Part shown: piece after piece, positions 1 to 64,000 of the stretch
Numbering within the stretch: the stretch's first letter is position 1
How the letters are laid out: every line of letters starts with the position of its first letter
Assembly: GCF_003334385.1 (NCBI RefSeq)
Contig: NZ_QOWN01000018.1
Source: Escherichia coli
Lineage (GTDB): Bacteria > Pseudomonadota > Gammaproteobacteria > Enterobacterales > Enterobacteriaceae
Direction: 5' to 3' (one strand)
DNA length: 64,000 bases
Program-made: the position numbers and the translations under genes
Notes under the pieces: model-generated
Told to the model about the DNA's origin: nothing
The model's database searches: none
The model's input: only the letters and a program-made list of their open reading frames with translations

Positions 1-77
1 TGTTTTTGTCATGTGAGTCACCTCTGACTGAGAGTTTACTCACTTAGCCGCGTGTCCACTATTGCTGGGTAAGATCA
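1..77 (-). mobile_element. IS3 terminal fragment: terminal inverted repeat plus first codons of orfA (element continues beyond window start)
   Basis: Reverse complement of 1-77 reads TGATCTTACCCAGCAATAGTGGACACGCGGCTAAGTGAGTAAACTC...CATGACAAAAACA, recognised from memory as the IS3 end followed by the orfA ATG (12..10 on minus strand). Confidence 0.7.
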
Positions 78-421
78 GTGCCTGGCACACGCGTTTGATG
101 GAAGACGGCGTTCAGGCAATGCGCGATTATCTTGCCGGACTGGATATCGCTTCGCCAGAGCATCAGGTTCTGATGAACGTAACAGCAAAAAGCGAGGTCG
201 CTCCGTCAATTATCAAAGAAAATCTCTCATTACACTTAACTCATACGGTGAAATGGACTGAATCTCTCGATACATTTCTGAATATGCCAACCCCGGTAGC
301 TTTCCTTGAAATAAGTAATAAGCCCTATTTGGGGAATATGTTAAATGATTTTGCTGGCGTGGATCAGCAACGAGTTATGCATTGTCGTAAAGCATTTAGT
401 GATGCAAAGGTATTCAAATGA
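62..421 (+). pseudogene. ymdE: ymdE-like gene remnant (C-terminal fragment of an acyltransferase-type protein) truncated at its 5' end by IS3
   Basis: 119-aa ORF abuts the IS3 end and its first codons are IS3-derived; sits immediately upstream of ycdU as in K-12. Confidence 0.5.
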
Positions 422-1404
422 TTCCTGATTATTTAACTTTTATTCGCTTTCAGGATAAACGAAATCTGATATACATTTATGCTATTGGACTTATTCTGAT
501 AGGCTTTTATTGGAAGAATGCAGGGTTTACTTTTCCATCAGAGGATATTGGTGTAGTTAGTGGGATTCTGGCTCTGGTGCTGTATAATTTTATTTTTGAT
601 CTCAAGGCGTACTGGGCTTATAAATGCGTCACGAAGAATATCGATTTTTCGTGGTTTAAGAAAAAGCAGAACCACAAAATAGAATTATTTCTTACACAAC
701 CTCTGGTGGCAGGATTTCTGTCGTTAATCATGTTGAGTGCAATGAGTTGGGGGCTATACCAGCTTCTACCCTCGTTATATGCGCTGTTCCTGATTTCGTT
801 ACTTGGGCCGTTGGTCATCTTTCTGCTGTTTCGGATGATCCGCACCAGTTATGTCAAGCAGGTCGCTATTTCAGTAGCGAAAAAAGTAAAATATAAAAGT
901 CTGACTCGCTATGTGCTGCTTTCGGTGTGCATCTCAACGGTTGTTAACCTGCTTACTATCAGCCCGTTGCGTAACAGTGATTCTTTTGTGACAGAGGGGC
1001 AGTGGTTAACGTTTAAATCGATAATTGCATTGCTCATTCTTTGTGGCGTAGTGTTGGCGATTAATCTGTTTTTTCTGCGCTTCTCCAAGCGGTACGCTTT
1101 TCTGGGCAGGCTTTTTTTGCAGGAAATCGATCTGTTTTTCTCCAGTGAAAATGCGTTGTCGACCTTTTTTGCCAAGCCGCTTTGGCTTCGGTTATTCATA
1201 TTGCTGGTTATTGAAGTGATGTGGATTACGCTGGTGTCGGTATTGGCAACGCTTGTAGAATGGCGGATTTGGTTTGAAGCCTATTTTTTACTCTGCTATG
1301 TACCGTGCTTAATTTACTATTTTTTCTATTGTCGATTCCTCTGGCATAACGATTTTATGATGGCATGTGACATGTATTTCCGTTGGGGGCATTTTAATAA
1401 GTGA
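418..1404 (+). CDS. ycdU: inner membrane protein YcdU (multi-pass, unknown function)
   Basis: 328-aa ORF, strongly hydrophobic with multiple predicted TM segments; position between ymdE and serX. Confidence 0.8.
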
Positions 1405-1535
1405 GGAAGTGATAGGAAGTGACCAGATAATACATATATGTTCTGTACTCTCTTGCGCATTTTGATTGTTGACTGAGTAACCAGACAGTTGATGTGCACG
1501 ATTTCCCCTCGCCCTAACAGACGTGGGCGGGGGCA

Positions 1536-2158
1536 CCCGGTGTGTGCAATATACGAAAAAAAAGCCCGTACTTTCGTACGAGCTCTTCTTTAAATATGGC
1601 GGTGAGGGGGGGATTGACTCGCTTCGCTCGCCCTGCGGGCAGCCCGCTCACTGCGTTCACGGTCTGTCCAACTGGCTGTCGCCAGTTGTCGACCCCCGGT
1701 CGGGGCTTCTCATCCCCCCGGTGTGTGCAATATACGAAAAAAAAGCCCGTACTTTCGTACGAGCTCTTCTTTAAATATGGCGGTGAGGGGGGGATTGACT
1801 CGCTTCGCTCGCCCTGCGGGCAGCCCGCTCACTGCGTTCACGGTCTGTCCAACTGGCTGTCGCCAGTTGTCGACCCCCGGTCGGGGCTTCTCATCCCCCC
1901 GGTGTGTGCAATATACGAAAAAAAAGCCCGTACTTTCGTACGAGCTCTTCTTTAAATATGGCGGTGAGGGGGGGATTGACTCGCTTCGCTCGCCCTGCGG
2001 GCAGCCCGCTCACTGCGTTCACGGTCTGTCCAACTGGCTGTCGCCAGTTGTCGACCCCCGGTCGGGGCTTCTCATCCCCCCGGTGTGTGCAATATACGAA
2101 AAAAAAGCCCGTACTTTCGTACGAGCTCTTCTTTAAATATGGCGGTGAGGGGGGGATT
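1536..2158. repeat. Perfect tandem repeat, 181-bp unit x about 3.4 copies, each containing a copy of the last 19 nt of tRNA-Ser plus the tRNA terminator hairpin
   Basis: Identical 181-bp units begin at 1536, 1717, 1898 and 2079; the last copy merges into the genuine serX 3' end; motif TGGCGGTGAGGGGGGGATT recurs at period 181. Confidence 0.9.
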
Positions 2159-2227
2159 CGAACCCCCGATACGTTGCCGTATACACACTTTCCAGGCGTG
2201 CTCCTTCAGCCACTCGGACACCTCACC
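2140..2227 (-). tRNA. serX: tRNA-Ser (anticodon GGA)
   Basis: Reverse complement is GGTGAGGTGTCCGAGTGGCTGAAGGAGCACGCCTGGAAAGTGTGTATACGGCAACGTATCGGGGGTTCGAATCCCCCCCTCACCGCCA, an 88-nt class II tRNA with long variable arm and encoded CCA. Confidence 0.92.
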
Positions 2228-2421
2228 AAATTGTCGTTCCTGTCTTGCTGGAACGGGCGCTAATTTAGGGAAATCATGACCTGAGGTCAACAAACTTTTT
2301 GAAAAAATCGCGCGTTTATTCAAACTTCAATCAATGTGTGGTTTTAATAAGCGAAATCTGCTTTTTTTGCCACCGACCACGGATTTGTTATGCTGGTGGC
2401 CTTTGTAGATCATAACGATAA

Positions 2422-3399
<978 letters not shown>

Positions 3400-3453
3400 T
3401 AAAGCATCAGGATTCCTGCTATCCTTGGCGGGAATTGAATACAGGAGAGAGTT

Positions 3454-4191
3454 ATGTATCCCGTCGACCTTCATATGCATACCGTTGCCAGCACACATGC
3501 ATATAGCACATTAAGTGATTACATTGCCCAGGCCAAACAAAAGGGCATTAAACTTTTTGCGATCACCGATCATGGCCCGGATATGGAAGATGCGCCGCAT
3601 CACTGGCACTTCATTAACATGCGTATCTGGCCGCGAGTGGTTGATGGGGTAGGGATCCTGCGCGGCATCGAAGCTAACATTAAAAATGTTGATGGTGAAA
3701 TTGACTGCAGCGGTAAAATGTTTGACTCGCTGGATCTAATTATTGCCGGTTTTCATGAGCCGGTTTTTGCGCCACATGACAAAGCGACCAATACACAAGC
3801 GATGATCGCCACTATCGCCAGCGGCAATGTGCATATAATAAGCCATCCCGGAAATCCCAAATATGAAATAGATGTGAAAGCCGTTGCTGAAGCAGCCGCG
3901 AAACATCAGGTGGCGCTGGAAATCAATAATTCCTCATTTTTACACTCACGTAAGGGCAGTGAAGACAACTGTCGTGAGGTAGCCGCAGCGGTACGTGATG
4001 CTGGAGGTTGGGTGGCATTAGGCTCGGATTCTCACACCGCGTTTACCATGGGGGAATTTGAAGAGTGTCTTAAAATCCTCGACGCGGTAGATTTTCCGCC
4101 AGAGCGCATTTTGAATGTTTCTCCGCGCCGCTTACTGAACTTCCTTGAATCTCGCGGTATGGCACCGATTGCGGAATTTGCAGACCTTTAA
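3454..4191 (+). CDS. ycdX: PHP-domain zinc-dependent phosphatase YcdX
   Basis: 245-aa ORF starting [20 protein letters not shown] (PHP-domain histidine motifs). Confidence 0.9.
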
Positions 4192-4214
4192 TTACTAGTA
4201 ATGGAAATATATTA

Positions 4215-4769
4215 ATGAACGAGTTTTCTATCCTCTGTCGTGTGCTGGGTTCGCTCTATTACCGCCAACCACAAGATCCTTTACTGGTGCCGCTGTTTAC
4301 CCTGATTCGTGAGGGGAAACTGGCTGCGAACTGGCCACTGGAGCAGGATGAGTTGCTGACACGTTTGCAGAAAAGCTGTGATATGACGCAAGTCTCTGCC
4401 GATTACAATGCGTTGTTTATCGGCGATGAATGTGCTGTGCCGCCATATCGTAGCGCATGGGTTGAGGGCGCGACGGAAGCGGAAGTGCGCGCTTTTCTTT
4501 CTGAGCGAGGGATGCCATTAGCGGATACGCCAGCCGATCACATCGGCACATTGCTGCTCGCAGCTTCCTGGCTGGAAGATCAGTCAACGGAAGATGAGAG
4601 CGAAGCACTGGAAACACTGTTCAGTGAGTATCTGTTACCCTGGTGTGGTGCGTTCCTTGGCAAAGTGGAGGCCCATGCAACCACGCCTTTCTGGCGCACC
4701 ATGGCACCGCTAACCCGCGATGCCATTAGTGCAATGTGGGACGAGCTGGAAGAAGATTCTGAAGAATAA
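4215..4769 (+). CDS. ycdY: chaperone YcdY (redox-enzyme maturation protein family)
   Basis: 184-aa ORF directly downstream of ycdX. Confidence 0.85.
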   Translation: MNEFSILCRVLGSLYYRQPQDPLLVPLFTLIREGKLAANWPLEQDELLTRLQKSCDMTQVSADYNALFIGDECAVPPYRSAWVEGATEAEVRAFLSERGMPLADTPADHIGTLLLAASWLEDQSTEDESEALETLFSEYLLPWCGAFLGKVEAHATTPFWRTMAPLTRDAISAMWDELEEDSEE

Positions 4770-4870
4770 GTGTGATCTACGTCACTCATAACTGCAACGG
4801 ATAATTTGTTGTTGCATAAAATGTGTGCTCGATCTCATTCATGGCCGCGTTTTCTGCTATCATGCGCGGC

Positions 4871-5362
4871 ATGAACATACTTCTCTCTATTGCAATCACA
4901 ACAGGCATTCTCTCCGGTATCTGGGGATGGGTGGCTGTTTCCCTGGGCTTACTAAGCTGGGCGGGCTTCCTGGGCTGTACGGCCTACTTTGCCTGCCCGC
5001 AAGGTGGGCTGAAAGGGCTGGCGATCTCCGCTGCAACCCTGCTTAGTGGCGTGGTGTGGGCGATGGTCATTATTTACGGTAGTGCACTGGCACCACATCT
5101 GGAAATTCTCGGTTATGTCATAACCGGTATTGTCGCGTTTCTGATGTGTATTCAGGCCAAACAGCTGCTGCTTTCATTTGTTCCGGGGACGTTTATAGGC
5201 GCATGCGCGACGTTTTCCGGGCAGGGTGACTGGAAACTGGTGTTACCTTCGCTGGCGCTTGGGCTGATATTTGGTTACGCAATGAAAAACAGTGGCCTGT
5301 GGCTGGCGGCGCGTAGTGCAAAGACGGCGCACCGTGAGCAGGAAATCAAAAATAAAGCGTGA
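4871..5362 (+). CDS. ycdZ: inner membrane protein YcdZ
   Basis: Hydrophobic ORF; start trimmed to MNILLSIAITTG to give 163 aa. Confidence 0.8.
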   Translation: MNILLSIAITTGILSGIWGWVAVSLGLLSWAGFLGCTAYFACPQGGLKGLAISAATLLSGVVWAMVIIYGSALAPHLEILGYVITGIVAFLMCIQAKQLLLSFVPGTFIGACATFSGQGDWKLVLPSLALGLIFGYAMKNSGLWLAARSAKTAHREQEIKNKA

Positions 5363-5425
5363 GGGGCACTCACGCTTTCGCTTAAACAGTAAAATGCCGG
5401 ATGATAATTCCGGCTTTTTTATCTG

Positions 5426-6259
5426 TCAGGATTCCGGTGGAACCGACATATGGCGGTATTTCACCAGAATGTCATTCTGCCGTTCTGCTTTATTTTGCAA
5501 ATCCCACAGACCACGGTCGATACCATCATTAATCAGGAAAATGACCCCTGTTTCGATAGCCGACATCAGGCACAGCATAACAGGTTCGTTCGAGGTGTAA
5601 CCCACTTCCCCTTCAAGCAAGCGCTGGTAGTCAATAAAGCGGAAAACCCCGGCCTGAACTTCATAGGAAAGTATCGTCTTACTGGTGTTCACCGAAGAAA
5701 GGATCTCGCCGGTACTCACATTGACGACGCGCAGGTTCACGGCAATCTGATCGAGCTGGTATTGCGTGTCGGCACCGATGCCAAAATATCTTGCCCCAAC
5801 CCCGCCAGATTTGACGTTGCTTTCATAACCGATAATCGAACCTTCAACCATGATATTTGCCGCCGTTAAAGATTGCAGCGGGATTCGGTTATTAATGGCA
5901 ACCGTGCCGTTTTCTTGTGCCGCACGAATAATCTTGCGCTCGTTAAGCAGGTTTTGTAAGCCCTGGCGCTCCAGCGGTATAAACCAGCGAGAATCTTTCA
6001 GTGCCGTGACCAGCATTGCCGTGGCGCTTTGCGGAACAGCAGTGGAGAAGTTACTTGCCGGGTAGGGTTTAAATTGCCCGGTTTCGTCCTGAATGTTGTA
6101 TACCGAAACAAAGATTTTACCCGTCGGCGCTGGCAGATGGGTCAAATCTTTGTAGCTCTGAGCACGAGGCATTAATGTCGGTCTGGCGGCTTCTTTAGGC
6201 GGGGCGGTTAAGCATCCGCTCAGTAACATGACGGCAACCAAAAGAAATAAGCGCTGCAT
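5426..6259 (-). CDS. csgG: curli secretion channel lipoprotein CsgG
   Basis: 277 aa with lipoprotein signal MQRLFLLVAVMLLSGC; last gene of csgDEFG. Confidence 0.95.
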   Translation of the reverse strand: MQRLFLLVAVMLLSGCLTAPPKEAARPTLMPRAQSYKDLTHLPAPTGKIFVSVYNIQDETGQFKPYPASNFSTAVPQSATAMLVTALKDSRWFIPLERQGLQNLLNERKIIRAAQENGTVAINNRIPLQSLTAANIMVEGSIIGYESNVKSGGVGARYFGIGADTQYQLDQIAVNLRVVNVSTGEILSSVNTSKTILSYEVQAGVFRFIDYQRLLEGEVGYTSNEPVMLCLMSAIETGVIFLINDGIDRGLWDLQNKAERQNDILVKYRHMSVPPES

Positions 6260-6285
6260 GATTATTTTCCTTATGAAGCTGGGGC

Positions 6286-6702
6286 TTAAAAATCGGTTGA
6301 GTTATTTTGTAAACCCGAAACCTGGATGGTCGAGGTTTGTCCGGTTTTACGATCTGTCACGTTCAACTGCAATTGACCATCGCGGTTGGCAATATCGACA
6401 ATATAATCGTTGGTCACCATGCGGCCCGGTTTACCGGTATTAATATTCGACAGTAGCCCACCTAAAATTTGTGACTGGATGGCCTGAGTAAAGTTATCTA
6501 ACGCTGAGGGTGTTTCAATACCAAAGTCATCGTTATAGCTCGGATCTTTATAAGAGTTTTGGGCCTGAGCGCTATTTAATAAAAAAGCGCCATTATTTGG
6601 GTTACCACCAAAGTTTGGATTACGGAACTGGAAAGTCATGGTTCCAGCCCAACTTAATGGCGAAATAAGCATGAGTAGAACTACTGCATGTTTGACACGC
6701 AT
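6286..6702 (-). CDS. csgF: curli assembly protein CsgF
   Basis: 138-aa secreted protein, operon position. Confidence 0.93.
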
Positions 6703-6726
6703 TGCAGCCTCCGAACAATTTTTTAT

Positions 6727-7116
6727 TTAGAATTCATCATGCGCCAAATCGCCCGTACTTAATAACGCCTGATTTATCTGGCGACGATTTAGTGCTTCTT
6801 CAGTTTGAATCAGTGCAAAGACGACAGTTTTCTCGAAGTCTCTTTTCAACGGAAATAAAAAAGTCTGGAAAATAACGTCCTGATTGACCGTTATAGTGAT
6901 CCAGCTTCCCCATCGTGCACTGGGCCTTTCATTAATCGTTAAGTTACCCGTATAGTCACTTTCCCATTTATCACTAAAGGCTCGGTAAAAATCATGGCCA
7001 ATAGATGAAACAGTATGGTCAGTTAGCAATCCCGGGACTTCTACCTCAACGGCGTGAAGATTCCCTGCGGCGAACAGAAATTCTGCCGCCACAATCCAGC
7101 GTAAATAACGTTTCAT
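6727..7116 (-). CDS. csgE: curli secretion specificity factor CsgE
   Basis: 129-aa secreted protein, operon position. Confidence 0.93.
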
Positions 7117-7120
7117 GGCT

Positions 7121-7771
<651 letters not shown>

Positions 7772-8525
7772 GATGAAACCCCGCTTTTTTTATTGATCGC
7801 ACACCTGACAGCTGCCTCTAAAATAGAAGCACCAGAAGTACTGACAGATGTTGCACTGCTGTGTGTAGTAATAAATCAGCCCTAAATGGGTAAAATATAA
7901 AACTAATGGATTACATCTGATTTCAATCTAGCCATTACAAATCTTAAATCAAGTGTTAAACATGTAACTAAATGTAACTCGTTATATTAAAATGTTAACC
8001 TTAAGGTTTTATTAAGTTTAGAAATGATAGAAAAGTTGTACATTTGGTTTTTATTGCACAATTTTAAAAAATCATACAAATGGTGATAACTTACTAATAA
8101 TGCATATAAAAAATATTTCGGTGTAGTCCTTTCGTCATGTAAAACGTTCTTGTTTTTTCTCCACACCTCCGTGGACAATTTTTTACTGCAAAAAGACGAG
8201 GTTTGTCACGGCTTGTGCGCAAGACATATCGCAGCAATCAGCGACGGGCAAGAAGAATGACTGTCTGGTGCTTTTTGATAGCGGAAAACGGAGATTTAAA
8301 AGAAAACAAAATATTTTTTTGCGTAGATAACAGCGTATTTACGTGGGTTTTAATACTTTGGTATGAACTAAAAAAGAAAAATACAACGCGCGGGTGAGTT
8401 ATTAAAAATATTTCCGCAGACATACTTTCCATCGTAACGCAGCGTTAACAAAATACAGGTTGCGTTAACAACCAAGTTGAAATGATTTAATTTCTTAAAT
8501 GTACGACCAGGTCCAGGGTGACAAC
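7772..8525. promoter_or_regulatory. csgD-csgB divergent intergenic control region (csgDEFG and csgBAC promoters)
   Basis: 754-bp AT-rich non-coding gap between divergent csgD and csgB; known to carry sigma-S dependent promoters and multiple regulator binding sites. Confidence 0.85.
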
Positions 8526-8981
8526 ATGAAAAACAAATTGTTATTTATGATGTTAACAATACTGGGTGCGCCTGGGATTGCAGCCGCAGCAGGTTATGAT
8601 TTAGCTAATTCAGAATATAACTTCGCGGTAAATGAATTGAGTAAGTCTTCATTTAATCAGGCAGCCATAATTGGTCAAGCTGGGACTAATAATAGTGCTC
8701 AGTTACGGCAGGGAGGCTCAAAACTTTTGGCGGTTGTTGCGCAAGAAGGTAGTAGCAACCGGGCAAAGATTGACCAGACAGGAGATTATAACCTTGCATA
8801 TATTGATCAGGCGGGCAGTGCCAACGATGCCAGTATTTCGCAAGGTGCTTATGGTAATACTGCGATGATTATCCAGAAAGGTTCTGGTAATAAAGCAAAT
8901 ATTACACAGTATGGTACTCAAAAAACGGCAATTGTAGTGCAGAGACAGTCGCAAATGGCTATTCGCGTGACACAACGTTAA
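8526..8981 (+). CDS. csgB: minor curlin subunit / nucleator CsgB
   Basis: Start trimmed to MKNKLLFMMLTILG; curlin repeats (Q/N-rich). Confidence 0.95.
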   Translation: MKNKLLFMMLTILGAPGIAAAAGYDLANSEYNFAVNELSKSSFNQAAIIGQAGTNNSAQLRQGGSKLLAVVAQEGSSNRAKIDQTGDYNLAYIDQAGSANDASISQGAYGNTAMIIQKGSGNKANITQYGTQKTAIVVQRQSQMAIRVTQR

Positions 8982-9021
8982 TTTCCATTCGACTTTTAAA
9001 TCAATCCGATGGGGGTTTTAC

Positions 9022-9477
9022 ATGAAACTTTTAAAAGTAGCAGCAATTGCAGCAATCGTATTCTCCGGTAGCGCTCTGGCAGGTGTTGTTCCTCAGTACG
9101 GCGGCGGCGGTAACCACGGTGGTGGCGGTAATAATAGCGGCCCAAATTCTGAGCTGAACATTTACCAGTACGGTGGCGGTAACTCTGCACTTGCTCTGCA
9201 AACTGATGCCCGTAACTCTGACTTGACTATTACCCAGCATGGCGGCGGTAATGGTGCAGATGTTGGTCAGGGCTCAGATGACAGCTCAATCGATCTGACC
9301 CAACGTGGCTTCGGTAACAGCGCTACTCTTGATCAGTGGAACGGCAAAAATTCTGAAATGACGGTTAAACAGTTCGGTGGTGGCAACGGTGCTGCAGTTG
9401 ACCAGACTGCATCTAACTCCTCCGTCAACGTGACTCAGGTTGGCTTTGGTAACAACGCGACCGCTCATCAGTACTAA
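9022..9477 (+). CDS. csgA: major curlin subunit CsgA
   Basis: 151 aa with Gly-rich N-terminus and SxxxQxGxGNxAxxxQ curlin repeats. Confidence 0.97.
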   Translation: MKLLKVAAIAAIVFSGSALAGVVPQYGGGGNHGGGGNNSGPNSELNIYQYGGGNSALALQTDARNSDLTITQHGGGNGADVGQGSDDSSIDLTQRGFGNSATLDQWNGKNSEMTVKQFGGGNGAAVDQTASNSSVNVTQVGFGNNATAHQY

Positions 9478-9535
9478 TACATCATTTGTATTACAGAAAC
9501 AGGGCGCAAGCCCTGTTTTTTTTCGGGAGAAGAAT

Positions 9536-10300
<765 letters not shown>

Positions 10301-10394
10301 GTTTCTGAACAACTCACGTTGCTGAGCAGAAAAATGCGATTTAACCAAAAAGCCTGCTGTACACTTAAGAAACAAGAAGGTGTAAGGAGGCGTT

Positions 10395-10928
10395 ATGAAA
10401 ACGCGTATTCATGTTGTGCAGGGTGATATTACCAAACTGGCCGTTGATGTGATTGTGAATGCGGCTAATCCGTCATTAATGGGAGGCGGCGGCGTCGATG
10501 GGGCCATTCATCGCGCAGCGGGTCCGGCCCTGCTGGATGCTTGTTTAAAAGTCAGGCAACAGCAGGGCGATTGCCCTACGGGGCATGCCGTTATTACGCT
10601 TGCAGGCGATCTTCCCGCTAAAGCCGTAGTGCACACCGTCGGGCCAGTCTGGCGTGGTGGTGAACAAAACGAAGACCAGCTTTTGCAGGATGCCTATCTC
10701 AATAGCCTACGACTGGTGGCGGCAAACAGCTATACGTCAGTGGCTTTTCCTGCAATCAGTACTGGGGTTTATGGTTACCCTCGTGCGGCAGCGGCTGAAA
10801 TCGCAGTAAAAACCGTTTCAGAATTTATTACCCGTCACGCTTTACCCGAACAGGTATACTTTGTCTGTTATGATGAAGAAAACGCCCACCTCTACGAAAG
10901 ACTCCTTACCCAACAAGGAGATGAATGA
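10395..10928 (+). CDS. ymdB: macrodomain O-acetyl-ADP-ribose deacetylase YmdB
   Basis: 177 aa with macro-domain motifs ([18 protein letters not shown]). Confidence 0.93.
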
Positions 10929-12351
10929 TTTGCCCCGGCTGGCGAGCGCGGTGCTGCCACTGTGTTCGCAACATCCCGGTCAGTGTGGCCTTTTTCCTCT
11001 GGAGAAAAGTCTGGATGCGTTTGCCGCCCGGTATCGTCTGGCCGAAATGGCAGAGCATACGCTCGATGTTCAGTATTACATCTGGCAGGACGATATGTCG
11101 GGTCGGTTACTGTTTTCCGCCCTGTTAGCCGCAGCAAAGCGTGGCGTTCGCGTCCGTTTGTTGCTGGACGACAACAATACGCCCGGACTTGACGACATTT
11201 TACGCTTGCTTGACAGTCATCCACGCATTGAAGTCCGGCTTTTTAATCCTTTCTCGTTTCGCTTGCTGCGTCCGCTTGGTTATATCACCGACTTTTCCCG
11301 TCTTAATCGCCGTATGCACAATAAAAGTTTCACTGTCGATGGCGTGGTGACCCTGGTGGGAGGACGAAATATTGGTGATGCCTATTTTGGAGCAGGGGAG
11401 GAGCCACTTTTTTCGGATTTAGATGTCATGGCAATAGGACCCGTGGTAGAGGACGTTGCCGATGATTTCGCCCGCTACTGGTATTGCAAATCGGTTTCAC
11501 CCTTACAGCAGGTGCTGGATGTCCCGGAGGGTGAAATGGCGGATCGCATCGAGTTACCCGCCTCCTGGCATAACGATGCCATGACGCATCGTTATTTACG
11601 CAAAATGGAATCCAGTCCATTTATAAATCATCTGGTTGATGGAACATTGCCGCTTATCTGGGCGAAGACACGTTTATTAAGTGATGATCCGGCGAAAGGG
11701 GAGGGCAAGGCAAAACGGCATTCACTGTTACCGCAGCGCCTGTTCGATATCATGGGCTCACCCAGTGAACGCATCGATATTATCTCTTCCTATTTTGTAC
11801 CGACACGCGCAGGTGTGGCGCAACTCTTACGGATGGTGAGAAAAGGGGTAAAGATTGCGATCCTAACCAATTCTCTTGCCGCTAACGATGTTGCTGTCGT
11901 CCATGCCGGATACGCGCGCTGGCGCAAAAAATTGCTCCGCTATGGCGTGGAATTATATGAACTCAAGCCGACGCGTGAACAAAGTAGTACGTTACACGAT
12001 CGCGGCATAACCGGTAATTCCGGAGCCAGCCTGCATGCTAAAACCTTTAGCATCGATGGTAAAACGGTGTTTATCGGCTCTTTCAATTTCGATCCGCGTT
12101 CAACATTGCTCAATACTGAAATGGGCTTCGTGATAGAGAGCGAAACGCTGGCACAGTTAATTGATAAACGCTTTATTCAGAGCCAGTATGATGCGGCCTG
12201 GCAGCTCCGTCTGGACAGGTGGGGACGGATCAACTGGGTTGATCGTCATGCAAAGAAAGAGATTATTCTCAAAAAAGAACCCGCCACCAGTTTCTGGAAG
12301 CGGGTTATGGTCAGACTGGCGTCGATATTGCCCGTGGAATGGTTATTGTAA
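10921..12351 (+). CDS. clsC: cardiolipin synthase C (phospholipase D family); start may instead be the TTG at 10930
   Basis: Two HKD motifs ([18 protein letters not shown]); overlaps ymdB stop (ATGAATGA). Confidence 0.88.
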
Positions 12352-12358
12352 ATGTGGC

Positions 12359-13516
12359 TTAACGGGCTGGTGCTTTATCGTTCTCACGCTTAACAACCGG
12401 TTTACCAGAGAACAAAAACTTCAGTAACGGGATGCGCAAATGAATTTCATACAGAATTATCGCAATCCCTACTACAAATATCAGGCCACAGAGAAAACCA
12501 AGCCAGTTGGAGGTGATGTGCGGTGTAATGTATGCGCCGAAAAACAGCGTTAACGGGTGGTGAACCAGATAGATAAACAGCGATGCGTTAACAAAATAAG
12601 TCACCCGCGCTGACTGGAAGTTAAGCAAACGGTGGCCAAAGGAGAAGACCACATTCACCATCCACAGACCGAGGACCATGGTGATCACCGACTCGGTTTC
12701 GTACATCCAGGCATCGCCACTGCCATAGCGCTGGTTGAGTAAATAAGCGACAAACGCCAATGCTGCTGCAAGGGTACAGCCACGAGACGGCGTGGTAAAC
12801 AAGGCTTTAAGATGAGGGAAAATGAAAGCCAGTGCGCCGAGGATAAAGAACGGCAAATAAAACAGCGTTTGCATGACAATAAAATTGAACATGCCATTAC
12901 TCAGAATGGGCGGATACACAATAAAAATCGTTCTTCTTATTACCGCATAACCGATGCCGAGGCATAAAAAAATCACCGATAGTTTTACCATCGAGAATTT
13001 TTTATTCGTTTTATCAGAATTTTCTAAATTATTTCTGATGCGCTTAAATATCCATACGCACAGCGTCGTCATGACCACTAACACCAGTAAAAACCACAGG
13101 TGTGATATTAATTCCCAGGCCAACGTATTATATTTGTCATACAATGACAGCCCAGGCCAACTTTCCGCTTTTCCTTTGACATATTGCAGCATAATAAATT
13201 GCGGTAATGTCAGTAGGGGGATGGCTGTTAACATCGGGATACCTACACGTTCGACACGTACTTTCCACCATTTTTTCAAGGGATAGCGTAAAAAAAGCAT
13301 GTAGGAAAAGTAGCCGGATATAACGAAAAATACCTGCATGCGGAACGAGTGGATGAAGTCATTAAAAAGGGTCAGCCACAATGATGATTCGGCGCTATTC
13401 ACATGCCATGTATGGCTCGAATAGATTAAAGAAATATGAAAAGGTATCCCTAACAACATCAGCCAGGCGCGGATGGAGTCGAGGAAATATTCACGTTGCG
13501 CGGGTACTGGGTTCAT
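12359..13516 (-). CDS. opgC: osmoregulated periplasmic glucan succinyltransferase OpgC
   Basis: 385-aa multi-pass membrane acyltransferase-3 family protein. Confidence 0.9.
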
Positions 13517-13798
13517 ATATGGTTAACTAATCTCGGATTTTTCGTCTTATCCCTGTCGGGTTATGCCTTTAGGCTTGTTGCCATAGTGACACCGACCTGA
13601 CCGCGCCAGGCGCAGGCTTCAAGGTTTTTATGCATAGCATCATCGCTACCACTAACCAGAATGGAAGCGTCTGTAAGACGGTTGATAAATAAATTTGCTG
13701 GCAAACCCTACACGAAGTCGATGCTTCTGTCTTTAGGAGAAGCACGGAAAGTGAAAACGGTTGCAATCAGGTGCTTAATCCATGAGCCAGCGTGCTGA

Positions 13799-17981
<4,183 letters not shown>

Positions 17982-17989
17982 AAACGTAG

Positions 17990-18091
17990 TTGCCTGATGC
18001 GCTACGCTTATCAGGCCTACATCGTTCCTGCAATTTATTGATTTTGCAAGACTTTGTGGGTCGGATAAGGCGTTCACGCCGCATCCGGCAA
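17990..18091. repeat. REP (repetitive extragenic palindromic) elements downstream of opgH
   Basis: GCCTGATGCGCTACGCTTATCAGGCCTAC and GTCGGATAAGGCGTTCACGCCGCATCCGGCA palindromic units. Confidence 0.8.
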
Positions 18092-18153
18092 AAACAACGA
18101 GCCAATAAAAATACCGGCGTTATGCCGGTATTTTTTTACGAAAGAGGTATCAA

Positions 18154-18381
18154 ATGCGTTTAATTGTGGTGAGCATCATGGTGACCTTGCTGAGTGGCTG
18201 TGGCAGCATTATTAGTCGCACTATACCGGGGCAGGGGCATGGCAACCAATATTATCCCGGTGTGCAATGGGATGTGCGTGACTCCGCCTGGCGTTATGTC
18301 ACGATCCTTGATCTGCCATTCTCTCTGGTTTTTGATACTTTACTGCTGCCGATCGACATTCATCATGGCCCGTATGAGTGA
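18154..18381 (+). CDS. yceK: putative lipoprotein YceK
   Basis: 75 aa with lipobox LLSGC. Confidence 0.88.
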   Translation: MRLIVVSIMVTLLSGCGSIISRTIPGQGHGNQYYPGVQWDVRDSAWRYVTILDLPFSLVFDTLLLPIDIHHGPYE

Positions 18382-18756
18382 TTAACGTTCATCCCACTCA
18401 TCAGCTGCTGCGCGTCCTTCCTCGGTATCCAGCGGTGGCTCAAGCTGAAATTCCCCCTCGTCCCATTCATGTAATGTATTCTCTTCCTGCCACTCCTGGC
18501 GTATCTCTATCTCATCATAGTCGCCATCAAAAACACTTTGCGCGGCTTCACCGCTAAGCATAGGTAAACATTCACCTTCTTCCCCTTCGTCGGCAAAAAA
18601 CTCAACTTGCCACATGATGTCGCCGTCCTGCAAAACGTATTTTTGGGCATTGAACTGTTGCACATTCGCATCTTCGGCGTCGATGCCGGGGTTGTCTGCA
18701 AGAAATTCTTCGCGTGCAGCGTCAATGGCTTCTTCAAGCGTTGCGTACATGGTCAT
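18382..18756 (-). CDS. msyB: acidic protein MsyB
   Basis: Highly acidic 124-aa protein starting MTMYATLEEAIDAAREEF. Confidence 0.9.
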   Translation of the reverse strand: MTMYATLEEAIDAAREEFLADNPGIDAEDANVQQFNAQKYVLQDGDIMWQVEFFADEGEEGECLPMLSGEAAQSVFDGDYDEIEIRQEWQEENTLHEWDEGEFQLEPPLDTEEGRAAADEWDER

Positions 18757-18838
18757 CACGATTCTCCCTTTGAGTTGATGAGGTTTCAGGGAAAAGGATA
18801 GCTGATTCTCCGCTTTTGCAAGTATGAAAGGCGAAAAA

Positions 18839-19887
18839 TCAGTTCGATACCTGGGGTATTCGACGACGACGTAGACTGTTCCATGAATAGACTGCGTTGA
18901 ATAACACTACGCCAGCGGTGACGAGAAATACCGCTCTGAAACCGTAGTTCGCTGAAATCGCTGCTCCCATCAATGGTCCGGTAACGTTGCCAATATCACG
19001 AAACGATTGGTTATAGCTGAAGATACGCCCGGCGATCTGGTTGCTCGAGTTGTAAACCAACAGTGTCTGTACGGCGGGGAGTAGTGCACCATCGGCGGCA
19101 CCGAGCAAAAAACGTAAAATCCCAAGTTGCAATGGCGTCTGAACGTAAGACATTGGGATCAACAGCAGTACAGAAAAGATCAGCGCTGTAATCAGGATCT
19201 TTTCGGGTCCGATTCGATCGCCAAGTTTGCCGAGTCGTGGTGCACTTAGCAGAGCCGCCACGCCTGGCACCGAGGCGATCATGCCACTGATAAAGGCGAC
19301 GTTACTGACGTTACCCGCCAGTTCGCGGACATACAGCGTCAGAATGGGGGCAATTGAGCCCGTCGCCACCTGGATGATTAACGTAGTGACAAACAGGCTG
19401 AGTACCAGTTTCGGGTTTTTAAGTGATGTCACCACTTCCCGCATGTGCAGCATCTCTTTTTTGCTGACCGGCTGGAATTTTTCTCTGATGCAAAACAGGG
19501 TGACGAAAAAGCAGAGTATGAGCACACTGGCGGTAATAAAGAATACCGGACGTAAGCCGTAGCTATCGGCGAGCAGGCCGCCAGCCATTGGGCCGAGCAA
19601 CGCACCACTAACGCCGCCTGTGGAGAGCGTACCCAGCGCCCAGCCGCTTTTATTACGCGGTACTTGTGTGGCGATAAGAGCATTAGCGTTGGGGACAAAT
19701 CCGCCAAGTAACCCAAGAAGCGCCCGCAGGATCAAAAACTGCCAGATATTTTGTGCCAGCCCCATCAACACCATCACGATGCCCATGCCGAGGGCAGAGC
19801 GTAATAGCATGAGTTTTCGGCCTTTACGGTCGGCGAGTCCACCCCAAAACGGTGAGGCGATGGCCGAAAATAAAAATGTAATGCTGA
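18839..19887 (-). pseudogene. mdtG: mdtG 3' fragment (C-terminal about 350 codons of MFS efflux transporter MdtG), separated from its 5' end by the inserted element
   Basis: Reading frame of the 323-aa ORF continues upstream without an ATG to 19887, where MdtG-like sequence (..[17 protein letters not shown]..) is interrupted. Confidence 0.85.
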
Positions 19888-20289
19888 TATTTGTTCCCTA
19901 AATACACCATGAGAACATACCTGTTAATAACAGGACAATATCAGGTGAATGATTATGCAATTCAACGGTGTTTTTCCAAGTATCTAAGCAGTTTTACACA
20001 GATTCTATGCAGTATCGGTATAGTCTCTTTTTAGCATAACTTATTGATATCTATAAAGAATCTGTGAAGTCTCTTTTCAGGGTAAACTGTATCGTGTTAG
20101 TCGTCCCTCTCTCGACTCCTAGAAAAGTGCTATATACAGGGCTATATAACGATATATAGATAGTTGGTCACATGGTGTAACTATCAAGAAACTTAACGAT
20201 TTCCTACGTGAAAGTTAGAAAGTGATGGTTATAGTTACCCTCCTAAAATCTTCATAGCTCCTTCATAACCAGTCTTAAAAGGACTTCCT

Positions 20290-20404
20290 TATGAGACACT
20301 TTCAACGTAACGGTAGAATGCACCTTCCAAGTGTCTCATAAGCTTGTTTTTGAATTATGAGACAGCTAAACTTATGAGACCAACTTTTGAGACTTCTTAG
20401 GGGG
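20290..20404. promoter_or_regulatory. res-like cluster of resolvase-type half-sites (TGTCTCATA, matching TGTCYNNTA) overlapping the promoter of the small serine recombinase gene
   Basis: TATGAGACA at 20290-20298 and inverted TGTCTCATA at 20332-20340; further direct copies at 20357-20365, 20373-20381 and partial at 20387-20394, ending just 5' of the RBS/ATG at 20409. Confidence 0.55.
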
Positions 20405-20408
20405 ATGT

Positions 20409-20957
20409 ATGGCGGTGATTGGTTATTGCAGGGTATCAACACAAGACCAGACTGTAGACAACCAGAAACTACAGATAGAGAAGGTTCACAAGGTCGATAA
20501 ATGGTTTATTGATGAGGCTGTCTCAGGAGCTACAAAGGCCACCAGCAGAGATGGTTTTAGAGACATGATGAACTATGTAAGGTGTGACGATACGTTAGTT
20601 GTGGTAGCTATTGACCGTTTAGGGCGTAATACCGTTGATGTGCTCTCTAACGTGGAGGCACTACAGACTAAAGGTGTGAGGGTTGTTTCTCTACGTGAAG
20701 GTTTCGACTTATTAACACCAATCGGTAGAGCAATGCTTACTATGATGGCTGGTTTAGCTGACCTTGAAAAAGACCTTATCAGTGAACGTAGAAAGGCTGG
20801 TATTGAACGTGCTAAAGCTGAAGGGGTTCACATGGGGAGACCTGTAAAAGCTTCTTCAGAGACTGTAAAGATGCTTATCTCACAAGGTAAAACGAGGTTG
20901 CAGATTCAGGAAGAGCTAGGAATCTCTAGAGCAACTTATTACAGACTTGCTAAATAA
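20409..20957 (+). CDS. small serine recombinase (resolvase/DNA-invertase family) with C-terminal HTH
   Basis: 182 aa; N-terminal catalytic motif VIGYCRVSTQDQ (active-site Ser), resolvase core, C-terminal HTH LGISRATYYRLAK; RBS GGGGGA upstream. Confidence 0.85.
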   Translation: MAVIGYCRVSTQDQTVDNQKLQIEKVHKVDKWFIDEAVSGATKATSRDGFRDMMNYVRCDDTLVVVAIDRLGRNTVDVLSNVEALQTKGVRVVSLREGFDLLTPIGRAMLTMMAGLADLEKDLISERRKAGIERAKAEGVHMGRPVKASSETVKMLISQGKTRLQIQEELGISRATYYRLAK

Positions 20958-21300
20958 GTTACTGAATAGTTACATGGATGTAGCTGATATTTGGCTTTTT
21001 TGCAAAGGGGGTCACATAGCTGGTGTGACGGGTACTTAGCAGGTATAGACCTGTGATAGATATTTTCGAAGATTCGGGGAAGATGAGATTCAAAGAGGGC
21101 TAGTCATTTTTTATAAAAATTTTCAGAATCTGAAAAGTTACTGTACAGAATATATACAGACATCTTTAAAGTATCTGTAAAGACTTTTAAGATAAAAGAT
21201 AGATATCCAGAAAGGATATCCGTTTAGAAAGACTGTTAAGTATCTCTTAAAAGAGAGTAAACCTTGTCAATAGTGATTGCAATAAAAATTTTTATTTCTT

Positions 21301-21963
21301 ATGTCAATTGAGCATATTTTAATCGGGAAGCATCATGGGGGTTCTGATTACTGGAGAACTCCATTTTTGTTATTTAAGAATCTAAACTGTGAATATATTT
21401 TCACGCTGGATGGTGCTGCAACTAAGCACGATACGTTATTACCCCGCTTTACGGATGATATTCACAATCAATCGTGGATTGGCGAAAGGGTGTTCTGTAA
21501 CCCGCCGTACAGCGATATTCCGTCGTTCCTCATAAAAGCGTCTGAGGCAGATTTAGCGGTATTCCTGATACCGTATAGAGCCAACACCAGCTACTGGCTT
21601 AGGCACATTTACAGCAATAACCACTGTCATGAAATCCGTATTCTTCATCGTGCAGTTAAATACCTTCCACCAGCAGGCCATAACGGGCTTACTATTCGTT
21701 CACCGTTTCCAAGTGCAGTCATTGTTTTTAAAAAAGAACCACGCAGGCATGAAATTACGCAGATGATTTGCTGTGCTGATACATTGCTACCGTTAACCAT
21801 CATTAACAGAGGAGGCTTAAGAGGAAGACCCACCATTTACCCACCTGAGACGCTCGACAGCTTCATAAAACTATACAGGCAAGGAAAACCCATTAAGTGC
21901 ATTGCAGATGCTCTCAGAATGCCTCTGAGCACGTCATACAGGATTGCGCAAAGGTTGAGCTAA
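21301..21963 (+). CDS. phage-type DNA N6-adenine methyltransferase (Dam/T1-like family) with C-terminal HTH-like extension; orphan (no cognate nuclease recognised)
   Basis: 220 aa; motifs DYWRTP, FTLDGAA and catalytic CNPPYS (NPPY), ...FPSAVIVF; extra C-terminal approx 70 aa with HTH-like segment. Confidence 0.75.
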   Translation: MSIEHILIGKHHGGSDYWRTPFLLFKNLNCEYIFTLDGAATKHDTLLPRFTDDIHNQSWIGERVFCNPPYSDIPSFLIKASEADLAVFLIPYRANTSYWLRHIYSNNHCHEIRILHRAVKYLPPAGHNGLTIRSPFPSAVIVFKKEPRRHEITQMICCADTLLPLTIINRGGLRGRPTIYPPETLDSFIKLYRQGKPIKCIADALRMPLSTSYRIAQRLS

Positions 21964-22325
21964 AATTCTCATAAATATGGTCATTTACAAGACAGGTGAT
22001 TCAGATATTAAGAAGTATCCCTGTGAACAATAAATGACCAATCAGTAATTATTCTGTGAAATAATTGTTGCAATTTATAATCACATCTGTTATAGTTTCT
22101 ATATGGGCTGATAAAAAAGTTCATGTCTTGAAGTGGTAACACTTGGGGAGGTGTCAGATGGTTGGCGTATAAAACCTCTCATTCATGGTATACCTCAGCG
22201 TTTTAATCATCGTACTGTTTCAGGCATGGACTTCTTTATCAGTCCATCAATCCCCCAGATATTTTAATCACACAGGCTAATCGGTTTTATCCGGTTGGCC
22301 TTTTCACATATGAGGTATTTTATGA

Positions 22326-23294
22326 ATGAAAAAAGAAACTAATGCTTTTATTATGGTAGATAAACGAGTTGCACAATTCCCTAAAACATTAAAGCCAATT
22401 GACCGCTTGGTATATTTCACTATGCTGGATGGTGCTGATTATTACGAATCTAAGTTCGGGAGATATGCACCAAGTATTGACTATTTGATGGTTATGTCTG
22501 GTGCTACACGTAATACAGTTATTGACTCTCTGAAAAGACTTGAGTCACACAGGCTTATTGAGAAGACCAATATCAAAGGGCAGCAAAGTATTTTTAAAGT
22601 ATTCACGTTAGATGAGCGTCCAGAAGTCTTATCAGAACCTACCCTTGATGAGCGTCGTAGAGTCAAATTATCAGGTCAACCAGAATCTGACACTAACCCA
22701 ACCAAAAATTGGTTACCTACCCAACCAGAATTTGGTTACCTACCTAACCAGAAATTGGTTACATGTAATACTGAATATAAAGACAAAAATATAAAAACTA
22801 AAGAAGAAAGACTAAAAGGGAACTTTGAAGAAGAATCTCTTAAGAAGGGAGCTTCGCTCTGTGATTCACATGAATGTGATATTAAAGAAGATGACTTTCT
22901 TTCTTTGGATGAATTAAATGATTTTCTCTCTATGAATGAATCTGACCTTGATAGTGAAGCTACTAAAGAGGTCGTTAAAAAGGAAGATAAAATCTCTGAT
23001 GTGATTGCTAGTAGTGACCATAAAAACACACAGTGCCCCGCCACTGATGATGAGATGGACCCCTTCGATGATGATGAAGAGGATGAAGAGTCAGAACGTG
23101 AAAAAGCCATTAAGAGGGTAGAGAAGAAAAAGAGATTCGAGCTTGCAAGACAAAAGAACAAAGTATCGGGTTTAGACCCATTCGATGACAGTGAAGATGA
23201 TTATTATCTTTCACCGAGAAAGAAACAAACCCAGGATGACAAGAAGCAAAAAATTAAACCGAAGATGTATTTTGCTGGTGGAGGTATGCGCTAA
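22326..23294 (+). CDS. putative replication initiator (winged-helix N-terminal domain, acidic C-terminal tail) with origin-like iterons embedded in its coding sequence
   Basis: 322 aa; N-terminal winged-helix-like region; internal DNA iterons plus AT-rich tract resembling the lambda O/ori arrangement; C-terminus very rich in D/E. Confidence 0.55.
   Translation: MKKETNAFIMVDKRVAQFPKTLKPIDRLVYFTMLDGADYYESKFGRYAPSIDYLMVMSGATRNTVIDSLKRLESHRLIEKTNIKGQQSIFKVFTLDERPEVLSEPTLDERRRVKLSGQPESDTNPTKNWLPTQPEFGYLPNQKLVTCNTEYKDKNIKTKEERLKGNFEEESLKKGASLCDSHECDIKEDDFLSLDELNDFLSMNESDLDSEATKEVVKKEDKISDVIASSDHKNTQCPATDDEMDPFDDDEEDEESEREKAIKRVEKKKRFELARQKNKVSGLDPFDDSEDDYYLSPRKKQTQDDKKQKIKPKMYFAGGGMR
22676..22820. 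repeat. Origin-like iteron array (3-4 direct repeats of about 23 bp, each containing the palindrome AACCARAAWTTGGTT) followed by an AT-rich tract
   Basis: AACCCAACCAAAAATTGGTTACCTAC / CCAACCAGAATTTGGTTACCTAC / CTAACCAGAAATTGGTTACATG at 22695-22765, partial unit at 22677-22693, then AT-rich 22766-22820. Confidence 0.65.
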
Positions 23295-23584
23295 TGAGAG
23301 AATATAACGGTGAAAAACGATACAAAGATTATCTATTAAGGCGCTACAGCATTTCTCGTGAAGGTCATCTTCTGAAAGATACTCATGGGGAGGTTTACCG
23401 GATTCGACCGAAGAAGGAAGGAAAGAATTATTTCTTTTTTGATGGTGTGACAGATTTAAAGATTGACGCTTTGAGGTTTGCAGTGCTGTATCATTATGAT
23501 ATCTGGGATTCGGTCCACCAGCTACGATTAAAAGACGGTGACCCCGGTAATCTGAGGGCCACCAATATCATCACAAAACGTTAG
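23294..23584 (+). CDS. small protein, possibly degenerate HNH/NUMOD-like; function unknown
   Basis: 96 aa; start overlaps stop of upstream gene (TAATG); C-terminal segment LRLKDGDPGNLRATN loosely resembles HNH_3-type motifs. Confidence 0.4.
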   Translation: MREYNGEKRYKDYLLRRYSISREGHLLKDTHGEVYRIRPKKEGKNYFFFDGVTDLKIDALRFAVLYHYDIWDSVHQLRLKDGDPGNLRATNIITKR

Positions 23585-23903
23585 TTTGTTTTACCATCAT
23601 CAATCGTAATTGTGATTTCATATTTGAAAAGCTTAATGCTGAAATTGAATCGTGTACTTTTGGCGATAATCATTTTTAAAAGCTGATACACCAGAAGCAC
23701 CAGAAACACAAAGCAACCTAAGCTTGCGAATCTGTGAGATTCAGCAATTGTTTCAAGAAAGCCCATTAATTCCCCTTATTTATCAAAGGGAATGACCTGT
23801 ATCAGCCCCTATAACCATAATATCATGTAAATGAGATGTTGACAATATGTTAAATAAATGTTAAGATTGTAGTATGAGTAAGAGATTTAAGGAGATTTTT
23901 ACA

Positions 23904-24194
23904 ATGACTCACACAGTTACGCGCCTTTTGCCAGAGGCATTTGAACGACTGGCAGCAATCAAAGCCAAATACCCTGATATGAAGCACACGGCGCTTGTTG
24001 GAGAGCTTTTAAAAGAGTCGGTAGCCCTGACCCCTTTCGATAACGTTAAGGGCGTTGCAGAGGGTTCTAAGGCCATCAGAATCACAACAGGCCAACTGGA
24101 ACTACTCAAAGCGCAGTCCGCAGTAGCAGGTTGCTCAATGATTCAGGTGTTAAGCACTAAGGTTCATCAACTGGCGGATAAATTGGAGGTTTAA
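23904..24194 (+). CDS. hypothetical protein, possible ribbon-helix-helix DNA-binding regulator
   Basis: ORF track 23874..24194; the internal ATG at 23904 is preceded by RBS AAGGAG; predicted beta-strand/helix pattern (TVTRLLPEAFERLAAIKAK). Confidence 0.45.
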   Translation: MTHTVTRLLPEAFERLAAIKAKYPDMKHTALVGELLKESVALTPFDNVKGVAEGSKAIRITTGQLELLKAQSAVAGCSMIQVLSTKVHQLADKLEV

Positions 24195-24580
24195 TGTATG
24201 ACTTTTATAAACATCGTGACCATTTGGTAAGATTTGACGGTAGAGTCTGGAAAGACATAACAGAAACCAATAAACCCAAGTTTACCCACCAGCAATTAGC
24301 CTCAAGATTTGATATCTGGACTGAAGCACAAAAAGATAATGGTGATTTCGAGTTTATCAGGGGTTTTGATTATGCTTACGAAGATGACCTTAAAGACGCC
24401 ATTAAATTAATTGAAAATTTTAATGGAAATAATTCTGGTGACAAACACAAAGCCAATGGTAATCGGTATGACAGGGAGTTAATTCTTGATGCCATTTCCA
24501 GAGGTCAATCACAAAGTTATATTTCTGAGAAATACGGCTTATCACGTAGTCAATACTACAAGATTAAAGCGTCTGTGTAA
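24194..24580 (+). CDS. hypothetical protein with C-terminal HTH (regulator or terminase-small-subunit-like)
   Basis: 128 aa; start coupled to upstream stop (TTAATG) with RBS GGAGG; C-terminal HTH ISEKYGLSRSQYYKIKA. Confidence 0.5.
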   Translation: MYDFYKHRDHLVRFDGRVWKDITETNKPKFTHQQLASRFDIWTEAQKDNGDFEFIRGFDYAYEDDLKDAIKLIENFNGNNSGDKHKANGNRYDRELILDAISRGQSQSYISEKYGLSRSQYYKIKASV

Positions 24581-24717
24581 GCCTGTGAGAATGAGTGAGA
24601 CTCAAAGATGAGCTACCCTATTACTAAGGTGTCTCACTCCCTCTGTAACCCGCATGGTTACTGGCCTCAGAATGGCTATTTTGGCAGATTTAAGATGTGT
24701 TTTAGAGGAATTTAAAA

Positions 24718-25041
24718 ATGAACAACTTCCCATTACAAATTTTCGTTGATAACGACACCGCTCTGATGATTCAGGCTTTCACTGATTCCGGTGTATCAAT
24801 TGACTTTGACAGGCTGTTAGAGTTGATGGCTGATAATGCAGAAAACATCTCTGACTTTATTCAGTCGGTGGAGTTTAACGAGCCTCGAATGATGCTACCA
24901 ATTAAAGACAGCAACATGAAAAGATTGGTTATCGAGCAAACGAACAAATACAGCGTTAGCCCTGAAAGATATCTCAAGGCAGCTATAGCAATTTTGTGCG
25001 CTGACAATATTTTGGTGACGGATTCGAAGGTGGTGCATTAA
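24718..25041 (+). CDS. hypothetical protein
   Basis: 107-aa ORF with RBS AGAGGA; no recognisable motif. Confidence 0.45.
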   Translation: MNNFPLQIFVDNDTALMIQAFTDSGVSIDFDRLLELMADNAENISDFIQSVEFNEPRMMLPIKDSNMKRLVIEQTNKYSVSPERYLKAAIAILCADNILVTDSKVVH

Positions 25042-25118
25042 TGGGCTTAATAATTGCTTGGACAGCTTTGGGTTTATTTGTTGGTTGCTGGGTAGGTAAC
25101 ACAGTAAATAAGAATTGA
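25041..25118 (+). CDS. candidate small hydrophobic peptide (25 aa, single predicted TM helix), translationally coupled to upstream ORF
   Basis: ATG overlaps upstream TAA (TAATGG); encodes MGLIIAWTALGLFVGCWVGNTVNKN; below the size cut-off of the ORF track. Confidence 0.3.
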   Translation: MGLIIAWTALGLFVGCWVGNTVNKN

Positions 25119-25535
25119 TGTTGCCAATCTGTTAAAAAGCTGTTGACAAATAACCTTAAGCATGACATAATTTTAATTATGGGAGAGTAATTCTCTCTTA
25201 TATTTCTTTCAATAATCCGATGGATGGATGGATATTCTGAGTTGGTGAGGTATGTTCTATACCGAACATTCTGAAAGGTGCAATGCTTTTCGCTACATGA
25301 CCTCTTATATAACCTGAGAGGTCATCTCGAAAAGTACTCTTGTTCATTCGTTATTGAATCCTTTAGATGTTTTAATTTCTTCACCTTATGAATAGCCCTT
25401 TATAAGAAATTATCTAGGGCTATTCAGTTTTTAAAAAGCATACTTGGCAAACCGCCTTTTAAGTCTCTTCTAAGTTCGTAGGCTGTCAGGTGTGCTTTTT
25501 AAAAACTGAATATACTTAGAAGAGGAAATGAAATA

Positions 25536-26246
25536 ATGGCAAATGACATTTATATTAGTGGAAGAAAAATTGATAGCTTCGGTGACTGGTCGCCACAGAC
25601 TGAACATCCAGCTATCGTTATTCAGCGTAAAGAACACGATGCGAGAATTGAGCTTGAGCAAGAGCTAAAGATGTCACCAAAGCAAATTACCTTTGTGTCT
25701 CCTGAGCCTCAAGAGATGCCTGATGTATGCAAGAGTGAAGCATTGCTTGAGCTTGAAAAGAAATATTTCCCAGCTTTAAAAGCACAGCGTCTTAGATTAG
25801 ATGACGCTTACAGCAAAGTTACCCTGATGCAATCAGCTATTGAACCGTCAGAATTTGAGATTCAGGATGAATTGTCACAGAAACCATTTGTTTATTACCA
25901 ATATGCAGACAATGATGGTTTTGGTACTTTTCCTGAGAATATCCCAGACGCGATTAGTAGTCTTCCTGATGGATATCGAATTGTGAAGATGGTTAAAGCT
26001 TCAAGGGGTGCTGGTCAATTTATTTATATGACCAATAAGAGCGATGAAGAACTCGCTGAACTTGCTAGACAGAACATCTTGGCATCACGTAACAAGCAGC
26101 TTGATAGTGCTAAGTTGTATCTCTCAAGAGAGCTTCAGGCTATGAAAGAGCTTGTTAGTGAATATGAGTCGCAGAAGAAGATTGCTATGCAAGCTGATAT
26201 TGAGCAGTTAGTGAAGATTTCTCAGAAGTATAGTAAAGCACTTTAA
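25536..26246 (+). CDS. hypothetical protein with C-terminal coiled-coil
   Basis: 236-aa ORF with RBS GAGGAAA; no recognisable catalytic motif. Confidence 0.5.
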   Translation: MANDIYISGRKIDSFGDWSPQTEHPAIVIQRKEHDARIELEQELKMSPKQITFVSPEPQEMPDVCKSEALLELEKKYFPALKAQRLRLDDAYSKVTLMQSAIEPSEFEIQDELSQKPFVYYQYADNDGFGTFPENIPDAISSLPDGYRIVKMVKASRGAGQFIYMTNKSDEELAELARQNILASRNKQLDSAKLYLSRELQAMKELVSEYESQKKIAMQADIEQLVKISQKYSKAL

Positions 26247-26270
26247 TTATGAATTAAGAAGAGGTGATTA

Positions 26271-26480
26271 ATGTTTGAAGAACGTTTAGAGACTATTCGG
26301 TCTGTTTGTGAAAACTTAAAGTTACAAACCAAGCCAGCCTTAAGAATTAAAACCAAACATCAAATTATCACCTCACACAAACCAAAAACACGCAAGATTC
26401 CAAAGTGGTGTATTGACCGTATTCCTTCTGATGCTCAAATCATAGGTGAAACGGAATTACATTATCTTGTCCGACATTAA
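26271..26480 (+). CDS. hypothetical small basic protein
   Basis: 69-aa ORF with RBS GAGGTG. Confidence 0.4.
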   Translation: MFEERLETIRSVCENLKLQTKPALRIKTKHQIITSHKPKTRKIPKWCIDRIPSDAQIIGETELHYLVRH

Positions 26481-26577
26481 AAATTGGTTGGGTAAAATCA
26501 ACGGGAGAGATTATCGAGTGACATCGGTAGTTTCTCCTTTTTTTGTATATGAACACTTAAGAGGTGAAAAAATATGA

Positions 26578-28749
26578 ATGGCACAGTTTAAAGTTGATGA
26601 TTTTCTGATTGAGCTAGGTTTTAACTCTCAGAGGGTTTTAAAAGGTCTGGAAAAAGCCGAGAAACAAACGATGCAGGTAGCATCACGAATTGAGAAGCGA
26701 TTGAATAAAGCTTTTAAAGTTAACCCTACGCCTTTAAATGATTCTCTCAAGGTCATGGAAAGAAATGTCGATAAAACTGTTTCCAAGATTGAGCAGCGTC
26801 TTAAAAACACTAAAGCGTTTAAGATTAAAACGGAAATTGAGGATACTTTAAAGCCACTTAAACAACCGAGACAGCCACGAATTAGCGGCAACAGAGCAAT
26901 CACAGCAGCACATAGTGTGAATATGTCTAAGCTTGGTGATATTAATCCGCTGATGGCTAAAATGTTTAAAGCACAGTATTACAGCTTAAGCGGTAAGGCT
27001 GGTAATATTGGAAGTGAAAAGTTTAACGCTGAACTTGCAAAATTAAATCAATCTCTTCGTGAAACGTTGAATAAACTCAGGTCACAGACAAAGACCGCCA
27101 GCATCAGCAAAGTAAATGATTCCTTTAATAATCTTGCAAGCAATGCAATTAAGTTATCTGGTGCATTTTACTCTGTGATGGGTGCTCTTAACGCTTACAA
27201 GGCCATTATGAATGCAGGTCTTAAACGAGATTCCGCACAGAGAGCCGCTAAGTTTGTACTTGGTGATAAAGCATCTGAAGCTGAAACATTTATCAGGGGA
27301 CTGGCTGACAAGACAGGTCTTAATATCTCTGAAGGACTATCAAGCTACGCTAAGTTTGCAGCAGGTGCTCAGGGTTCTATGTCACAGGAACAGACACAGG
27401 AGCTATTTGGTAATGCAACGGCTATGAGCCGTTTAATGGGGCTTTCTAACGATGAACTAAACGGCATTTTGAAAGCTTTTGAGCAGATGGCTTCTAAGGG
27501 CAAGATTCAGGCTGAAGAATTACGTGGGCAGTTAGGTGACCGTATGGCTGGTGCATTTAAGCTATTCGCTGAAGCATTGGGTATGACTGCTACAGAGCTT
27601 GATGCAGCCATGAAAAACGGGAAGGTACTTTCCGCTGATACTCTCCCTAAAGTCGCTAAACAGATGGGCTTGATGATTGATAAAGCGGGTGGCTGGGCTG
27701 AAGTCGCTAAGAGCACCCAGACAGCTTTAGGTAAGTTAGCAAACAACTGGGATGATACGATGGTTAAAATCTTCTCAGGTTCACAGGATGAGTTAAACGG
27801 CTTCTTATCCAGCCTGGGTAGCCTGCTTAGTGAAATGGGGATGAGTTCTTCTATCGCTGGTGATGCTATCGGTGGACTTATCGACATGCTTAAAGCTGGT
27901 GTAGATGATATTCGCGTATTCAATAACACCATTGAAGGCTGGATTTTACAGGTTAAAAAGTTCTATTACAGCCTTGATGACACTAAACGAAAACTACTTG
28001 ATGAAGTCGGTGATGGTTTTATCAATTTTGTCAAAGGTCTTGCTATAGCGTTATCTGCAAAGACGCTATTCAGTGCCACTACAGGGGTGATGAACCTGAC
28101 AAGAGCAATCACAACGTTAGGTACAAGAGCTAATCAGGTGGCTGGTCAGGTAACTACTGGTAAAGGTGGTGGAAAACTGAAAGGTGTAGCTGGTGGTGTA
28201 GGTAGTGCTCTTGCAATTGGTTATGCTGATGACGGTTATGAAACAGCGTTAGCATTAGCTTCAATGATTCCACAAATCAGAGGTGTCACCCTTGGTTTAT
28301 ATGCATTGAAGAAAGCACTGGATTTTATGAATCAGGAAGTAGTCAAAAACGCTAATATGCATCCATCTGGGGTAGGTGTGGGTAGTGACTTTAATCCTGT
28401 GTATTCTGGTGACCCTAATAAACCGAATATGATTAACGAAGGATGGAGTAAAATTTTTAATTCAATGGGTGAATTGTTTAACAATGCCACAATGAATATT
28501 GCAAGATTCAATCATCCAGAATTAAACAACATTAAGCAAGATTCAGCATTAACGAGTGCAGATATTCAGAGTCTGAGGGATGAAATTAGTGCTTTGAGTA
28601 AACGTATTCAGGAGCCTGTGAAAGTTTCACTTGGTGGTGAAGTTGCCATTAAACCAGATGAAACCAGCTTTATGACCTTTAGCAGTAATATCTACGACCA
28701 ATATGCAGAAGCTACGCTATTAAGTTCATCATTCCCAGAAGATGATTGA
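26578..28749 (+). CDS. phage tail tape-measure-like protein
   Basis: 723 aa; coiled-coil N-terminal part; segment AEELRGQLGDRMAGAFKLFAEALGMTATELDAAMKNGKVLSADTLPKVAKQM resembles the conserved tape-measure N-terminal domain; Gly-rich middle. Confidence 0.65.
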   Translation: MAQFKVDDFLIELGFNSQRVLKGLEKAEKQTMQVASRIEKRLNKAFKVNPTPLNDSLKVMERNVDKTVSKIEQRLKNTKAFKIKTEIEDTLKPLKQPRQPRISGNRAITAAHSVNMSKLGDINPLMAKMFKAQYYSLSGKAGNIGSEKFNAELAKLNQSLRETLNKLRSQTKTASISKVNDSFNNLASNAIKLSGAFYSVMGALNAYKAIMNAGLKRDSAQRAAKFVLGDKASEAETFIRGLADKTGLNISEGLSSYAKFAAGAQGSMSQEQTQELFGNATAMSRLMGLSNDELNGILKAFEQMASKGKIQAEELRGQLGDRMAGAFKLFAEALGMTATELDAAMKNGKVLSADTLPKVAKQMGLMIDKAGGWAEVAKSTQTALGKLANNWDDTMVKIFSGSQDELNGFLSSLGSLLSEMGMSSSIAGDAIGGLIDMLKAGVDDIRVFNNTIEGWILQVKKFYYSLDDTKRKLLDEVGDGFINFVKGLAIALSAKTLFSATTGVMNLTRAITTLGTRANQVAGQVTTGKGGGKLKGVAGGVGSALAIGYADDGYETALALASMIPQIRGVTLGLYALKKALDFMNQEVVKNANMHPSGVGVGSDFNPVYSGDPNKPNMINEGWSKIFNSMGELFNNATMNIARFNHPELNNIKQDSALTSADIQSLRDEISALSKRIQEPVKVSLGGEVAIKPDETSFMTFSSNIYDQYAEATLLSSSFPEDD

Positions 28750-28905
28750 TTTAACGGTGTTCTACGTGAATAAAGCAAAGTTAATACCCGCACTAAAAAT
28801 TATTTTTTACGTAGCACACGCTTAACAGAGAAAATACTTATATATCAAAGGCTTGGTTAAAAATGATTAAAATACACTAAGCCTTTGAAATCAAAGGAGA
28901 ATTTA

Positions 28906-29694
28906 ATGATTTACTCTAATCAACTTCGTTACAGTGGCAAAGATGGTGTTTACTTCCATCTACAAGGCCAACCAGATAATTTCTTGTCACTATCAGCAAC
29001 AGAGAACATGGAATTTGACAGCCCTATGATGGTGACCACTCAAAATATGCAATCAGGGCAGACTGTAACAGATAATGTAATGCGTTCACCCAGAACTATT
29101 TCAATCAGTGGTGTGGTTGTAGTTGGTGAATCCGGTAGTATCCTCATCTCAAGAGATAATAAGCTGGTGGAAAACTTCATCGACACTCTTGAAAGCTGGC
29201 GTGACCAGAAGCAAATTATTTCGGTCATCTGTAAAGACGGAATTAAAATTGATGATTCTATTATTACGAGTTTTAAAGCCTCTAAAGATGTTGGTATTTC
29301 AAATGGTCTAAGAGTCCAGCTAACTTTTCAGGAAATTAACTTTAAAGCAATTGTAGGGCAAACTGATGTTTCAGCAGCTACTGGCAAAGCTGCCACCACG
29401 AATGACGGTGGTGTGACCAGTAAGAAGAATGCAGGTAACGTGACCACTGAACGCAATAACGCGCCTATGCTATCGTGCAAAGAGTTAATGAATATTAGCG
29501 ATGTATCCGGTTACGTTCCGGCTATCAGAAATGATATTCTCGATGCTCAGATTAAGTGCAATAAAGCTTGGAAGCTGGACTATTCAGACTTAACAGAAGC
29601 TGAAAAAACCAACGTCACCAATGCTAATAGTAACGCTGGTCGAGTAGCTTCAAAGCTTAAAAAGTACTCAGTGAATCCTAATAAGAGATACTAA
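28906..29694 (+). CDS. hypothetical protein downstream of tape-measure gene (possible tail-associated protein)
   Basis: ORF track 28885..29694; ATG at 28906 preceded by RBS AAAGGAGA; gene order after the tape-measure gene. Confidence 0.45.
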
Positions 29695-31220
29695 ATCTCT
29701 ACTACATCAACATCTATTAAACCCCTCTCAGTGACTTCAGAAAGCGACTGTATAGCCTCTGTAACGTTGTCTGAGGGGTTTTCTGTTATAGGTAGGTCAA
29801 TTACCTTGCCGTTGTGAAAAGTCACTTTACAGCGACGTTTAGCGGCATCTATAACTATTTCTTTGAGTACGCCCTTGATAAGTAGCTGTGTCTCTATCAT
29901 CCCTTCCTTTGTTGTCCTGTCAATATCTTTGAGGCTTCCAGTTGTGATGGCCTTTATCCGCTGTGTTTCCTCTTCGATATCATGATTGAGTTTTGATAGC
30001 GCATTCTTCATATCACGTAATTTCTCTGTGATAATTGTCATGTCATCGAGTTCAATAGCGAGTTCTGCCATTTTTGAGATTTTACGCTGCAAATCTTCAC
30101 GCTGTAATTTAAGGCTATCAATAGTGTCAGTATTTTCAGTTTCAAAACGGTCGCATAATGCGAGCATGTAGAGAATAGTTGCATCCGTTTGCTTACGACT
30201 GATAGCCTTTGCACTACACCTGTTAGCTGAACGATTAGGGCATCTGTACATCCCAAAACGTTTTAAGGCATATCCACCAAGAACAATAGTAGCCCCACAC
30301 TCAGAACATTTGATGATACCCCTGAACAAGTTGACTGATAGCGGATTACTTGATACAGAAGCCCTACCATATTGCCCTGTGTTCAGTTGCTGTACTCGAT
30401 AGAATAGTGACTCACTGATTATTGCGGGGTAGTAACCCTGAACTTCTTCACGTCCAGCAGGTGTGAAACATCCAATCACAGCACGATTTCTGAGTAGTTT
30501 CTTTACAGCAGTATCAGACCACCCCTTTTGTTTGGGTGTGTATTGATTCAATGACAAGTGGCCTTCATCGTTTAAAGTTCTGGTGATAGCCCAAAAGCTT
30601 AAACCCTGTAATCTCAGGTCAAATGCTCGTTTAACAACTTCCACTTTATCGGGGATGATAGTGAATGTTCGACGGTCATCATTCAGCCTTAACCATGCAG
30701 GACAACGCCTAGATACCTTGATACCTTCGGAGATGAGTTCTTTTTTACGGTTCCATGCAGCTTGGACACGCTCAGACTTCCTCAGACTTTCCTCATGCGC
30801 CCGCTGCATTATCAGAATGCTTTTAATCAGGGATAACGGGTCTTTTAAACTTTCTCGTGTGTAATGTTCACCATCGGACAGGGTGACTACATCTACACCA
30901 GCCCTTAAGATACGGCGTAATAGCTCAGAAGCAATATCAATATCCTGACGTGACAGACGGTCTAAACTCTCGATTAGTAGCGTATCACCAGCTTTAACAA
31001 GCCCTTTCTCGATAGCGGTTAGAAAGTCACCTAGACCACCTTTCAGGTGCTTACCACTAAAAGCACTTTTCCCCAAATCTTTAAAGCTCAAGGATGAATC
31101 CAAGTAAAACTCAGGGTTCTTATCAAGCCAGTCAGTAACCAGCTTAGATTGTCTGCGTACAGAGTCCCCTTTTAGTTGTCGTTCACTTGAAAATCTGATG
31201 TAGCTGATTGCCCGTCTCAT
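29691..31220 (-). CDS. large serine recombinase (serine integrase)
   Basis: About 510 aa; N-terminal resolvase-type catalytic domain ([12 protein letters not shown], active-site Ser), recombinase domain, zinc-ribbon-like Cys cluster (CSECGATIV...CPNRSANRC), C-terminal coiled-coil; first ATG at 31220, track start at 31226 is TTG. Confidence 0.88.
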
Positions 31221-31243
31221 ATTCAATACCTAAAATGATGTGT

Positions 31244-31441
31244 TTAGGAACCCATTATACTGAAGACAATACCGGACCACATATTCAGGGCGGAGTGACC
31301 GGTAACGCCAAGCTGCTCAACGTAGAGGGGTAAGAAGGGCATTACCAGACTGAAGGCGGCACCGGTAAGAAAACAGCCTAGCCAGGCGACGATCAGGTTT
31401 CGTTTCCAGTTTATAGGGGTGTCATTTTCACAGGGTGACAT
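31244..31441 (-). pseudogene. mdtG: mdtG 5' fragment (N-terminal 58 codons of MdtG fused to 7 element-derived codons before a stop)
   Basis: Starts [16 protein letters not shown]... as MdtG; sequence diverges at the junction near 31260. Confidence 0.85.
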
Positions 31442-31612
31442 AGCAATCCGCTGTTGGTGCGCCAGGCGCGGTGAACATAAGAAGAAAAGATAAGCACACT
31501 AATTATGCGCCCGACTTCCAGGGGGCGCAATCCAGAGAGCTTTTATCGCTAAATCAGGGGGATTTGCTGTGGTAATGCCGGATGCCATTCTGAAGCATCC
31601 GGCATGGGAGAT

Positions 31613-32533
31613 TTAATAGCGTGAAGGAACGCCTTCCGGGCGTGTTTTAAAGCGACGGTGTAACCACATATACTGCTCTGGTGCCATCATGATGCATTTT
31701 TCGACCACTTTGTTCATCCACGCGGCGGTAGTTTCGGCATCATCCAGTGGCGGAGAACACTCTGGCGGCAGCATAATCAATTGATACCCTTTGCCATCTG
31801 GCTTACGGCGTGGAACGAAGGGCACCAGACATGCGCCGGACATCCGTGCCAGCATCCAGGTTCCGGTCGTGGTCGCAGCCTGCTCAACGGCAAACAACGG
31901 GACGAAAACGCTTGAGCGCGGGCCGTAATCATGATCCGGTGCGTACCAGACCACTTCGCCTTTTTTCAGGGCTTTAATCATGCCTTTTAAATCTTTGCGG
32001 TCGAGCATCGATTTATTTGAGCGCAAACGGCCCCAGGTTTGTAGCCAGTCAATCAGTGGATTATCGTTCGGGCGATAAACGCCAATACCCGGTTCCTGCA
32101 TACCAAACTGCCGCGCACCCAGCTCCAGTGTCAGAAAATGGATGCCAACTAACAGGATGCCGCGTTTTTGCGCCTGCACGTCACGAATGTGTTCCATGCC
32201 GATCACTTCCGTCCAGCGGGCGATTCGGCGGTCCGGCCAGAACCACGCCATGCCGGTTTCCATCAGGCCCATGCCAACGGATTCGAAATTCTTCACCACC
32301 ATTTTACGGCGTTCTTGTTCGCTCATTTCCGGGAAGCACAGTTCCAGGTTGCGATGCACAATTTTTGCGCGTCGTTTCATAAAACGTAACGCCAGTTTTC
32401 CTAATCCACAACCGAGGCGGTAGATAACCGGGTAGGGCAATTGCACGACTAACCAAAGTACGCCAATACCCAACCAGGTTAACCAATAACGCGGATGAAG
32501 CAGTGCGGTGGAGAACTTGGGTAGATTCGTCAT
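31613..32533 (-). CDS. lpxL: lipid A biosynthesis lauroyl acyltransferase LpxL (HtrB)
   Basis: Start trimmed to [17 protein letters not shown] (306 aa). Confidence 0.93.
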
Positions 32534-32757
32534 ATCAATCCTGTTTTTCAACCTATTCGGGCAATTGTATGTATTGTCGCATTTTTTCGCCCGCAACCAA
32601 AATTTGTGGCTGAAGACTGGGCGAAATTGCCGCGCTTGTAAATAACAAATAATTTTTAATGCGCAAATGTAGCGTAAAATGTGTGGATGTTAATTATCGA
32701 TAATTGCTATATCATGCCGCGGATTTTTACTTTCCCATCTCGCAGGAACCGTACACC

Positions 32758-33810
32758 ATGCCAGTGTTACACAACCGCATTTCCAACGACGCGCTAAAAG
32801 CCAAAATGTTGGCTGAGAGCGAACCGCGAACCACCATTTCGTTTTACAAGTATTTCCACATCGCCGATCCTAAGGCGACCCGTGACGCTTTATATCAGCT
32901 GTTTACCGCGCTGAATGTTTTTGGGCGAGTGTATCTGGCGCATGAGGGCATTAACGCGCAAATCAGCGTACCTGCGAGCAATGTTGAAACATTTCGCGCG
33001 CAGCTCTATGCCTTCGACCCGGCTTTAGAGGGTTTACGCCTGAATATCGCGTTGGATGATGACGGGAAATCCTTCTGGGTACTGCGCATGAAGGTACGCG
33101 ATCGCATTGTTGCCGACGGTATTGACGATCCTCACTTTGATGCCAGCAATGTTGGTGAGTATCTGCAAGCGGCGGAAGTGAACGCCATGCTTGACGATCC
33201 CGATGCACTATTTATCGACATGCGTAACCACTATGAGTATGAAGTGGGGCACTTTGAAAACGCGCTCGAAATTCTGGCAGATACCTTCCGTGAGCAGCTG
33301 CCAAAAGCAGTCGAGATGATGCAGGCACATAAAGATAAAAAAATCGTCATGTACTGCACCGGCGGCATTCGTTGTGAAAAGGCCAGTGCCTGGATGAAAC
33401 ATAACGGATTCAACAAAGTCTGGCATATCGAGGGCGGAATTATTGAATACGCCCGTAAGGCGCGCGAGCAGGGCTTGCCGGTGCGTTTTATTGGCAAAAA
33501 TTTTGTTTTTGACGAGCGGATGGGCGAACGTATATCGGATGAGATTATCGCGCATTGCCACCAGTGCGGCGCGCCGTGCGACAGCCATACCAACTGTAAA
33601 AATGATGGCTGCCACCTGCTGTTTATTCAGTGTCCAGTATGCGCGGAAAAATACAAAGGTTGTTGTAGTGAGATTTGCTGCGAAGAAAGCGCGTTACCGC
33701 CAGAAGAACAGCGACGCCGTCGGGCAGGACGTGAAAATGGCAATAAGATCTTTAATAAGTCTCGTGGACGTCTGAATACAACACTGTGCATTCCTGATCC
33801 AACAGAATAA
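32758..33810 (+). CDS. trhO: rhodanese-domain tRNA uridine(34) hydroxylase TrhO (YceA)
   Basis: Start trimmed to [16 protein letters not shown] (350 aa); rhodanese active-site Cys (YCTGGIRCE). Confidence 0.9.
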
Positions 33811-33851
33811 ATATCATTGCCGGATGCGTGCCATCCGGCAACATTTCACGC

Positions 33852-34427
33852 TTACTTCTGCTGTACGCCTTCCACTGAAATAATCAGATCCACTTCCTGA
33901 GAAGCTGGACCTAAATCTGTCTTGATATTGAAGTCCTTGAGCTTAATTTTGCCTTCGGCCTCGAAGCCTGCACGTTTACCACCCCATGGGTCGTCGCCCT
34001 GACCAATTAATTTCGCTTCCAGCGTGACGGGTTTGGTTACGCCATTCAGCGTCAGATCGCCGGTAATATCCAGTTCGTCACCGTCTTTCTTCACGCTGGT
34101 GGAGGTGAATGTTGCCTGTGGATATTTTGCGGTATTGAGGAAATCTGCACTGCGAAGATGTTTATCGCGTTCGGCGTGATTAGTATCGACGCTGGTGGTG
34201 TTAATTGTCACATTCACTTTATCGGCAGCCGGATTTTTTTCGTCAAAGGTAAAAGTACCGTCGAAATCTTTAAAGGTGCCGTATAACCAGCTATAGCCAA
34301 GGTGCTGGATGCGGAAATTAACAAAGGCGTGCTGACCTTCTTTGTCAATTTTGTAATCGGCGGCAACCGCTGAACCGGCAGAGAACATCAGGGACGCGAA
34401 GGTTAAACCAAGCAGGCTTTTTTTCAT
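33852..34427 (-). CDS. yceI: periplasmic YceI-family protein
   Basis: 191 aa with signal peptide [22 protein letters not shown]. Confidence 0.92.
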
Positions 34428-34430
34428 TTT

Positions 34431-34997
34431 TTATACTCCATAGTCAGATGACGACTTTCCCAGCATGCGCTTCAGAGTGTCGTCTTTATCGATGAAATGA
34501 TGCTTCAGGGCCATAAATCCGTGCATAACGGACAGTACTACGACGCTCCACGCGAGCCAAAAATGCAGGGCACCGGCAAAGTCTGCCTGTGCGCCAGCGT
34601 CGGCAAGGGTCGCGGGGACGTCAAACCAGCCAAAAACGCTGATCGGTTTACCATCGGCAGTTGAGATCAGATAGCCGCTGATGCCGATGGCGAAAAGCAA
34701 TAGGTACAATGCGAGATGTCCAGCTCTTGCGGCAAGACGAGTCATGGGGGAATAACTCGGCAGCGGACCCGGCGGTGGAGATATGACACGCCACAGAACG
34801 CGAATAACCAGCCCCATCATTAACAAAATACCGATGCTTTTATGCAGTTCGGGTGCTTTGTGATACCAGCCATCGTAATAACTGAGCGTGACCATCCACA
34901 GACCTAAAGCAAACATGCCGTAGACAATAATTGCGCTTAGCCAATGGAAGGCCGCAGATATAACACCATAGCGTTCAGGGGTATTTGTGAATGACAT
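34431..34997 (-). CDS. yceJ: cytochrome b561 family membrane protein YceJ
   Basis: Start trimmed to MSFTNTPERYGVISAAFHW (188 aa); conserved His-containing TM helices. Confidence 0.88.
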   Translation of the reverse strand: MSFTNTPERYGVISAAFHWLSAIIVYGMFALGLWMVTLSYYDGWYHKAPELHKSIGILLMMGLVIRVLWRVISPPPGPLPSYSPMTRLAARAGHLALYLLLFAIGISGYLISTADGKPISVFGWFDVPATLADAGAQADFAGALHFWLAWSVVVLSVMHGFMALKHHFIDKDDTLKRMLGKSSSDYGV

Positions 34998-35257
34998 AAG
35001 TGCATCCAAAACGAATTTGCGAGAGAAAGAAAATGGCGTGTCGGAGAATGAATTGCAACACAAAAATAACAAATTGAATGATATTTATTTTTATTTCAAT
35101 AATTTTGAATTAATAATGAAAGAATCTTCATAAGTTTAGTGGGTTCAGCATCAGAGATGTCTGGTGAGTGCTGTAGAAGCAGGAATAATCTCATTCAATT
35201 TTTCACGCTAAATGAAAGGGAGATTAAATATTTGTCAGTTTATGTCAGTGCGGAAAA

Positions 35258-35371
35258 CTAAAAATAAAACACATAGATCAGATCCATAATTGCCAACAAT
35301 CCCCAGAGAAAAAGATAAAGCATCAGATGCTCGCGAATATTATTGATGAGATAGTGCAACAGCCGACGCAT
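35258..35371 (-). CDS. yceO: small hydrophobic protein (YceO-like)
   Basis: 37-codon [40 protein letters not shown] between yceJ and solA; below the ORF-track size threshold; symbol assigned from position and memory. Confidence 0.45.
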
Positions 35372-35418
35372 TAAATACTCCTGTAAAAACGGCCTCATTC
35401 TGGAGGCCGTAATGATGA

Positions 35419-36537
35419 TTATTGGAAGCGGGAAAGCCTGAATGGCGTCAAATCAAAATCGCTTTTTTTGTCTTGCGCAAAATCGGCAGCTATTTCCCCT
35501 AAAACTGACGCAAATTTAAAACCGTGCCCACTCAGGCCGGTAATGAGCAGTGTATTATCGTGGCCGGGTAGGGTATCGATAATAAAATCTTCGTCAGGCG
35601 AATTATCATAGGTGCAGGCAGCGCCGTACAGGCAGCAACCGATACCCGGCAATACATTGCGCAAGAACGGGAAGGCTTCTGACCCATCACTGGCCACTTC
35701 CGCAAACGGAACACGTTCATCCGCTGAATGGATAACCTGGCCTCCGTTATGTTTGCCAATCTTCAACGCGTCGTTTTCTGCCGGAAAACCATAATATTGA
35801 TCGCCATTGGGCAGTTCACCGGTAAACGCCGGGAATTTATTCTTCACGCTATAGCGGCCATCGGCCTGATACCAGGCAAATACTTTGCGTACGGGCTGGA
35901 CAGGCAGCTCCGGGAGCAGGTCTTTTACCCATGTTCCCGCGCAGACAATCGCTTTTTTCGCCTGATACTCACCGTCAGCCGTTTCAATAGTTACGCCATC
36001 ATCGTCATGACGAATTGCGGTGACCGGGCAGTTGAACAGTTGCGCACAGCCCGCTTCCTTCGCCAGTTGGATCCAGGTTTTAATCGCCAGTTCGCTGCGC
36101 AAAAAACCGGAATCAGTTTCAAATAAGCCGATGTAGTTGTCCGGGACGCGTATTTCCGGCCAGCGGGCCATAATCCCTTGCGCATCGAGCTTTTCAACGT
36201 TGAGTTGCCATTGTTCGGCGCTGTGGGCGACGTTGGCGAGAAATGTGGAATCAGCCGGGCCAAGGTTAATGACGCCAGAGCGTACAAAAATGGGATCTTC
36301 TTCGTTGTGGCGGGAGAGTTCATCCCACAGCGTTTGCGCGCGGAGGACCAGCGGGACATACTTTTCGCCTTCACCATAAGCATGGCGAATTAATCGCGTA
36401 TCGCCGTGGTGGCTGCCGTGTTGATGCGGTGGCATATGGGCGTCGGTCATTAGCACGTTTAAACCGGCGCGGGTTGCATAATACCCGGCGGCAGCGCCTA
36501 CGGAACCGCTGCCAATAATGATGAGATCGTATTTCAT
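35419..36537 (-). CDS. solA: N-methyl-L-tryptophan oxidase (FAD-dependent)
   Basis: 372 aa; N-terminal FAD-binding GxGxxG ([14 protein letters not shown]). Confidence 0.93.
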
Positions 36538-36651
36538 TTTTTTCTCTCTGCTCTCATGGTTTAAGCAGAGTAATTAACTGAATGCAGATATACAACCCAG
36601 AAATGGTAAAGGCACCGGTGAGGTGCCTTTTGGGTGGATGGTCATGTCATG

Positions 36652-36906
36652 TTAATGACGCCGATACTCGTTTACCTGGAAATCACCGGATTCAATTTTG
36701 GCGATTCCTGCTTCTAATATCGAAATAAATTGTCTGGCAACATCAGTGGTTAACCAGAGCGTCTGACCAACTTCAGTCCCTTCCTGCTCGGACTTATTTG
36801 GGGTCTGGTAGTGCAAACGCAACATCAGCGCATCATAACTATCAACGGTGCTGATGTCCCACCCTACGAGCGGATGAGTCTGAATGACTTCATTATTTTT
36901 TTCCAT
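36652..36906 (-). CDS. bssS: biofilm regulator BssS
   Basis: 84-85 aa ORF (MEKNNEVIQTHPLVGWDIS...). Confidence 0.88.
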   Translation of the reverse strand: MEKNNEVIQTHPLVGWDISTVDSYDALMLRLHYQTPNKSEQEGTEVGQTLWLTTDVARQFISILEAGIAKIESGDFQVNEYRRH

Positions 36907-37193
36907 CATGGCCCCCTAATTCGTGTTACTAGACAACGTTATTCGAGGTTCAATGCGTTTTTATCTGAAGCAACTTCAGTATACCAATAAGTAAGGGTAT
37001 TCACCGAATTTTTAAAGGGGGAAACAGATAAATTTCTGCTTTTAAGATTTATATGAACAATAAAACAGCATGTCATTCATATTTTTTTAGCATATTGTGC
37101 AATTATTTTGAGGAAGTGTAGAAATTTTGTACTCAAAATTCGTAAGTAAAATAAAAAAGCCGGGGCGACCCGGCAAAAAAAAATCACTGCATA

Positions 37194-37439
37194 TTATTCG
37201 CTGACAAACCAGTCATCGGCGCTTTCCCACGTTTCCTGGAGAATTTCACTAATGCGCTGTTTATCTTCTTTTGTCGCGCCAATAACCGATAAATTATTCG
37301 CTGCGGCATAACGTACCGATACGTGGCCTTCATTATCAGGAAACGCATACTGAATACGGCGGGAAAGTTCGCCAGCCAGGGCGTCAATAGCCCCAGCTGG
37401 CAATGGAGAAGTTTTCGCTATGGTGACTTCAATTCGCAT
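37194..37439 (-). CDS. dinI: DNA damage-inducible protein I
   Basis: 81 aa starting MRIEVTIAKTSPLPAGAIDALAGELSRR (internal start of the 125-aa track ORF). Confidence 0.92.
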   Translation of the reverse strand: MRIEVTIAKTSPLPAGAIDALAGELSRRIQYAFPDNEGHVSVRYAAANNLSVIGATKEDKQRISEILQETWESADDWFVSE

Positions 37440-37458
37440 AATAGCCCCCTGTTGAATA

Positions 37459-37478
37459 TACTGGTTATTTATACAGGT
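37459..37478 (-). promoter_or_regulatory. LexA operator (SOS box) of dinI
   Basis: Minus-strand ACCTGTATAAATAACCAGTA (CTGT-N8-CCAG, near-consensus SOS box) 20 bp upstream of dinI. Confidence 0.8.
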
Positions 37479-37512
37479 AAAATAACCTAATGACAACAGG
37501 AAGCTACGATTT

Positions 37513-38559
37513 TTATTGTTTAACGGACCAGCGTACCGTTTCCCCGGCGAGGAATGGCACCAGCGTGTCATCAGTCAGTGCGATGCTTTCAGCAACCTGT
37601 TGCTCTTCACGTACCAGTTCGATGAATGTGTCGTTGACCGGCAACCCATAGAACTGCGGGCCGTTTACAGAACAGAATGCTTCAAAGTGCTGCAAAGCAT
37701 TCATTTCTTCAAAGACGGTAGCGTAACTGCCCAGCGCGGTTGGGGCGTTGAAGCAGCCCGCGCAGCCGCAACTGCTCTCTTTGCGATGACGTGCATGTGG
37801 CGCAGAATCCGTACCGAGGAATACTCGATTAAAACCGCTGGCGACCAGTTCACGCAATGCCTGTTGGTGAATATTACGTTTGAGGATGGGTAGACAATAC
37901 AGGTGCGGACGCACGCCTCCAACCAGCATATGGTTGCGGTTAAACATCAGATGCTGCGGAGTGATGGTGGCAGCCAGCCGTTCATTTCCGTCACGGACAT
38001 AGTCGGCAGCATCTTTGGTGGTGATGTGCTCAAAAACGACTTTCAGCGCAGTCAGGCGCTGGCGCAGAGGTTCCATCACGCTTTCTATAAAGCGCGCTTC
38101 ACGATCAAAAATGTCGATATCTGCATGTGTCACTTCACCATGCACCAGTAGCGGCATACCGATTTTTTCCATGCGCTCAAGTACCGGCATGATTGCGTCA
38201 ATTGACGTCACGCCGTGGCTGGAGTTAGTGGTTGCGTTTGCCGGGTAAAGTTTTGCAGCGGTGAACACGCCTTCGTTAAATCCGCGCTCCAGCTCATTAG
38301 GATCCAGCGAATCTGTTAAATAACAGGTCATCAATGGGGTGAAATCGTGCCCGGCAGGTACGGCGTCAAGAATACGCTGGCGATACGCCACGGCAGCCTC
38401 AACGGTGGTCACGGGCGGAGCCAGATTGGGCATTACGATAGCCCGTCCATAAATTTCGCTGGTATATGGCACGACAGTTTTTAACATGTCGCCATCGCGG
38501 AGGTGAAGGTGCCAGTCGTCTGGGCGGCGGATCTTTAATACCTGGGATGGTGCAGTCAT
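37513..38559 (-). CDS. pyrC: dihydroorotase
   Basis: 348 aa; [26 protein letters not shown] metal-binding HxH motif. Confidence 0.95.
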
Positions 38560-38664
38560 TAATCTCTATGCTCCGGCTGAAGGGATGTTTTTGCCGGACA
38601 CAAAGGATAAGCGGAAACGTTTTCCTTTGCACGAAAAATAAAGGGCGCGAATGCGCCCTCGTGA

Positions 38665-39225
38665 TTAATCAGTAAATGGAATGACAATTTCGCCTGGCTT
38701 CACTTCAATGCCTTTCGCCAGTTTTTTCGCCATTGCTTCGCCCTGGCTGCCATCTTCGCGCAGGACGTAAGCAGGTTGCTGGTTAAAGTAATTGCGTAAT
38801 GCCTGGTTCAAATAGGGAAGCAACGTTTGCATCACCGTTTGCATTTTTTCCGGTTGTACCGTCGCATCGACCACTTCCATCTCTTTCAGGAAGATCGCAC
38901 CTTTTTCTTTATCAAACACGGGCAGCGCTTTCAGCTTCAGTTTCATGGTCGCTTTCTGACTACCGAACAGGGAGTTCATGTCCAGATTGGCGTCTCCGGT
39001 TAGGGTAACCTTATTCGGCTCTTCGCGACCAATTTGGCTGGTCAGGTTTGTCAGAACAATATGGGCGTCAGCCACGCCGGGTAAACCGATATCTTTTGAG
39101 AAATTATTATGTTTCGCAAGCGACTGGTTAATTTCTTGTTCGGTGATGGTGTATTGGGTGAGTTGATTACAGCCAACGAGCAGGCCACTGACGATCAATG
39201 CAGCGGCAAATAAAAACTTGTTCAT
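38665..39225 (-). CDS. yceB: lipoprotein YceB (DUF1439)
   Basis: Start trimmed to MNKFLFAAALIVSGLLVGC (lipobox), 186 aa. Confidence 0.88.
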   Translation of the reverse strand: MNKFLFAAALIVSGLLVGCNQLTQYTITEQEINQSLAKHNNFSKDIGLPGVADAHIVLTNLTSQIGREEPNKVTLTGDANLDMNSLFGSQKATMKLKLKALPVFDKEKGAIFLKEMEVVDATVQPEKMQTVMQTLLPYLNQALRNYFNQQPAYVLREDGSQGEAMAKKLAKGIEVKPGEIVIPFTD

Positions 39226-39358
39226 GGTAGTCCTCGACATGAAATCTGCGTCAATATCCTGACACAACGCAGCATGTGTCACCAGCGATAAACTCGCCAG
39301 CAGAAAAAACTGAAAACGGCGGCAACCCGCGAATACAGGCTGCCGCGGCGGGTCAGGA

Positions 39359-40006
39359 TTAAATCGCCATTGATGATAACAAATTGATTTGTGTCTGTTT
39401 CGCCATATTATCGCGGTAATCAGCAACGCGGCTTGGCCAGTTAATTCCGGCTACCAGCGTCAGATTACGCAGTAGCGGGAATAGCTGAATATCATCTTCC
39501 GAAAGTTCGCCATTCACGGCGTTCGGTTTGACGATCAGTTTGTCCAGCGCACGTAAATCATCGCTGATATTCTTAATCAGACCGTCAGAGTGGGCCAGCA
39601 GGTCGGCAAAATTACCCGCGCTGGCCTCTTTCTTGTCGACGAAATATTTGCGCGCGGCGGGAGTAGAAAACTCATCAAATGCCGATTTGGCAAAACGCGG
39701 CAACAGCAGTTTGTTGGCGTAGCCATTGACCTTGCGCAGCCACTCTTCAATGGCAGGGGAACGTTTGCCGGTCAGTAACGGTTTGCCGTCGAGTTTATCG
39801 ACATAGTGAACGATGTCCATGCTTTCTGGCATATAGCGGCTGTCATCTTTTTGCAGAATGGGAACCTGTTTTTGACCGACCATCCGGGTGGGTGTTTCTG
39901 CGTCGTCGTTGAGCAGAACATGTAATTCGACGGGGATATTTTTCAGGCCGAAAATCATGCGGGCTTTGAGGCAGTAAGGGCAGTGATCGTAAATGTATAG
40001 CTTCAC
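39359..40006 (-). CDS. grxB: glutaredoxin 2
   Basis: 215 aa; MKLYIYDHCPYCLKARMIF (CPYC active site). Confidence 0.95.
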   Translation of the reverse strand: MKLYIYDHCPYCLKARMIFGLKNIPVELHVLLNDDAETPTRMVGQKQVPILQKDDSRYMPESMDIVHYVDKLDGKPLLTGKRSPAIEEWLRKVNGYANKLLLPRFAKSAFDEFSTPAARKYFVDKKEASAGNFADLLAHSDGLIKNISDDLRALDKLIVKPNAVNGELSEDDIQLFPLLRNLTLVAGINWPSRVADYRDNMAKQTQINLLSSMAI

Positions 40007-40069
40007 GTGACTCCTCCATTTGGCTGTCAGTTCACTTTCAGTATGGAGGAGTCAGGGGGGAGTATCAAA

Positions 40070-41278
40070 TCAGGCGTCGCGTTCAAGCAAACGACGCGCG
40101 GCGCGTTTCTGGCTAAACTGCCAACCCAGCGCAAGGAAAGTGAAGATGCCAATAATGCCCAGCATCATCCACGGAAGCTCTGGCTGGTGCGCCGATTTGC
40201 CCAGGTCAAACAGCCAGCCGCCACCGATATAACCAATAGCGCCGCCAATCGCCAGACCCAGACGGCTAAACCCCATATAGCTGCCGCGAGCTCTTGCGTC
40301 CGCCAGCGAAGCACTTAAGGTTTCACGCGCAGGCTCGGCAATGATCGACCCGATATAAAACAGACAAATCAGGGTGAAAAGTTGTTGCAGGCCGCTGACC
40401 ATGCCCACCGGCATCATGCTAAATGACATTATCAACAGCCCAGCCATCAACCGGTGTTCCAGACGAAAATGCTTTTCACTCCAGCGGGCGATAGGGTAGA
40501 GCAACGTTAACGACAGACACGCTTCAATGGCATACATCCATTTAACGGCAGAGGGCGCGCCAGCCACGTCGTTGACCATAATTGGCAGCATCAGCATCAC
40601 TTGTACAGCCAGCATGTAGTAACCCGCCAGCGTCAGAACATAGGTGACAAAACGCTTGTCACGCATCACGCGGGTCATGCCTTCGCGAACGGGCGTGCGT
40701 ACGGTGGAGAGTTTCCATGCTGGTAACAACCACGCATTGAACGCCGCACATAGCACAAATAGAACTGCCCCTGTGGCGCAGACCAGGCGAAAGTCGTATT
40801 GCAACAGCCAGCTCCCCAACAATGCGCCAATGACCGCACCGGCACTGTCCTGCATCATCAACAGCGAGAAAAAACGACCACGCTGCTGTGGACGGATTAA
40901 TTTCACCACCAGCGCCGAACGCGGCGGATCAAACAACGTGCCACCGAGTCCCGAGAGCAGGCATGAAAACCACAATAGCCACGGTTCGTGGGCGATACCC
41001 ATTGTGGCGAATCCGGCGGCGCGCATCAGCATACCGGTAACAATCATCGGTTTGGCACCAAAGCGGTCGGCAATTGCACCGCCGAAAATACCCAGACCTT
41101 GCTGAATAAATTGGCGTAGACCGAGAGCAATACCGACCATGACGGCGGCCCAGCCCATTTGATCAACGAAGCGGATAGAGATCAGCGGGAAGACAACAAA
41201 GAACCCCAGCACGACCAGCATATTATCGATGAGCAGGAAATATTTACCCAGGTTCCTCGCCTGCGACACGCGGGACAT
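40070..41278 (-). CDS. mdtH: MFS multidrug resistance transporter MdtH
   Basis: Start trimmed to [16 protein letters not shown] (402 aa); 12-TM MFS. Confidence 0.92.
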
Positions 41279-41513
41279 TTCCCCTCCCGGGAAATAAAAG
41301 ATGAGCACTTTCTATTCTGCATTGCCGCTAAGACTTTTCCCATCACTTCGGGGACAATATTTTTTTATCAAAACGTCGCTTTGATAGAGAGTTTTTATCA
41401 AATATGTGAATAATGCAGAAAATGGCATTTTGGACTTTTCACAGGGTCTGGTTGCGCAGGTATAGTAATACTTACAGCGTATTAAAGACGTTACGGGAAG
41501 GAGTAGGTATAGA

Positions 41514-42756
<1,243 letters not shown>

Positions 42757-42757
42757 A

Positions 42758-43681
42758 GTGAAAAAATTACGTATCGGCGTAGTGGGATTAGGTGGCATTG
42801 CGCAAAAAGCGTGGTTACCGGTGCTGGCGGCAGCGTCTGACTGGACGTTACAAGGAGCCTGGTCGCCTACGCGCGCGAAAGCCCTGCCAATTTGTGAAAG
42901 CTGGCGCATTCCTTATGCCGATTCGGTATCCAGCCTTGCCGCCAGTTGCGATGCGGTTTTTGTGCATTCCAGCACCGCCAGCCACTTTGACGTGGTCAGT
43001 ACGTTACTCAATGCGGGGGTACATGTCTGTGTCGATAAACCGCTGGCAGAAAATCTGCGCGATGCTGAACGGCTGGTGGAACTGGCGGCGCGGAAAAAAC
43101 TGACGTTGATGGTCGGTTTTAACCGTCGTTTCGCACCACTCTACGGTGAGTTAAAAACGCAACTCGCCACCGCAGCCTCGCTAAGAATGGATAAACATCG
43201 TAGCAATAGCGTCGGGCCACACGATCTTTATTTCACGTTGCTGGATGATTATCTGCATGTGGTGGATACCGCGCTGTGGTTGTCGGGCGGCAAAGCCTCT
43301 CTGGATGGCGGTACGCTACTGACTAACGACGCTGGCGAAATGCTGTTTGCCGAGCACCATTTTTCGGCTGGTCCTTTGCAGATCACCACCTGTATGCATC
43401 GCCGTGCCGGAAGTCAGCGTGAAACCGTGCAGGCCGTGACTGACGGTGCGCTCATCGACATTACGGATATGCGCGAATGGCGTGAGGAGCGCGGGCAGGG
43501 CGTAGTGCATAAACCGATTCCTGGTTGGCAGAGTACGCTTGAGCAACGTGGGTTTGTCGGCTGTGCGCGGCACTTCATTGAATGTGTGCAAAACCAGACA
43601 GTTCCGCAAACCGCCGGCGAACAGGCCGTGCTGGCGCAACGTATCGTTGACAAGATCTGGCGCGATGCGATGAGTGAATAA
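42758..43681 (+). CDS. yceM: Gfo/Idh/MocA-family oxidoreductase YceM (MviM)
   Basis: GTG start giving MKKLRIGVVGLGGIAQKA Rossmann motif; 307 aa. Confidence 0.88.
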   Translation: MKKLRIGVVGLGGIAQKAWLPVLAAASDWTLQGAWSPTRAKALPICESWRIPYADSVSSLAASCDAVFVHSSTASHFDVVSTLLNAGVHVCVDKPLAENLRDAERLVELAARKKLTLMVGFNRRFAPLYGELKTQLATAASLRMDKHRSNSVGPHDLYFTLLDDYLHVVDTALWLSGGKASLDGGTLLTNDAGEMLFAEHHFSAGPLQITTCMHRRAGSQRETVQAVTDGALIDITDMREWREERGQGVVHKPIPGWQSTLEQRGFVGCARHFIECVQNQTVPQTAGEQAVLAQRIVDKIWRDAMSE

Positions 43682-43703
43682 ACCCTGTAACATCTGGCGG
43701 TAG

Positions 43704-45326
<1,623 letters not shown>

Positions 45327-45335
45327 CAATGCATT

Positions 45336-45356
45336 CCGGCCTGCAGTGCAGGCCGG
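45336..45356. terminator. bidirectional hairpin between convergent murJ and flgN
   Basis: Perfect palindrome CCGGCCTGCAGTGCAGGCCGG in the 39-bp gap between the two stop codons. Confidence 0.6.
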
Positions 45357-45365
45357 AGATAATCT

Positions 45366-45782
45366 TCAGATCGAAATCTTTTTACCGCCGCGATGGGTTG
45401 TTGAGGTCTGACCGTTCGCCCCATATAGCGTCGGTTCCTGATGCGGTTTCAACATTTCCAGCGCCTGTTGATTGCGCTCAATCTGTCCTTCCAGTAACCA
45501 GCCGTTATGTTGATTCATTTGGCGTAGTTGCTGCGTTTTCACAGTAATTTCCTGCCAGCGTTGACTAATATCAACGCTATTTGCTGTATTGGGTTCTTTC
45601 CTGCGTAACTGTTCGAGGTAATCCAGCGTCGCCAGCAGTGAGCTTTTTTGTTCTGTAATCCATTGCAACTGGCTGCCGTTGATCTGCCCCATAGAGAGAT
45701 GTTGCTGCTCTTGATCCATTACCGTTTTGAGATCGTTAAGCACAGCGGACATCTGGTCGAGGATCTCTGCAAGACGTGTCAT
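45366..45782 (-). CDS. flgN: flagellar export chaperone FlgN
   Basis: 138-aa ORF, flg cluster position. Confidence 0.93.
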   Translation of the reverse strand: MTRLAEILDQMSAVLNDLKTVMDQEQQHLSMGQINGSQLQWITEQKSSLLATLDYLEQLRRKEPNTANSVDISQRWQEITVKTQQLRQMNQHNGWLLEGQIERNQQALEMLKPHQEPTLYGANGQTSTTHRGGKKISI

Positions 45783-45786
45783 ACGA

Positions 45787-46080
45787 TCAGTTACTCTGCA
45801 AGTCTTGCTGCGCTTCGTTGATCAGCGCATCGGCAATTTTGCCGGTGTCCATTTTTAGTTCACCGTTACGAATCGCCAGTTTTAACGCTTCGACACGTTC
45901 AAGATTGATATCACTGCTGCCGGGTTGCATCAGTTTTGCTTGCGCGTCGCTTAACGTCACACTGGTGCTGGTGGAGGCGGTTGTTTTTGCCGCCCGGCTG
46001 TTCGTTACCGGCGCGTCAGTGGTTTCGCGCGGTTGAACGGTGCTTACAGGCTTCAGAGGCGAAGTGCGATCAATACTCAT
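45787..46080 (-). CDS. flgM: anti-sigma-28 factor FlgM
   Basis: 97-aa ORF, flg cluster position. Confidence 0.95.
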
Positions 46081-46123
46081 GGTTTATTCCTCATTGAGGG
46101 CGCTTTTATCATGTGTTGCTTAT

Positions 46124-46150
46124 TTATCGGCAAGGGACGGGTAATCTTTA
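46124..46150 (-). promoter_or_regulatory. sigma-28 (FliA) class 3 promoter for flgMN
   Basis: Minus strand TAAAGATTACCCGTCCCTTGCCGATAA (TAAA-N15-GCCGATAA) about 45 bp upstream of flgM. Confidence 0.75.
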
Positions 46151-46155
46151 ACAGC

Positions 46156-46815
46156 TTACAGGTTTATAAGAATATTCCCATCTGCATCAACAACGCCGCT
46201 GACTACCTGTCCCGATACCATGCGCACCCGCGCATTCTGTGCGACGGCTGCATTGTTCAGCGCCTGACCTTCTGCGTTGGCGCTAAACCCATCACCGCTG
46301 GCGATCACATTGACGCGTTGTCCCGCTTTTACCCGCCATGCCTGGCGAAACTGGGTTAACTGGATAGGTTGATCGGGTGATAGATCGCGCAGGCTAATGG
46401 CATCAACAAGTTGATTGATATCCAGCACCGTACGCGGTGGCAGGGTATCCAGCCGTCCGCGTTTCAGTTTGACATTGCCAGCTTCCAGCTTTCCTCCCCG
46501 CGCAATGGGCATCGCGGCAACCACATAATTTCCTGTGGCCTGTACATTAACCTGTAAATATCGTTTGTCGTTACCGCAGCGTGCCAACACATTCACATTG
46601 CCCCACAGGCGGGAATTATTGCTCATCGAAAGCAATGGCTGCTCGCATGGCGGTAGTAGATTGGGCGCTGTACGAATAGAAACACGAACCTCATCACTTA
46701 CCCCCGCGAGTTGGGCGCTAAAAAAGTTGTGCAATTGCGATGTGAGATTGCTCGCCGTACTTAACGGACTGAACAGTATCGCGATGATCGCCACGCTACG
46801 TTTTATTATCAGCAT
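46156..46815 (-). CDS. flgA: flagellar P-ring assembly chaperone FlgA
   Basis: 219 aa with signal peptide. Confidence 0.93.
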   Translation of the reverse strand: MLIIKRSVAIIAILFSPLSTASNLTSQLHNFFSAQLAGVSDEVRVSIRTAPNLLPPCEQPLLSMSNNSRLWGNVNVLARCGNDKRYLQVNVQATGNYVVAAMPIARGGKLEAGNVKLKRGRLDTLPPRTVLDINQLVDAISLRDLSPDQPIQLTQFRQAWRVKAGQRVNVIASGDGFSANAEGQALNNAAVAQNARVRMVSGQVVSGVVDADGNILINL

Positions 46816-46969
46816 TTTCGCCCCCAGCCATTTCTACAACGTGAATTGTACCTGTCCGCAATGACCATCAACGGCATAAATAGCGACCCATTTTGCGTTT
46901 ATTCCGCCGATAACGCGCGCGTAAAGGCATTTAAGCTGATGGCAGAATTTTGATACCTGCGGAGGAGAT
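46816..46969. promoter_or_regulatory. flgA / flgB divergent class 2 (FlhDC-dependent) promoter region
   Basis: 154-bp gap between divergent flgA and flgB; binding sites not individually resolved. Confidence 0.6.
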
Positions 46970-47386
46970 ATGCTCGATAAGCTCGACGCCGCCTTACGTT
47001 TTCAACAAGAGGCGCTCAATCTGCGCGCCCAGCGTCAGGAAGTGCTGGCAGCAAACATCGCCAATGCCGATACCCCTGGTTATCAGGCGCGCGATATCGA
47101 TTTTGCCAGTGAACTTAAAAAAGTCATGCAACGTGGACGGGATGCAACCAGTGTGGTTGCACTGACGATGACCTCAACGCAACACATTCCGGCGCAGGCG
47201 CTGACGCCTCCTACCGCAGAACTGCAATACCGTATTCCGGACCAGCCTTCGCTTGACGGTAATACCGTCGATATGGATCGCGAACGCACCCAGTTTGCCG
47301 ATAACAGCCTGCAATACCAGATGAGCCTTAGCGCGTTGAGCGGGCAAATCAAAGGCATGATGAACGTTTTACAGAGCGGAAATTAA
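46970..47386 (+). CDS. flgB: flagellar basal-body rod protein FlgB
   Basis: 138 aa. Confidence 0.95.
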
Positions 47387-47389
47387 CGG

Positions 47390-47794
47390 ATGGCACTGCT
47401 GAATATTTTTGATATCGCCGGGTCGGCGTTAACTGCCCAGTCCCAGCGCCTGAACGTGGCGGCCAGTAATCTGGCGAATGCTGATAGCGTGACCGGTCCC
47501 GATGGACAGCCATATCGGGCAAAACAGGTGGTATTCCAGGTTAACGCTGCACCAGGTGCTGCGACAGGCGGCGTAAAGGTTGCCGATGTTATAGAAAGTC
47601 AGGCCCCGGACAAACTGGTTTATGAACCGGGTAATCCGCTGGCAGATGCAAAGGGCTACGTAAAAATGCCGAACGTTGATGTTGTCGGAGAGATGGTTAA
47701 CACCATGTCGGCGTCACGCAGCTATCAGGCCAATGTTGAAGTGCTCAACACGGTGAAAAGCATGATGCTGAAAACCCTTACGCTCGGTCAATAA
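47390..47794 (+). CDS. flgC: flagellar basal-body rod protein FlgC
   Basis: 134 aa. Confidence 0.95.
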
Positions 47795-47805
47795 AGGAGA
47801 AAGCT

Positions 47806-48501
47806 ATGTCCATTGCGGTAACCACCACCGATCCGACAAATACCGGCGTCAGTACCACCAGCAGTAGTTCGCTCACGGGCAGCAACGCCGCAGATTTACA
47901 AAGCAGTTTTCTGACTTTGCTGGTGGCGCAGCTGAAAAACCAGGACCCGACCAATCCAATGGAAAACAACGAGCTGACGTCGCAATTGGCACAAATCAGC
48001 ACGGTCAGCGGGATTGAAAAACTCAATACCACGCTCGGATCTATTTCCGGACAGATTGATAACAGCCAGTCGTTACAGGCCAGTAACCTGATCGGTCACG
48101 GCGTGATGATCCCCGGCACCACTGTTCTTGCGGGAACCGGCAGTGAAGAAGGGGCTGTGACCACGACCACGCCGTTTGGTGTTGAGCTGCAACAGGCGGC
48201 AGACAAAGTTACGGCCACCATCACCGATAAAAATGGCGCGGTTGTGCGCACCATTGATATTGGTGAACTGACCGCCGGAGTTCACAGTTTCACCTGGGAC
48301 GGTACGTTGACTGATGGCAGCACTGCGCCGAACGGTTCTTACAATGTAGCGATTAGCGCCAGTAACGGTGGTACACAACTGGTTGCCCAGCCGCTGCAGT
48401 TTGCTCTGGTGCAGGGTGTGATCCGCGGCAACAGCGGTAATACGCTGGATCTCGGCACTTACGGCACCACCACCCTCGACGAAGTACGGCAGATAATTTA
48501 A
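47806..48501 (+). CDS. flgD: flagellar hook capping/assembly protein FlgD
   Basis: 231 aa. Confidence 0.95.
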   Translation: MSIAVTTTDPTNTGVSTTSSSSLTGSNAADLQSSFLTLLVAQLKNQDPTNPMENNELTSQLAQISTVSGIEKLNTTLGSISGQIDNSQSLQASNLIGHGVMIPGTTVLAGTGSEEGAVTTTTPFGVELQQAADKVTATITDKNGAVVRTIDIGELTAGVHSFTWDGTLTDGSTAPNGSYNVAISASNGGTQLVAQPLQFALVQGVIRGNSGNTLDLGTYGTTTLDEVRQII

Positions 48502-48525
48502 GCCTTCACATTTCAGGAGTCAGTC

Positions 48526-49734
48526 ATGGCCTTTTCTCAAGCGGTTAGCGGATTAAACGCTGCCGCCACCAACCTCGATGTTATTGGCAACAATATCGCC
48601 AACTCCGCCACCTACGGCTTTAAATCAGGCACGGCCTCTTTTGCCGATATGTTTGCCGGTTCGAAAGTGGGACTGGGGGTAAAAGTTGCCGGTATCACTC
48701 AGGACTTTACCGATGGCACGACCACCAACACCGGGCGAGGTCTGGACGTTGCTATCAGCCAGAACGGTTTTTTCCGTCTGGTAGACAGCAACGGTTCGGT
48801 GTTCTACAGCCGTAACGGACAATTTAAGCTGGATGAAAACCGTAACCTGGTGAATATGCAAGGTTTACAGCTGACGGGTTACCCGGCAACCGGTACGCCG
48901 CCGACTATTCAGCAAGGGGCGAATCCGACCAATATTTCGATCCCGAATACCCTGATGGCAGCGAAAACTACCACCACGGCATCGATGCAGATCAACCTGA
49001 ATTCCAGTGATCCGCTTCCTACTGTTACGCCATTCAGCGCCAGCAATGCGGATAGCTATAACAAAAAAGGTTCGGTGACTGTTTTCGACAGTCAGGGTAA
49101 TGCTCATGACATGAGCGTCTACTTTGTGAAGACCGGGGATAATAACTGGCAGGTCTACACCCAGGATAGCAGTGATCCAAACAGCATTGCGAAGACAGCG
49201 ACAACACTGGAATTTAATGCTAATGGCACATTAGTGGATGGTGCGATGGCGAATAATATCGCAACCGGCGCAATTAACGGTGCAGAACCCGCCACGTTTA
49301 GTCTGAGCTTCCTCAACTCCATGCAGCAAAATACCGGCGCTAACAATATTGTGGCAACCACCCAGAACGGCTACAAACCGGGCGATCTGGTGAGTTATCA
49401 AATCAATGATGACGGTACGGTTGTCGGCAACTATTCCAACGAACAAACCCAACTGCTGGGGCAGATTGTACTGGCGAACTTTGCCAACAACGAAGGTCTG
49501 GCATCCGAAGGCGACAACGTCTGGTCTGCGACGCAATCTTCTGGCGTGGCGCTGTTGGGGACAGCCGGGACGGGAAACTTTGGCACCCTGACCAACGGTG
49601 CGCTGGAAGCGTCCAACGTCGATCTCAGTAAAGAACTGGTCAATATGATCGTTGCCCAGCGTAACTATCAGTCTAACGCCCAGACCATCAAAACCCAGGA
49701 CCAGATCCTCAACACGCTGGTTAACTTACGCTAA
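48526..49734 (+). CDS. flgE: flagellar hook protein FlgE
   Basis: 402 aa. Confidence 0.95.
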   Translation: MAFSQAVSGLNAAATNLDVIGNNIANSATYGFKSGTASFADMFAGSKVGLGVKVAGITQDFTDGTTTNTGRGLDVAISQNGFFRLVDSNGSVFYSRNGQFKLDENRNLVNMQGLQLTGYPATGTPPTIQQGANPTNISIPNTLMAAKTTTTASMQINLNSSDPLPTVTPFSASNADSYNKKGSVTVFDSQGNAHDMSVYFVKTGDNNWQVYTQDSSDPNSIAKTATTLEFNANGTLVDGAMANNIATGAINGAEPATFSLSFLNSMQQNTGANNIVATTQNGYKPGDLVSYQINDDGTVVGNYSNEQTQLLGQIVLANFANNEGLASEGDNVWSATQSSGVALLGTAGTGNFGTLTNGALEASNVDLSKELVNMIVAQRNYQSNAQTIKTQDQILNTLVNLR

Positions 49735-49753
49735 TCGCTGACGGGATAGCTCA

Positions 49754-50509
49754 ATGGATCACGCAATTTATACCGCGATGGGAGCAGCCAGCCAGACACT
49801 GAATCAACAGGCGGTAACCGCCAGTAATCTGGCCAATGCCTCAACGCCCGGTTTTCGCGCGCAGTTGAATGCTTTACGCGCGGTGCCAGTGGAAGGGCTT
49901 TCTCTGCCCACGCGCACGTTGGTCACGGCGTCAACGCCGGGCGCAGATATGACGCCCGGCAAAATGGATTACACCTCGCGCCCGCTGGACGTCGCGTTGC
50001 AGCAGGATGGCTGGCTGGCCGTGCAGACCGCTGACGGCAGCGAAGGGTATACGCGTAATGGCAGCATTCAGGTTGATCCCACCGGGCAACTGACAATTCA
50101 GGGGCATCCGGTGATAGGCGAGGCTGGGCCAATTGCTGTGCCGGAAGGGGCGGAAATCACTATTGCTGCCGATGGCACAATCTCGGCGCTCAATCCGGGC
50201 GATCCGGCAAATACGGTTGCGCCAGTAGGGCGTCTTAAACTGGTGAAAGCCACGGGCAGCGAAGTGCAGCGCGGTGACGACGGCATTTTTCGTTTAAGCG
50301 CAGAAACCCAGGCCACGCGTGGGCCGGTACTGCAGGCAGATCCAACCTTGCGTGTGATGTCGGGGGTTCTGGAAGGCAGTAACGTCAATGCCGTTGCGGC
50401 AATGAGCGACATGATTGCCAGCGCGCGGCGTTTTGAAATGCAGATGAAGGTGATCAGCAGCGTCGATGATAACGCAGGCCGTGCCAACCAACTGCTGTCG
50501 ATGAGTTAA
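49754..50509 (+). CDS. flgF: flagellar proximal rod protein FlgF
   Basis: 251 aa. Confidence 0.95.
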   Translation: MDHAIYTAMGAASQTLNQQAVTASNLANASTPGFRAQLNALRAVPVEGLSLPTRTLVTASTPGADMTPGKMDYTSRPLDVALQQDGWLAVQTADGSEGYTRNGSIQVDPTGQLTIQGHPVIGEAGPIAVPEGAEITIAADGTISALNPGDPANTVAPVGRLKLVKATGSEVQRGDDGIFRLSAETQATRGPVLQADPTLRVMSGVLEGSNVNAVAAMSDMIASARRFEMQMKVISSVDDNAGRANQLLSMS

Positions 50510-50599
50510 TTGAAAGGATACATGACAAGTATAAGTTGCCCGATGCGCAAGTTTATCGGGTCTATGGGGGCAATCGCAATTTATCGATTTTGCGAGCAC

Positions 50600-50637
<38 letters not shown>

Positions 50638-50662
50638 GAAGACATATGCACTTTGTCACTAA

Positions 50663-51463
<801 letters not shown>

Positions 51464-51515
51464 GGCTTAACCGGTGGCAGGTTCACCGGTTTACTGATTT
51501 TTGAAGATGATAGCC

Positions 51516-52214
51516 ATGCAAAAAAACGCTGCGCATACTTATGCCATTTCCAGCTTGTTGGTGCTTTCACTAACCGGCTGCGCCTGGATACCCTCCACGC
51601 CGCTGGTGCAGGGGGCGACCAGTGCACAACCGGTTCCCGGTCCGACGCCCGTCGCCAACGGTTCTATTTTCCAGTCTGCTCAGCCGATTAACTATGGCTA
51701 TCAACCGCTGTTTGAAGATCGTCGACCACGCAATATTGGCGATACGCTGACCATCGTGTTGCAGGAGAACGTCAGCGCCAGCAAAAGCTCCTCTGCGAAT
51801 GCCAGCCGTGACGGTAAAACTAATTTTGGCTTTGATACTGTGCCGCGCTATTTGCAGGGGCTGTTTGGTAACGCTCGTGCCGATGTCGAAGCCTCCGGTG
51901 GTAACACGTTCAACGGAAAGGGCGGGGCCAATGCCAGCAATACCTTTAGCGGCACGTTGACGGTGACGGTTGACCAGGTACTGGTCAACGGCAACCTGCA
52001 TGTGGTGGGTGAAAAACAGATTGCCATTAATCAGGGTACCGAATTTATTCGCTTCTCTGGCGTGGTTAATCCACGCACTATCAGCGGCAGCAATACCGTA
52101 CCGTCTACTCAGGTGGCGGATGCGCGCATTGAATACGTAGGCAATGGCTACATTAACGAAGCGCAAAATATGGGCTGGTTGCAGCGTTTCTTCCTTAACC
52201 TGTCGCCAATGTAA
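51516..52214 (+). CDS. flgH: flagellar L-ring lipoprotein FlgH
   Basis: Start trimmed to [22 protein letters not shown] (lipobox), 232 aa. Confidence 0.93.
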
Positions 52215-52225
52215 GTGAGGCTGTG

Positions 52226-53323
52226 GTGATTAAATTTCTCTCTGCATTAATTCTTCTACTGGTCACGACGGCGGCTCAGGCTGAGCGTATTCGCGATCTC
52301 ACCAGTGTTCAGGGGGTAAGGCAAAACTCACTGATTGGCTATGGTCTGGTGGTGGGGCTGGATGGCACCGGTGACCAGACAACCCAGACGCCGTTTACCA
52401 CACAAACGCTTAATAACATGCTCTCACAGCTGGGAATTACCGTTCCGACGGGCACCAATATGCAGCTAAAAAACGTCGCTGCGGTAATGGTGACAGCGTC
52501 ACTTCCTCCGTTTGGACGTCAGGGGCAAACCATCGATGTGGTGGTTTCTTCCATGGGAAATGCCAAAAGCTTGCGTGGAGGTACGTTGTTGATGACACCG
52601 CTTAAGGGCGTTGACAGTCAGGTGTATGCGCTGGCGCAGGGCAATATTCTGGTTGGCGGCGCAGGAGCCTCCGCTGGCGGTAGCAGTGTTCAGGTTAACC
52701 AACTGAACGGTGGACGGATCACCAATGGTGCGGTTATTGAACGTGAATTGCCCAGCCAGTTTGGCGTCGGGAATACCCTTAATTTGCAACTTAACGACGA
52801 AGATTTCAGCATGGCGCAGCAAATCGCTGACACCATCAACCGCGTGCGTGGATATGGCAGCGCCACCGCGTTAGATGCGCGGACTATTCAGGTGCGCGTA
52901 CCGAGTGGCAACAGTTCCCAGGTCCGCTTCCTTGCCGATATTCAGAATATGCAGGTTAATGTCACCCCGCAGGACGCTAAAGTAGTGATTAACTCGCGCA
53001 CCGGTTCGGTGGTGATGAATCGCGAAGTGACCCTCGACAGCTGCGCGGTAGCGCAGGGGAATCTCTCAGTAACAGTTAATCGTCAGGCCAATGTCAGCCA
53101 GCCAGATACACCGTTTGGTGGTGGACAGACTGTGGTTACTCCACAAACGCAGATCGATTTACGCCAGAGCGGCGGTTCGCTGCAAAGCGTACGTTCCAGC
53201 GCCAGCCTCAATAACGTGGTGCGCGCGCTCAATGCGCTGGGCGCTACGCCGATGGATCTGATGTCCATACTGCAATCAATGCAAAGTGCGGGATGTCTGC
53301 GGGCAAAACTGGAAATCATCTGA
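52226..53323 (+). CDS. flgI: flagellar P-ring protein FlgI
   Basis: GTG start giving [19 protein letters not shown] signal peptide, 365 aa. Confidence 0.93.
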
Positions 53324-54264
53324 TGATCAGCGACAGCAAACTACTGGCAAGTGCGGCCTGGGATGCGCAATCACTCAACGAACTAAAGGCGAAAGCGGGC
53401 GAAGATCCGGCGGCAAATATCCGTCCGGTGGCCCGTCAGGTGGAAGGGATGTTCGTGCAGATGATGTTGAAAAGCATGCGCGACGCTTTACCAAAAGATG
53501 GCCTGTTCAGCAGCGAGCACACTCGCCTGTATACCAGTATGTATGACCAGCAGATTGCCCAACAGATGACGGCGGGCAAAGGTCTGGGGCTTGCAGAGAT
53601 GATGGTTAAACAGATGACGCCAGAACAACCATTGCCAGAGGAGTCCACGCCAGCAGCACCGATGAAATTCCCGCTCGAAACTGTGGTGCGTTATCAAAAT
53701 CAGGCGCTTTCGCAGCTGGTGCAAAAGGCCGTGCCACGTAACTACGATGATTCGCTGCCGGGTGACAGTAAAGAATTCCTCGCGCAACTCTCGCTGCCCG
53801 CCCAACTGGCAAGCCAGCAAAGCGGTGTGCCACATCATTTGATCCTCGCTCAGGCGGCACTGGAATCTGGTTGGGGGCAACGGCAAATCCGCCGCGAAAA
53901 CGGCGAGCCGAGCTATAACCTGTTTGGTGTCAAAGCCTCTGGCAACTGGAAAGGGCCAGTTACTGAAATCACCACGACTGAATATGAAAACGGCGAAGCG
54001 AAGAAAGTAAAAGCGAAGTTTCGCGTCTACAGCTCGTATCTGGAAGCCTTGTCGGATTACGTTGGGCTGTTAACGCGTAACCCGCGCTACGCCGCCGTGA
54101 CGACCGCCGCGAGTGCGGAACAGGGGGCGCAGGCCCTACAGGACGCGGGCTATGCCACCGATCCTCACTATGCCCGCAAACTCACCAACATGATTCAGCA
54201 GATGAAATCGATAAGCGACAAGGTGAGCAAAACCTACAGTATGAACATTGATAATCTGTTCTGA
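53323..54264 (+). CDS. flgJ: flagellar rod-capping peptidoglycan hydrolase FlgJ
   Basis: Start overlaps flgI stop (TGATGA), 313 aa; C-terminal glucosaminidase domain. Confidence 0.93.
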   Translation: MISDSKLLASAAWDAQSLNELKAKAGEDPAANIRPVARQVEGMFVQMMLKSMRDALPKDGLFSSEHTRLYTSMYDQQIAQQMTAGKGLGLAEMMVKQMTPEQPLPEESTPAAPMKFPLETVVRYQNQALSQLVQKAVPRNYDDSLPGDSKEFLAQLSLPAQLASQQSGVPHHLILAQAALESGWGQRQIRRENGEPSYNLFGVKASGNWKGPVTEITTTEYENGEAKKVKAKFRVYSSYLEALSDYVGLLTRNPRYAAVTTAASAEQGAQALQDAGYATDPHYARKLTNMIQQMKSISDKVSKTYSMNIDNLF

Positions 54265-54265
54265 A

Positions 54266-54296
54266 TAACTCAAGTCCGGCGGGTCGCTGCCGATAA
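54266..54296 (+). promoter_or_regulatory. sigma-28 class 3 promoter for flgKL
   Basis: GCCGATAA -10 element at 54289-54296 with upstream -35-like TAACTCAAG, about 35 bp before flgK. Confidence 0.65.
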
Positions 54297-54329
54297 TACT
54301 CTGTAATTGAAGGCTTATAAGGAACCTCC

Positions 54330-55973
54330 ATGTCCAGCTTGATTAATAACGCCATGAGCGGACTGAACGCGGCCCAGGCGGCGTTAAATACGGCAAGTAA
54401 TAATATCTCCAGCTATAACGTTGCCGGATATACCCGCCAAACCACTATTATGGCGCAGGCCAATAGCACGTTGGGCGCTGGCGGCTGGGTTGGCAATGGT
54501 GTCTACGTTTCTGGTGTGCAGCGTGAGTATGATGCGTTTATTACCAACCAGTTACGTGCGGCGCAGACGCAAAGTAGCGGTCTGACTGCCCGCTATGAGC
54601 AGATGTCGAAAATCGACAATATGCTCTCCACCAGTACCTCTTCGCTGGCAACACAGATGCAGGATTTCTTCACCAGCCTGCAAACGCTGGTGAGTAACGC
54701 GGAAGACCCGGCAGCGCGCCAGGCGCTGATTGGGAAATCAGAAGGATTGGTGAATCAGTTTAAAACCACCGATCAATATCTGCGCGACCAGGACAAACAG
54801 GTCAATATCGCGATAGGTGCCAGCGTTGATCAGATCAACAACTACGCTAAACAAATTGCCAGCCTGAACGATCAAATCTCGCGCCTGACAGGCGTGGGGG
54901 CAGGGGCGTCACCTAACAATCTGCTGGATCAACGCGATCAACTGGTGAGCGAATTAAACCAGATTGTTGGTGTAGAAGTCAGCGTTCAGGATGGCGGCAC
55001 TTATAACATCACGATGGCCAATGGTTACTCACTGGTTCAGGGAAGTACGGCGCGGCAACTGGCGGCAGTTCCTTCCAGCGCTGACCCTTCTCGTACGACT
55101 GTCGCTTATGTTGATGGGACGGCAGGCAATATTGAGATCCCGGAGAAATTACTGAATACCGGGTCGCTGGGCGGCATTCTGACATTCCGTTCTCAGGATC
55201 TGGACCAGACGCGTAATACGCTTGGACAACTGGCGCTGGCATTTGCCGAGGCTTTCAACACCCAACACAAAGCCGGATTTGATGCTAACGGCGATGCCGG
55301 TGAAGATTTCTTTGCTATCGGTAAGCCCGCGGTTCTGCAAAACACGAAAAACAAAGGTGACGTTGCGATCGGTGCCACGGTAACTGATGCCTCCGCGGTA
55401 CTGGCGACAGATTACAAAATCTCGTTCGATAATAATCAGTGGCAGGTCACCCGCCTTGCCAGCAATACCACTTTTACGGTGACGCCGGATGCCAACGGTA
55501 AAGTGGCATTTGATGGTCTGGAGTTGACGTTTACAGGAACGCCTGCCGTTAACGACAGCTTCACGCTGAAACCAGTAAGTGACGCCATCGTCAACATGGA
55601 TGTATTAATCACCGACGAAGCGAAAATAGCGATGGCGAGCGAAGAAGATGCGGGTGATAGCGATAACCGCAACGGTCAGGCCCTGCTGGATCTGCAAAGC
55701 AACAGTAAAACGGTGGGCGGTGCGAAATCCTTTAACGACGCTTATGCCTCGTTAGTGAGTGATATCGGTAATAAAACCGCGACGTTGAAAACCAGTAGCG
55801 CCACGCAAGGTAATGTGGTGACGCAGCTTTCCAATCAGCAGCAGTCGATTTCCGGTGTCAATCTCGATGAGGAGTACGGAAATCTGCAACGTTTTCAGCA
55901 GTATTACCTGGCGAATGCGCAGGTTCTGCAGACGGCAAACGCGATTTTTGATGCGCTGATTAACATTCGCTAA
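54330..55973 (+). CDS. flgK: flagellar hook-associated protein 1 FlgK
   Basis: 547 aa. Confidence 0.95.
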   Translation: MSSLINNAMSGLNAAQAALNTASNNISSYNVAGYTRQTTIMAQANSTLGAGGWVGNGVYVSGVQREYDAFITNQLRAAQTQSSGLTARYEQMSKIDNMLSTSTSSLATQMQDFFTSLQTLVSNAEDPAARQALIGKSEGLVNQFKTTDQYLRDQDKQVNIAIGASVDQINNYAKQIASLNDQISRLTGVGAGASPNNLLDQRDQLVSELNQIVGVEVSVQDGGTYNITMANGYSLVQGSTARQLAAVPSSADPSRTTVAYVDGTAGNIEIPEKLLNTGSLGGILTFRSQDLDQTRNTLGQLALAFAEAFNTQHKAGFDANGDAGEDFFAIGKPAVLQNTKNKGDVAIGATVTDASAVLATDYKISFDNNQWQVTRLASNTTFTVTPDANGKVAFDGLELTFTGTPAVNDSFTLKPVSDAIVNMDVLITDEAKIAMASEEDAGDSDNRNGQALLDLQSNSKTVGGAKSFNDAYASLVSDIGNKTATLKTSSATQGNVVTQLSNQQQSISGVNLDEEYGNLQRFQQYYLANAQVLQTANAIFDALINIR

Positions 55974-55984
55974 GGGGAGATAAG

Positions 55985-56938
55985 ATGCGTTTCAGTACAC
56001 AGATGATGTACCAGCAAAACATGCGTGGTATCACCAATTCTCAGGCAGAATGGATGAAGTACGGCGAACAGATGTCGACGGGTAAGCGAGTCGTTAACCC
56101 TTCTGACGATCCCATTGCTGCATCACAAGCCGTAGTTCTCTCCCAGGCACAGGCGCAAAACAGCCAGTACACGCTGGCGCGTACTTTCGCCACTCAAAAA
56201 GTGTCACTGGAAGAGAGTGTACTTAGCCAGGTCACCACTGCTATCCAGAATGCTCAGGAAAAAATTGTCTACGCCAGCAATGGCACCTTGAGTGACGATG
56301 ACCGGGCCTCGCTGGCTACGGATATTCAGGGGCTTCGTGACCAGTTGCTGAATCTGGCAAACACCACTGACGGTAACGGGCGCTACATTTTTGCCGGTTA
56401 TAAAACAGAGACTGCGCCGTTTAGCGAAGAGAAAGGGAAATACGTCGGTGGAGCAGAAAGTATTAAACAACAGGTCGATGCTTCGCGTTCGATGGTGATA
56501 GGGCACACGGGTGACAAAATTTTCGACAGTATTACCAGCAACGCGGTAGCGGAACCAGACGGTAGCGCTTCTGAAACCAATCTTTTTGCCATGCTGGATA
56601 GTGCCATCGCAGCCCTGAAAACGCCGGTCGCGGATAGCGAAGCGGATAAAGAAACCGCCGCTGCGGCGTTAGATAAAACCAACCGCGGACTGAAAAACTC
56701 GCTGAACAATGTGCTGACTGTTCGCGCGGAATTAGGCACGCAGCTGAACGAACTGGAGTCGCTGGATTCATTAGGTAGCGATCGCGCTTTAGGGCAAACG
56801 CAGCAGATGAGCGATCTGGTTGATGTGGACTGGAATGCAACTATTTCATCTTACATCATGCAGCAAACGGCATTGCAGGCATCGTATAAAGCATTTACCG
56901 ATATGCAGGGATTGTCGCTCTTCCAGCTCAGCAAATAA
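55985..56938 (+). CDS. flgL: flagellar hook-associated protein 3 FlgL
   Basis: 317 aa. Confidence 0.95.
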   Translation: MRFSTQMMYQQNMRGITNSQAEWMKYGEQMSTGKRVVNPSDDPIAASQAVVLSQAQAQNSQYTLARTFATQKVSLEESVLSQVTTAIQNAQEKIVYASNGTLSDDDRASLATDIQGLRDQLLNLANTTDGNGRYIFAGYKTETAPFSEEKGKYVGGAESIKQQVDASRSMVIGHTGDKIFDSITSNAVAEPDGSASETNLFAMLDSAIAALKTPVADSEADKETAAAALDKTNRGLKNSLNNVLTVRAELGTQLNELESLDSLGSDRALGQTQQMSDLVDVDWNATISSYIMQQTALQASYKAFTDMQGLSLFQLSK

Positions 56939-57133
56939 TTTCGCTTTAAAACATATCATGAAACTGGGTATGTTTTGTCTGCCTGCTCTGGGATCGCTGG
57001 GGCGGGCATTTTTTTGCCTATTTTGCATTGTTGGTTAGCAAGGATGCCATTCGATGAATTTTAATATGTTGATTCAAAGATGAAATAAAAAAGCCCTGGC
57101 AGTTACCAGGGCTTGATTACTTTGAGCTAATTA

Positions 57134-60100
57134 TTACTCAACAGGTTGCGGACGCGCAGGAGCGGCAGAGGCATGATGTGTTGCCGTATGACCACCTGCG
57201 GCACCTTTACCTTCGAAGGCAAAAGTAGGGCGCTGCCAGTCACTGTGACGCGGTGCCTCCGGAACATATTCCGGTGCTGGAGCGCGCGTCATTGGCGCGG
57301 TAGCGTGGTTATGCTCAACGGTGACCTCAGGTTCGACCGCAGCTACCGTTTCAACTTCTGCTGCGACTTCAGCGACTACTGGCGCGGCAGGTTGAGCAAC
57401 AACTTCAGGTTCAGCAACTACAACCTCAGCAGTTTCGACAACTTCTTCAATATCTGCCGTCTCTTCCTGCGGTTCAACCACCGGTTCTGCTTGTTCTGCA
57501 ACTTCCTGGGCTACGGCAACATCAGACTCGGTAATCACCTGCGGCTGTTCAGTTACCGCGGCAGCGATCACTTCAGGATGCGTCGTTTCAACCACTTCCG
57601 GTTGCGGTTCGGCAACCTGAACGGGGGCTTCTACGACACCGGCCACTTCTTCAACAACTGGCGCGCTAACAACCGGTTCGATAGCGGCGGCGACAGGGAC
57701 CTCAGTCACCATCGGCTGCACATGTACTTCTTCCTGTTCGCGCTGCTCTTCAACCTGTACATCTTGCGGACGTACAATTGGATAGCGGATCCAGACTTTG
57801 CCAGAGGCCAGTTCCGGAGACGCGCACGCTACGGTCAACGGCATTGGCGACTGGGTTGGATAACGCTCGTCACGATAGCGACGACGACGCTGACCACTTA
57901 CGCGCAGGTGACGAGGCGAGCGGCGAGAACGACGCGGCATGCCACCGTTGTCACGGTTATCAGCATTGTTCTCTTCTTGCTGTTCTGGTGCAGTTTGCGC
58001 TACGACTGGCAGCGGGACTTTCACCAGTTCTGTGCGTGGAGCTGGCGCTTCCTGAACAATTGGTTCGGCAGCGACAGTTTCTTCAACCACCGGTGCGACT
58101 ACCGCTTCTTCGGCTACGCTTTGCTCGTAACGCACTTTCTGATTGAGCTGACGCTGTTTACGACGCGGCTGAACCGGACGTACACGTTCTTCCTGTTCGG
58201 TTTCCTGAACAGATTGCTCTTCAACATTCAGCGCCTTCGCTTCTTGTTGCGCCTGACGTTTATCATCATTACGGCGGCGGCTACGTTCACGACGCGGCGC
58301 TTGCTGCTCGTCGGCGGTACGCGCTTTTTCCGTTACCTCAGCCTGCTGACGGCTCTCACGCGTCTCGGCAGTCTGCTGCTGTGCCTGGCGACGATTACGA
58401 CGGTTTTCTTCGCGATTATCGCTGCCTTCAGTACGTTCACTACGGGTGTCGCGGCGCTCATTACGGTCACGGCGGTTGTTCTGACGAGGCTTGCGACGAT
58501 CCTGTTGACGTTCCGGTTTCGCTTCTGCTTTCGGTGCTGGTTGCTCGGTCGGTTTGGTTTCTTCACCACCGCTGAACAGCGCTTTCAGTGCGCCGAAGAA
58601 GCGGCTCAACAGCCCAGGTTGTGCAGGAGCTGCTGGTGTTGCCGGTGCAGCTTTCGGTGCTGGAGCTACAACAGGCGCGGCAGGTTCAGCTGGCGTTGGC
58701 GCAGGCGGCACATCCGGCATGGCAAAGGTTGCCAGCGCAGGTTGTTCCGGACGCTTACGTTCAGCGAACTCTTCTTCAGACGGCAGCGCCATCGCTTCTT
58801 CATGCAGCTTCGGCAGCATGTAGCTTAAGGTTGGGGTTTCTTCCCCTTTACGCACGCGCAGCACGTGGTAGTGCGGGGTTTCCATCTGATCGTTTGGCAC
58901 AATTACACAGCGCACACCGTCCTGACGAGTTTCAATGGCATTTACCGCAGAACGTTTTTCATTCAGCAGGTAAGAAGCGATTGGCACAGGAACAATGGCG
59001 TGAACTTCCTGGGTGTTCTCTTTCAGCGCTTCTTCTTCGATCAGACGCAGAATAGAGAGCGACAGCGATTCGTTGTCACGCACGGTGCCAGTACCAGAAC
59101 AACGCGGACAAACGTGATGACTGGATTCACCCAGTGATGGGCTCAGGCGCTGACGGGACATTTCCAGCAGGCCAAAGCGAGAAATATGGCTGATTTGAAT
59201 ACGCGCACGGTCCTGACGCACCGCTTCACGCAGACGGTTTTCTACCGCACGCTGGTGGCGTACTGGCGTCATGTCGATGAAGTCGATAACAATCAGGCCG
59301 CCGAGGTCACGCAGGCGCAGCTGACGAGCAATCTCATCGGCAGCTTCGAGGTTAGTGTTAAACGCGGTTTCTTCGATATCGCCGCCGCGGGTCGCGCGTG
59401 CGGAGTTGATGTCGATGGCCGTTAACGCTTCGGTGCTGTCGATAACAATGGAACCACCAGACGGCAGACGAACTTCACGCTGGAAGGCGGACTCGATCTG
59501 TGACTCGATCTGGTAGTGGCTGAACAGCGGGATCTCGCCGGTGTACAGTTTGATTTTGCTGCTGAAATCCGGGCGACCTAATGCAGCGATATGCTGACGT
59601 GCCAGTTCGAGCACTTTCGGGTTATCGATAAGGATTTCGCCGATGTCCTGACGTAAGTAATCGCGGAATGCGCGAACGATTACGTTGCTCTCCTGATGAA
59701 TCAGGAACGGGGCCGGGCGGCTTTCAGCGGCTTTTTTGATGGCTTCCCAGTGTTTCAGACGGAAGCTTAAATCCCATTGCAGCGCCTCAGCAGATTTGCC
59801 GACGCCAGCGGTGCGCACGATAAGCCCCATGCCTTCCGGCAGTTCAAGGCTTGCCAGTGCTTCTTTTAATTCGGTACGGTCGTCGCCTTCGATACGGCGA
59901 GAAATGCCACCCGCGCGCGGGTTGTTCGGCATCAGAACCAGATAGCTACCCGCCAGACTGATAAAGGTGGTTAATGCCGCGCCTTTGTTGCCGCGCTCTT
60001 CTTTATCGATCTGAACAATGACTTCCTGACCTTCACGCAACACATCTTTAATGTTGGGACGACCATGAGCACTGTAGTTAGCAGGGAAATATTCGCGGGC

Positions 60101-60319
60101 AATTTCTTTTAGTGGGAGGAAACCGTGACGTTCAGCGCCGTAATCAACAAAAGCAGCTTCCAGACTCGGTTCAATGCGGGTGATTTTACCTTTGTAGATG
60201 TTTGCCTTTTTCTGCTCGTGCCCTGGACTTTCGATATCCAGGTCATACAGACGCTGCCCATCTACAAGGGCAACGCGCAACTCTTCCTGCTGAGTTGCGT
60301 TGATTAACATTCTTTTCAT
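57134..60319 (-). CDS. rne: ribonuclease E
   Basis: 1061 aa starting [30 protein letters not shown] (S1 + catalytic domain), Arg/Pro/Glu-rich C-terminal scaffold. Confidence 0.97.
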
Positions 60320-60680
60320 CGTAACTTACTCATTATTCTTACATTGACGACTAAGCTGCGGGCAAAGTAACGCCTTTCCGGGTGTGAACCGATGGCCTCG
60401 TGTCTAGTCGCGTCGCCAACCTCACGGTTATCGTCAGCTCAAAGAGGCGCAGAGTGTCGGTTGCCCGTTTTTCATGCGGAAAAACAGCGCAATTATCAAA
60501 GAAACAGACTGGGTATTACTCTCCAGAAATATTTCCATCTACCGGTAAGGACTGCAACCCGCAGCCCGCTAACTGCCTGAAAGATCAATACGTCTTACGC
60601 CATTGCTGCGTGGATGATCGGTCGGGCAAAATGGGTTATTCCGTAAAATTTCTTGTTTTAACAAGGATGGACACGGAAAC
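60320..60680 (-). promoter_or_regulatory. rne long 5' untranslated leader (autoregulatory structured region) and promoter-proximal sequence
   Basis: About 360 nt non-coding upstream of rne start; the rne leader is known to be long and structured; exact 5' end not determinable here. Confidence 0.6.
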
Positions 60681-60891
60681 GGCCTCATTATTCCACTGCA
60701 AGCCTTGTTATAGCAAGATGACTTTTACCATTTATCACCCGCTTACTCACAGTTTTTTCACTTCTTGCTGGTGATTGGTTTAATAACCATCAATAAAGTG
60801 ATCACGCAGTGAAGTAATAAGGTGCAAAAGTAAATATAAGCATAGAAAAATGAGTGGCGCGAATCCTGTTGGCTAATTAGAATCGCCAACC

Positions 60892-61851
60892 ATGAAAACA
60901 GAGACTCCATCCGTAAAAATTGTTGCTATCACCGCTGACGAAGCGGGGCAACGTATCGATAACTTTTTGCGTACCCAATTGAAAGGCGTACCAAAAAGTA
61001 TGATTTACCGTATTTTGCGTAAAGGCGAAGTGCGGGTGAACAAAAAACGTATTAAGCCTGAATATAAACTCGAAGCGGGTGATGAGGTGCGTATTCCACC
61101 GGTTCGCGTTGCTGAGCGGGAAGAAGAGGCGGTTTCGCCACATCTGCAAAAGGTGGCGGCGCTGGCGGACGTCATCTTATATGAAGATGATCACATCCTG
61201 GTGCTGAATAAACCTTCCGGTACGGCGGTACATGGCGGCAGTGGTTTAAGCTTCGGCGTTATTGAAGGTTTGCGGGCGTTGCGCCCGGAAGCGCGGTTCC
61301 TTGAACTGGTTCATCGTCTTGACCGGGACACCTCAGGTGTTTTGCTGGTAGCGAAAAAACGCTCGGCGTTGCGTTCTCTGCATGAGCAATTACGTGAAAA
61401 AGGGATGCAAAAAGATTACCTGGCGCTGGTGCGCGGTCAGTGGCAGTCGCATGTGAAGAGCGTTCAAGCACCGTTACTGAAAAATATTCTGCAAAGCGGC
61501 GAACGTATCGTGCGTGTGAGTCAGGAAGGCAAACCGTCGGAAACACGCTTTAAAGTGGAAGAACGCTATGCATTTGCCACCCTGGTGCGTTGTAGCCCGG
61601 TAACAGGGCGTACTCACCAGATCCGTGTGCATACACAATATGCGGGTCATCCGATTGCCTTTGACGATCGCTACGGTGACCGTGAATTTGACAGGCAGCT
61701 CACTGAAGCAGGCACGGGATTAAATCGCCTGTTCCTGCACGCTGCAGCGTTGAAGTTTACTCATCCGGGGACCGGTGAGGTGATGCGTATCGAAGCTCCG
61801 ATGGATGAAGGTTTGAAGCGTTGTTTGCAAAAGCTGCGTAACGCGCGCTAA
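60892..61851 (+). CDS. rluC: 23S rRNA pseudouridine synthase RluC
   Basis: 319 aa; S4-like N-terminal domain and RluA-family catalytic motif (HRLDRDTSGVLLVAK). Confidence 0.95.
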   Translation: MKTETPSVKIVAITADEAGQRIDNFLRTQLKGVPKSMIYRILRKGEVRVNKKRIKPEYKLEAGDEVRIPPVRVAEREEEAVSPHLQKVAALADVILYEDDHILVLNKPSGTAVHGGSGLSFGVIEGLRALRPEARFLELVHRLDRDTSGVLLVAKKRSALRSLHEQLREKGMQKDYLALVRGQWQSHVKSVQAPLLKNILQSGERIVRVSQEGKPSETRFKVEERYAFATLVRCSPVTGRTHQIRVHTQYAGHPIAFDDRYGDREFDRQLTEAGTGLNRLFLHAAALKFTHPGTGEVMRIEAPMDEGLKRCLQKLRNAR

Positions 61852-61881
61852 TACAAGCATATAAACCTGATAATGGGCGGT

Positions 61882-61955
61882 TGGCCTGATAAGGCGTTTA
61901 CGCCGCATCAGGCCGCCAGCACCGATTGCCGGATGCGACGTAACCACATCCGGCG
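61882..61955. repeat. REP elements between rluC and yceF
   Basis: GCCTGATAAGGCGTTTACGCCGCATCAGGC and GCCGGATGCGACGTAACCACATCCGGCGC palindromic units. Confidence 0.75.
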
Positions 61956-61962
61956 CAAAAAA

Positions 61963-62547
61963 CTATCCCATCAGCGGGTTTTTCCCTTCCCGACGTAACA
62001 TCTGACACAGCGCGATTAGCGGTAAACCAACCAGCGTGTTAGGATCACGCCCCTCTAAACGCTCAAACAGCGTAATGCCAAATCCTTCACTCTTAAAGCT
62101 ACCCGCGCAGTGCAGGGGATGCTCTTTACGCACGTAATTATCAATCTCCGCCTCGCTCAGGTGACGGAAATGGACGTCAAAAGGCTCCACTTCTGTTTGC
62201 AGATGCCCATTCGCCGAATTAAACAACGCCAGTCCAGTATAGAAGGTGACGATATTGCCGCTGGCTTTGCGTAATTGCAGACGGGCATTTTCTTCCGTTA
62301 ACGGTTTACCGGTGATTTCGCCATCAAGAACACATACCTGGTCTGAACCAATAATTAAATGATCCGGATAACGTGACGCCAGAGATTGCGCTTTTTCTTG
62401 TGCCAGTCGAAGCACCAACTGTCGCGGTGATTCGTCGCTGCGTGGGGTTTCGTCGACCTCTGGTGCTGCACATTCAAAAGAGATTTGCAGTTTTTCCAGA
62501 AGAGCGCGACGCCATGGCGAGGTGGAGGCTAAAATAAGTTTAGGCAT
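61963..62547 (-). CDS. yceF: Maf-like nucleoside triphosphate pyrophosphatase YceF
   Basis: Start trimmed to [20 protein letters not shown] (194 aa). Confidence 0.92.
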
Positions 62548-62733
62548 ATTTTTTTCCATCAGATATAGCGTATTGATGATAGCCATTTTAAACTATGCGC
62601 TTCGTTTTGCAGGTTGATGTTTGTTATCAGCACTGAACGAAAATAAAGCAGTAACCCGCAATGTGTGCGAATTATTGGCAAAAGGCAACCACAGGCTGCC
62701 TTTTTCTTTGACTCTATGACGTTACAAAGTTAA

Positions 62734-63267
<534 letters not shown>

Positions 63268-63306
63268 TTGGTGCTCCCCGTTGGATCGGGGATAAACCGT
63301 AATTGA

Positions 63307-63492
<186 letters not shown>

Positions 63493-63572
63493 TCACGCAT
63501 CTGCGTGATGAAGCTTAGTGAGGATTTTCCCCAGGCAACTGGGGAAAGACCAAACCGGGCGGCGACGATACC

Positions 63573-64000
63573 TTGACACGTCTAACCCTGGCGTTAGATG
63601 TCATGGGAGGGGATTTTGGCCCTTCCGTGACAGTGCCTGCAGCATTGCAGGCACTGAATTCTAATTCGCAACTCACTCTTCTTTTAGTCGGCAATCCCGA
63701 CGCCATCACGCCATTACTTGCTAAAGCTGACTTTGAACAACGTTCGCGTCTGCAGATTATTCCTGCGCAGTCAGTTATCGCCAGTGATGCCCGGCCTTCG
63801 CAAGCTATCCGCGCCAGTCGTGGGAGTTCAATGCGCGTGGCCCTGGAGCTGGTGAAAGAAGGTCGAGCGCAAGCCTGTGTCAGTGCCGGTAATACCGGGG
63901 CGCTGATGGGGCTGGCAAAATTATTACTCAAGCCCCTGGAGGGGATTGAGCGTCCGGCGCTGGTGACGGTATTACCACATCAGCAAAAGGGCAAAACGGT
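63573..64000 (+). CDS. plsX: phosphate acyltransferase PlsX (5' portion, continues beyond window)
   Basis: TTG start giving [25 protein letters not shown]; runs to window end. Confidence 0.88.

Follow-up and report, generated by a model that had tools for sequence, protein, structure and literature searches.

The window analysed here, a 64,000-nt stretch of contig NZ_QOWN01000018.1 in the Escherichia coli assembly GCF_003334385.1, opens inside an insertion sequence that abuts a truncated ymdE-like gene. The locus raises the question of what event joined the two, and of whether their junction identifies a K-12 background, as the original prediction held. We read window positions 1–421 as the right-hand edge of a scar left by an old IS3-associated deletion, in which an island between dgcT and ycdU was lost, and we assign this reading a probability of roughly 0.88. 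Earlier literature was drawn on for this explanation of the scar (PMC4951805, PMC5635171). The locus is already known, being annotated in the K-12 reference and with its spread in phylogroup A published, and the scar is of the ordinary kind left by IS deletion.

Window positions 1–19887 aligned without gaps to positions 1095426–1115312 of the MG1655 record NC_000913.3, and no difference from MG1655 was found in 1–1732. The region 1–1400, for which an alignment to MG1655 had been proposed as a check, was thus colinear and identical, and the predicted ycdT (dgcT)-insEF-ymdE-ycdU arrangement and its feature names agreed with the NC_000913.3 annotation. In that annotation, the copy IS3D occupies 1094245–1095502, which places the IS3 terminus exactly at window position 77, and matches to genomic IS3 copies at other sites likewise broke off at 77–79. 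The assignment of the first 77 bp to an IS3 ending at position 77 was borne out by these observations together. The insE4 gene spans 1095138–1095437 with its start at 1095437, which corresponds to window position 12, and the reverse complement of window positions 1–12 (ATGACAAAAACA) equals insE4 codons 1–4. The window therefore begins 12 nt within the transposase gene orfA, and the IS3 end adjoining ymdE is the left end (IRL), lying on the minus strand at 1–77 according to the annotation and the coordinate map. This left end includes the first four codons of insE/orfA (12 to 1, minus strand) with their 5′ leader, and the terminal inverted repeat IRL at about 39–77 (minus strand), which finishes with ...GGGTAAGATCA at position 77.

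The IRL and IRR of the MG1655 copy were aligned over ∼39 nt with TGATC at the start of both, and the full element, which is 1,258 bp long at this locus, has the imperfect TG... inverted repeats and the orfA/orfB organization of IS3, with a programmed frameshift annotated for the transposase; the window itself holds only the IRL and the four orfA codons. Sequence identity to IS3 extended up to the element terminus. A chance match was dismissed because the 77-nt IS3 end recurs among matches at 15,881 places in 4,346 genomes. The 3-bp direct target duplication of IS3 was absent at this locus, where the flanking sequences read ...GCATTT to the left and GTGCCT... to the right, that is, TTT against GTG at the two IS3 borders. 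This absence does not put the identity of the element in question, since a deletion or a recombination between copies predicts it.

The gene next to IS3 was found by mechanical translation as a 119-codon open reading frame at 62–421 on the plus strand. Its TTG start at position 62 and the four codons that follow (MLGKI) are IS3 sequence; this TTG is the sole in-frame start upstream of the ymdE remnant and sits inside the IS3 inverted repeat. Further in-frame starts occur at ATG98 and at ATG119, where the ymdE pseudogene begins in the NC_000913.3 annotation (window 119–421 or 1095544–1095846, plus strand), and PGAP labels window 65–421 as ‘ACP S-malonyltransferase, incomplete, missing N-terminus’. 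Alignment of the window with the O103 strain 2013C-3264 and with DSM 103246 placed the deletion junction at 77..78, between the tip of the IRL (A77) and codon 200 of a FabD-like gene; the junction codon is A/GT (Ser) in the window versus GGT (Gly, codon 200) in the intact gene. The remnant proper, at 78..421 on the plus strand, consists of codons 201–313 and the stop of a 313-codon malonyl-CoA:ACP transacylase-like gene, in agreement with the prediction of a 3′ gene fragment with an IS3-derived apparent start: the start lies inside IS3 and the rest is the last 113 codons of the gene. The ymdE stop overlaps the ATG of ycdU by 4 nt (ATGA at 418–421), and ycdU itself (418..1404 or 1095843–1096829 in NC_000913.3, plus strand) is an intact 328-aa gene.

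Among the genomes in which a junction probe was matched by its non-IS3 half alone is DSM 103246, where the gene truncated in the window is intact. The product is a 313-aa ‘ACP S-malonyltransferase’, which matched Pfam family PF00698 with an E-value of 1.8e-24 and was 28% identical to E. coli FabD over 258 residues (E = 9e-25). The serine of the GHSxGE motif (Ser97 in GHSVGE), the arginine (Arg122, equivalent to Arg117 of FabD) and the histidine (His203, equivalent to His201) are conserved between the two. The window remnant shares 112 of 113 residues with the DSM 103246 protein and retains the region of His203, beginning two codons before that residue, but the nucleophile Ser97 of the GHSxG motif and Arg122 are missing from it, and a Pfam search with the ymdE fragment alone or with the 119-aa reading frame matched no family. 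The full FabD-type PF00698 domain with its Ser, Arg and His is thus present in the intact homologue and not in the window remnant. Since Ser97 and Arg122 are missing and no Pfam family was matched, ymdE is, judged from its sequence, a pseudogene fragment predicted to be incapable of serving alone as a transacylase.

The transacylase gene of DSM 103246 holds the last-but-one place in an operon of fatty-acid/polyketide-like type and is directly followed by ycdU, the final gene of the ancestral operon. The same operon carries genes for a holo-ACP synthase (acpS), an SDR reductase, a FabZ-like dehydratase, an ACP, two ketosynthases, an aminomethyltransferase-family protein, ABC transporter parts and a LolA-like protein. 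The genes upstream of this operon comprise a two-partner secretion pair, fimbrial genes, an SDR family oxidoreductase gene, a winged-helix regulator gene with a frameshift and, adjoining dgcT, a gene for an EAL-domain protein. The sequences that flank IS3D in MG1655 are 31,741 bp apart in DSM 103246, and the interval missing from K-12-type genomes runs from 10 bp after the dgcT stop to codon 200 of the transacylase gene. This interval is exactly the one occupied by the DSM 103246 equivalent of OI-47, which in O157:H7 EDL933 is 31,727 bp long and spans z1528–z1556 (PMC8565820). OI-47 holds the intact form of ymdE, whereas the window keeps just the last 344 bp of that gene along with ycdU and lacks the other roughly 26 genes. 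In the sampled O157:H7 genomes, the left junction probe was matched in its dgcT part alone and the right one in its transacylase part alone, so that IS3 is absent from both junctions. An aryl-polyene cluster was also considered as the identity of the island and was rejected, as both the gene content and the literature (PMC8565820) pointed to OI-47. MG1655 itself has the same IS3 end, junction, pseudogene and downstream gene as the window, in the order IS3D (insE4/insF4, b1027/b1026), ymdE (b1028) and ycdU (b1029), without any difference in 1–421.

On the other side of IS3 lies dgcT, 10 bp from its stop, instead of the 5′ 600 bp of the transacylase gene. Because the gene's first 600 bp are not found beyond IS3 and a target duplication is absent, we consider the structure to be the product of an IS-associated deletion and not of a simple insertion. 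A second allele was recognized by reading the locus of 2013C-3264 (positions 3578–3762), where the window probe matched in two pieces 185 bp apart: IS3 is fused there at codon 139, with 185 bp more of the gene. Between MG1655 and 2013C-3264 the left junction is identical to the base, and 3 differences were counted across the 1,258 nt of IS3 and 6 in each of the flanks compared (1,369 and 1,327 nt). The identical left junction and the few differences in IS3 and its flanks fit a single old IS3 insertion that was inherited vertically and acquired two deletion end-points on the IRL side. Ser97 and Arg122 are encoded upstream of both breakpoints.

The ancestral state would accordingly have been a 31.7-kb OI-47-type island between dgcT and ycdU, with the IS3 state derived from it. 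In the lineage that gave rise to a large part of today's E. coli, one IS3 copy would have come to lie 10 bp past the dgcT stop, everything from the IS3 site to the middle of the transacylase gene would then have been lost, and the left end of IS3 would thereby have been fused to codon 200 in the K-12-type allele of the window or to codon 139 in the second allele. The deletions behind the two alleles may also have happened independently of each other instead of in succession. The deletion was presumably mediated by IS3, either through intramolecular transposition from the IRL end or through recombination between two direct IS3 copies. A simple-insertion intermediate with the IS3 IRL followed by TTT and the island was present in none of the 5,426 complete genomes, and because no intermediate survives, we can only infer in what order the events took place and how the deletion arose.

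The second of these routes, homologous recombination between direct IS3 copies at dgcT and in the transacylase gene in place of a transposase-mediated adjacent deletion, seems to us possible though unlikely. Either route yields one IS3 with unmatched flanks, as observed, and extra IS3 copies are common, with a median of 3 matching places in the genomes that matched an IS3-containing probe. Recombination would, however, require two separate second insertions, at codons 139 and 200, each resolved with the same left junction, and the two-copy intermediate was not found in the 5,426 genomes, where the search covered one type of intermediate.

We then considered whether the remnant left by the deletion may still be expressed. 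Neither a consensus sigma-70 promoter facing the ymdE reading frame nor a plus-strand consensus terminator between dgcT and ymdE was found in scans of window 1–2400 and of the whole MG1655 IS3D region, and the counts of promoters and terminators in these sequences were not above those in shuffled ones. At the gathering threshold, Rfam recognized the serX tRNA alone in window 1–2500, with no RNA family at 1–421, and no Shine-Dalgarno-like sequence was evident by eye before TTG62, ATG98 or ATG119. Any present transcription of ymdE-ycdU would most simply come from dgcT transcripts that continue through IS3. In the window, 2013C-3264 and DSM 103246, whose alleles were read directly, the reading frame of the remnant has been preserved; five differences, four of them synonymous, separate the remnant from the intact gene, and most of these arose in the gene in its full-length state.

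Goldstone et al. found no frameshift in phylogroup A ymdE and a nonsense mutation in one genome only, cited evidence of transcription, and argued that this lack of decay is a sign that ymdE may retain a function; they also reported ymdE-ycdU to be enriched in mastitis isolates (PMC4951805). Their observations on non-decay, transcription and mastitis enrichment, the open frame across 62–421 with its 4-nt overlap with the ycdU ATG, and the lack of interruption in both remnant alleles would all suit a remnant that is not dead and that gives either a short protein from TTG62, ATG98 or ATG119 or a translated leader feeding ribosomes to ycdU. We nevertheless judge such a live remnant improbable: the catalytic Ser and Arg are missing together with any Pfam match, neither an evident Shine-Dalgarno sequence nor a consensus promoter precedes it, and a single substitution in 344 nt separates the window allele from that of 2013C-3264, which is too little divergence to expect decay. 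Because the alleles differ by this one substitution, the absence of decay is uninformative on selection. More specifically, the remnant might have been kept in frame as a co-opted leader whose translation from the IS3 end couples ribosomes into ycdU, an idea that we hold to be very doubtful; if true, an old IS scar would serve the surviving gene of a lost operon and would underlie the mastitis enrichment.

We also measured how widely the junction is distributed. Three 154-nt junction probes with 77 nt on each side were compared with 5,426 complete E. coli genomes at a coverage of at least 80%. The left dgcT–IS3 junction probe was matched in 2,300 genomes and the IS3–ymdE probe from the window, which covers both alleles, in 2,195, where the long allele alone (IS3 fused at codon 139 with the additional 185 bp of the gene) accounted for 716. 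The exact K-12-type IS3–ymdE junction is thus carried by about 1,479 of the 5,426 genomes (2,195 minus 716), or about a quarter, and about 105 genomes have the left junction with neither of the right junctions. In an evenly spaced sample of the ranking, the exact junction was found in one piece in 15 rows, comprising 4 K-12 derivatives and 11 wild isolates from human, chicken, echidna, seawater and tableware sources. The best matches to window 1–1500 include isolates from goose, dog, cucumber and bovine mastitis at 100% identity. Goldstone et al. reported ymdE of the MG1655 length in 79.9% of phylogroup A genomes, and in the drafts that they examined ymdE stops at a contig boundary where the bases are homologous to insE1 (PMC4951805).

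The junction is therefore not restricted to K-12 derivatives, and the idea that an IS3 at this place marks the K-12 lineage is refuted: about 1,479 complete genomes carry it, those sampled are mostly wild, and the published survey agrees (PMC4951805). For typing, the IS3D-ymdE junction cannot call a K-12 background, as it reflects an old insertion common to about 40% of complete E. coli genomes. The nested deletion alleles at codon 200 and codon 139 are more informative, dividing the carriers into two large groups. In several wild strains (e.g. NZ_CP042892.1 and NZ_CP010171.1), window 1–1500 was matched in two pieces with an extra IS5- or IS1-family transposase gene between them, which suggests that IS activity continues in the IS3/ymdE/ycdU stretch.

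Further along the window, a phage-derived element of 11.37 kb (11,372 bp) interrupts mdtG at 19888–31259. It encodes a large serine recombinase (29691–31226, minus strand), a DNA invertase (20409–20957) and a tape-measure protein (26578–28749), together with adenine methyltransferase-like, replication-initiator-like and baseplate/endolysin-like proteins. The original prediction had noted that K-12 references carry nothing at this site, and mdtG is indeed uninterrupted in MG1655. It had also called the element more striking in view of the junction, a point that lost its force as mdtG is interrupted at the same place by a related element in the wild strain A1: this echidna isolate carries the best relative among the 5,426 complete genomes, at about 90% identity. 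Flank-spanning matches suggest that the mdtG site may be likewise occupied in a few other genomes.

We then compared the two arms of the window around this element with NC_000913.3. Over 52.6 kb the two sequences are colinear and 99.97% identical, with 14 substitutions and one 1-bp indel, of which 5 substitutions are in the left arm and 9 substitutions and the indel in the right arm. A three-way comparison of alleles was made between the window, MG1655 and the wild isolates KE58 (urine, USA) and PSS-08-1 (faeces, Ecuador). The window agrees with both wild isolates against MG1655 at four sites, which in ascending order lie at window positions 7717, 37175, 40046 and 63696. They comprise codon 19 of csgD, codon 42 of plsX, a 1-bp indel in the spacer between bssS and dinI, and position 40046; the csgD and plsX codons both specify Ser in MG1655 and Pro in the window and the two wild isolates. 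These four sites are candidate K-12-private alleles and would be better lineage markers than the IS3 junction, and the window carries the MG1655 allele at none of them.

Seven other substitutions, at 5216, 33275, 34749, 36838, 40421, 42926 and 53774, are private to the window with respect to MG1655, KE58 and PSS-08-1. Transversions account for five of them, and five change the encoded residue (ycdZ A116S, trhO P173L, mdtH L286F, yceM L57V and flgJ A151E). All seven are missing even from the best-matching complete genome, and by their pattern they look like recent unselected mutations or sequence errors rather than standing polymorphism. None of the 5,426 complete genomes matched either arm perfectly. 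Wild isolates match both arms as well as K-12 or better; K-12 genomes are among the better matches to the left arm, slightly behind PSS-08-1, and no K-12 genome is among the best 40 matches to window 31260–56000 in the right arm.

That the window comes from a K-12 strain with an extra element in mdtG, its IS3 site being specific to K-12, is therefore scarcely credible to us. The identity of 1–1732 with MG1655, the 99.97% identity overall and the place of K-12 among the better left-arm matches do speak for it, but the exact junction is found in ∼1,479 complete genomes with a wild majority among those sampled, and truncated ymdE is present in 79.9% of phylogroup A (PMC4951805). Moreover, the alleles at the four sites are those of wild isolates and not the MG1655-private ones, K-12 is absent from the top 40 for the right arm, and the mdtG element occurs nowhere in the collection above ∼90% identity. 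Of the predicted K-12-type background, the colinearity and close identity with MG1655 stood, and the assignment to K-12 itself did not. Since the four MG1655-private alleles are missing, seven substitutions are private to the window and mdtG holds an 11.4-kb element, the background is, on these sequence comparisons, that of a close phylogroup-A-type relative of K-12, K-12-like but not K-12 itself.

Downstream of ycdU, we also observed a tandem repeat with a 181-bp unit in 3.4 copies at window 1536–2158, which runs into the serX tRNA-Ser(GGA) gene at 2140–2227. Its copy number is equal to that of NC_000913.3 and one unit fewer than that of another MG1655 record, CP032667.1, in which PGAP labels the repeat units ‘RtT sRNA’. 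Three of the five left-arm differences from MG1655 fall within these 181-bp repeats.

Follow-up and report, generated by a model that had tools for sequence, protein, structure and literature searches.

The tRNA-Ser(GGA) gene serX lies within a 64,000-nt stretch of Escherichia coli DNA (contig NZ_QOWN01000018.1; hereafter the window), and its 3' side adjoins a tandem repeat. Tandem Repeats Finder reported positions 1536-2158 as a single array with a period of 181, 3.4 copies, 100% matches and no indels. By exact string comparison, the units that start at 1536, 1717 and 1898 are mutually identical, and the fourth copy, a partial one of 80 nt (2079-2158), is identical to them as well. The perfect 181-bp array of about 3.4 copies joining serX, which the original prediction had read from the letters, therefore survived the exact alignment in which any difference between units would have spoken against it. 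The self-match at lag 181 stops at 1536 and reaches no base further leftward. At the other end, the array overlaps serX by precisely the 3'-terminal 19 nt of the tRNA (2140-2158, AATCCCCCCCTCACCGCCA). Counted from the tRNA, the units stand head to tail behind serX on the minus strand, with the first base directly after the CCA (Table 1). A perfect 181-bp array of this kind cannot have arisen by chance.

Table 1. Features of the serX locus, in window positions
Feature	Position	Strand	Basis or details
serX, tRNA-Ser(GGA)	2140..2227	-	ARAGORN; Rfam tRNA 53.8 bits; MG1655 annotation b1032
Promoter-like site upstream of serX, TTGACC-17-TAAATT	2262..2290	-	consensus scan only
Full TLR unit 1 (proximal, rsX1)	1959..2139	-	Rfam RtT 37.3 bits; fold -80 kcal/mol, z = -5.6
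Parts of unit 1	trailer and terminator 2095-2139 (hairpin 2099-2134); RtT-like domain 1959-2095; 19-nt copy 1959-1977	-	
Full TLR unit 2 (rsX2), identical to unit 1	1778..1958	-	Rfam RtT 37.3 bits; hairpin 1918-1953; 19-nt copy 1778-1796
Full TLR unit 3 (rsX3), identical to unit 1	1597..1777	-	Rfam RtT 37.3 bits; hairpin 1737-1772; 19-nt copy 1597-1615
Distal partial unit	1499..1596	-	sequence
Short ORF, MRSPDRGSTTGDSQLDRP (then stop)	2019..2075; repeats 1838-1894, 1657-1713	-	start is the conserved ATGAGAA of the RtT core

Each module consists, in order, of the serX 3' trailer, a strong terminator, a structured domain of ~137 nt and a copy of the tRNA 3' end. This copy matches serX at 19 of 19 positions in all three full units and contains the AAT of the T-loop, the 3' strands of the T-stem and of the acceptor stem, a G and CCA. 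The terminator is a 16-bp hairpin with a GAAA loop followed by U8 (-20.4 kcal/mol, z = -5.7). A unit built from the tRNA's terminal 19 nt and a terminator hairpin had been predicted and was found; the accompanying claim that the rest has no relation to the tRNA body did not hold. The T-stem 5' strand recurs in the unit together with the first part of the T-loop (GGGG[G/T]TCGA), and two further segments are complementary to the T-stem. At the distal end, positions 1536-1596 reproduce without a change the trailer, the terminator (its hairpin at 1556-1591) and 20 nt from the start of the domain. The adjoining 1499-1535 (GGGCGAG...AAATCG) looks like the degenerate, internally deleted leftover of a further unit, and this distal partial unit is probably the fourth element counted as rsX4.

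The array is very probably the catalogued repeat rsX1-4

[quoted passage not shown] The catalogue of Rudd (1999), as relayed in PMC8144298, counts 22 TLRs at 10 K-12 loci, with the members rsX1-4, rsW', rtT/rtV1-3, the lys/val, arg, proK and lysV elements, and rrA/rrB/rrF. The serX units lie directly 3' of a tRNA gene, in the same orientation, and share 19 of 19 nt with its 3' end. They also coincide with a K-12 catalogue entry: the supplement of PMC8144298 (Stenum et al. 2021) gives a deletion as 'rsX1-4: 1096182-1096779', and adding 777 for the shift between genome versions places it at 1534-2131 of the window. With high confidence, we take the array to be the TLR array rsX1-4, comprising three full copies and one truncated copy of the RtT family behind serX.

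The Rfam model RtT (RF00391) matched every window unit (E = 1.3e-4), with a score short of its gathering threshold of 45 bits. MG1655 alleles pass at 46.3 bits, and the window units differ from them by one base, G instead of T at unit position 85; the sub-threshold score is an allele effect at an unpaired position. Because the window units fall under the threshold, annotation of the locus hinges on a single-base allele. In the RF00391 architecture, a 5' purine run and a 3' strand derived from the tRNA form the closing helix; inside it lie a T-stem-like hairpin and further internal hairpins, and the ...CCA tail is left free. The cmscan alignment of the units spans model positions 1-130, and the minimum free energy (MFE) fold of a single unit agrees. 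RefSeq annotates the serX array as "RtT sRNA". The likeness to the repeats distal to tyrT, noted in the original prediction, can now be called homology on the strength of the RtT matches, the RefSeq annotation and an alignment with the tyrT units. Among other K-12 TLRs, the lys/val elements (47-60 bits) and the proK element (101 bits) pass the RtT threshold and the arg elements (23-31 bits) fall below it. Rfam matches to sX4, Thr_leader and Plastid-psbl-rps4 were discarded as noise, being far below their thresholds and overlapping the tRNA or the terminator.

The serX array is already known: it has been catalogued since 1999, named, annotated automatically in RefSeq and deleted experimentally. 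The original prediction had noted neither its place as a named TLR family member, rsX1-4, nor the three differences that make the MG1655 units non-identical.

Helices of the module show compensatory changes

A pattern scan returned 182 units at 120 loci, and all units with a tRNA in reach lay downstream of tRNA-Tyr, tRNA-Ser(GGA) or tRNA-Ser(GCT). We rejected a link to class II tRNAs alone as an artefact of the pattern, given that proK and lys TLRs pass the RtT model and arg TLRs match it more weakly. The unit was found behind tRNA-Ser(GGA) across genera of the Enterobacteriaceae. Behind tRNA-Ser it is a single module at 21 of 35 loci, in many genera, and the module also occurs behind five other tRNA types.

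When 48 Ser-type units were aligned, 97.4% of cells were standard pairs. Compensatory changes affected 12 of 31 pairs, a count reached by none of 500 shuffles, with slid controls well below it. These changes fall in three helices, and the fold that RNAalifold gave for the 48 units is the RF00391 architecture. Helices 1-3 are invariant among Ser-type units, and their support comes from the comparison between tRNA types only. In the predicted closing helix, the first 7-8 nt of the 19-nt copy would form base pairs with a run of G at the domain's 5' edge, leaving the ...CUCACCGCCA tail single-stranded. Covariation does not discriminate between this closing-helix fold and an alternative split-T-arm pairing. 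[quoted passage not shown]

The tRNA-matched closing helices across the family, together with the compensatory changes and the cross-genus conservation of the module, argue for structural selection on at least one copy at each locus. A further-reaching proposal, which we consider improbable, is that the RtT/TLR module is a selected mimic of the tRNA 3' end and the serX array a dosage-variable set of such mimics with a real role. It would account for a closing helix re-tuned to the T-stem and acceptor 3' strand of the preceding tRNA, with internal pairing kept across genera; if true, the mimics might, for example, titrate or guide enzymes of tRNA 3' processing or CCA repair, or act as a decoy for factors that target tRNA 3' ends.

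The short ORF of each full unit (Table 1) raises another possibility, that every unit is a gene for a small tpr-like peptide. It opens with the conserved ATGAGAA from which tpr of the tyrT unit also starts, and this ATG hardly varies. However, frame and length diverge past ~11 codons among the 48 homologous units because of 1-nt indels in hairpin loops, so that products can be as short as 17 aa or longer than 38 aa and end in unrelated C-terminal sequences. The conserved N-terminus overlaps the invariant RNA core, and the ATG directly abuts the G-run, without a spaced ribosome-binding site. We rejected the protein-coding reading because the frame is not conserved, and regard a peptide gene as barely credible, in line with the original view of the ORF as tpr-like in position and probably not significant.

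Transcription of the array would depend on read-through past serX

Terminator-like matches are present on both strands, and the unit terminator is strong and probably bidirectional. A consensus scan found no promoter-like site on the minus strand inside the array, and the site upstream of serX (Table 1) is the only candidate promoter for the tRNA gene and for read-through into the array. Because a terminator of -20 kcal/mol with U8 stands before every module, transcription of units 2 and 3 should be very low. We propose that the modules would be transcribed solely by terminator read-through past serX, and that the enzymes of tRNA 3' processing would then act on their pseudo-tRNA 3' ends, RNase E cleaving in the trailer and exonucleases trimming thereafter. 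By analogy with rttR at tyrT, whose span begins 7 nt past the tyrV CCA and ends at the first unit's CCA, this processing may release RtT-like RNAs. For the TLRs of rrn operons, it has been proposed that RNase E recognises the repeated 3' end (PMC8144298).

Unit number varies and perfect identity points to recent homogenisation

Copy number at serX, compared across E. coli genomes, is polymorphic: 0, 1, 2, 3, 4 and 6 full units occur between conserved flanks, and the array is thus a variable-number tandem repeat. Our survey of 5,426 complete E. coli genomes yielded summary numbers, in which adjacent repeat matches are joined, and the unit-level look covered a sample of 60 genomes; in the survey, the unit body was present in 3,362 genomes, typically at 2 places (median) and at no more than 11, and 38% had no full unit. 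K-12 does not have the single copy that would have counted against a genuine array, as the MG1655 reference carries 3.4 copies (3 full units, with three differences between units). DH10B and a resequenced MG1655 have 4 units, versus 3 in the reference, a discrepancy that could partly reflect differences in assembly. Since unit number varies even among K-12 stocks, the array might serve as a typing marker, and it is a pitfall when variants are called against a reference.

Could the perfect identity or the copy number in the window be an artefact of assembly or polishing in the source genome? Tandem repeats are easily collapsed in assembly or evened out by consensus polishing, K-12 assemblies are split between 3 and 4 units, and over the first 5 kb the window differs from MG1655 at three positions, all inside the array. 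However, PSS-08-1 (Ecuador) and APEC-O117H42, two independent complete genomes, match the array and its flanks exactly over 1,001 bp, and a perfect 2.4-copy version occurs in five more genomes. The G85 variant recurs in other genera, the window is from a strain other than MG1655, with differences elsewhere and an insertion of 11.4 kb, and single long reads span an array of 623 bp. We therefore give an artefact next to no credence.

Units of one array resemble each other more than they do units of different species (median identity of 97% within an array versus 84% between loci). With the range of 0-6 full units and the differences among K-12 stocks, this bears out the earlier suggestion of recent amplification or homogenisation. 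The perfect identity of the units fits recent unequal recombination or slippage rather than integrase action. In the mechanism we propose, the ancestral state would be one module behind the tRNA, and the array would arise and be homogenised through unequal homologous recombination or replication slippage. Initially, the exchange would involve the tRNA 3' end and the 19-nt copy of the module; later exchanges would involve entire 181-bp units, and on this view the perfect identity in this strain would mark a recent expansion or conversion event.

It is also conceivable, though we think it unlikely, that the array is neutral or selfish DNA, its extra copies inert and drifting by recombination and serving at most as a bidirectional terminator stack between the convergent genes serX and ycdU; a single module may once have had an RNA role. 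The extreme copy-number polymorphism, the strong terminator before each module and the terminator-like matches on both strands are all in keeping with such drift. Because 38% of genomes have no full unit and a strain devoid of all 22 TLRs has been constructed (PMC8144298), the RNA is dispensable and the array may be selectively neutral. As regards the extra copies, neutrality is compatible with our main explanation, an array of TLR units expanded by recombination; however, it sits poorly with the compensatory changes and cross-genus conservation of the module, by which at least one copy would be structurally selected. Nor is a terminator stack needed, since strains without any full unit (L128), which keep just the distal stub, still retain one terminator.

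Comparison with known systems

The closest relatives of the serX array are the 178-bp repeats distal to tyrT/tyrV, the source of rtT RNA (rttR, RF00391; Egan & Landy 1978; Bosl & Kersten 1991, both as cited in PMC8144298). Both loci have tandem units of ~180 bp right behind a tRNA (3.1 copies at tyrT versus 3.4 at serX), and each unit ends in a 17-19-nt copy of its own tRNA's 3' end, including CCA. They share a core (GGATGAGAAG..CGAC..GGTTCGA ... CCCG.AGGGCGA..GCG.AGCG..AATCC), the closing helix and a short ORF (tpr) from the same ATG. The tyrT units score ~135 bits on the RtT model, against 37-46 bits for serX units, and the middle hairpins differ. Each serX unit begins with an intrinsic terminator, which tyrT units lack, and the T-stem-derived segments are GGGGG/CCCCC at serX and GAAGG/CCTTC at tyrT. 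The serX units of the window are identical to one another, whereas the tyrT units show 95% identity.

Within the K-12 TLR family (Rudd 1999), the array corresponds to the rsX1-4 entry by coordinates, with no difference in kind; the catalogued MG1655 allele has three differences, whereas the window allele has three identical full units. The 5S rRNA TLRs rrA/rrB/rrF likewise carry a 3' end that repeats that of the upstream stable RNA (PMC8144298). They bind Hfq and CsrA through GGA motifs; the 19 tRNA-linked TLRs, rsX among them, had a CsrA-binding predictor score of <0.01 (PMC8144298).

Attachment-site (att) duplications left by islands and prophages at serX and serW also place a direct repeat of the tRNA 3' end downstream of an intact gene. 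They invite the reading, raised in the original prediction, that the units are fossils of repeated integrase integration and excision at the serX 3' end, with the 19-nt copies as leftover att cores. serX is truly an integration site: several genomes have tyrosine-recombinase islands between the array and serX, and IMG/VR proviruses end at a tRNA-Ser 3' fragment that adjoins such arrays. The 19-nt copy begins in the T-loop, which is reportedly a known crossover sublocation of tRNA-targeting integrases. The details nevertheless make this origin very improbable, and the fossil interpretation was dropped. Genuine junctions carry a direct repeat of 14 nt (CCCCCTCACCGCCA) in E. coli and of ~28 nt in proviruses, not 19 nt, and are flanked by island DNA with an integrase gene or by phage DNA, without an RtT-like body. 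The units are conserved chromosomal sequence free of mobile genes, unlike an att-site scar or a miniature integrative element, and no IMG/VR phage contig contained the module away from a host flank. Separately, we considered TLR 19-mers as secondary attachment sites and rejected them, as the sole candidate boundary (H45) is an IS3-associated rearrangement. Between the repeats of an att duplication lie kilobases of mobile DNA; between TLR copies lie the 162 nt of a conserved structured module, often single and found behind several tRNA types. Insertions at serX displace the array intact, leaving it on the chromosomal side of the real junction.

A perfect tandem array ends inside the serX tRNA gene

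The 181-bp units downstream of serX form one tandem array at 1536-2158, for which Tandem Repeats Finder gave a period of 181, 3.4 copies, 100% matches and 0 indels. Direct string comparison found no difference among the three full copies, or between them and the 80-nt fourth copy, with the 181-nt periodicity bounded exactly at 1536 on the left and 2158 on the right. Because the array runs to 2158, within the tRNA gene, precisely 19 nt at the tRNA 3' end (AATCCCCCCCTCACCGCCA) are common to both. Each unit starts as the serX trailer, followed by a 16-bp hairpin with a GAAA loop and then U8; this terminator hairpin folds at -20.4 kcal/mol (z = -5.7 vs shuffles). Repeat finding, string comparison and hairpin folding thus agree with the original prediction of a perfect 181-bp array running into serX, with the tRNA 3' end and a terminator in every unit, and on exact alignment all units in the window are identical.

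Features of the serX array, differences from MG1655 and genes of the mdtG insertion (window positions)
Feature	Position	Strand	Remark
serX, tRNA-Ser(GGA)	2140-2227	minus	ARAGORN and Rfam tRNA model
Full unit 1, 181 nt	2139-1959		in direction of serX transcription
Full unit 2, 181 nt	1958-1778		in direction of serX transcription
Full unit 3, 181 nt	1777-1597		in direction of serX transcription
Partial unit, 61 nt	1596-1536		distal to unit 3
Unique sequence	from 1535 side to ycdU stop codon at 1404		ycdU convergent with serX
Short ORF	2075-2019, and repeats	minus	starts at invariant ATGAGAA
Difference from NC_000913.3	1733		T vs C
Difference from NC_000913.3	1874		C vs A
Difference from NC_000913.3	2055		C vs A
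Small DNA invertase	20409-20957		mdtG insertion
DNA methyltransferase	21301-21963		mdtG insertion
Replication-initiator-like protein	22326-23294		mdtG insertion
Tail tape-measure protein	26578-28749		mdtG insertion
phrog_3721 protein	28885-29694		mdtG insertion
Large serine recombinase, 511 aa	29691-31226	minus	right end of mdtG insertion

The array is rsX1-4, a member of the tRNA-linked repeats

According to PMC8144298, tRNA-linked repeats (TLRs) were first observed at tyrT by Egan and Landy (1978), and Rudd (1999) catalogued 22 of them, spread over ten K-12 loci. They are defined by 18-19 bp at the element's 3' end that equal the last bases of the tRNA or rRNA upstream of it. A strain table in that paper lists a deletion, 'rsX1-4: 1096182-1096779' (PMC8144298). 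Genome versions are offset by 777 bp (serX lay at 1096788 formerly and lies at 1097565 now), and adding 777 places the deletion at window 1534-2131, the serX array. The array is therefore a feature already named and already deleted experimentally, and belongs to a known, annotated repeat family.

The Rfam model of the RtT RNA family (RF00391), built on tyrT-distal repeats, aligns each window unit end to end at 37.3 bits (E = 1.3e-4), below its gathering score of 45 bits. MG1655 alleles carrying T at position 85 of the unit (T85) reach 46.3 bits, above it. Because they pass, the serX locus has two or three 'RtT sRNA' genes in the RefSeq annotation of K-12-type genomes, and none in that of genomes with the window allele.

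We aligned the serX unit with tyrV-distal units, the copy in the tyrT-tyrV spacer and one Pseudoalteromonas unit. Three blocks are common: the core GG(A/G)TGAGAA-N-C..CGAC...GG(T/G)TCGA, then CCCG-AGGG-GA...GCG-AGCG, and the terminal (A)ATCC...CCA. Together with the Rfam alignment of each unit, the blocks common with tyrV-distal units bear out the suggested likeness to the tyrT-distal repeats. The unit had been described as otherwise unrelated to the tRNA body, but it holds GGGG(G/T)TCGA, the T-stem 5' strand and T-loop start, and two T-stem-complementary segments, the 5' G-run and the CCCC after ATGAGAAG.

The RtT model also matches the MG1655 proK TLR (101 bits), the four spacer TLRs of the MG1655 lysT-valT locus (54-60 bits) and the TLR after lysQ (47 bits); the arg TLRs of the MG1655 argV-argQ locus score 23-31 bits, under threshold. 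[quoted passage not shown] From these matches and fitting strands, the TLRs appear to form a single homologous RNA family, adjusted in each case to the host tRNA.

Perfect identity is found in unrelated genomes

By gene order (IS3, ymdE, ycdU, serX, ghrA, then csg, opg and flg genes and rne) and sequence, the window corresponds to MG1655 coordinates 1095426 onward. Its first 5 kb differ from NC_000913.3 at only three bases, every one within the array. A single K-12 copy would have pointed to an artefact; MG1655 instead has 3.4 copies, as in the window, but its units are non-identical, with T at position 85 in the two tRNA-proximal units and G at position 45 in the distal one, versus G85 and A45 in all three window units. 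An artefact of one assembly as the source of the perfect array is ruled out by two unrelated complete genomes, PSS-08-1 and APEC-O117H42, in which 1,001 bp spanning array and flanks match at 100%, and by a perfect 2.4-copy version in five other genomes.

Further differences from MG1655 lie at 5216 (T vs G, ycdZ) and 7717 (G vs A, csgD), and an 11.4-kb insertion interrupts mdtG (19888-31256; 7 bp common at the junction), so the window comes from a K-12-like strain, not the reference. The insertion resembles a small element of phage origin that a serine integrase has inserted. It had no close match in 5,426 complete E. coli genomes, the best reaching 85% query coverage at 89.8% identity.

Unit number varies from zero to six

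Copy number across E. coli, a comparison proposed with the original prediction, was followed with a 101-nt query from the unit body (window 1616-1716), present only in full units. The query was found in 3,362 of the 5,426 complete genomes and was absent from 2,064; carriers had a median of 2 places per genome (maximum 11). Between the same serX flanks we observed 0 full units (NWU_3, and a B2-type strain keeping a degenerate stub), 1 (23CRST009), 2 (TUM9803), 3 (MG1655, PSS-08-1 and the window), 4 (DH10B, 20AR0354 and resequenced MG1655, GCF_056500995.1) and 6 (23CRST038), with odd unit lengths of 174, 182 or 188 nt now and then. At serW, the trailer and terminator stand alone in K-12, and strain E686 has full units. 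The MG1655 clpA-serW interval also contains an Rfam CRISPR-DR4 match (454-481 of the fetched locus; 50 bits vs a threshold of 35), probably the remnant of a CRISPR array; two occurrences of the motif CTGTACGGCAGTGAAC lie downstream of serW in MG1655.

The extra unit of DH10B and resequenced MG1655 is another copy of the proximal T85 type, as expected from one unequal exchange between the two proximal units, though some of these may be assembly differences. The difference between three and four units within the K-12 lineage reflects an unequal exchange that took place very recently in laboratory stocks, or else the collapse of one unit in some assemblies.

Across species, Ser-type units had a median identity of 97% within arrays but 84% when first units of separate loci were compared; for Tyr-type units the values were 98% and 87%. 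Identical pairs within an array numbered 5 of 18 for Ser and 6 of 25 for Tyr. Among the matches listed, a single unit was the commonest state (21 of 35 Ser loci). Given the spread in copy number and the likeness within arrays, both of which fit the proposed recent amplification or gene conversion, the perfect identity in the window reads as the ordinary outcome of recent duplication or conversion in a recombining tandem array.

The module is a conserved structured element

A core-pattern scan of one genome per species gave at least 120 loci and at least 182 units. Among the matches listed, every unit whose fetched DNA included a tRNA was found 58-71 nt downstream of that tRNA, or at this distance plus multiples of ~175-183 nt, and the linked tRNAs were tRNA-Tyr(GTA) (79 units), tRNA-Ser(GGA) (79) and tRNA-Ser(GCT) (8, in Pseudoalteromonas). 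Confinement to Tyr and Ser tRNAs is a property of the scan pattern, as the proK and lys/val TLRs match the RtT model. Six Pseudoalteromonas loci among these matches, outside Enterobacterales, carry RtT-like modules behind tRNA-Ser(GCT), mostly without the terminal tRNA 3' copy.

We aligned 48 distinct Ser(GGA)-type units from Escherichia, Citrobacter, Enterobacter, Salmonella, Kosakonia, Pluralibacter, Trabulsiella, Superficieibacter and other genera (mean column identity 80%). RNAalifold predicted a closing helix between the 5' G-run and the tRNA-derived C-run, an inner T-stem-like hairpin, an 8-bp hairpin, a 6-pair composite hairpin, a GCCC/GGGC hairpin and a free tail ...CUCACCGCC(A). The 31 predicted pairs were standard in 97.4% of cells, with changes on both sides in 12. 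The covariation score was 0.154 vs 0.069 in shuffles (0/500 reached 0.154), and 0.02-0.04 when partners were slid by 1-3 columns. Compensatory changes fell mostly in helices 4-6; helices 1-3 had no variation inside the Ser set and differed only between tRNA types. A single window unit folds the same way (-80 kcal/mol, z = -5.6). These results make the module a conserved structured element rather than filler separating att cores.

The short ORF in each unit starts at exactly the same position as tpr, the short ORF of the tyrT unit. Across the 48 units its product keeps MR(S/T)PDRGST, then diverges in frame and length (17 aa to read-through past 38 aa) because loop indels shift the frame. The conserved N-terminus is the RNA core read as codons; the unit as a protein gene is unsupported, in line with the earlier view of a tpr-like ORF of doubtful significance.

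Integrases use serX, and the array stays on the host side

The array had also been read as a fossil of repeated integrase action. serX is a genuine integration site: in 02E060 island DNA directly follows the intact tRNA. Where such islands end, the junction reads ...GGCGGT|CCCCCTCACCGCCA and a tyrosine recombinase gene faces it; next come the old serX trailer and terminator, with any TLR units of the strain (none in O157:H7 NE1127, two in TUM9803). The att repeat at these islands, however, is 14 nt rather than 19, with kilobases of mobile DNA between its copies, whereas the TLR array is shifted as a block of chromosomal DNA. A boundary in H45 at the TLR 19-mer was rejected as an integration site, being an IS3-associated rearrangement.

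A scan of viral contigs (IMG/VR) gave 14 loci: 11 provirus ends, 2 chance matches in coding sequence and 1 E. coli tyrT region. In the 11 proviruses (~31-46 kb), phage DNA abuts a ~28-nt tRNA-Ser 3' fragment (T-arm to CCA), beyond which lie the host trailer and 1-4 TLR units, the host side of the attachment site. These provirus-adjacent arrays have a period of ~166 bp and two terminator-hairpin variants with compensating stem changes among units. Neither the island-bearing serX loci nor the 14 viral-contig loci linked a recombinase to unit genesis. With islands using a 14-nt repeat, proviruses a ~28-nt one and the array on the host side, the integrase origin did not stand; the earlier interpretation was otherwise largely right.

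Proposed expression of the serX modules

Extra serX units are probably neutral, because 38% of E. coli genomes have no full unit. An early stringent-response claim for rtT, the RNA of the tyrT/tyrV-distal repeats, was withdrawn; CsrA binding is not predicted for the tRNA-linked TLRs, and a strain has been constructed without any of the 22 TLRs (PMC8144298). What remains of value is the question of TLR function and the way in which closing helices throughout the family fit their host tRNAs; in practice, the repeat changes fast, and a single base decides whether it is annotated.

Onto the anatomy, family membership, structural conservation and array instability that we observed, we place a model for transcription, processing and array dynamics. 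The only promoter-like site lies upstream of serX. RNA polymerase would mostly be halted by the first terminator, with a fraction entering unit 1 and progressively less reaching units 2 and 3, and unequal recombination or slippage would make the array expand and contract. In each module the closing helix would hold the pseudo-tRNA 3' end and leave its ...GCCA tail free, a form that tRNA 3'-maturation enzymes may recognise. Such processing would yield a discrete RNA by analogy with rttR at tyrT, which begins 7 nt beyond the tRNA and ends at the CCA of the unit; comparable processing has been proposed for rrA/rrB/rrF, the TLRs after 5S rRNA genes (PMC8144298).

Follow-up and report, generated by a model that had tools for sequence, protein, structure and literature searches.

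The csgD-csgB control region of an Escherichia coli contig: a reference allele with a fixed-length central spacer as a testable lead

Introduction

The divergent curli operons csgDEFG and csgBAC are transcribed away from a shared intergenic region. The questions taken up here are whether this copy departs from the reference and how the DNA between the two promoters is organised. The window, which is the whole 64-kb stretch of DNA that was analysed, contains this region as follows.

7772-8525, no strand: intergenic control region csgD-csgB; 754 bp, 34.5% G+C, 100% identical to MG1655
7121-7771, minus strand: csgD CDS (context), from the open reading frame list, the MG1655 annotation and a translation comparison; Pro19 against K-12 Ser19
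8526-8981, plus strand: csgB CDS (context), from the open reading frame list and the MG1655 annotation

With 34.5% G+C (65.5% A+T), as against 48.4% G+C for the whole window, the gap is the most AT-rich 754-bp stretch present; only 0.6% of all 754-bp windows are equally AT-rich and all of them overlap it. The lowest G+C content over 200 bp, 23.5%, falls at 7900-8099. The region is also the longest (754 bp, followed by 735 and 393 bp; median 60.5 bp) of the 62 gaps separating features where the window is colinear with MG1655. Published work gives the same figures, about 754 bp and about 65% A+T, and places the region among the longest and most densely bound in K-12 with regard to length rank, AT content and site density (PMC5745457).

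The earlier note on this DNA had described an AT-rich gap of 754 bp between divergent curli operons, exceptionally long and densely regulated, with nothing unusual relative to expectation. This description holds: the exact coordinates and the orientation of csgD (minus) and csgB (plus) match the MG1655 annotation, the length and density of regulation are stated in the literature, and the gap is base for base that of the reference. The alignment to MG1655 that the note had proposed (NC_000913.3, 1103197-1103950) returned 100% identity and 0 differences, with neither a point mutation nor an IS insertion. The gap is almost certainly the canonical bidirectional control region of the curli operons, already known and present here in its reference state. 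As the reference allele, it offers no change in curli or biofilm formation to be attributed to it, and one of the most studied promoters of E. coli thus matters little for this particular window.

Conservation across the Enterobacteriaceae

Species-representative genomes were scanned with a degenerate DNA pattern for an 11-residue CsgD peptide, which gave 62 loci, 50 of them with both gene starts. The genera include Escherichia, Salmonella, Citrobacter, Enterobacter, Kosakonia, Phytobacter, Trabulsiella, Yokenella, Franconibacter, Dryocola, Cedecea, Buttiauxella and Pluralibacter, among others, with CsgD identity down to 70% across the 50 loci. The gap measures 725-802 bp (median 761) with 32-38.5% G+C across these 50 Enterobacteriaceae species and, being kept across them, its length and AT-richness are ancestral to the locus rather than a peculiarity of E. 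coli.

Alignment divides the gap into four modules: A, the csgD leader, which is 145-167 nt long across the family; B, at 7920-8094; C, at 8095-8349, of 242-266 bp; and D, the csgB side, of 156-196 bp. Both promoter-proximal modules are conserved in the 50 species while the centre is not and, judged from the aligned sequences, both are under purifying selection across the family. Identity of module C to E. coli is 0.71 in E. albertii and 0.54-0.59 in Salmonella and Citrobacter, and elsewhere it falls to the level of shuffled sequence (0.50).

Landmarks of the two promoters

The features recognised in the promoter-proximal modules, with positions relative to the csgD transcription start where given, are listed below.

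7920-8094, no strand: module B, csgD upstream regulatory block; 174-176 bp in 51 of 51 sequences
7925-7952, minus strand: putative csgD P1 core promoter, with -10 TAGATT at 7930-7925 and -35-like TTGATT at 7952-7947; read from sequence
7963-7978, minus strand: GTTACATTTAGTTACA, OmpR D1/RstA box with a CpxR-like GTAAC-N5-GTAAC overlapping on the other strand; -60 to -45
8032-8065, no strand: MlrA palindrome AAAGTTGTACA-N12-TGCACAATTTT; -147 to -114
8350-8525, plus strand: csgBAC promoter side with csgB leader and Shine-Dalgarno region; 61-85% conserved per 20-bp bin except 8472-8491
8391-8401, plus strand: CsgD box CGGGTGAGTTA; unique in the 64-kb window
8420-8427, plus strand: CATACTTT, candidate csgB -10; six consecutive invariant columns

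The sites expected upstream of csgD, OmpR D1 near -50 and the MlrA palindrome near -113 to -146, are both present as unique matches: GTTACATTTAGTTACA occurs once in the window, as does the palindrome, for which 0.02 occurrences would be expected. Within the latter, GTTGTACA shows no variation among 51 sequences, all of which have it 117-119 bp from the transcription start. The consensus sequences behind the OmpR D1/RstA/CpxR naming of GTTACATTTAGTTACA, and the MlrA consensus by which the palindrome at 8032-8065 was named, are those we take to be in use. OmpR D1 has been placed at -51 (PMC13304067), matching the position of GTTACATTTAGTTACA, and the positions of this motif and of the MlrA motif agree with published maps (PMC3535384; PMC12388358; PMC13304067). 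The sequence is the reference allele, with its OmpR/RstA box, MlrA palindrome and CsgD box intact, unique in the 64 kb and at published distances.

The P1 core, whose position relative to the leader start is a predicted one, overlaps a block (7912-7951) that is 82-89% conserved. A simple sigma-70 consensus scan called neither P1 nor the csgB promoter, as expected for activator-dependent sigma-S promoters. On the csgB side, the CsgD box was named by the consensus CGGGKGAGNKA, which is our assumption, and stands 35-36 bp from a conserved CTTTG anchor in 51 of 51 sequences. From its invariant columns, CATACTTT is likely the csgB -10, which would put the csgB start near 8433-8440. Helical phasing between the csgD and csgB promoters was also considered; the distance between the MlrA site and the CsgD box ranges over 353-366 bp with no periodic preference, leaving strict phasing unsupported.

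An exact match to the strict IHF consensus WATCAANNNNTTR is absent from the gap in E. coli, and TTGATT, which occupies the homologous IHF position in most other genera, is not found there in E. coli. IHF is placed at -181 in Salmonella (PMC13304067), and its binding has also been reported elsewhere (PMC12388358). At the tolerances used, no exact or near-consensus site was found for CRP, Cra, RcsAB, RcdA or IHF, a result still compatible with the weaker sites of the literature. Three terminator-like sites fall in 7600-8700, against 0.6 expected; one of the candidates considered, a hairpin at 8160-8175 on the plus strand, was taken as chance, its stem being lost in other Escherichia lineages.

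The region would operate as follows. Leftward, csgD P1, starting at about 7918, would make the csgDEFG mRNA, whose 148-nt leader would act as a landing pad for repressing sRNAs. P1 would depend on OmpR at about -50, MlrA at -114 to -147 and IHF near -180, and H-NS and others would silence it on AT-rich DNA. Rightward, CsgD translated from this mRNA would bind the CGGGTGAGTTA box and thereby switch on csgBAC. In the literature, expression of csgD and of curli needs RpoS, MlrA, OmpR and IHF (bioRxiv 10.1101/2025.07.09.663852) and is repressed by H-NS, CpxR and RcsB (PMC12388358). Binding by OmpR, MlrA, IHF, H-NS, CpxR, RstA, RcsB and CsgD, as well as sRNA pairing, is taken from published studies (PMC3535384; PMC12388358; PMC3465796; PMC5745457).

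The central spacer, island and linker

Module C resolves into three parts.

8095-8188, no strand: AT-rich spacer of fixed length without conserved sequence; 94 nt, beginning at the IHF position (-181 in Salmonella)
8189-8211, no strand: conserved island AAAAAGACGAGGTTTGTCACGG, family pattern AARAAA-N-GTSACG; about -271 to -293
8212-8349, no strand: variable, G+C-richer linker between the csgD-side and csgB-side modules; 136-149 bp across genera

The spacer is exactly 94 nt long in 11 of 15 genus representatives, with a G+C content of 24-36% and an ungapped identity to E. coli of 0.26-0.39 outside Escherichia. The island that follows lies about 288 bp upstream of the csgD start. It stands 168-171 bp from the MlrA half-site in 45 of 51 sequences; in six Pluralibacter-like ones the distance is 157 bp. 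Nearly all of the length variation of the gap centre is held by the linker (8212-8349). Among the Escherichia sequences, a -1 indel at about 8315 makes up for a +1 indel at about 8277. In all genera the G+C content passes through a trough and then a hump.

One account of these 255 bp (8095-8349) is that they are functionless filler, their constant length being an accident of low indel rates. We regard this as a serious possibility, although short of probable. It agrees with the random-level identity of the central sequence between genera and with the position of most mapped sites, at most 200 bp from the csgD start (PMC5745457). Against it, the 94-nt part is exact in those 11 genera whereas lengths differ by 22 nt in the sequence-conserved leader and by 40 nt on the csgB side; the trough-hump pattern is found in all genera; and the island keeps its fixed 168-171 bp from the MlrA site. 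Furthermore, H-NS has been reported to cover -69 to -339 in Salmonella (PMC13304067).

The alternative that we put forward, with some hesitation as it is possible but doubtful, is that the 94-bp spacer and the island at -288 form a real and undescribed constraint, with the 290 bp upstream of P1 serving as a nucleoprotein scaffold of fixed geometry in which selection acts on length rather than on sequence. These distal 290 bp would then work in a spacing-sensitive manner, an IHF- or H-NS-dependent loop or wrap bringing the island, as the site of another factor, to the promoter. The linker at 8212-8349, alone free to vary, would insulate the csgD module from the csgB module. The intrinsic curvature of the region and competition between IHF and H-NS have already been discussed (PMC5745457; bioRxiv 10.1101/2025.07.09.663852). 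In the literature searched, OmpR D3-D6 end at -267 and IHF lies at -181 (PMC13304067), and no factor was named for the island at about -288; work on CRP or Cra footprints may already assign one. The same search found no family-wide description of the spacer-island geometry. The fixed-length spacer with its island at -288 is the only item of this analysis that may be new, and constitutes a modest, testable lead on how a long control region is organised rather than a discovery.

The csgD leader and ES056

The leader carries four features.

7772-7918, minus strand: csgD 5' untranslated leader, sRNA target; based on the 148-nt leader (PMC3465796), the ES056 5' end and TAGATT
7827-7918, minus strand: match to Rfam RF02752 (ES056 sRNA); first 92 nt of the csgD P1 transcript
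7801-7851, minus strand: long leader stem-loop, about -30 to -80 from the AUG; minimum-free-energy fold of the leader
7855-7890, minus strand: RprA pairing site I of csgD mRNA (-119 to -84); coordinates converted from PMC3465796

A leader of 148 nt has been described for the csgD mRNA (PMC3465796). This length, the 5' end of ES056 and the TAGATT 7 nt upstream together place the predicted P1 start at about 7918, with ES056 as the 5' two-thirds of the leader. The predicted fold of the leader (-40.1 kcal/mol) contains a long hairpin at 7801-7851, in agreement with the stem-loop described at -29 to -83 (PMC3465796); the pairs at its tip, 7814-7818 with 7826-7830, vary on both sides across genera (CG, AU, UA). 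Adjacent to RprA site I, the block 7832-7871 is 83-87% conserved in 51 sequences. RprA and other sRNAs pair with the csgD leader and lower both translation and mRNA level (PMC3465796).

Whether ES056 is instead a small-RNA gene in its own right has to be weighed. The curated Rfam family matches over its full length (model positions 1-92 of 92; 119.7 bits against a gathering threshold of 43, E=1.5e-22), and a discrete 92-nt RNA-seq transcript from a mapped start has been reported (PMC4676190). Nevertheless, an independent gene is improbable: ES056 begins at the csgD P1 start and lies wholly within the 148-nt leader (PMC3465796), no Rho-independent terminator was noted for such novel transcripts (PMC4676190) and none was found at its 3' end, and the premature termination or cleavage of csgD mRNA discussed for sRNA binding would yield just such a fragment (PMC3465796). 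ES056 would thus be best seen as a fragment of the csgD leader. A permissive Rfam scan of 5000-11000 found no structured RNA in the gap other than ES056. The only further hit of that scan, STnc400 at 5353-5428, falls outside the gap and scores far below threshold.

Short open reading frames

Eight mechanically called open reading frames of 30-64 amino acids lie in or across the gap, and the earlier note had judged those in it to be almost certainly non-coding. When six other Escherichia lineages were aligned (E. albertii, E. whittamii and four GTDB species-level relatives), all frames but one gained stops, and frames broken by stops or frameshifts in these sister lineages bear out that judgement and rule out hidden coding sequences as a candidate. 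It is thus very unlikely that any of them, for example 8203-8397 (plus), 8238-8432 (minus) or 7987-8178 (minus), encodes a real small protein, despite the length of some (63-64 amino acids) and although the frame at 8238-8432 is open in 4 of the 6 sister lineages. The C-terminal half of that frame is shifted by the +1/-1 indel pair and it acquires stops in E. albertii, while the N-terminal half, which is conserved, falls on the csgB promoter and the CsgD box. The remaining frames carry stops in most sister lineages, DNA identity in the centre is at random level beyond Citrobacter and Salmonella, and NC_000913.3 annotates no gene within the gap.

Variation among Escherichia coli genomes

The gap was matched in 5372 of 5426 complete E. 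coli genomes (2677 at >=99% identity, 2679 at 95-99% and 17 at 80-90%). In a sample of 60 evenly spaced records, 12, or roughly a fifth, were 100% identical without insertion, BL21(DE3) among them, and nearly all had a gap of 752-755 bp; the first search also gave 100% matches in ATCC 8739, C and C600. The allele is that of K-12, B, C and many other phylogroup A/B1-type strains.

The window as a whole is not K-12. Compared with MG1655 from 1095426, it carries 14 substitutions and an 11.37-kb insertion in mdtG, none of them inside the gap, and the flanking csgD and csgB are as annotated in MG1655 save for one CsgD residue. That residue accounts for the difference nearest to the gap, G7717, which gives Pro at position 19 where MG1655 has Ser. 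The Pro19 allele was counted with a 41-mer centred on 7717, for which megablast seeds only if the centre base matches, and at least 2699 of 5426 genomes carry it, O157:H7, Nissle 1917 and ATCC 8739 among them; S19P as an unusual variant is thereby ruled out. Pro19 is a common allele, and the Ser19 of K-12 is probably a minority or derived residue. The residue-19 state of Salmonella CsgD, as we presume it to be, was also drawn on for reading Ser19 as derived. That the gap of this strain carries a mutation or insertion altering curli expression relative to the reference can be dismissed with near certainty: the window does differ from MG1655 by its 14 substitutions and 11.4-kb insertion, and natural isolates do carry IS1 insertions in this gap, but 7772-8525 shows zero differences and the nearest one, G7717 (Pro19), is widespread.

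IS1 in the csgD-csgB gap of natural isolates occupies different sites, with at least 10 such records among the matches listed. In NZ_CP178690 it lies at the equivalent of window positions 8281-8291, in the variable central linker, and in NZ_AP027822 at the equivalent of 7856-7865, in the csgD leader, csgD also being a pseudogene there. Escherichia sp. MOD1-EC7003, whose gap is otherwise near-identical, has a 20-bp deletion at the equivalent of 8442-8461 and has thereby lost some of the conserved block (GCGTTAACAAAATACAGGTT) proximal to the csgB promoter. In NZ_CP032667, a re-sequenced MG1655, locus tags skip from RS13850 (csgD) to RS13835 (csgB), the two intermediate numbers having no listed feature; these are possibly predictions that were dropped from the gap.

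Two further observations concern other parts of the window. CTGA is repeated at either junction of the insertion that interrupts mdtG (19888-31256, 11.37 kb relative to MG1655). A prophage remnant in E. coli A1 (NZ_CP029328) shares about 90% identity with this insertion and occupies the same site in mdtG; the annotation of the remnant comprises two recombinases, a Dam methylase, an HTH protein, a transposase, a tape measure protein and a baseplate protein. Among complete RefSeq E. coli genomes only A1 covers at least 80% of the insertion, at 89.8% identity, so that this collection holds no closer copy. In the 735-bp ycdU-serX gap, a 181-bp unit is repeated in tandem at 1536-2158, in 3.4 perfect copies. 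Of the five substitutions relative to MG1655 in the first 19.9 kb, three fall within this array, its copies thus being homogenised here and not in K-12.

Comparison with known systems

Compared with MG1655 (NC_000913.3, 1103197-1103950), all 754 bases, the flanking genes and their orientation are the same, and outside the gap CsgD differs by Pro19 in place of Ser19. Rfam RF02752 (ES056) finds a full-length match at 7827-7918 on the minus strand, which here is best read as the 5' part of the csgD leader and probably not as a separate gene.

The counterpart in Salmonella enterica, csgD-csgB or agfD-agfB, is 754-755 bp long (PMC6611641; PMC13304067), with 760 bp in S. diarizonae. Opposite effects in E. 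coli and Salmonella have been reported for RcsB and CRP (PMC12388358; PMC7247823). The order of the modules, the layout of OmpR, MlrA and CsgD-box sites and the 94-nt length of the spacer are shared between Salmonella and the window. Identity to the window reaches 0.76-0.80 in the promoter-proximal modules as against 0.54 in the centre, where the 94-nt spacer shows an ungapped column identity of 0.27 and the linker one of 0.38.

Follow-up and report, generated by a model that had tools for sequence, protein, structure and literature searches.

The gene mdtG is split in the Escherichia coli genome studied here, and this locus raises the question of what interrupts it and whether the interruption amounts to more than the loss of an efflux pump. 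The original prediction regarded the insertion as a simple and lasting disruption that could also send new transcription into neighboring genes, without saying what the insert is. The window (i.e., the whole stretch of DNA analyzed, 64 kb) has mdtG on the minus strand, with the stop codon at 18839-18841 and the start codon at 31439-31441. The reading frame is interrupted inside codons 60/61 by an insert of 11,372 bp (19888-31259), which has a GC content of 39.4% compared with 50.4% in its flanks. In the alignment of the window with K-12 MG1655, identity stops at 19887 and restarts at 31260. The insert is flanked by CTGA on both sides. The attL core (19884-19887) reads TCAG in the mdtG sense and corresponds to CDS nucleotides 179-182 in the codons of Phe60/Ser61, and the attR core (31260-31263) was located by comparing the junction with K-12 and the aligned genomes. 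In silico deletion of 19888-31263 restores the K-12 mdtG base for base. The same junctions and the same CTGA core were found in four aligned complete genomes. An assembly artifact was rejected, as 15536-36246 is identical to the NCBI draft GCA_012738655.1 and 18071-34232 is identical to the Logan assembly of SRR3823653.

At the sequence level, the claim that no full-length MdtG can be made holds. The window lacks an uninterrupted 408-aa ORF with 12 transmembrane (TM) segments and motif A; its mdtG fragments encode 65 aa in one case and no more than 323 aa in the other, and the intact second copy of mdtG that would speak against this claim was not found within these 64 kb. The 5′ fragment (31244-31441; minus strand) is the 65-aa ORF that had been predicted, consisting of 62 native residues followed by Met-Gly-Ser and a stop codon contributed by the element. 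The 3′ fragment (18839-19887; minus strand) runs from CDS nucleotide 179 to the stop codon, covers residues 61-408, and is 100% identical to K-12. The statement that this fragment lacks a start is correct for the native start, which is gone, and an in-frame TAG lies five codons upstream of the junction. However, Met86 (at 19810), the only in-frame start of the fragment, opens a 323-aa ORF (18839-19810). The predicted product would not be a pump, since TM1, TM2, and the MFS motif A are absent. These observations support the view that MdtG is non-functional during integration, the expected products being the 65-aa peptide and at best a truncated 323-aa protein. MdtG is important mainly when over-expressed, and the phenotypic weight of its loss is probably small.

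The gene adjacent to the mdtG 5′ fragment (29691-31220; minus strand, with the ATG at 31220; phrog_95) encodes a large serine recombinase (LSR) of 509 aa, the integrase of the element. Its translation contains the catalytic motifs YIRFSSERQ and LDRLSRQ (DRLSR), i.e., the Ser nucleophile and DR..R of the catalytic domain, and Pfam places the Resolvase domain (PF00239) at residues 4-160 (E 8e-16). The C-terminal extension of >300 aa carries the Recombinase (PF07508; E 2e-17) and zinc ribbon (Zn_ribbon_recom, PF13408; E 6e-7) domains, and the C-terminal domain of the A118 integrase (4kis) is a weak match. The protein has the same length as its RefSeq homologs. The att layout also fits an LSR with a short core: the ends share just the 4-bp CTGA, long direct repeats are absent, and the int gene is adjacent. 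The attP arms are imperfectly inverted (TTTAGGAAC...GTTCCCTAAA). Other LSRs that are 66-98% identical to this integrase use the same attB in E. coli and another enterobacterial genus. In that genus, the homologous mdtG site is occupied with a CTGA core, the host mdtG being 72-78% identical and the LSR 66% identical. Among 5426 complete E. coli genomes, the integrase abuts the mdtG 5′ piece in about 20 (~0.4%), including a ~72%-identical allele. We consider it very probable that the interruption of mdtG is a site-specific integration and that the insert is a mobile element of a phage-related family. To excise its element, an LSR requires a separate recombination directionality factor (RDF), and none was recognizable among the small ORFs of the element in searches of PHROG and NCBIfam. 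By analogy with the Vibrio cholerae PLE, excision would need such a factor possibly coming from an infecting phage.

All 12 ORFs of the element are intact, and those beyond the integrase are on the plus strand. The one nearest to attL (20409-20957) encodes a small serine recombinase of the DNA-invertase type (182 aa; phrog_125, E 8e-58; the Mpi-like match in NCBIfam is below the cut-off) and lies in a variable cassette delimited by two pairs of inverted repeats (20036-20080/21130-21174 and 20176-20195/20955-20974). It is followed by an orphan N6-adenine DNA methyltransferase that is Dam-like (21301-21963; phrog_111, PADLOC oMTase, PF05869), which was the only match to PADLOC defense models. 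A helix-turn-helix (HTH) protein (22326-23294; phrog_270, E 5e-8) is weakly related to phage replication initiators: matches to such PHROG families range from E 5e-8 to 7e-4, Pfam gave only a weak HTH_36 (E 0.005), NCBIfam gave nothing, and tblastn found no match in phage records. Four small ORFs (23294-23584, 23874-24194, 24194-24580, and 24718-25041) have no match in PHROG, NCBIfam, or PADLOC. A 236-aa coiled-coil protein and a 69-aa ORF (25536-26480) occupy the position of phage tape-measure chaperones and have no Pfam or PHROG match. The AF2 model of the 236-aa protein (pLDDT 78) has long helices, and its fold matches generic coiled coils only. The RefSeq label "transposase" for this protein has no support from Pfam or PHROG. 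The remaining two genes encode a tail tape-measure protein (TMP) of 723 aa (26578-28749; phrog_4036, E 6e-88; PF20155 TMP_3) and a Dit-like tail tube initiator (28885-29694; PF21821; PDB 9ndy_A, "Tube initiator protein gp018", E 1.6e-102). No capsid, portal, terminase, or packaging gene was found in the element using PHROG.

Related islands of 10-11.5 kb keep this compact gene order and occupy sites in mdtG, yecE, wrbA, and tonB. Besides the tape-measure and tube-initiator genes of the type found in virulent Felix O1-like phages, the islands of this family share some intergenic DNA with these phages. The module of TMP and tube initiator was found in 470 of the 5426 complete E. coli genomes (about 9%), with up to four copies in each and never on plasmids. 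Strains of unrelated backgrounds share the identical mdtG junctions, and both mdtG halves are free of stops and frameshifts in five occupied genomes. A tonB-type relative was assembled as a closed circle of ~11.25 kb (a contig of 11,280 bp whose ends overlap by 27 bp), and its attP junction was seen in two sequencing runs, one of which gave this circular contig. Since the K-12 gene can be reconstructed without a scar, the integration in mdtG is potentially reversible. Together with an LSR element in a conserved attB, the undecayed mdtG halves, and the circular relative, this suggests that the loss of MdtG is probably conditional and could be reversed by excision, and the idea of a plain permanent disruption should be revised.

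Several features link the element to phages of the Felix O1 type (Ounavirinae). The tube initiator has 66% amino acid identity and up to 86% nucleotide identity to that of Felixounavirus, and its gene has the same position after the TMP gene. The TMP has 32% amino acid identity to that of phage Andreotti. A non-coding stretch (21160-21240) is common to the intergenic DNA of Ounavirinae: 36 nt match Andreotti (73277-73312) at 97%, and 253 phage records, exclusively Felix O1-like ones, match the 81 nt at 80-82%. The GC content is 39.4% in the element and 39.2% in the phage. These four lines of evidence (i.e., tube initiator, TMP, intergenic DNA, and GC content) establish a link to a helper group, which is not proof of helper use. 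The size (11.4 kb), the possession of its own LSR, and the restriction of structural genes to TMP and tube initiator are as expected of a satellite. Given the integrase, Rep-like protein, methyltransferase, small recombinase, two structural genes of Ounavirinae type, intergenic DNA of the same type, and phage-like GC content, we think that the element may be a satellite or a tail-interference island of virulent Ounavirinae phages, a reading that we hold at slightly less than even confidence.

Comparisons with known systems are informative in this respect. The V. cholerae PLE likewise is a small island that integrates by means of a large serine recombinase, lacks a full set of virion genes, and is linked to a virulent rather than temperate myophage. 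It has its own replication initiator, to which the Rep-like protein of the element may correspond. In the PLE system, the integrase is already in place and the excision factor comes from the phage, and an integrase wired to a host promoter would fit such a scheme. However, the PLE has a different host and helper group, the tail tape-measure and tube-initiator genes are particular to the element described here, and induction, replication, and packaging of this element are putative. Putative satellites of E. coli have also been described (Barth, Dunham & Seed 2023; PMC10055350 / PMC10448857), with NZ_CP016828 (4121991-4147251) as an example. These are islands of 10-14 kb in which tape-measure and baseplate-type genes lie beside the integrase and a small serine recombinase lies at the opposite end; a subset uses a serine recombinase, and the islands are proposed parasites of virulent myophages. 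By contrast, they carry MCP and Dec genes, mostly use tyrosine integrases at tRNA genes, and have Justusliebigvirus as proposed helpers, whereas the element is linked to Ounavirinae and its family has att sites inside genes. The gene set of that family (RepA_N initiator, MCP, Dec, TMP, and baseplate hub) was not recovered by homology in the element. A tblastn search of the 12 proteins against the NZ_CP016828 example matched the small recombinase only (45% over 131 aa), and no similarity was found between the two at the DNA level. The satellites of Enterobacteria that are PICI or P4-like belong to the same size class as the element and resemble it in having an integrase and some structural genes, and possibly in their replication gene, but AlpA, Pri-Rep, Sis/Psu/Delta, capsid, and small terminase were not detected in the element using PHROG and NCBIfam, and its helper candidates are virulent phages.

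The arrangement at the integrase side suggests that integration provides a promoter. The distance from the integrase start to the element end is 39 nt, and the stop codon of the truncated mdtG ORF lies 21 nt upstream of that start; with attP within ~40 nt, the integrated state would leave no space for a promoter belonging to the integrase itself. The region upstream of mdtG (31442-31620) is identical to K-12, and the two genes are on the same strand with no terminator predicted between the mdtG start and the integrase. These features make it likely that the mdtG promoter, which is controlled by SoxS/MarA/Rob, now drives the integrase and that the gene is co-transcribed behind the truncated mdtG ORF. 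In a review (PMC12046405, citing Fabrega et al. 2010), mdtG is placed in the marA-soxS-rob regulon. The original prediction overlooked this wiring, which is clearer than that at the left end.

At the left end, the main effect of the insertion could instead be a promoter of the element that drives the mdtG 3′ fragment and msyB, with altered expression. Such transcripts, on the minus strand, would be sense for both and antisense for yceK on the plus strand. A non-coding block (19906-20200; 330 bp across the family) is conserved in family members, by alignment and local BLAST, whatever the integrase or att site. It contains the only outward-facing candidate, a sigma-70-like site, TTGGAA-16-CATAAT (19979 to 19952; minus strand), with 9 of 12 consensus matches, and an extended -10-like sequence (TGATATTGT) near 19943. 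In the integrated form, this site faces mdtG′/msyB; in the circle, it faces the integrase gene on the other side of attP, and the attP layout demands that the integrase promoter be on that side. The promoter of the circular form would be expected in this block and, after integration, would point into mdtG′/msyB. The scan of 18300-19900 revealed no msyB promoter that fits the consensus, so that msyB may partly depend on read-through from mdtG. Nevertheless, the pattern match is at chance level (four sites found vs. 5.7 expected from shuffled sequence). The -10 reads CATAGT in relatives, the -35 is lost in the wrbA-type element, and a structured transcript was not supported by RNAalifold. Between the site and attL, a small conserved hairpin follows, with the palindrome CCTGT-N5-ACAGG (19920-19934), which is possibly a weak terminator or an operator. 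The genes of the element near this end are all oriented away from mdtG. Transcription out of the left end into mdtG′/msyB is plausible, but we regard a functional outward promoter as doubtful and its being the main effect of the insertion as unlikely.

The three other explanations concern the element as a whole. A decayed and immobile prophage fragment, with mdtG as a permanent pseudogene of no further consequence, would agree with the lack of a recognized RDF and with the absence of the attP junction of the mdtG-type element from IMG/VR and JGI metagenome contigs. Some family copies do appear to be dead, as several relatives have IS insertions, frameshifts, or truncated integrases, or are reduced to 4.3 kb. 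However, the intact ORFs, the integrase with normal length and catalytic motifs, the gene order maintained in hundreds of genomes and at several att sites, the circular relative, and the undecayed mdtG halves behind shared junctions in unrelated backgrounds make this explanation improbable for the element itself. Alternatively, excision could act as a regulatory switch ("active lysogeny") that turns mdtG on when needed. The insertion is intragenic, its in silico removal restores the ORF, both halves are intact in five genomes, and the integrase lies behind a stress-inducible promoter. In Bacillus subtilis (skin/sigK and SPbeta/spsM) and Listeria (phi10403S/A118 in comK), LSRs likewise insert elements into an ORF at a short crossover core, and excision restores the gene without a scar. 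However, excision has been demonstrated in these cases, and the switches are developmental or linked to infection, whereas mdtG occupancy is rare (~0.4%). Sister elements reside in the unrelated genes yecE, wrbA, and tonB, so the choice of target appears to reflect the specificity of the integrase and not regulation by the host. With the limited importance of mdtG at normal expression and the inability of an LSR to excise alone, we find a switch very improbable. Finally, the element could be a defense island spread by other means, in which the tape-measure and tube-initiator copies are poison subunits that derail the tail assembly of Felix O1-like phages. Having two phage-type tail-initiation genes as its sole structural genes, without capsid, terminase, or packaging genes, is consistent with this explanation, and interference with tail assembly is a known strategy (PMC11364771). 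On the other hand, PADLOC matched the orphan methyltransferase only, and a mobilizable satellite needs an integrase, a Rep-like gene, a compact unit, and a circular form, the last being known here from a relative. We consider a pure defense island rather unlikely. The defense and satellite readings are not mutually exclusive, and PLE does both.

The loss of a pump is by itself ordinary, and the interest of this locus lies in the inserted element. We tentatively suggest that these islands could represent an undescribed family of Ounavirinae satellites that is present in ~9% of complete E. coli genomes and carries its own tape measure and tube initiator. Such a family would respond to regulatory DNA of the phage type and would have an LSR radiation targeting the 5′ parts of genes (mdtG, yecE, wrbA, and tonB), an integrase placed on a captured host promoter, and a promoter of its own that reads out into the gene remnant.

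As proposed in the original prediction, mdtG (- strand) is split by an insert of 11,372 bp (19888-31259). Sequence identity with Escherichia coli K-12 MG1655 (L002) ends at position 19887 and resumes at 31260, with CTGA at both borders (attL, 19884-19887; attR, 31260-31263). In the ORF listing, the 3′ piece (18839-19810, - strand) and the 5′ piece (31244-31441, - strand) lie approximately 11.4 kb apart, and the composition of the intervening DNA is 35-44% GC compared to roughly 50% GC in its context. In silico deletion of 19888-31263 gives the exact K-12 mdtG sequence; the crossover is located at nucleotides 179-182 of the coding sequence (codons Phe60/Ser61). The product of the 5′ piece has 62 native residues followed by Met-Gly-Ser and a stop, and the 3′ piece has an in-frame TAG five codons before the junction. 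The claim that the 3′ piece lacks a start is only partly correct: the native start is gone, but an in-frame Met86 still opens a 323-aa ORF, which is without TM1, TM2, and motif A. A tblastn search with MdtG found no second copy elsewhere in the 64-kb window. The predicted loss of MdtG holds for the integrated state, in which the gene is interrupted at codons 60/61.

The flanks have no SNPs over 4.9 kb and two SNPs over 4.0 kb compared to MG1655. An assembly artefact or an engineered K-12 strain was ruled out, because natural contigs are base-identical to it, namely, the draft genome GCA_012738655.1 over 15536-36246 and the Logan assembly of SRR3823653 over 18071-34232; the window therefore represents a real strain. 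When mdtG was rebuilt from five occupied genomes, we found no stop, no frameshift, and zero to one amino acid change. The loss of MdtG is probably a low-impact and reversible by-product of integrase specificity. The junction sequences expected upon excision are GGAACCCATTATACTGATATTTGTTCCC for the attP of this mdtG-type element and AATGTAATGCTGAAGACAATACC for the attB in mdtG.

Both attL and attR are base-identical in the four complete genomes aligned (strains A1, RM9088, NT1F25, and 1428). The integrase, a large serine recombinase (LSR; 29691-31220, - strand), was found together with the mdtG 5′ junction in approximately 20 of the 5426 complete E. coli genomes, which came from pigs, birds, dogs, humans, and an echidna. 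A single genome of this set has an integrase allele that is roughly 72% identical. The insert at mdtG is only 4.3 kb in NT1F25 (L004, 13278-17565) and 1428 (L005). This shorter form still has the left-end block, the integrase, and part of the sequence that precedes the methyltransferase gene; its small recombinase is a different one, and it also encodes a hypothetical protein of 227 aa. The copy in RM9088 is full of IS elements. A divergent element (L023; GCA_033726695.1, ABOYLV010000002.1, 3560-14810) was found at the homologous point of an mdtG that shares only 72-78% identity with the E. coli gene, and the LSR of this element shares 66% amino acid identity with the one in the window. The use of the homologous site and of the same CTGA core in this host indicates that mdtG is an old, conserved attB. 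We found no paper that describes mdtG as an att site.

Elements with the same gene order and integrases that are 35-69% identical were found within yecE (L007), beside wrbA (L006), and, as a more distant relative, at tonB. Stx and other lambdoid prophages are well known to integrate at yecE and wrbA as well, and a lambdoid prophage that encodes a tyrosine integrase directly adjoins the element in L007. The tonB-type relative, represented by L020/L024 (Logan SRR34520937), L021, L025 (SRR22802630), and L026 (ERR11042405), sits exactly at the start codon of tonB with a 13-bp core (CAATGACCCTTGA), leaving the tonB ORF intact but separated from its upstream region. For this tonB type, the attP junction, in which the right end is joined to the left through the 13-bp core, was present in two independent sequencing runs. 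One of these two junction-bearing contigs, of 11,280 bp, has a 27-bp terminal overlap and closes into a circle of 11,253 bp, the exact length of the element. Therefore, members of this family appear to circularize. The attP junction of the mdtG type was absent from IMG/VR and from JGI metagenome contigs. Relatives listed in IMG/VR were rejected as evidence of virions, being proviruses taken from isolate genomes.

At the right side, 39 nt separate the core from the integrase ATG (31220), which follows the stop codon of the shortened mdtG ORF by 21 nt. Because the two ORFs are on the same strand and separated by this short gap, no terminator-like site was found between them, and the region upstream of mdtG is unchanged, the integrase is most likely read from the mdtG promoter. 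This promoter is assigned to the marA-soxS-rob regulon in a passage of PMC12046405 that cites Fabrega et al. (2010). The layout with the integrase behind a host gene is shared by the yecE-type element but not by the wrbA type. The extreme end of the element has a perfect TATAAT (31254-31259, - strand) that immediately follows the core, and the integrase ATG lies 31 nt downstream of this hexamer. No good -35 accompanies it, whether the element is integrated or circular. The hexamer may be a weak promoter of the integrase or just a part of attP.

At the left side, the nearby element genes all point away from mdtG. A left-end block of approximately 330 bp is kept across the family regardless of integrase and att site. 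It carries TTGGAA-16-CATAAT (19979 to 19952, - strand), a candidate promoter by consensus match, which is no better than in shuffled sequence; a small conserved palindrome comes next. When the element is circular, the candidate promoter would point across attP at the integrase; when the element is integrated, this site would point into the mdtG 3′ fragment and msyB (18382-18756) in sense and would be antisense to yceK. New transcriptional input into the mdtG 3′ fragment and msyB, as originally predicted, is a reasonable hypothesis with weak support from the sequence. Because the sequence downstream of the junction showed no consensus promoter for msyB, this gene may also be deprived of read-through from mdtG. 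RNAalifold did not support a structured RNA in the left-end block, as its covariation term was unfavorable.

The genes of the element run from left to right, and only the LSR, which is the last gene, is convergent. The first three encode a small serine recombinase of the DNA-invertase type, an orphan Dam-like methyltransferase, and a helix-turn-helix protein weakly related to phage replication initiators (hereafter Rep-like). These are followed by four small hypothetical ORFs, a coiled-coil protein of 236 aa (25536-26246) with a 69-aa ORF, a tape-measure protein (TMP) of 723 aa, a Dit-like protein with a match (E = 1.6e-102) to the solved "tube initiator protein gp018" (9ndy), and the 509-aa LSR with the full set of Resolvase, Recombinase, and Zn-ribbon domains. 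The 236-aa protein is named "transposase" by RefSeq/NCBI, which appears unfounded because it matches no Pfam or PHROG family and is predicted to fold as a coiled coil (AF2 model, pLDDT 78, generic fold matches only); its homologs are restricted to these elements. Apart from the orphan methyltransferase, PADLOC found no defense system in the element. The small-recombinase cassette is surrounded by inverted repeats (20036-20080/21130-21174 and 20176-20195/20955-20974). The outer pair recurs in strain A1 (L001, 3213-3252/4404-4443), where the cassette has a different recombinase (35% amino acid identity) on the opposite strand. The cassette may be invertible or exchangeable; no inverted copy was found among the loci compared. 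An Rfam scan of 18000-32500 (E ≤ 1) found no credible RNA family within the element. Between opgH and yceK (18013-18138), the scan gave an ES036 match of 47.9 bits, which exceeds the gathering score, and a naRNA4 match that falls short of its own; these sRNA/REP-type matches belong to the K-12-type backbone and are unrelated to the insertion.

Compared to 50,697 phage records, the element has matches confined to Ounavirinae, the Felix O1-like phages. The tube-initiator gene shares 66% amino acid and up to 86% nucleotide identity with these phages, the TMP shares 32% amino acid identity with that of phage Andreotti, and the order of these two genes is the same as in the phages. The element TMP has 723 aa, compared to 742 aa for the phage TMP. 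A non-coding stretch upstream of the element gene cluster (approximately 21160-21240) has a counterpart in unannotated DNA between genes in 253 Ounavirinae records, with 97% identity to Andreotti over 36 nt. The GC content is 39.4% in the element and 39.2% in the phage. No other ORF of the element matched Andreotti. The Rep-like protein had no match in the phage records; thus, there is no sign of 'odn'-type anti-satellite nucleases against it. With its integrase and Rep-like gene, combined with two tail-initiation genes and regulatory DNA of the helper type, the element shows the pattern that would be expected of a satellite or a tail-interfering island of virulent Ounavirinae, by analogy to PLE, the Vibrio cholerae satellite of phage ICP1. 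We found no paper on satellites of Felix O1-like phages. The putative E. coli satellites reported by Barth, Dunham, and Seed (PMC10055350, PMC10448857), 224 in number, carry TMP, baseplate, MCP, and Dec genes; some of them have a serine recombinase, and Justusliebigvirus phages were proposed as their helpers. These satellites resemble the present element in architecture but form another family: membership was ruled out by comparison with one of them (L012), in which only the small recombinase is homologous (45%).

The split of mdtG alone is of minor importance, being the probably reversible loss of one accessory efflux pump in a rare lineage, and the element itself is the more interesting object. 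It would illustrate the wiring of integrase genes to host promoters (SoxS/MarA/Rob in the case of mdtG), and the family also exemplifies att sites that sever host genes, such as tonB, from their promoters. Felix O1-like phages are widely used in typing, biocontrol, and therapy. The TMP and tube-initiator module is present in 470 of the 5426 complete genomes, with up to four copies per genome and none on plasmids. If the reading as a satellite or tail-interference island is true, approximately one in 11 complete E. coli genomes would have a dedicated counter-measure to these phages, and the element would be a tractable E. coli counterpart of the Vibrio PLE/ICP1 system.

Follow-up and report, generated by a model that had tools for sequence, protein, structure and literature searches.

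A candidate satellite of virulent Felix-O1-like phages integrated into the mdtG gene of Escherichia coli

The window, that is, the whole stretch of DNA analysed here, comprises 64,000 nucleotides of the Escherichia coli contig NZ_QOWN01000018.1 (assembly GCF_003334385.1). A first, sequence-only reading of this DNA had proposed that the efflux pump gene mdtG is split by an element of about 11.4 kb. Both gene fragments could be mapped on either side of such an element, and mdtG is inactivated by the insertion. The features of the locus are listed in Table 1.

Table 1. Features of the element and of its insertion site (positions in the window)
Feature	Position	Strand	Description
Integrated element	19888-31263		11,376 bp including one CTGA core copy; 39.4% GC; 0 GATC
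mdtG, C-terminal fragment	18839-19887	-	Codon 60 to stop; terminal 4 nt CTGA are the attL core copy
mdtG, N-terminal fragment	31264-31441	-	Codons 1-59
attL	19862-19915		attB half (…AATGTAATG), CTGA core, attP half (TATTTGTTCCCTAAATACAC)
Variable cassette	20237-20997	+	TTATGAGAC repeats and small serine recombinase/resolvase
Putative pac-like block	20998-21141	+	Homologue of the right boundary of the Felixounavirus direct terminal repeat (Bas63 71516-71671)
Non-coding block, 81 nt	21160-21240	+	Matches Bas63 79780-79840, a divergent intergenic region
Dam-family N6-adenine methyltransferase	21301-21963	+	PF05869; C-terminal HTH
Replication initiator	22326-23294	+	N-terminal winged helix, acidic C-terminus
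Predicted origin inside the initiator gene	22696-22817		Iterons and AT-rich repeats
Four small ORFs	23294-25041	+	23294-23584; 23874-24194; 24194-24580; 24718-25041; no assigned function
Predicted promoter, terminator and leader	25143-25535	+	Predicted from sequence
Core protein o236, 236 aa	25536-26246	+	Family-specific; long coiled-coil helices for the most part, with a small alpha/beta domain
Core protein o69, 69 aa	26271-26480	+	Conserved; no assigned function
Tape-measure protein, 723 aa	26578-28749	+	PF20155; 31% identical overall to Bas63 gp17
Tail-tube initiator	28885-29694	+	PF21821 Dit_like; Bas63 gp18 homologue; probable start 28906
Large serine recombinase (integrase), 511 aa	29691-31226	-	Resolvase, Recombinase and Zn-ribbon domains
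attR	31235-31290		attP half (GTGTTTAGGAACCCATTATA), CTGA core 31260-31263, attB half (AGACAATACC…)

Copies of CTGA lie at both junctions, at positions 19884-19887 and 31260-31263. When the element was excised in silico by joining 19887 to 31264, with one CTGA kept, a 408-aa ORF was restored that is identical to K-12 mdtG at 1227/1227 nt; therefore, the element occupies positions 19888-31263. Of the borders proposed earlier (19888-31259), the left one stands, while the right one moves to 31263, with one core copy inside the element. Similarly, the intact mdtG that was anticipated is recovered, but the literal join of 19887 to 31260 keeps four surplus bases and breaks the frame because CTGA sits at both junctions. 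In the reconstructed attP, an imperfect inverted repeat is centred on the CT of CTGA, and 16 of 24 positions are symmetric about C|T. Both the shared core and the palindromic attP had thus been recognized correctly. Because the base just left of the core differs (G/A), the crossover can be placed within CTGA.

In strain A1, a copy of the element that is about 90% identical (10% diverged) has identical attL and attR sites in mdtG. At least four complete RefSeq genomes have an insertion at this locus, with no more than generic annotation. The exact empty site, the short core with its central dinucleotide and the diverged A1 copy with the same att sites support the proposed site-specific integration by a large serine recombinase, with the crossover at the CT inside CTGA. 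The attB × attP exchange is precise, with a 2-bp crossover and nothing duplicated beyond the shared core, which is the mark of this class of recombinases. The 511-aa integrase has the N-terminal motif YIRFSSERQ and a Zn_ribbon_recom domain and matches phrog_95. No described element at mdtG was known to the sequence-only reading, and none was found here either.

The left part of the element contains a cassette in which res-like TTATGAGAC repeats (20288-20400) precede the CDS of a 182-aa small serine recombinase/resolvase (20409-20957). Among related elements of the same family, the cassette is missing in L002, and in L001 and L003 it is swapped for a 35%-identical recombinase on the opposite strand. 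Two non-coding blocks follow, the second of which lies upstream of the methyltransferase-initiator operon and contains a GATATCC/GGATATC palindrome and CTKTWAAR repeats. The Dam-family methyltransferase is an accessory gene; a Salmonella member of the family does without it. That such an enzyme is encoded in an element free of GATC was counted against reading the element as a phage satellite. The initiator matches HTH_36 (weakly) and the PHROG replication-initiator and O-like families. Three 23-bp iterons, each internally palindromic (22696-22764), are followed by AT-rich 14-bp repeats (22774-22817). Judging by these motifs, the element carries a lambda-O-like initiator whose own gene holds an iteron origin, a layout similar to that of the lambda origin.

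In the middle of the element, the ORF at 23874-24194 probably starts at 23904, and the product of the ORF at 24194-24580 has an HTH at its C-terminus. A near-consensus sigma-70 promoter (25143-25171) is directly followed by a terminator hairpin (25178-25202), and the untranslated leader before position 25536 is predicted to be highly structured (fold z-score -8.4; inverted repeat with 37-nt arms). The core protein o236 is labelled "transposase" in RefSeq; no support for this label was found, and the fold matches of o236 are generic coiled coils only. A strong terminator (26503-26538) lies 3' of o69.

In total, seven or eight ORFs of the element have no match. The other functions that the sequence-only reading had assigned, namely two serine recombinases, a Dam-type methyltransferase, an iteron-bearing initiator and a tape-measure protein, were confirmed. 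It was also right about what is absent: searches with profile families, including PHROG, gave no match to capsid, portal, terminase or lysis/lysin families within the element. The tube initiator, the pac-like block and the probable helper phage are additions to that reading.

The only virion proteins encoded by the element are the tape-measure protein and the tail-tube initiator, the latter of which sits on the baseplate hub. Compared with Bas63 gp17, the tape measure is conserved over some 50 aa at the N-terminus, a segment in the centre and the C-terminal motif LLSSSFPEDD, through which, according to the cryo-EM study of Bas63, the tape measure touches the hub. The level of identity between the tube initiator and Bas63 gp18 is 68% for the protein and 83% for the gene; a run of over 50 residues in the tube-like domain is identical without a break, and the C-terminal baseplate extension has diverged. 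Across family members, the tube-initiator gene is 82-94% identical to Bas63 gp18 at the nucleotide level, a spread that points to repeated exchange. No reason is apparent why a satellite should bring a tape measure and a tube initiator of its own, and this was counted against the satellite reading.

Five lines of sequence evidence suggest a link between the element and virulent Felixounavirus phages. Phage DNA matches to the element come from 216 records, all of them of the Felix-O1 type. The first non-coding block, 157-166 nt long in 5/5 family members tested, is homologous to positions 71509-71671 of Bas63 (E-values from 1e-10 to 8e-19). Felixounavirus genomes have a direct terminal repeat of ~0.6 kb; in the independently deposited records of phages D4 and SPJ41, the terminal repeats are 581 bp and 613 bp in length, and their right end falls inside this block. 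Phage and element disagree in the middle of the block, and a search of the element for a copy of the left terminal-repeat boundary found none; both points were counted against the satellite reading. From its position, the block may be pac-like; a promoter or an origin would fit as well. Outside the family, the 81-nt block was found in 253 records of Ounavirinae phages and in no other phages, and its best 36-nt stretch is identical to Bas63 at 35/36 positions (97%). Both non-coding blocks, judging by these alignments, are copied from the genome of the presumed helper phage.

The composition of the element is also phage-like. It is AT-rich, as had been noticed, with a GC content of 39.4% versus 39.0% in the phage and 50.4% in the flanks, and its codon frequencies are closer to those of the phage (cosine 0.958) than to those of the host (0.800). 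The comparison of GC content and codon usage that the earlier reading had proposed thus separates the element from its flanks and matches it to a Felixounavirus phage. GATC sites are absent from six family members and from Bas63, while the flanks contain 200; absence of GATC is a known trait of the genus Felixounavirus (PMC4690856, PMC5477317). For palindromic hexamers with at least four G/C, the observed and expected counts are 1/43 in the element, 24/318 in the phage and 308/419 in the flanks, whereas composition-matched non-palindromic hexamers occur 43 times with 43 expected. Between the phage and the family, avoidance is correlated (Spearman 0.77).

The family is present in at least 473 of the 5426 complete E. 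coli genomes (~9%, about 1 in 11), with up to three copies per genome. All copies are chromosomal, with none on plasmids. Salmonella, E. albertii, E. marmotae and one more Escherichia species are further hosts. Different large serine integrases serve the integration sites in mdtG, at yecE and beside wrbA. Across hundreds of genomes and several att sites, the 10-11.5 kb layout is the same and its ORFs are intact; o236, o69, the tape measure, the tube initiator and the integrase form the conserved core, and the left part is mosaic. With dN/dS values of 0.14-0.44 at dS of 0.15-1.6, the family is, as far as sequence comparison can tell, a mosaic under purifying selection. Its genes carry generic RefSeq labels ("tape measure protein", "phage baseplate protein", "transposase"). 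A published description was not found in the literature, and the family is apparently common but undescribed.

We propose, with a probability of about 0.68, that the element is an integrated PLE-like satellite with a virulent Felix-O1-like myovirus (Felixounavirus, Ounavirinae) as its helper. It combines an integrase and a replication module with an incomplete set of virion and lysis genes, as is characteristic of satellites. We infer its induction, packaging and transfer as follows. Infection by the helper would cause excision and replication, either directly or via regulators acting on the block upstream of the methyltransferase-initiator operon. The helper terminase would recognize the block at 20998-21141 as its terminal-repeat boundary and bring satellite DNA into helper-made heads. 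Against the satellite reading, the 11.4 kb of the element correspond to ~1/8 of a helper headful, and no gene for capsid size or terminase redirection was identified in the element. The tape measure and tube initiator of the satellite, having kept the surfaces that contact the helper hub and tube, would replace gp17 and gp18 in tail assembly, giving particles fit for satellite delivery, or spoiled helper tails, or both. Further Escherichia or Salmonella cells would receive the DNA by injection from such particles, and the integrase would insert it. The complete absence of GATC and the scarcity of G+C-rich palindromes are in keeping with DNA that enters new cells unprotected time and again, as helper DNA does. 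It counts against this scenario that neither an excised circle nor an attP junction nor a virion-derived copy was found, the attP sequence being absent from the viral and metagenome collections; seven of seven metagenome contigs holding the left end of the element are integrated, and IMG/VR matches come from isolate genomes.

An alternative, which we consider unlikely, is a mobile anti-phage island: its tape measure and tube initiator would be decoys that poison tail assembly in Felix-O1-like phages and lead infected cells to release non-infectious particles, while the element itself would not be packaged and would move by its integrase along another route. The nearly unchanged tube-like domain, joined to a diverged extension that contacts the baseplate, has the look of a dominant-negative protein, and interference with tail assembly is a known defence on satellites and prophages (PMC11364771); the failure to identify a gene for packaging or capsid remodelling agrees with this as well. 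However, such an island would need neither the copy of the terminal-repeat boundary nor an iteron origin of its own, and the avoidance of GATC and palindromes spans the whole element, including the integrase and replication genes. Moreover, apart from the orphan methyltransferase, PADLOC defence families were unmatched. Defence and satellite roles are compatible, since PLE has both.

Less probable still is an integrative element whose spread has nothing to do with Felix-O1-like phages, for example by generalized transduction or natural recombination, and which gained the pair of tail genes and the short non-coding pieces from an infecting phage by chance recombination. The mosaic structure with clearly exchanged segments and the confinement of the strongest nucleotide identity to ~0.5 kb would agree with it, but phage-like composition, codon usage and site avoidance extend over all 11.4 kb and every variable module, the cis blocks and tail genes are kept under purifying selection in all members examined, and the tube-initiator alleles point to repeated exchange. 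A serine-integrase temperate phage reduced to a remnant by extensive deletion, the option that the sequence-only reading had set beside a satellite-like element, is very improbable: the integrase, phage-type methyltransferase, O-like initiator and two tail genes would suit it, but decay, relaxed selection and idiosyncratic deletions were not found, dN/dS is far below 1, the tail genes have their matches in a strictly virulent genus, and other phage modules are absent even as pseudogenes. The satellite is favoured over the deleted prophage because of the recurrent compact layout, the low dN/dS and the cis-sequences and composition of a virulent genus.

Among known satellites, the proposed Felix-O1 satellite most resembles PLE. 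Both are chromosomal, are integrated by a large serine recombinase and have their own initiator and iteron origin; neither has capsid or terminase genes, and each is paired with a single lineage of virulent myoviruses in a narrow host range, the helper being deduced here from sequence. In PLE, the phage supplies the excision factor (PMC6002521, PMC7145576), and by analogy, the factor that reverses the integrase of the mdtG element may be phage-encoded too. PLE resides in Vibrio cholerae with ICP1 as helper, whereas the element and its relatives reside in Escherichia and Salmonella with Felixounavirus as the presumed helper; PLE is ~18 kb long versus 11.4 kb and has a RepA_N initiator, while the initiator here is HTH_36 (weak)/lambda-O-like with no RepA_N matches. 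The element also has the tape measure, the tube initiator and the copy of the helper terminal-repeat boundary, and its family uses several integrases and att sites. Its hosts, its phage matches, which are confined to the Felix-O1 type, and its initiator set it apart from a PLE proper, whose specific genes are tcaP, capR, nixI, lidI and gpi.

P4-like satellites of P2-type phages also occur in Enterobacterales (PMC8628076). They share with the element the size of ~11 kb; a copy of the helper packaging site and dependence on helper virion genes would be further common features if the satellite reading is right. They differ in having a tyrosine integrase, alpha primase-helicase, sid, psu, delta and cos, and in their temperate helpers; the element has a serine recombinase and no PHROG or NCBIfam match to P4 genes, and this assignment was rejected. 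PICIs and cfPICIs are likewise integrated phage-dependent islands (the dependence is presumed for the element), and cfPICIs illustrate that virion proteins can come partly from the satellite itself and otherwise from the helper. Their tyrosine integrase, AlpA, primase-replicase and terminase small subunit or full capsid module were all undetected in the element, which was not assigned to them; the cfPICI arrangement is reversed here, with two internal tail proteins encoded and no head genes. Tai systems (PMC11364771) may have the same target, helper tail assembly, but their proteins are inhibitors and not structural homologues, whereas the element encodes bona fide homologues of a tape measure and a tube initiator. 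We lean slightly towards the wider claim that this is the first recognized satellite family of Felix-O1-like phages, an enterobacterial counterpart of PLE that would be packaged via the terminal-repeat-boundary copy and would be unique in rebuilding the interior of the helper tail with its own tape measure and tube initiator.

Felix O1 and related phages are classic tools of Salmonella typing and are common in biocontrol and therapy cocktails. If the satellite reading is true, an element present in about 1 in 11 E. coli and in Salmonella that parasitizes these phages or blocks them would matter for predicting host range and for whether therapy succeeds. To our knowledge, satellites of strictly virulent phages come from very few systems, and the element would provide a tractable E. 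coli counterpart to Vibrio PLE-ICP1. It also raises a new mechanistic question about the role of two proteins from the bottom of the tail tube in DNA delivery or interference. Finally, the complete avoidance of GATC and palindromic sites, shared by phage and element, is a simple signature by which further hidden satellites of virulent phages could be detected.

The 11,376-bp element inserted in mdtG (19888-31263) is most simply explained, taking all findings together, as a satellite of Felix-O1-like phages, a reading to which we give a probability of about two in three. The window follows the E. coli chromosomal order opgH-yceK-msyB-mdtG-lpxL-trhO. Both parts of mdtG are on the minus strand; the C-terminal part extends up to 19887, and the first 59 codons lie at 31441-31264. 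The GC content is 35-44% between the two parts and about 50-57% outside, which bears out the splitting of mdtG by an AT-rich insert proposed in a sequence-only reading. The same reading expected an intact gene after removal of the insert. An in-silico join of 19887 to 31264 indeed gives a 408-aa ORF identical to K-12 mdtG at 1227 of 1227 nt, but the join to 31260 that had been indicated retains two CTGA copies and breaks the frame.

The CTGA core occurs at the left and right junctions alike, and the reconstructed attP is imperfectly palindromic, both as anticipated. A G/A difference directly left of the core locates the crossover within CTGA. In strain A1 (CP029328), an element about 10% diverged from that of the window has the same two junctions. 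Strain MSB1_9I (LR890508) is a further carrier, and assembly GCA_012738655.1 contains an element identical to that of the window. The insertion is a site-specific integration by a large serine recombinase whose gene forms the right end of the element, on the strand opposite to the tail genes; the protein contains Resolvase, Recombinase and Zn-ribbon domains.

Features of the element and its attachment sites in window coordinates (a slash marks a junction or boundary)
Feature	Coordinates	Description
attB, K-12		…TAATGCTGAAGAC…
attL		…TAATGCTGA / TATTTGTTCCC…
attR		…CCATTATACTGA / AGAC…
attP, reconstructed		GGAACCCATTATACTGATATTTGTTCCC; centre between C and T
Variable cassette	20237-20997	res-like TTATGAGAC repeats and 182-aa small serine recombinase
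Non-coding region	20998-21300	holds both phage-like cis blocks
Predicted terminase cut in pac-like block	near 21,03x	GGGTACTT / AGCAG
Methyltransferase		Dam family (PF05869), adenine; right of non-coding region
Initiator		322 aa; N-terminal winged helix
Four small ORFs		right of initiator; no match
Promoter and leader	25143-25535	near-consensus sigma-70 promoter, then terminator, then structured leader
Core proteins	25536-26246 (+) for the 236-aa protein	236 aa and 69 aa; conserved family-wide; strong terminator downstream
Tape-measure protein		723 aa
Tube initiator	28885-29694 (+)	Pfam Dit_like; 262-269 aa
Integrase		511 aa; right end, opposite strand

The link to a particular phage group rests in part on the tail genes. 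Phage DNA matches to the element were found in 216 records, of the Felix-O1 type only, and the matching phage gene sits directly downstream of the tape-measure gene. In the cryo-EM study of Bas63, a Felixounavirus phage, the product of this gene is the tube initiator, which sits on the baseplate hub as a hexamer, and the tape measure touches the hub through its last 25 residues (PMC12609058). The element tube initiator is 68% identical to that of Bas63 at the amino acid level and 83% at the DNA level; other members reach up to 94% DNA identity. More than 50 consecutive residues of the tube-like domain are identical to Bas63, while the C-terminal extension has diverged. Near-identical parts of this gene in several members indicate repeated recombination with infecting phages. 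The tape measure shares 31% identity overall with its Bas63 counterpart, the conserved parts being the N-terminus, a central stretch and a C-terminal LLSSS(F/Y)PE(D/E) motif, and its length is 682-727 aa in the family versus 742 aa in the phage. The sole full-length tape-measure match, GU169904.1 ('Staphylococcus phage SA1'), reappears in the Felix-O1-type set; either its label or its content seems out of keeping with its relatives. Apart from these two genes, no element ORF matched any Bas63 ORF in tblastn and family HMM searches, and a marginal similarity of a 106-aa ORF to bas63_0048 failed a pairwise check.

Non-coding sequence is shared with the same phages. The pac-like block at 20998-21141 and its equivalents in all four further members tested are homologous to Bas63 71509-71671 (E 1e-10 to 8e-19). 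In the phage records D4 and SPJ41, which come from different laboratories, the two ends of the sequence are identical over 581 bp and 613 bp, respectively. Both repeats correspond to Bas63 70977 to about 71560; the paper on D4 reports that PhageTerm identified direct terminal repeats (PMC11737134). It follows from these coordinates that the right boundary, directly after …GGGCTACC, lies within the block copied by the elements. Only this boundary is represented, the left boundary motif being absent from the window, and the block could be a promoter or an origin instead of a packaging signal. The second block, 21160-21240, matches a Bas63 intergenic region at 79.8 kb (97% identity, 35/36, in the best 36 nt) and was found in 253 phage records, all of the Ounavirinae type. 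Short CTKTWAAR repeats, to which a phage protein may bind, cluster in the Bas63 terminal repeat (70977-71560), in its divergent intergenic regions 33475-33701 and 79618-79866, and at 21150-21260 of the window, upstream of the methyltransferase-initiator operon.

Composition of the element, its relatives, Bas63 and the E. coli flanks
Property	Element	Five other members	Bas63	Flanks
GC	39.4%		39.0%	50.4%
Codon-frequency cosine to element			0.958	0.800
GATC sites	0 (about 40-48 expected)	0	0 in 87 kb (about 300 expected)	200
Palindromic hexamers with at least 4 G/C, seen/expected	1/43	11/213	24/318	308/419

In both GC content and codon usage, the two measures proposed in the sequence-only reading, the element is unlike its flanks. 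Composition-matched non-palindromic hexamers occur in the element exactly as often as expected (43 seen, 43 expected), and avoidance over all 64 palindromic hexamers correlates between family and phage with a Spearman coefficient of 0.77; that in the flanks does not follow the phage (0.26). The pattern spans every module, including the integrase and variable cassettes. The GATC-free stretch, 19730-31391 (11.66 kb), is seven times the next longest in the window, and GATC absence is a published genus trait of these phages (PMC4690856, PMC5477317). The element encodes its Dam-family methyltransferase although five relatives and the Felixounavirus genome are, like itself, free of GATC; a Salmonella member lacks this gene. 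A second low-GC stretch (38-41%) lies at 7001-9000, upstream of opgH.

Inside the initiator gene, three 23-bp iterons are followed by AT-rich repeats, the layout of lambda O and ori. The sigma-70 promoter has 11 of 12 consensus positions and an extended -10, with a terminator hairpin within 7 nt. The untranslated leader of 364 nt has a fold z-score of -8.4 versus shuffled sequence and an inverted repeat with 37-nt arms. This region could belong to an antitermination-controlled late operon or encode a non-coding RNA. An Rfam search gave no score near gathering thresholds. The 236-aa core protein has no match in Pfam, PHROG, NCBIfam or PDB sequences; its AlphaFold2 model (pLDDT 73) matched generic coiled coils only in PDB and BFVD, so that a coiled-coil protein is predicted and the fold searches are uninformative. 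RefSeq labels its homologues 'transposase' in hundreds of genomes, which none of these searches supports.

The TTATGAGAC copies ahead of the small recombinase comprise one inverted pair and three more direct copies or variants, resembling a res site. This variable cassette is missing from the member in strain JKHS016 (L002) and gives way in two others, L001 and L003, to a recombinase of 35% identity encoded on the opposite strand. An invertible switch was dropped as an explanation because members differ by presence, absence or replacement of the cassette rather than by inversion; it appears to be a unit of its own that may serve to resolve multimers.

Of 5426 complete E. coli genomes, at least 473 contain the core region, in as many as three copies each. 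Clustering the homologues of the 236-aa protein at 90% identity yields 3107 groups, which come from E. coli, Salmonella enterica and E. marmotae; among species-representative genomes it occurs only in E. albertii and one unnamed Escherichia species. Members are inserted within mdtG, within yecE or adjoining wrbA, and their integrases are 35-99% identical to that of the window. The left half is mosaic, and the core from the 236-aa gene through the integrase is constant. In JKHS016 (CP147059, 3621-16520), the member in yecE (DUF72) abuts a lambdoid prophage with a tyrosine integrase; therefore, two unrelated elements occupy one gene region.

The sequence-only reading had left a choice between a satellite-like element and a deleted prophage. 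The element proteins matched no family of capsid, portal, terminase, sheath, tube or lysis proteins. Pairwise dN/dS is 0.14-0.44 (dS 0.15-1.6); the genes are functional and not those of a decaying prophage. The satellite-like alternative is favoured. The idea of an integrative plasmid or a mobilisable element finds no support, since PLSDB gave no match and all 624 places in E. coli genomes are chromosomal, none on plasmids; no relaxase was found either. The PADLOC search for known defence systems gave no match other than an orphan methyltransferase.

Several points weigh against the satellite reading. The 11.4 kb are far under the helper headful; none of the element genes was recognised as one that would set capsid size or redirect the terminase; the fold searches with the 236-aa core protein gave nothing informative; the pac-like block represents a single repeat boundary and may have another role; no excised circle, attP junction or virion-derived copy was found in the viral and metagenome collections searched; and a Dam-family methyltransferase sits in a GATC-free element.

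As a satellite, the element would integrate by its serine integrase and, once induced, replicate from its own origin, with the borrowed non-coding sequence wiring it to a virulent Felix-O1-like helper. It would be packaged through the copied terminal-repeat boundary, the helper terminase cutting at the pac-like block, and helper-made particles would carry it into new cells. Integration, the layout of the origin, the homologies and the composition can be read directly from the sequence, whereas induction, packaging, transfer and the function of the two tail proteins are inferred. Such carriage would explain the restriction-avoidance pattern shared with the helper. The tape measure and tube initiator may help to assemble tails suited to delivering the satellite, may interfere with the helper, or both; interference is proposed because the baseplate extension has diverged.

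Among known systems, the Vibrio satellite PLE is closest in working: both have a serine integrase, an iteron replicon and a virulent myovirus helper (here inferred), and both lack head genes. The element differs in initiator family, host and helper and is thus not a PLE member. It is not P4-like, lacking a tyrosine integrase, an alpha primase and sid/psu/delta, and it is neither a PICI nor a cfPICI, having no tyrosine integrase, AlpA, terminase small subunit or capsid genes. A full-text literature search returned no description of such an element, although papers beyond the searched library could hold one. We regard the element as representing a new family of phage satellites, a class that is itself already known.

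Follow-up and report, generated by a model that had tools for sequence, protein, structure and literature searches.

The DNA analysed here (the window) is a stretch of 64,000 nucleotides from an Escherichia coli contig (NZ_QOWN01000018.1). It contains a mobile element of 11,346 bp (positions 19912 to 31257) that interrupts mdtG in the chromosome. The boundaries of the element were placed at the points where homology to uninterrupted genomes ended, and the same element was found at yciI/tonB in another strain. The element is AT-rich (39% GC) and carries phage-tail-like genes. A gene for a large serine recombinase of 511 aa lies at its far end on the minus strand (29691 to 31226; PHROG 95, 5.9e-81), and a replication initiator gene is encoded on the plus strand at 22326 to 23294 (matches to PHROG replication-initiation families, 5e-08 to 7e-04). 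Three 23-bp iterons were located inside the replication initiator gene, at 22696-22764. The closest 100% DNA match, NZ_CP041392, covered the right junction only, and that sequence carries a different, IS-disrupted copy. When circular 11-kb copies were sought in IMG/VR, the matches were only to pieces of 40-55 kb contigs.

A gene for a small serine recombinase of the resolvase type (182 aa) was found on the plus strand at 20409 to 20957. Its product ends in a helix-turn-helix with the recognition helix ISRATYYRL, and in an alignment with seven relatives the catalytic residues Y6, R8, S10, D69, R70 and R73 were invariant. Over approximately residues 1 to 180 the protein matched structures in the PDB, with Gin (2.9e-22) nominally the best, followed by γδ resolvase (3.6e-20), whose score was nearly equal, and Tn3 resolvase (3.2e-19); Sin was a weaker match (9.6e-15). 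The protein also matched PHROG 125 (7.9e-58), and the best PHROG annotation was 'DNA invertase'. None of the NCBIfam equivalogs matched it at the cut-off. Judged by its sequence, this open reading frame is a complete small serine recombinase that can be aligned end to end with γδ resolvase and Tn3 resolvase, over residues 1-178 of both, and with Gin. The residues R2, K54 and E56, which form part of the inter-dimer R-interface in Tn3 resolvase, correspond to A, Y and R in the 182-aa protein. Residues of this interface vary among resolvases (PMC9943657), so the mismatch is uninformative.

The initial annotation had described five copies of a short repeat between 20290 and 20404, just upstream of the small recombinase gene. 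The repeats are real and are located upstream of the gene, but the array begins earlier, at 20271, with a sixth and degenerate half-site (aGTCTTAAA, 20271-20279) that had been missed. Four exact copies of TATGAGAC were found within 91 bp, at 20290 (plus strand), 20333 (minus), 20356 (plus) and 20373 (plus), and a degenerate fifth copy, TTTGAGACT, at 20386-20394. The whole array (20271-20394, about 125 bp) is made up of six half-sites in three subsites and ends 15 bp upstream of the ATG. Its anatomy was mapped from an alignment of 18 upstream regions whose encoded proteins were 63-98% identical, and this alignment gave a family half-site consensus of (n)GTCTYAAAA / TTTTGAGAC(n). The copy TGTCTCATA had been matched to the γδ resolvase half-site TGTCYNNTA. 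This literal match has only partial meaning: the GTCY core is shared, but neither the T at the outer end nor the TA at the inner end was conserved in the family.

The density of the repeat within the array was far above chance. Only one further exact TATGAGAC was present in the rest of the 64-kb window, on the minus strand at 31214, and dinucleotide shuffles of the window contained a mean of 1.37 copies each, with none of the 100 shuffles reaching five. The 125-bp array contained five copies of TGAGAC, as many as all the rest of the element (11.2 kb), so the motif does not occur at equal density elsewhere in the element, the outcome that would have spoken against the proposal as first made. 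In first-order Markov simulations of the element, none of 2000 had five copies in any 125 bp. Coincidence in AT-rich DNA is excluded as the source of this cluster. The lone copy at 31214 was set aside as coincidence; it is a single half-site and overlaps the 5'-terminal ATG-AGA-CGx of the large recombinase open reading frame. A structural RNA or DNA reading of the array was also rejected: the single-strand fold had a z score of -2, a trivial outcome of inverted half-sites. An Rfam scan of the whole element gave no match near any gathering threshold.

Site I, the putative crossover site (20271 to 20298), spans 28 bp and consists of two inverted half-sites, 20271-20279 and 20290-20298, in the sequence aGTCTTAAA-aGGACTTCCt-TATGAGACa; its central dinucleotide is C20284-T20285. 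The pattern aGTCTyAAAA-N8-TTtTrAGAC was kept in 17 of the 18 close relatives, and the 24-bp core-to-core geometry was also found in about 50 more distant relatives with half-sites of the GAGCY type, which are described below. No more than three convergent half-site pairs were returned for the 64 kb, and sites I and II are two of them. The copies at 20290 and 20332 had been read initially as an inverted pair with each other. The first belongs to site I, as its right half, and the second to site II, as its left half; the pairs that are conserved are 20271/20290 and 20332/20356. Between the two sites is a 33-bp spacer (20299 to 20331) that varied in both sequence and length among the relatives, with an AGAATGC block kept in a subset of them only. 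A promoter scan identified TAGAAT (20314-20319) in this spacer as the possible -10 element of a second, upstream promoter, ATGAGA-17-TAGAAT (20291-20319).

Site II, a predicted accessory site (20332 to 20364), is a 33-bp inverted pair, TGTCTCATA-N15-TATGAGACA, with half-sites at 20332-20340 and 20356-20364. Its consensus over the 18 loci was tGTCTCAAAAGgTTGaTyttnnnTTtTGAGACa, and there were no indels in any of the 18 loci from site II through the ATG. At the centre of site II is the -35 element of the predicted recombinase promoter, TTGTTT (20344-20349), for which the family consensus was TTGATY/TTGACW and the TTG was at least 90% conserved at its column. The GAGCY-type relatives had GTTGA, GTTGT or GTTGC at the centre of site II; detection of these loci required TTG, so the position of this motif is informative and its presence is not. 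The predicted -10 element, TAAACT (20367-20372), is located 17 bp past the -35, between sites II and III. The relatives had TATTAT, TATATT or CATAAT here, giving a column consensus of tAt..T in which A2 and T6 were at least 90% conserved. Over the family the two elements read TTGaTy-17 bp-TAtnaT and occupy fixed columns. The -35/-10 pair of the window itself is weak, and its -10 was missed by the promoter scan because only 8 of the 12 positions match. The predicted transcription start, at approximately 20379-20380, falls within site III. The alignment of the 18 loci indicates that a promoter conserved among the relatives sits inside the array and overlaps the accessory sites, in agreement with the overlap between array and recombinase promoter that had been proposed. 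A conserved promoter-like sequence further upstream, GTGAAA-16-TATAGT (20208-20235), reads into the array.

Site III, the second predicted accessory site (20372 to 20394, plus strand), is different in kind from the other two. Its half-sites, TTATGAGAC at 20372-20380 and TTTTGAGAC at 20385-20393, are arranged head to tail, 13 bp apart and pointing toward the gene. The consensus was tnTGAkACtanCTTTTGAGAC, the half-site-pair scan returned site III as a direct pair, and the arrangement was head to tail in every relative. The GAGCY clade had the same head-to-tail pair with a period of 13-14 bp. No inverted partner could be fitted to the site III half-sites in the window sequence, where the best candidate had 3 of 9 matches. 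The ribosome binding site, GGGGGA (20400-20405), is just downstream of site III, and the ATG is at 20409. In the window the distance between the centres of sites I and II is 63.5 bp, or about six helical turns, and that between the centres of sites II and III is 34.5 bp.

The distribution of the array among genomes was used to determine what it is associated with. A blastn search with the upstream region found the left arm of the element in 589 E. coli genomes, and in 183 of these 589 the match extended over 80% or more of a query made up of the arm and the array, so that about two thirds of the genomes with the left arm were without the array. One of the loci inspected (L004) had neither the array nor the recombinase gene; in this locus a swappable segment corresponding to 20237-24707, which includes the array, the recombinase, a methylase and Rep, was replaced by unrelated DNA. 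Outside of this element, the layout of sites I, II and III was found in 18 relatives (63-98% protein identity) on plasmids, in defence islands and in sister elements. In one E. coli defence island, the array was upstream of a 65%-identical gene beside an Eco29kI restriction-modification system at tRNA-Leu. In another E. coli island it was beside a TIR protein, together with a tyrosine integrase, and in Klebsiella pneumoniae the array and the gene (68% protein identity) were on a plasmid. Genes 63-98% identical with the same layout were also found in 12 other genera of the Enterobacterales, and 80 further loci came from a survey in which each species was represented by a single genome. These comparisons indicate that the array goes with the recombinase gene and not with the element. 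No replication gene was evident near the module in the islands L002, L003 and L014-17.

The sequence of the half-sites changed together with the recombinase. About 54 distant relatives, approximately 50% identical and from Halomonas, Pseudomonas, Zoogloea, Aeromonas and others, had the same layout built from GAGCY half-sites. In the 20 loci with a recognition helix of the form IS[RK]A[TS][YF]YRL, TGAKAC occurred 3.9 times per 150 bp, versus 0.4, and in the 54 loci with the helix ..SVKRA, TGAKCY occurred 4.5 times per 150 bp, versus 0.1. Smaller groups combined other helices with other motifs, such as TTAGACA in L048. This co-variation of half-site and recognition helix is indirect support for binding of the recombinase itself here. 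It is extremely improbable that the repeats instead bind another protein of the element, as iterons or an origin for Rep, or arose by chance in AT-rich DNA. Rep is encoded in the element, and there are other repeat families near the array, but Rep has its own 23-bp iterons inside its gene, unrelated in sequence to the array, and an iteron or origin function for the array was rejected. Furthermore, the array was present without Rep in islands and on plasmids and co-varied with the recombinase helix, and chance was excluded by the shuffles and the Markov simulations.

Spacing within the array was also constrained. The distance between the centres of sites I and II was obtained for 65 loci and fell into three clusters, 51-54.5 bp (42 loci), 61.5-64.5 bp (16 loci, including the window) and 73.5-74.5 bp (five loci), with no locus in the gaps and two outliers that are detection errors. 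The clusters, at about 52.5, 63 and 73.5 bp, correspond to five, six and seven helical turns. A plain array of repressor sites needs no such phasing, so the quantised spacing speaks for a function beyond that of an operator. A competing explanation is that the array is an operator only, with a domesticated recombinase that represses its own operon, and possibly upstream read-through into the methylase and rep genes, and carries out no recombination. Sites II and III lie directly over the conserved promoter, the promoter-like sequence at 20208-20235 reads into the array, and the presence of one array per genome means that the integrated state has no partner site, all of which this explanation would accommodate. 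It does not account for the invariance of the catalytic residues across about 90 loci of the family, or for the conservation of site I, which despite its position 45-75 bp upstream of the promoter is more regular than either of the other subsites and has an unvarying geometry of 28 bp; and whole-turn distances between sites I and II matter for a synaptosome but not for simple occlusion. Repression as the sole function is considered unlikely.

A search for additional copies of the array bears on what kind of recombination might be catalysed. A search for a second copy of the site, in direct or inverted orientation, had been proposed at the outset. An nhmmer profile of the array matched nothing elsewhere in the 64-kb window, other than self-palindrome matches, and there was no second array in the flanks of the relatives, which were searched up to 4 to 14 kb on each side. 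Each locus had one array, at the gene. The scan for convergent half-site pairs returned, in addition to sites I and II, a weak pair at 21966-21993, with about two chance pairs expected at this threshold. This is the nearest candidate for the partner that would be needed if the array were one of two inverted crossover sites flanking an invertible segment, as in the Hin, Gin and Pin switches, and the PDB match to Gin and the 'DNA invertase' annotation point in the same direction. However, the pair at 21966 has poor half-sites and a spacer of 10 instead of 8, γδ resolvase scores almost as high as Gin, and a second site I or array was absent from the window and from the flanks of the relatives. 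In addition, invertase sites are single, 26 bp long and without accessory sites, whereas six half-sites are conserved here. An inversion switch is therefore very improbable. The initial annotation had offered both multimer resolution and DNA inversion as functions. Without a partner site inversion is unsupported, and it is resolution that fits, with a single array and accessory subsites in helically phased spacing, which is a hallmark of resolvases (PMC12217951).

Comparison with characterized systems placed the module close to the res sites of the Tn3 and γδ resolvases in general plan. The protein is a small serine recombinase of similar size (about 183 aa in those systems) that aligns over its full length, and a res of approximately 115-125 bp with six half-sites in three subsites is located directly upstream of the gene in both cases. 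The GTCY core of the half-site is common to both. In Tn3 res, a 34-bp site II, a 5-bp spacer and a 25-bp site III give the same distance between the centres of sites II and III as the 34.5 bp found here. Further similarities are a 28-bp distal site I, a site III at the start codon, a promoter over site II (PMC12217951), and spacing of sites I and II in whole helical turns (PMC12217951). In SGI1, too, site III is described as next to the start codon and the promoter as overlapping site II (PMC12217951). The total length of Tn3 res is 114 bp (PMC2602789). In Tn3-like res sites the distance between sites I and II is generally five turns, with a range of four to seven, and the phasing is needed for the synaptosome (PMC12217951).

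There are also clear differences from Tn3. Site III is an inverted pair in Tn3 and γδ (PMC9943657, PMC2428073) and head to tail here, and sites I and II are six turns apart in the window (63.5 bp) rather than five. The central dinucleotide is CT, not AT, and the element has neither a transposase nor terminal inverted repeats, which in transposons of the Tn3 family are TnpA and repeats of 38 bp. The proteins are too diverged to support more than a family-level assignment (E values of about 1e-19 to 1e-20), and the R-interface residues differ. An origin from a Tn3 transposon was considered and rejected, as there is no transposase open reading frame in the element and none of that size (about 1000 aa) upstream of the recombinase gene in the relatives. 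A few open reading frames of at least 1000 aa were located downstream of the recombinase gene in relatives. With site III head to tail, a synaptosome of the Tn3 type is not simply to be assumed.

A head-to-tail accessory site is a hallmark of Sin, in which site II has this arrangement and is bound by one asymmetric dimer (PMC2428073, PMC9943657). The module described here resembles the Sin and β systems in this respect, and the res sites of those systems, from plasmids of Gram-positive bacteria, serve in plasmid multimer resolution. It differs from them in overall design, since Sin res consists of two subsites with an HU/IHF site between them (PMC2428073), whereas here there is an extra palindromic site II, and the 18-locus alignment identified no site for an architectural protein such as HU or IHF in the array. 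The invertases Hin, Gin, Cin and Pin belong to the same protein family and are of the same size, with Gin nominally the best structural match, but they act at two inverted 26-bp sites with a Fis-bound enhancer and without accessory recombinase sites, in contrast to the single array found here.

The Salmonella genomic island SGI1 provides a direct functional precedent. Excision of SGI1, also an integrative element, is followed by its replication, and its restored res and resolvase were shown experimentally to eliminate multimers (PMC12217951). Like the element in the window, it carries a single res, composed of three subsites and located ahead of the gene for a small serine resolvase, and its boxI is 28 bp long with a non-AT centre. 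SGI1 boxIII was described as having 'very weak symmetry'. The published boxIII oligonucleotides, TGTATAAAA-TTCTA-TGTTAAAAA, can be read as head-to-tail motifs 14 bp apart, and by this analogy a head-to-tail site III may be less unusual than the textbook picture suggests. The half-site of SGI1, TGTTNAANA, indicates another specificity lineage, and the subsite spacings are 28-22-30-2-25. The integrase of SGI1 is of the tyrosine type, and its mobilisation is by IncC plasmids; in the element described here the integrase is a large serine enzyme, accompanied by phage-tail-like genes. Membership of SGI1 Res in the same lineage was rejected on the basis of the differing half-sites, leaving it as a functional analogue only. 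A literature search found no description of the resolvase family to which the 182-aa protein belongs, which is weak evidence given the sparse coverage of older subscription literature, and literature matches to the sequence strings of the array were to unrelated primers only.

The systems adjoining the module in genomic islands varied, including PD-Lambda-2, Hachiman HamB, TIR/PDC-S60 and Eco29kI restriction-modification. One explanation for this variable defence cargo is that the res site serves mainly as a hotspot for recombination or insertion in modular exchange, through low-frequency fusion between the res sites of different mobile elements or the capture of res-hunting transposons. The association with differing defence systems fits such a role, and in comparisons with L002 and L017 the flanks of three loci (L003, L016 and L020) were divergent as far as the left boundary of site I. 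A Tn3-family transposase gene ended 135 bp upstream of the recombinase gene in L007, its end taking the place of site I, which was missing. A precedent exists in SGI1, in which In104 is inserted in the spacer between sites I and II of res (PMC12217951). Against this, the variable cargo was downstream of the recombinase gene instead of spanning site I, and its variability is thus not accounted for by a crossover there; moreover, resolvase synaptosomes disfavour intermolecular fusion (PMC12217951). Hotspot activity would in any case be a side effect of a functional res site and no alternative to one, and as the main function of the array it is rated quite unlikely, slightly more so than repression as the sole function.

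The reading that best accommodates these observations is that the 182-aa serine resolvase has its res site at 20271-20394, adjacent to its gene, with autorepression and multimer resolution as the functions of the site, and on the available sequence comparisons this is probably correct. Three recombinase dimers would bind the six GTCTYAAAA / TTTTGAGAC half-sites through the C-terminal helix-turn-helix. Occupied sites II and III would cover the -35 element, the promoter spacer and the transcription start, and the recombinase would thereby repress itself and remain at a low level. The large serine integrase would excise the element, which would then replicate from the Rep/iteron origin that it carries. 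Dimers with two directly repeated res sites could arise from this by homologous recombination or rolling replication, and the accessory sites of the two res copies would intertwine in a synaptosome with a geometry set by the helical phasing of sites I and II. The dimers on the two copies of site I would cut at C20284-T20285 and exchange strands, converting the multimer to monomers. Tandem integrated copies or cointegrates would be resolved in the same way.

Several features of the element bear on multimer resolution. The rep gene and its iterons lead to the expectation that the excised element replicates and forms multimers, and the location of the module in the same exchangeable block as the Rep and iteron genes supports a role in resolving them. 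In several of the islands, where no replication gene is evident, resolution of replicon multimers is not obviously needed. The element has two serine-recombinase systems, the large one most likely for integration and excision and the small one most likely for resolution and self-repression. The proposal that the array is a res-like site of a second system, independent of the large serine integrase, is supported by the complete small recombinase and by the conservation of the array with its gene. Two separate serine-recombinase systems on an element of 11 kb argue for a replicating circular phase.

The kind of system described here is ordinary and well known, so the gain is incremental; its one architectural departure is the head-to-tail third subsite. 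In the Enterobacterales, the module was found on small elements with a large serine recombinase and phage-tail-like genes, and also at the edges of variable anti-phage defence slots. The analysis provides an exact map of res, with its predicted subsites, promoter and crossover centre. The resolvase family concerned occurs widely, on plasmids, in defence islands and in satellite-like elements. The quantisation of the distance between sites I and II at five, six and seven turns, and the paired switch of recognition helix and half-site, are natural experiments on how synaptosomes are built and how specificity changes. A broader possibility, which is advanced tentatively and is more doubtful than the assignment of the res site itself, is that the module represents a large, apparently uncharacterised resolvase family, with at least 70 loci in the Gamma- and Betaproteobacteria, that combines two palindromic subsites and a head-to-tail, gene-proximal subsite with Tn3-like spacing. 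If so, its synaptosome would be intermediate between the Tn3 and Sin architectures, and at defence slots the module might aid modular exchange in addition to multimer resolution.

The res-resolvase module, consisting of the res array (20271-20394) and the gene for the 182-aa small serine recombinase (20409-20957), is carried by an 11.3-kb element (19912-31257) inserted in mdtG, and the same element was found between yciI and tonB in a second E. coli strain. Besides several ORFs of unknown function, the element encodes a large serine integrase, a Dam-like methylase, and Rep, whose gene contains iterons, as well as a tape-measure-like protein of 723 aa and a "baseplate" protein of 269 aa. Neither capsid nor terminase genes were present in the 11.3 kb, and none of the described families could be matched to the element. 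The resolvase and the tape-measure-like ORF were also paired in relatives from E. albertii, Lonsdalea, Mangrovibacter, Pantoea, and Mixta. The carrier element looks like a phage satellite or a tail-related mini-element.

The non-coding left arm of the element (19925-20236) was better conserved than the coding regions: approximately 150 bp were nearly identical between elements with different insertion sites and different cargo, and 589 E. coli genomes carried some form of the arm. Its features are a hairpin at the terminus, CCTGTTAATAACAGG (19920-19934), a pair of 36-bp repeats offset by 46 bp (20004-20039 and 20050-20085), a third copy of which lies at 21163-21198, and a conserved promoter-like sequence, GTGAAA-16-TATAGT (20208-20235), directed into the res module. 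Three tandem 23-bp repeats (ACCCAACCAnAAwTTGGTTACCT, 22696-22764) are located within the replication-initiator gene and are probably origin iterons, the same arrangement as in lambda O/ori. A large intergenic inverted repeat at 25413-25520, upstream of a 236-aa ORF, has 37-nt arms, 84% complementary, and a 34-nt loop; its only matches in Rfam were weak and below threshold.

Outside the array, the window contained a single exact copy of TATGAGAC, on the minus strand at 31214-31221. It falls in the large serine recombinase ORF, at the end of the element away from the array, and overlaps ATG-AGA-CGx at the ORF's 5' end; this lone half-site is probably a coincidence. A weak res-type inverted pair, TTCTCATAA-N10-TTACAAGAC, was located directly past the methylase stop codon (21966-21993), but its half-sites were poor and its spacer was 10 bp rather than 8, and about two pairs this weak are expected by chance per 64 kb.

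The pairing of large and small serine recombinases recurs across genera, because Klebsiella michiganensis, Mixta, and Lonsdalea also encode a large serine recombinase within 2-4 kb of the module (L011 187-1755, L012 35-1246, and L019 1722-3389, each in the locus's own coordinates). On the E. coli plasmid pEC224_4 (L007 1-3001), 135 bp separate the end of a Tn3-like transposase gene of the TnAs1 family from the downstream gene for a distant resolvase relative with GAGCY half-sites, and in the accompanying res, sites II and III were intact while site I was absent. This arrangement is consistent with insertion of a transposon into the I-II spacer, much as In104 is inserted into the res I-II spacer of Salmonella genomic island 1 (SGI1) (PMC12217951).

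Other Enterobacterales carry this module in genomic islands, where it directly adjoins differing anti-phage systems (L002 6838-8693, L003 7212-9827, L015 6946-8514, and L016 5149-7502), namely Eco29kI restriction-modification, a TIR/PDC-S60 protein, Hachiman HamB, and PD-Lambda-2. The res-resolvase module acts like a boundary marker for a variable slot of defence cargo.

Follow-up and report, generated by a model that had tools for sequence, protein, structure and literature searches.

The Dam-type DNA methyltransferases of phages T1, HP1 and VT2 (M.EcoVT2Dam) consist of a core of ~145 residues with an N-terminal W-x-T-P, a D-x-A-A and an NPPY motif, and are orphan enzymes encoded by phages or phage-derived elements. 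The T1 and HP1 enzymes are specific for GATC. Other methylases carry a separate DNA-binding module, often on mobile DNA: M.SsoII and M.EcoRII autoregulate via an N-terminal helix-turn-helix (HTH), CcrM has a C-terminal DNA-binding domain, and ParB-methylase fusions occur in phages and plasmids. In the small serine recombinases (Hin, the gamma-delta and Tn3 resolvases, Sin/Bin3), a G-R-P arm followed by a three-helix HTH is attached to a recombinase catalytic domain. DIRS retrotransposons, which move by a site-specific recombinase, contain a methyltransferase (MT) domain of the PF05869 type as a core part, its role being unknown (PMC3783388). At the level of whole elements, PLE of Vibrio cholerae is a satellite of the lytic myovirus ICP1; according to two published accounts (PMC7145576, PMC9638900) it is a small chromosomal element that depends on a virulent myovirus, uses a large serine recombinase as integrase and encodes a replication initiator.

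The Escherichia coli gene analysed here encodes a protein in which a Dam-type core is fused to a resolvase-type HTH (Table 1). The protein shares the core, its motifs and the orphan setting with the phage enzymes, but is at most 39% identical to them, has an extra β-hairpin as well as the HTH, and lies in GATC-free surroundings. Its tail has the same arm and three-helix arrangement as the DNA-binding domains of the small serine recombinases, here joined to a methyltransferase instead of a recombinase. It resembles M.SsoII, M.EcoRII, CcrM and the ParB fusions in uniting a methylase with a separate DNA-binding module; those proteins differ in their C5 or β-class N6/N4 catalysis and in the type and position of the module. 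The DIRS domain, unlike the island protein, is eukaryotic, lies within the pol polyprotein and has no HTH_7 tail. The parts are thus known, namely the PF05869 core, the HTH_7 domain and methylases with built-in DNA-binding modules, and the PF05869-HTH_7 combination was without description in the literature searched. That search likewise gave nothing specific on the island or on any satellite of Felix O1-like phages. Two other methylases were considered for comparison and set aside: the non-specific Hia5, which has DPPY and FxGxG motifs and another architecture (PMC3299994), and the plasmid-borne, single-strand-specific M.EcoGIX, a candidate relative of relaxed specificity that was absent from a full-text literature search for PF05869. 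PLE is the closest analogue of the island and not of the protein: the island, too, is small and chromosomal, has a large serine recombinase and a replication-initiator-like gene, and is apparently linked to a virulent myovirus. It differs from PLE in having tail genes of helper type (the tape measure gene and the next), and in sharing regulatory DNA and the purging of GATC and CCWGG with its presumed helper.

Table 1. The methyltransferase gene, its parts and the surrounding island. Positions are those of the window, the whole 64,000-nucleotide stretch of E. coli DNA that was analysed.
Feature	Position	Strand	Description and basis
Integrative island carrying the methylase gene	19888..31256		~11.37 kb, inside mdtG; borders from comparison with intact mdtG
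Small serine recombinase, invertase/resolvase-like	20409..20957	+	182 aa; PHROG 125 'DNA invertase', E = 8e-58
Phage-like non-coding segment	21160..21240		lies 60-140 nt before the ORF start; homology to a Felix O1-like intergenic segment
Methyltransferase-HTH fusion ORF	21301..21963	+	220 aa plus stop, ATG to TAA; read from sequence
Catalytic core, Dam-type N6-adenine methyltransferase domain (PF05869)	21343..21735	+	aa 15-145
NPPY catalytic motif	21499..21510	+	aa 67-70; read from sequence
β-hairpin linker with 'CADT' motif, subfamily-specific	21736..21813	+	aa 146-171; AF2 strands 153-157 and 164-169
Serine-recombinase-type DNA-binding domain	21814..21960	+	G-R-P arm, aa 175-177; three-helix HTH_7, aa 182-219
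Conserved non-coding block, methylase gene to replication-initiator-like gene	21964..22325	+	362 bp; 94-99% identity among four island variants
Replication-initiator-like HTH protein	22326..23294	+	322 aa; PHROGs 270, 678 and 428 'replication initiation protein', E = 5e-8 to 2e-6
Tape measure protein, Felix O1-like type	26578..28749	+	723 aa; PHROG 4036, E = 6e-88
Tail/baseplate-region protein	28885..29694	+	269 aa; PHROG 3721, E = 2e-119
Large serine recombinase, integrase	29691..31226	-	511 aa; PHROG 95 'integrase', E = 6e-81

The reading frame of the methylase gene is annotated as a 663-nt CDS in RefSeq relatives as well, and competing ORFs that overlap it in any frame encode at most 63 aa. 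A sequence-only reading of this DNA had recognised a phage T1-type N6-adenine methyltransferase from four strings, all of which are present: DYWRTP (residues 16-21), FTLDGAA (34-40), NPPY (67-70) and FPSAVIVF (136-143). The assignment was borne out by Pfam, PHROGs, PADLOC and the predicted fold, which agree on the T1/HP1/VT2 type. The Pfam search that this reading had proposed detected the methyltransferase domain, with residues 15-145 aligning to positions 9-145 of the 169-position Dam model PF05869 (E = 1.6e-14, 54 bits); the protein also matched PHROG 111, 'DNA methyltransferase' (E = 1e-25), and the PADLOC class 'orphan methyltransferase' (E = 4.5e-14). The score against the NCBIfam equivalog model TIGR01712 was 37.3 bits, far under the curated cut-off of 97.05 bits; on that score, the protein is a divergent family member rather than an equivalog of those phage enzymes that have been characterised, so that the TIGR01712 name appears unsuitable.

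The N-P-P of the catalytic motif is invariant in the fused subfamily and at least 90% conserved across 132 family members, and all ten positions conserved at that level in the family are retained (W18, T20, P21, F34, D37, W59, N67, P68, P69 and P91). These retained invariant residues argue for an active enzyme, whose catalysis is thereby predicted. An AF2 model based on a 132-sequence alignment (mean pLDDT 92.7, pTM 0.84) comprises a Rossmann-type core, a β-hairpin, a lower-confidence stretch near G175-R-P and three helices. The core is confidently complete in the model and has the class I SAM-dependent methyltransferase fold of the adenine-N6 type. The catalytic core is a minimal γ-class N6-adenine DNA methyltransferase of the PF05869 (phage T1/HP1/VT2 'Dam-like') family.

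The C-terminal extension, described beforehand as an atypical one of about 70 residues with an HTH-like segment, comprises 75 residues (146-220) in the same frame without a stop, and the HTH is supported by a match to Pfam HTH_7 (PF02796). In the full protein this match spans residues 175-215 (E = 5.5e-4), and HTH_23 also matches, the two together covering residues 175-218; with the tail alone, HTH_7 gave E = 5.9e-5, and six of eight subfamily members reached E ≤ 0.001. The AF2 helices of the tail lie at residues 182-193, 198-204 and 209-219. Compared with the PDB, a profile of the tail found the DNA-binding domains of the Sin/Bin3 invertase (2r0q, E = 3e-6), the gamma-delta and Tn3 resolvases, and Sleeping Beauty PAI, the profile and structural matches being 2r0q, 1res/1gdt and 5cy1. 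The tail also shares 35% identity with the C-terminal end of the upstream recombinase, in an alignment that starts at the same GRP. The profile match, the G-R-P arm and the three-helix bundle together identify a DNA-binding domain of the serine-recombinase type. The β-hairpin that precedes it is present in all fused relatives and absent from ordinary family members of 140-190 aa.

The extension had been put down to either a fusion or a frameshifted separate gene, with the advice to examine the frame around the junction. That frame is continuous and without a stop, and exactly 220 residues are found in 116 of the 120 closest 90%-identity cluster representatives (E. coli/Shigella, 84-92% identical), so the frameshift alternative is wrong. 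The fusion alternative is right, since relatives keep the full length and the tail, and the tail is under constraint. A search of 1.84 billion cluster representatives at E ≤ 0.001 returned 2702 relatives, nearly all of them 140-190 aa long and aligning to residues 10-150 only, and a handful of full-length relatives keep the tail at 36-61% identity (P0121-P0126 and P0129). Taken over all relatives, the fusion persists from 92% to 35% identity. Beyond E. coli/Shigella, fused relatives occur in Pluralibacter, Erwinia typographi, Winslowiella iniecta, Pseudocitrobacter vendiensis, Franconibacter helveticus and Raoultella planticola. The fused form is therefore rare, amounting to about seven 50%-identity clusters among the 2702 relatives, and is confined to islands of Enterobacterales. 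Ordinary family members stop near residue 145-190, which would suit an artefactual tail, that is, two genes joined by a frameshift or the loss of a stop codon in the E. coli strain studied; this explanation is refuted by the continuous frame, the uniform length of the closest representatives, the same architecture in distant relatives, purifying selection on the tail and the pTM of the AF2 model.

Between E. coli alleles, dN/dS was 0.08-0.23 for the tail (residues 150-220) versus 0.17-0.62 for the core (residues 1-150), the value of 0.62 indicating fairly relaxed constraint on the core in one allele pair. Across 117 alleles, 5 of 49 sites were variable in the tail versus 41 of 131 in the core. 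The tail thus appears to evolve under stronger constraint than the catalytic part, and, given the low dS of the tail block, recent recombination, and not constraint, may account for part of its conservation. Between island variants, the catalytic head is a variable, exchangeable module (62-88% identity), and the most conserved stretch of the island (94-99% in every comparison) comprises the HTH-coding part, the 362-bp block and the start of the replication-initiator-like gene.

The island interrupts mdtG, whose C-terminal part (18839-19810) and N-terminal part (31244-31441) lie on the minus strand at either side; the border has a 7-nt ambiguous core, and GC content is ~0.39 in the island versus ~0.51 in the flanks. 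The large serine recombinase lies at the right end of the island, adjoining the N-terminal mdtG fragment, and is the integrase that inserted the island. The small serine recombinase gene is directly upstream of the methylase gene and the replication-initiator-like gene is the next one downstream, followed by six or seven short ORFs without assigned function or database match, the scans covering all island ORFs but two of 61 and 69 aa. The ORF at 24194-24580 was considered as a second HTH-tailed protein and rejected: its HTH_28/HTH_23 matches are weak and it has no similarity to the methylase tail. The absence of a neighbouring restriction endonuclease, noted in the sequence-only reading, held within the scanned island ORFs: no restriction-enzyme or defence match was found in the 10 other ORFs of at least 96 aa with PHROGs and NCBIfam, in 9 of them with PADLOC (a scan that left out the large recombinase) or in 2 with Pfam. 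On this basis the methyltransferase would be of the orphan, or solitary, type.

No match to capsid, portal or terminase genes was found on the E. coli island. Its gene content is that of a satellite, with an integrase, a replication-initiator-like gene, a few helper-related structural and regulatory parts, and no full virion set. Matches to the island region were present in 396 of 5426 complete E. coli genomes (~7%), 32 of which cover at least 80% of a 4-kb query. Islands of this type are inserted in mdtG, in yecE and near yciI; mdtG is intact in other strains, making this an insertion polymorphism. The island is strongly mosaic between variants, and in those with sufficient flanking sequence, the E. 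coli islands and two others (L007, L014), the methylase gene lies beside a small site-specific recombinase gene and upstream of replication-type genes, whatever the type of integrase. In Pseudocitrobacter, the fused methylase is surrounded by a tyrosine integrase, an HNH gene, a replication-initiator-like gene and a tape measure gene, and in the Raoultella-type island by a tyrosine integrase and by helicase-like and capsid-like genes; on the Erwinia contig (L003) a recombinase is present and the sequence ends at the methylase gene. We conclude that the methylase gene is a positionally fixed core gene of a family of small satellite-like islands in Enterobacterales.

Imperfect inverted repeats of 45 nt (20036-20080 and 21130-21174, 70-71% complementary) lie on either side of the invertase-like gene, and FimB/E-sized tyrosine recombinase genes adjoin the methylase gene in relatives. 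An invertible-promoter switch of the Hin/Fim type was rejected, as a synthetic inverted query had no colinear match among the 545 matching E. coli records from 5426 genomes. In other island variants the small recombinase is replaced by one in the opposite orientation; its 36% identity marks it as a different allele and not as the product of an inversion.

Several features link the island with Felix O1-like phages. Among phage proteins, those that match the tape measure protein best over its full length are Felix O1-like (Felixounavirus and Mooglevirus, Ounavirinae; 29-35% identity). In phage REP8 the tape measure gene is followed by an ORF at 23133-23927, with whose product the 269-aa tail protein shares 68% identity. 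The GC content of 0.39 is close to the 0.396 of a Felix O1-like phage. GATC is absent from the island versus ~48 occurrences expected from a Markov model (z = -6.9), the flanks having a ratio of 0.85 and the GATC-free gap extending from 19730 to 31391; CCWGG occurs twice versus 17 expected. Three other island variants, which differ by 7-15% and locally by 50%, are GATC-free over 10-12 kb. The 85,750-bp genome of REP8 similarly has 0 GATC and 5 CCWGG, and a Felix O1-like phage without MboI/GATC sites is on record (PMC4690856).

Regulatory DNA provides a further tie. The phage-like segment upstream of the methylase gene matches 253 phage records, which by their names and listed genomes (86-90 kb) are Felix O1-like (Ounavirinae), and its core is identical to REP8 2269-2234 at 35 of 36 positions. 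In phage Moogle the matching segment lies within a divergent intergenic region; its orientation relative to the phage genes is ambiguous. The segment contains a promoter-like pair, TTTAAA-17-TAAGAT, read by eye and missed by the promoter scan, and the dyad AGATATCC-N5-GGATATCC. Because the shared tail genes, regulatory DNA, base composition and lack of GATC coincide, and no published description was found, the island is probably a satellite or parasite, hitherto undescribed, of virulent phages of the Felix O1-like type, with the helper presumed.

The block downstream of the methylase gene had no Rfam family and no phage DNA match. Four island variants share it, with genes that diverge by as much as 50%. 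The promoter scan placed a promoter-like TTGCAA-17-TATAGT at 22068-22096, followed by a strongly structured leader; the RNA fold of 22098-22330 has a free energy of -76.5 kcal/mol (z = -5.76 versus shuffles). This block, the dyad at 21199-21219 and CTGWRAA repeats are candidate sites for the HTH. CTGWRAA-type words are weakly enriched near the methylase gene (9 versus 2.4 expected), which is not decisive, and they were dropped as a repeated HTH operator.

We propose, with a probability of about 0.45, that the protein is a two-module enzyme, a DNA-anchored methylase-regulator of a satellite-like element that places a non-GATC m6A mark on island DNA. The methylase gene would be the first of a rightward operon running into the replication-initiator-like gene, and its expression would be driven by a regulatory segment that the island has in common with the helper phage or has copied from it, and would thus probably begin during helper infection. 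The HTH would anchor the protein at specific island sites, the dyad in its own leader and the conserved block directly downstream being candidates, and the anchored protein may autoregulate, control the promoter of the replication gene, or both. Anchoring would also concentrate the methylase on island DNA, where it may mark adenines outside the GATC context and thereby protect or label the replicating island. A non-GATC mark is proposed because the island lacks GATC: neither the island nor its presumed helper offers a target to a GATC-specific enzyme, and the 'Dam' label therefore cannot mean self-methylation at GATC. On these site counts, self-protection at GATC is excluded and another specificity is, by indirect argument, the simpler reading. 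The purpose that had been suggested for the gene from sequence, anti-restriction or epigenetic regulation, is a possible one as qualified by the absence of GATC. Several points weigh against our proposal: the low TIGR01712 score, the relaxed core of one allele pair, the weak enrichment of candidate HTH motifs, the possible share of recombination in the conservation of the tail, the ambiguous orientation of the phage-like segment, and fused homologues in islands with GATC.

GATC specificity is nevertheless conceivable, given that those islands of other genera that carry fused homologues have a normal GATC content. The protein could then be a conventional Dam acting in trans on the host chromosome, a plasmid or the DNA of a competing phage, with the HTH serving autoregulation only. 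Membership of PF05869 speaks for this explanation, as does the listing of M.EcoVT2Dam homologues with GATC specificity (PMC6602927). We nonetheless consider it unlikely: E. coli already methylates about 99.9% of its GATC sites (PMC6602927), the enzyme would neither protect nor mark its own element, its score is far under the equivalog cut-off with no phage enzyme exceeding 39% identity, and a variable catalytic head is unexpected for a fixed GATC specificity. As an example of what such an enzyme might do, removal of hemimethylated GATC could disturb SeqA/MutH-dependent processes at island induction. A second explanation, which we find similarly doubtful, takes the protein as a pure anti-restriction accessory, a methylase of broad or moderate specificity that would modify island DNA, and perhaps helper DNA, before packaging, the tail providing general affinity. 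Orphan methylases of mobile elements are usually assigned such a role, in keeping with the PADLOC class, and in an arms race with restriction systems one would expect a catalytic head that differs between alleles, as it does here. Yet a fixed core position by the replication module of otherwise dissimilar islands is untypical of cargo, and one would not expect a module of non-specific affinity to be the most conserved part of the island or to have a sequence-reading, resolvase-type HTH with a GRP arm; moreover, the island family already escapes restriction and methylation by purging sites.

The greater constraint on the tail, together with the relaxed core of one allele pair, could also mean that the methylase core is dead or irrelevant, the protein being only an HTH transcription factor or replication regulator in which the core is a scaffold for dimerisation or sensing. 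Consistent with this, the remaining putative methylases in a methylome study of STEC strains, whose gene content was unchecked for the present gene, gave no new motif in laboratory growth (PMC6602927). The retention of NPP(Y/F), D37, W18, T20, P21, W59 and P91 across 35-92% identity is, however, hard to explain without catalysis, and the modelled core is a confidently complete methyltransferase fold, which makes a dead core quite improbable. The two-module enzyme with a non-GATC mark is thus the reading that we prefer.

The context of the gene is the more surprising result: ~7% of complete E. coli genomes contain a satellite-like, Felix O1-related island that is free of GATC. The presence of a "Dam" gene where GATC is lacking is a paradox that makes the question of its specificity directly testable. 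The protein has a natural DamID-like design, with a minimal adenine methylase joined to a sequence-reading resolvase HTH. If its specificity is indeed non-GATC, it would represent a new specificity in a family annotated wholesale as "Dam", and a compact, targetable methylase. Felix O1-like phages are widely considered for phage therapy and biocontrol, and a satellite or defence island aimed at them, if the present reading is correct, would affect their host range. A satellite linked to Felix O1 would, likewise if true, be the E. coli analogue of the Vibrio PLE-ICP1 system.

The island at 19888-31256 appears to be a previously undescribed satellite (or parasite) of lytic Felix O1-like phages, as do the related islands L001, L002 and L008. 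Its gene set combines a large serine recombinase with a rep-like gene, and it carries only two tail genes of helper type: that for the tape measure protein, which shares 29-35% identity with its helper-type counterpart, and the next gene, at 68% identity. The GC content of the island is that of the presumed helper, and its regulatory DNA resembles the helper's. Among 5426 complete E. coli genomes, 396 have matches to the region of the island's Dam-type methylase gene, with insertion sites that vary between mdtG, yecE and a position near yciI.

Sites for the host Dam and Dcm methylases are depleted. GATC, the Dam site, is absent from the whole 11.4 kb against ~48 expected, and the Dcm site CCWGG occurs twice against 17 expected. 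Three further E. coli island variants likewise lack GATC, as does the Felix O1-like phage REP8, whose 85,750 bp contain five CCWGG sites.

Features of the island and of its insertion site
Feature	Coordinates	Strand	Remark
mdtG fragments (multidrug efflux gene)	18839-19810 and 31244-31441	-	Split by the island
Non-coding block, 362 bp	21964-22325		94-99% identity among island variants
Inverted repeat arms	21982-21992 / 22024-22035		ATGGTCATTTA ... TAAATGACCA
Promoter-like site	22068-22096		Inside the non-coding block
Leader	22098-22330		Predicted fold -76.5 kcal/mol, z = -5.76
ORF, 128 aa, hypothetical	24194-24580		Weak C-terminal HTH (HTH_28, E 0.0018)
Tape measure gene	26578-28749

The genes of the island variants diverge far more than does the non-coding block. 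The block, which had no match in Rfam and none in phage DNA, may represent either the island's origin or an RNA leader with a regulatory role. Shortly after the methylase stop codon, within this block, a perfect 10-11-bp inverted repeat with arms spaced ~30 nt apart was seen by eye, and might act as an operator or form a hairpin.

A comparison of positions 20218-20997 of the window with 8112-9000 of L002 shows that the small serine recombinase gene is a swappable cassette. In other islands the same conserved flanks enclose the gene of a recombinase with 36% identity, encoded on the opposite strand; the gene is apparently missing from some islands, and more distant ones have a tyrosine recombinase of FimB/E size at the equivalent position. 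The block encoding the 128-aa ORF is a further allelic cassette: two variants match it at 41-53% identity, a third at 86-97%. Between E. coli island variants the tape measure gene retains only ~50% DNA identity, and the 5' half of the adjoining tail gene is 92-98% identical in two of three comparisons. Such divergence beside a conserved half-gene would fit either an arms race or genes matched to different helpers among the phages.

Elsewhere in the window, GC content is also low (0.38-0.46) at 6001-9000, 12001-14000 and 60001-61000, which may be other horizontally acquired segments. As for the insertion site itself, mdtG is uninterrupted in many other E. coli strains; because the island splits the gene here, this strain should be without MdtG, barring precise excision.
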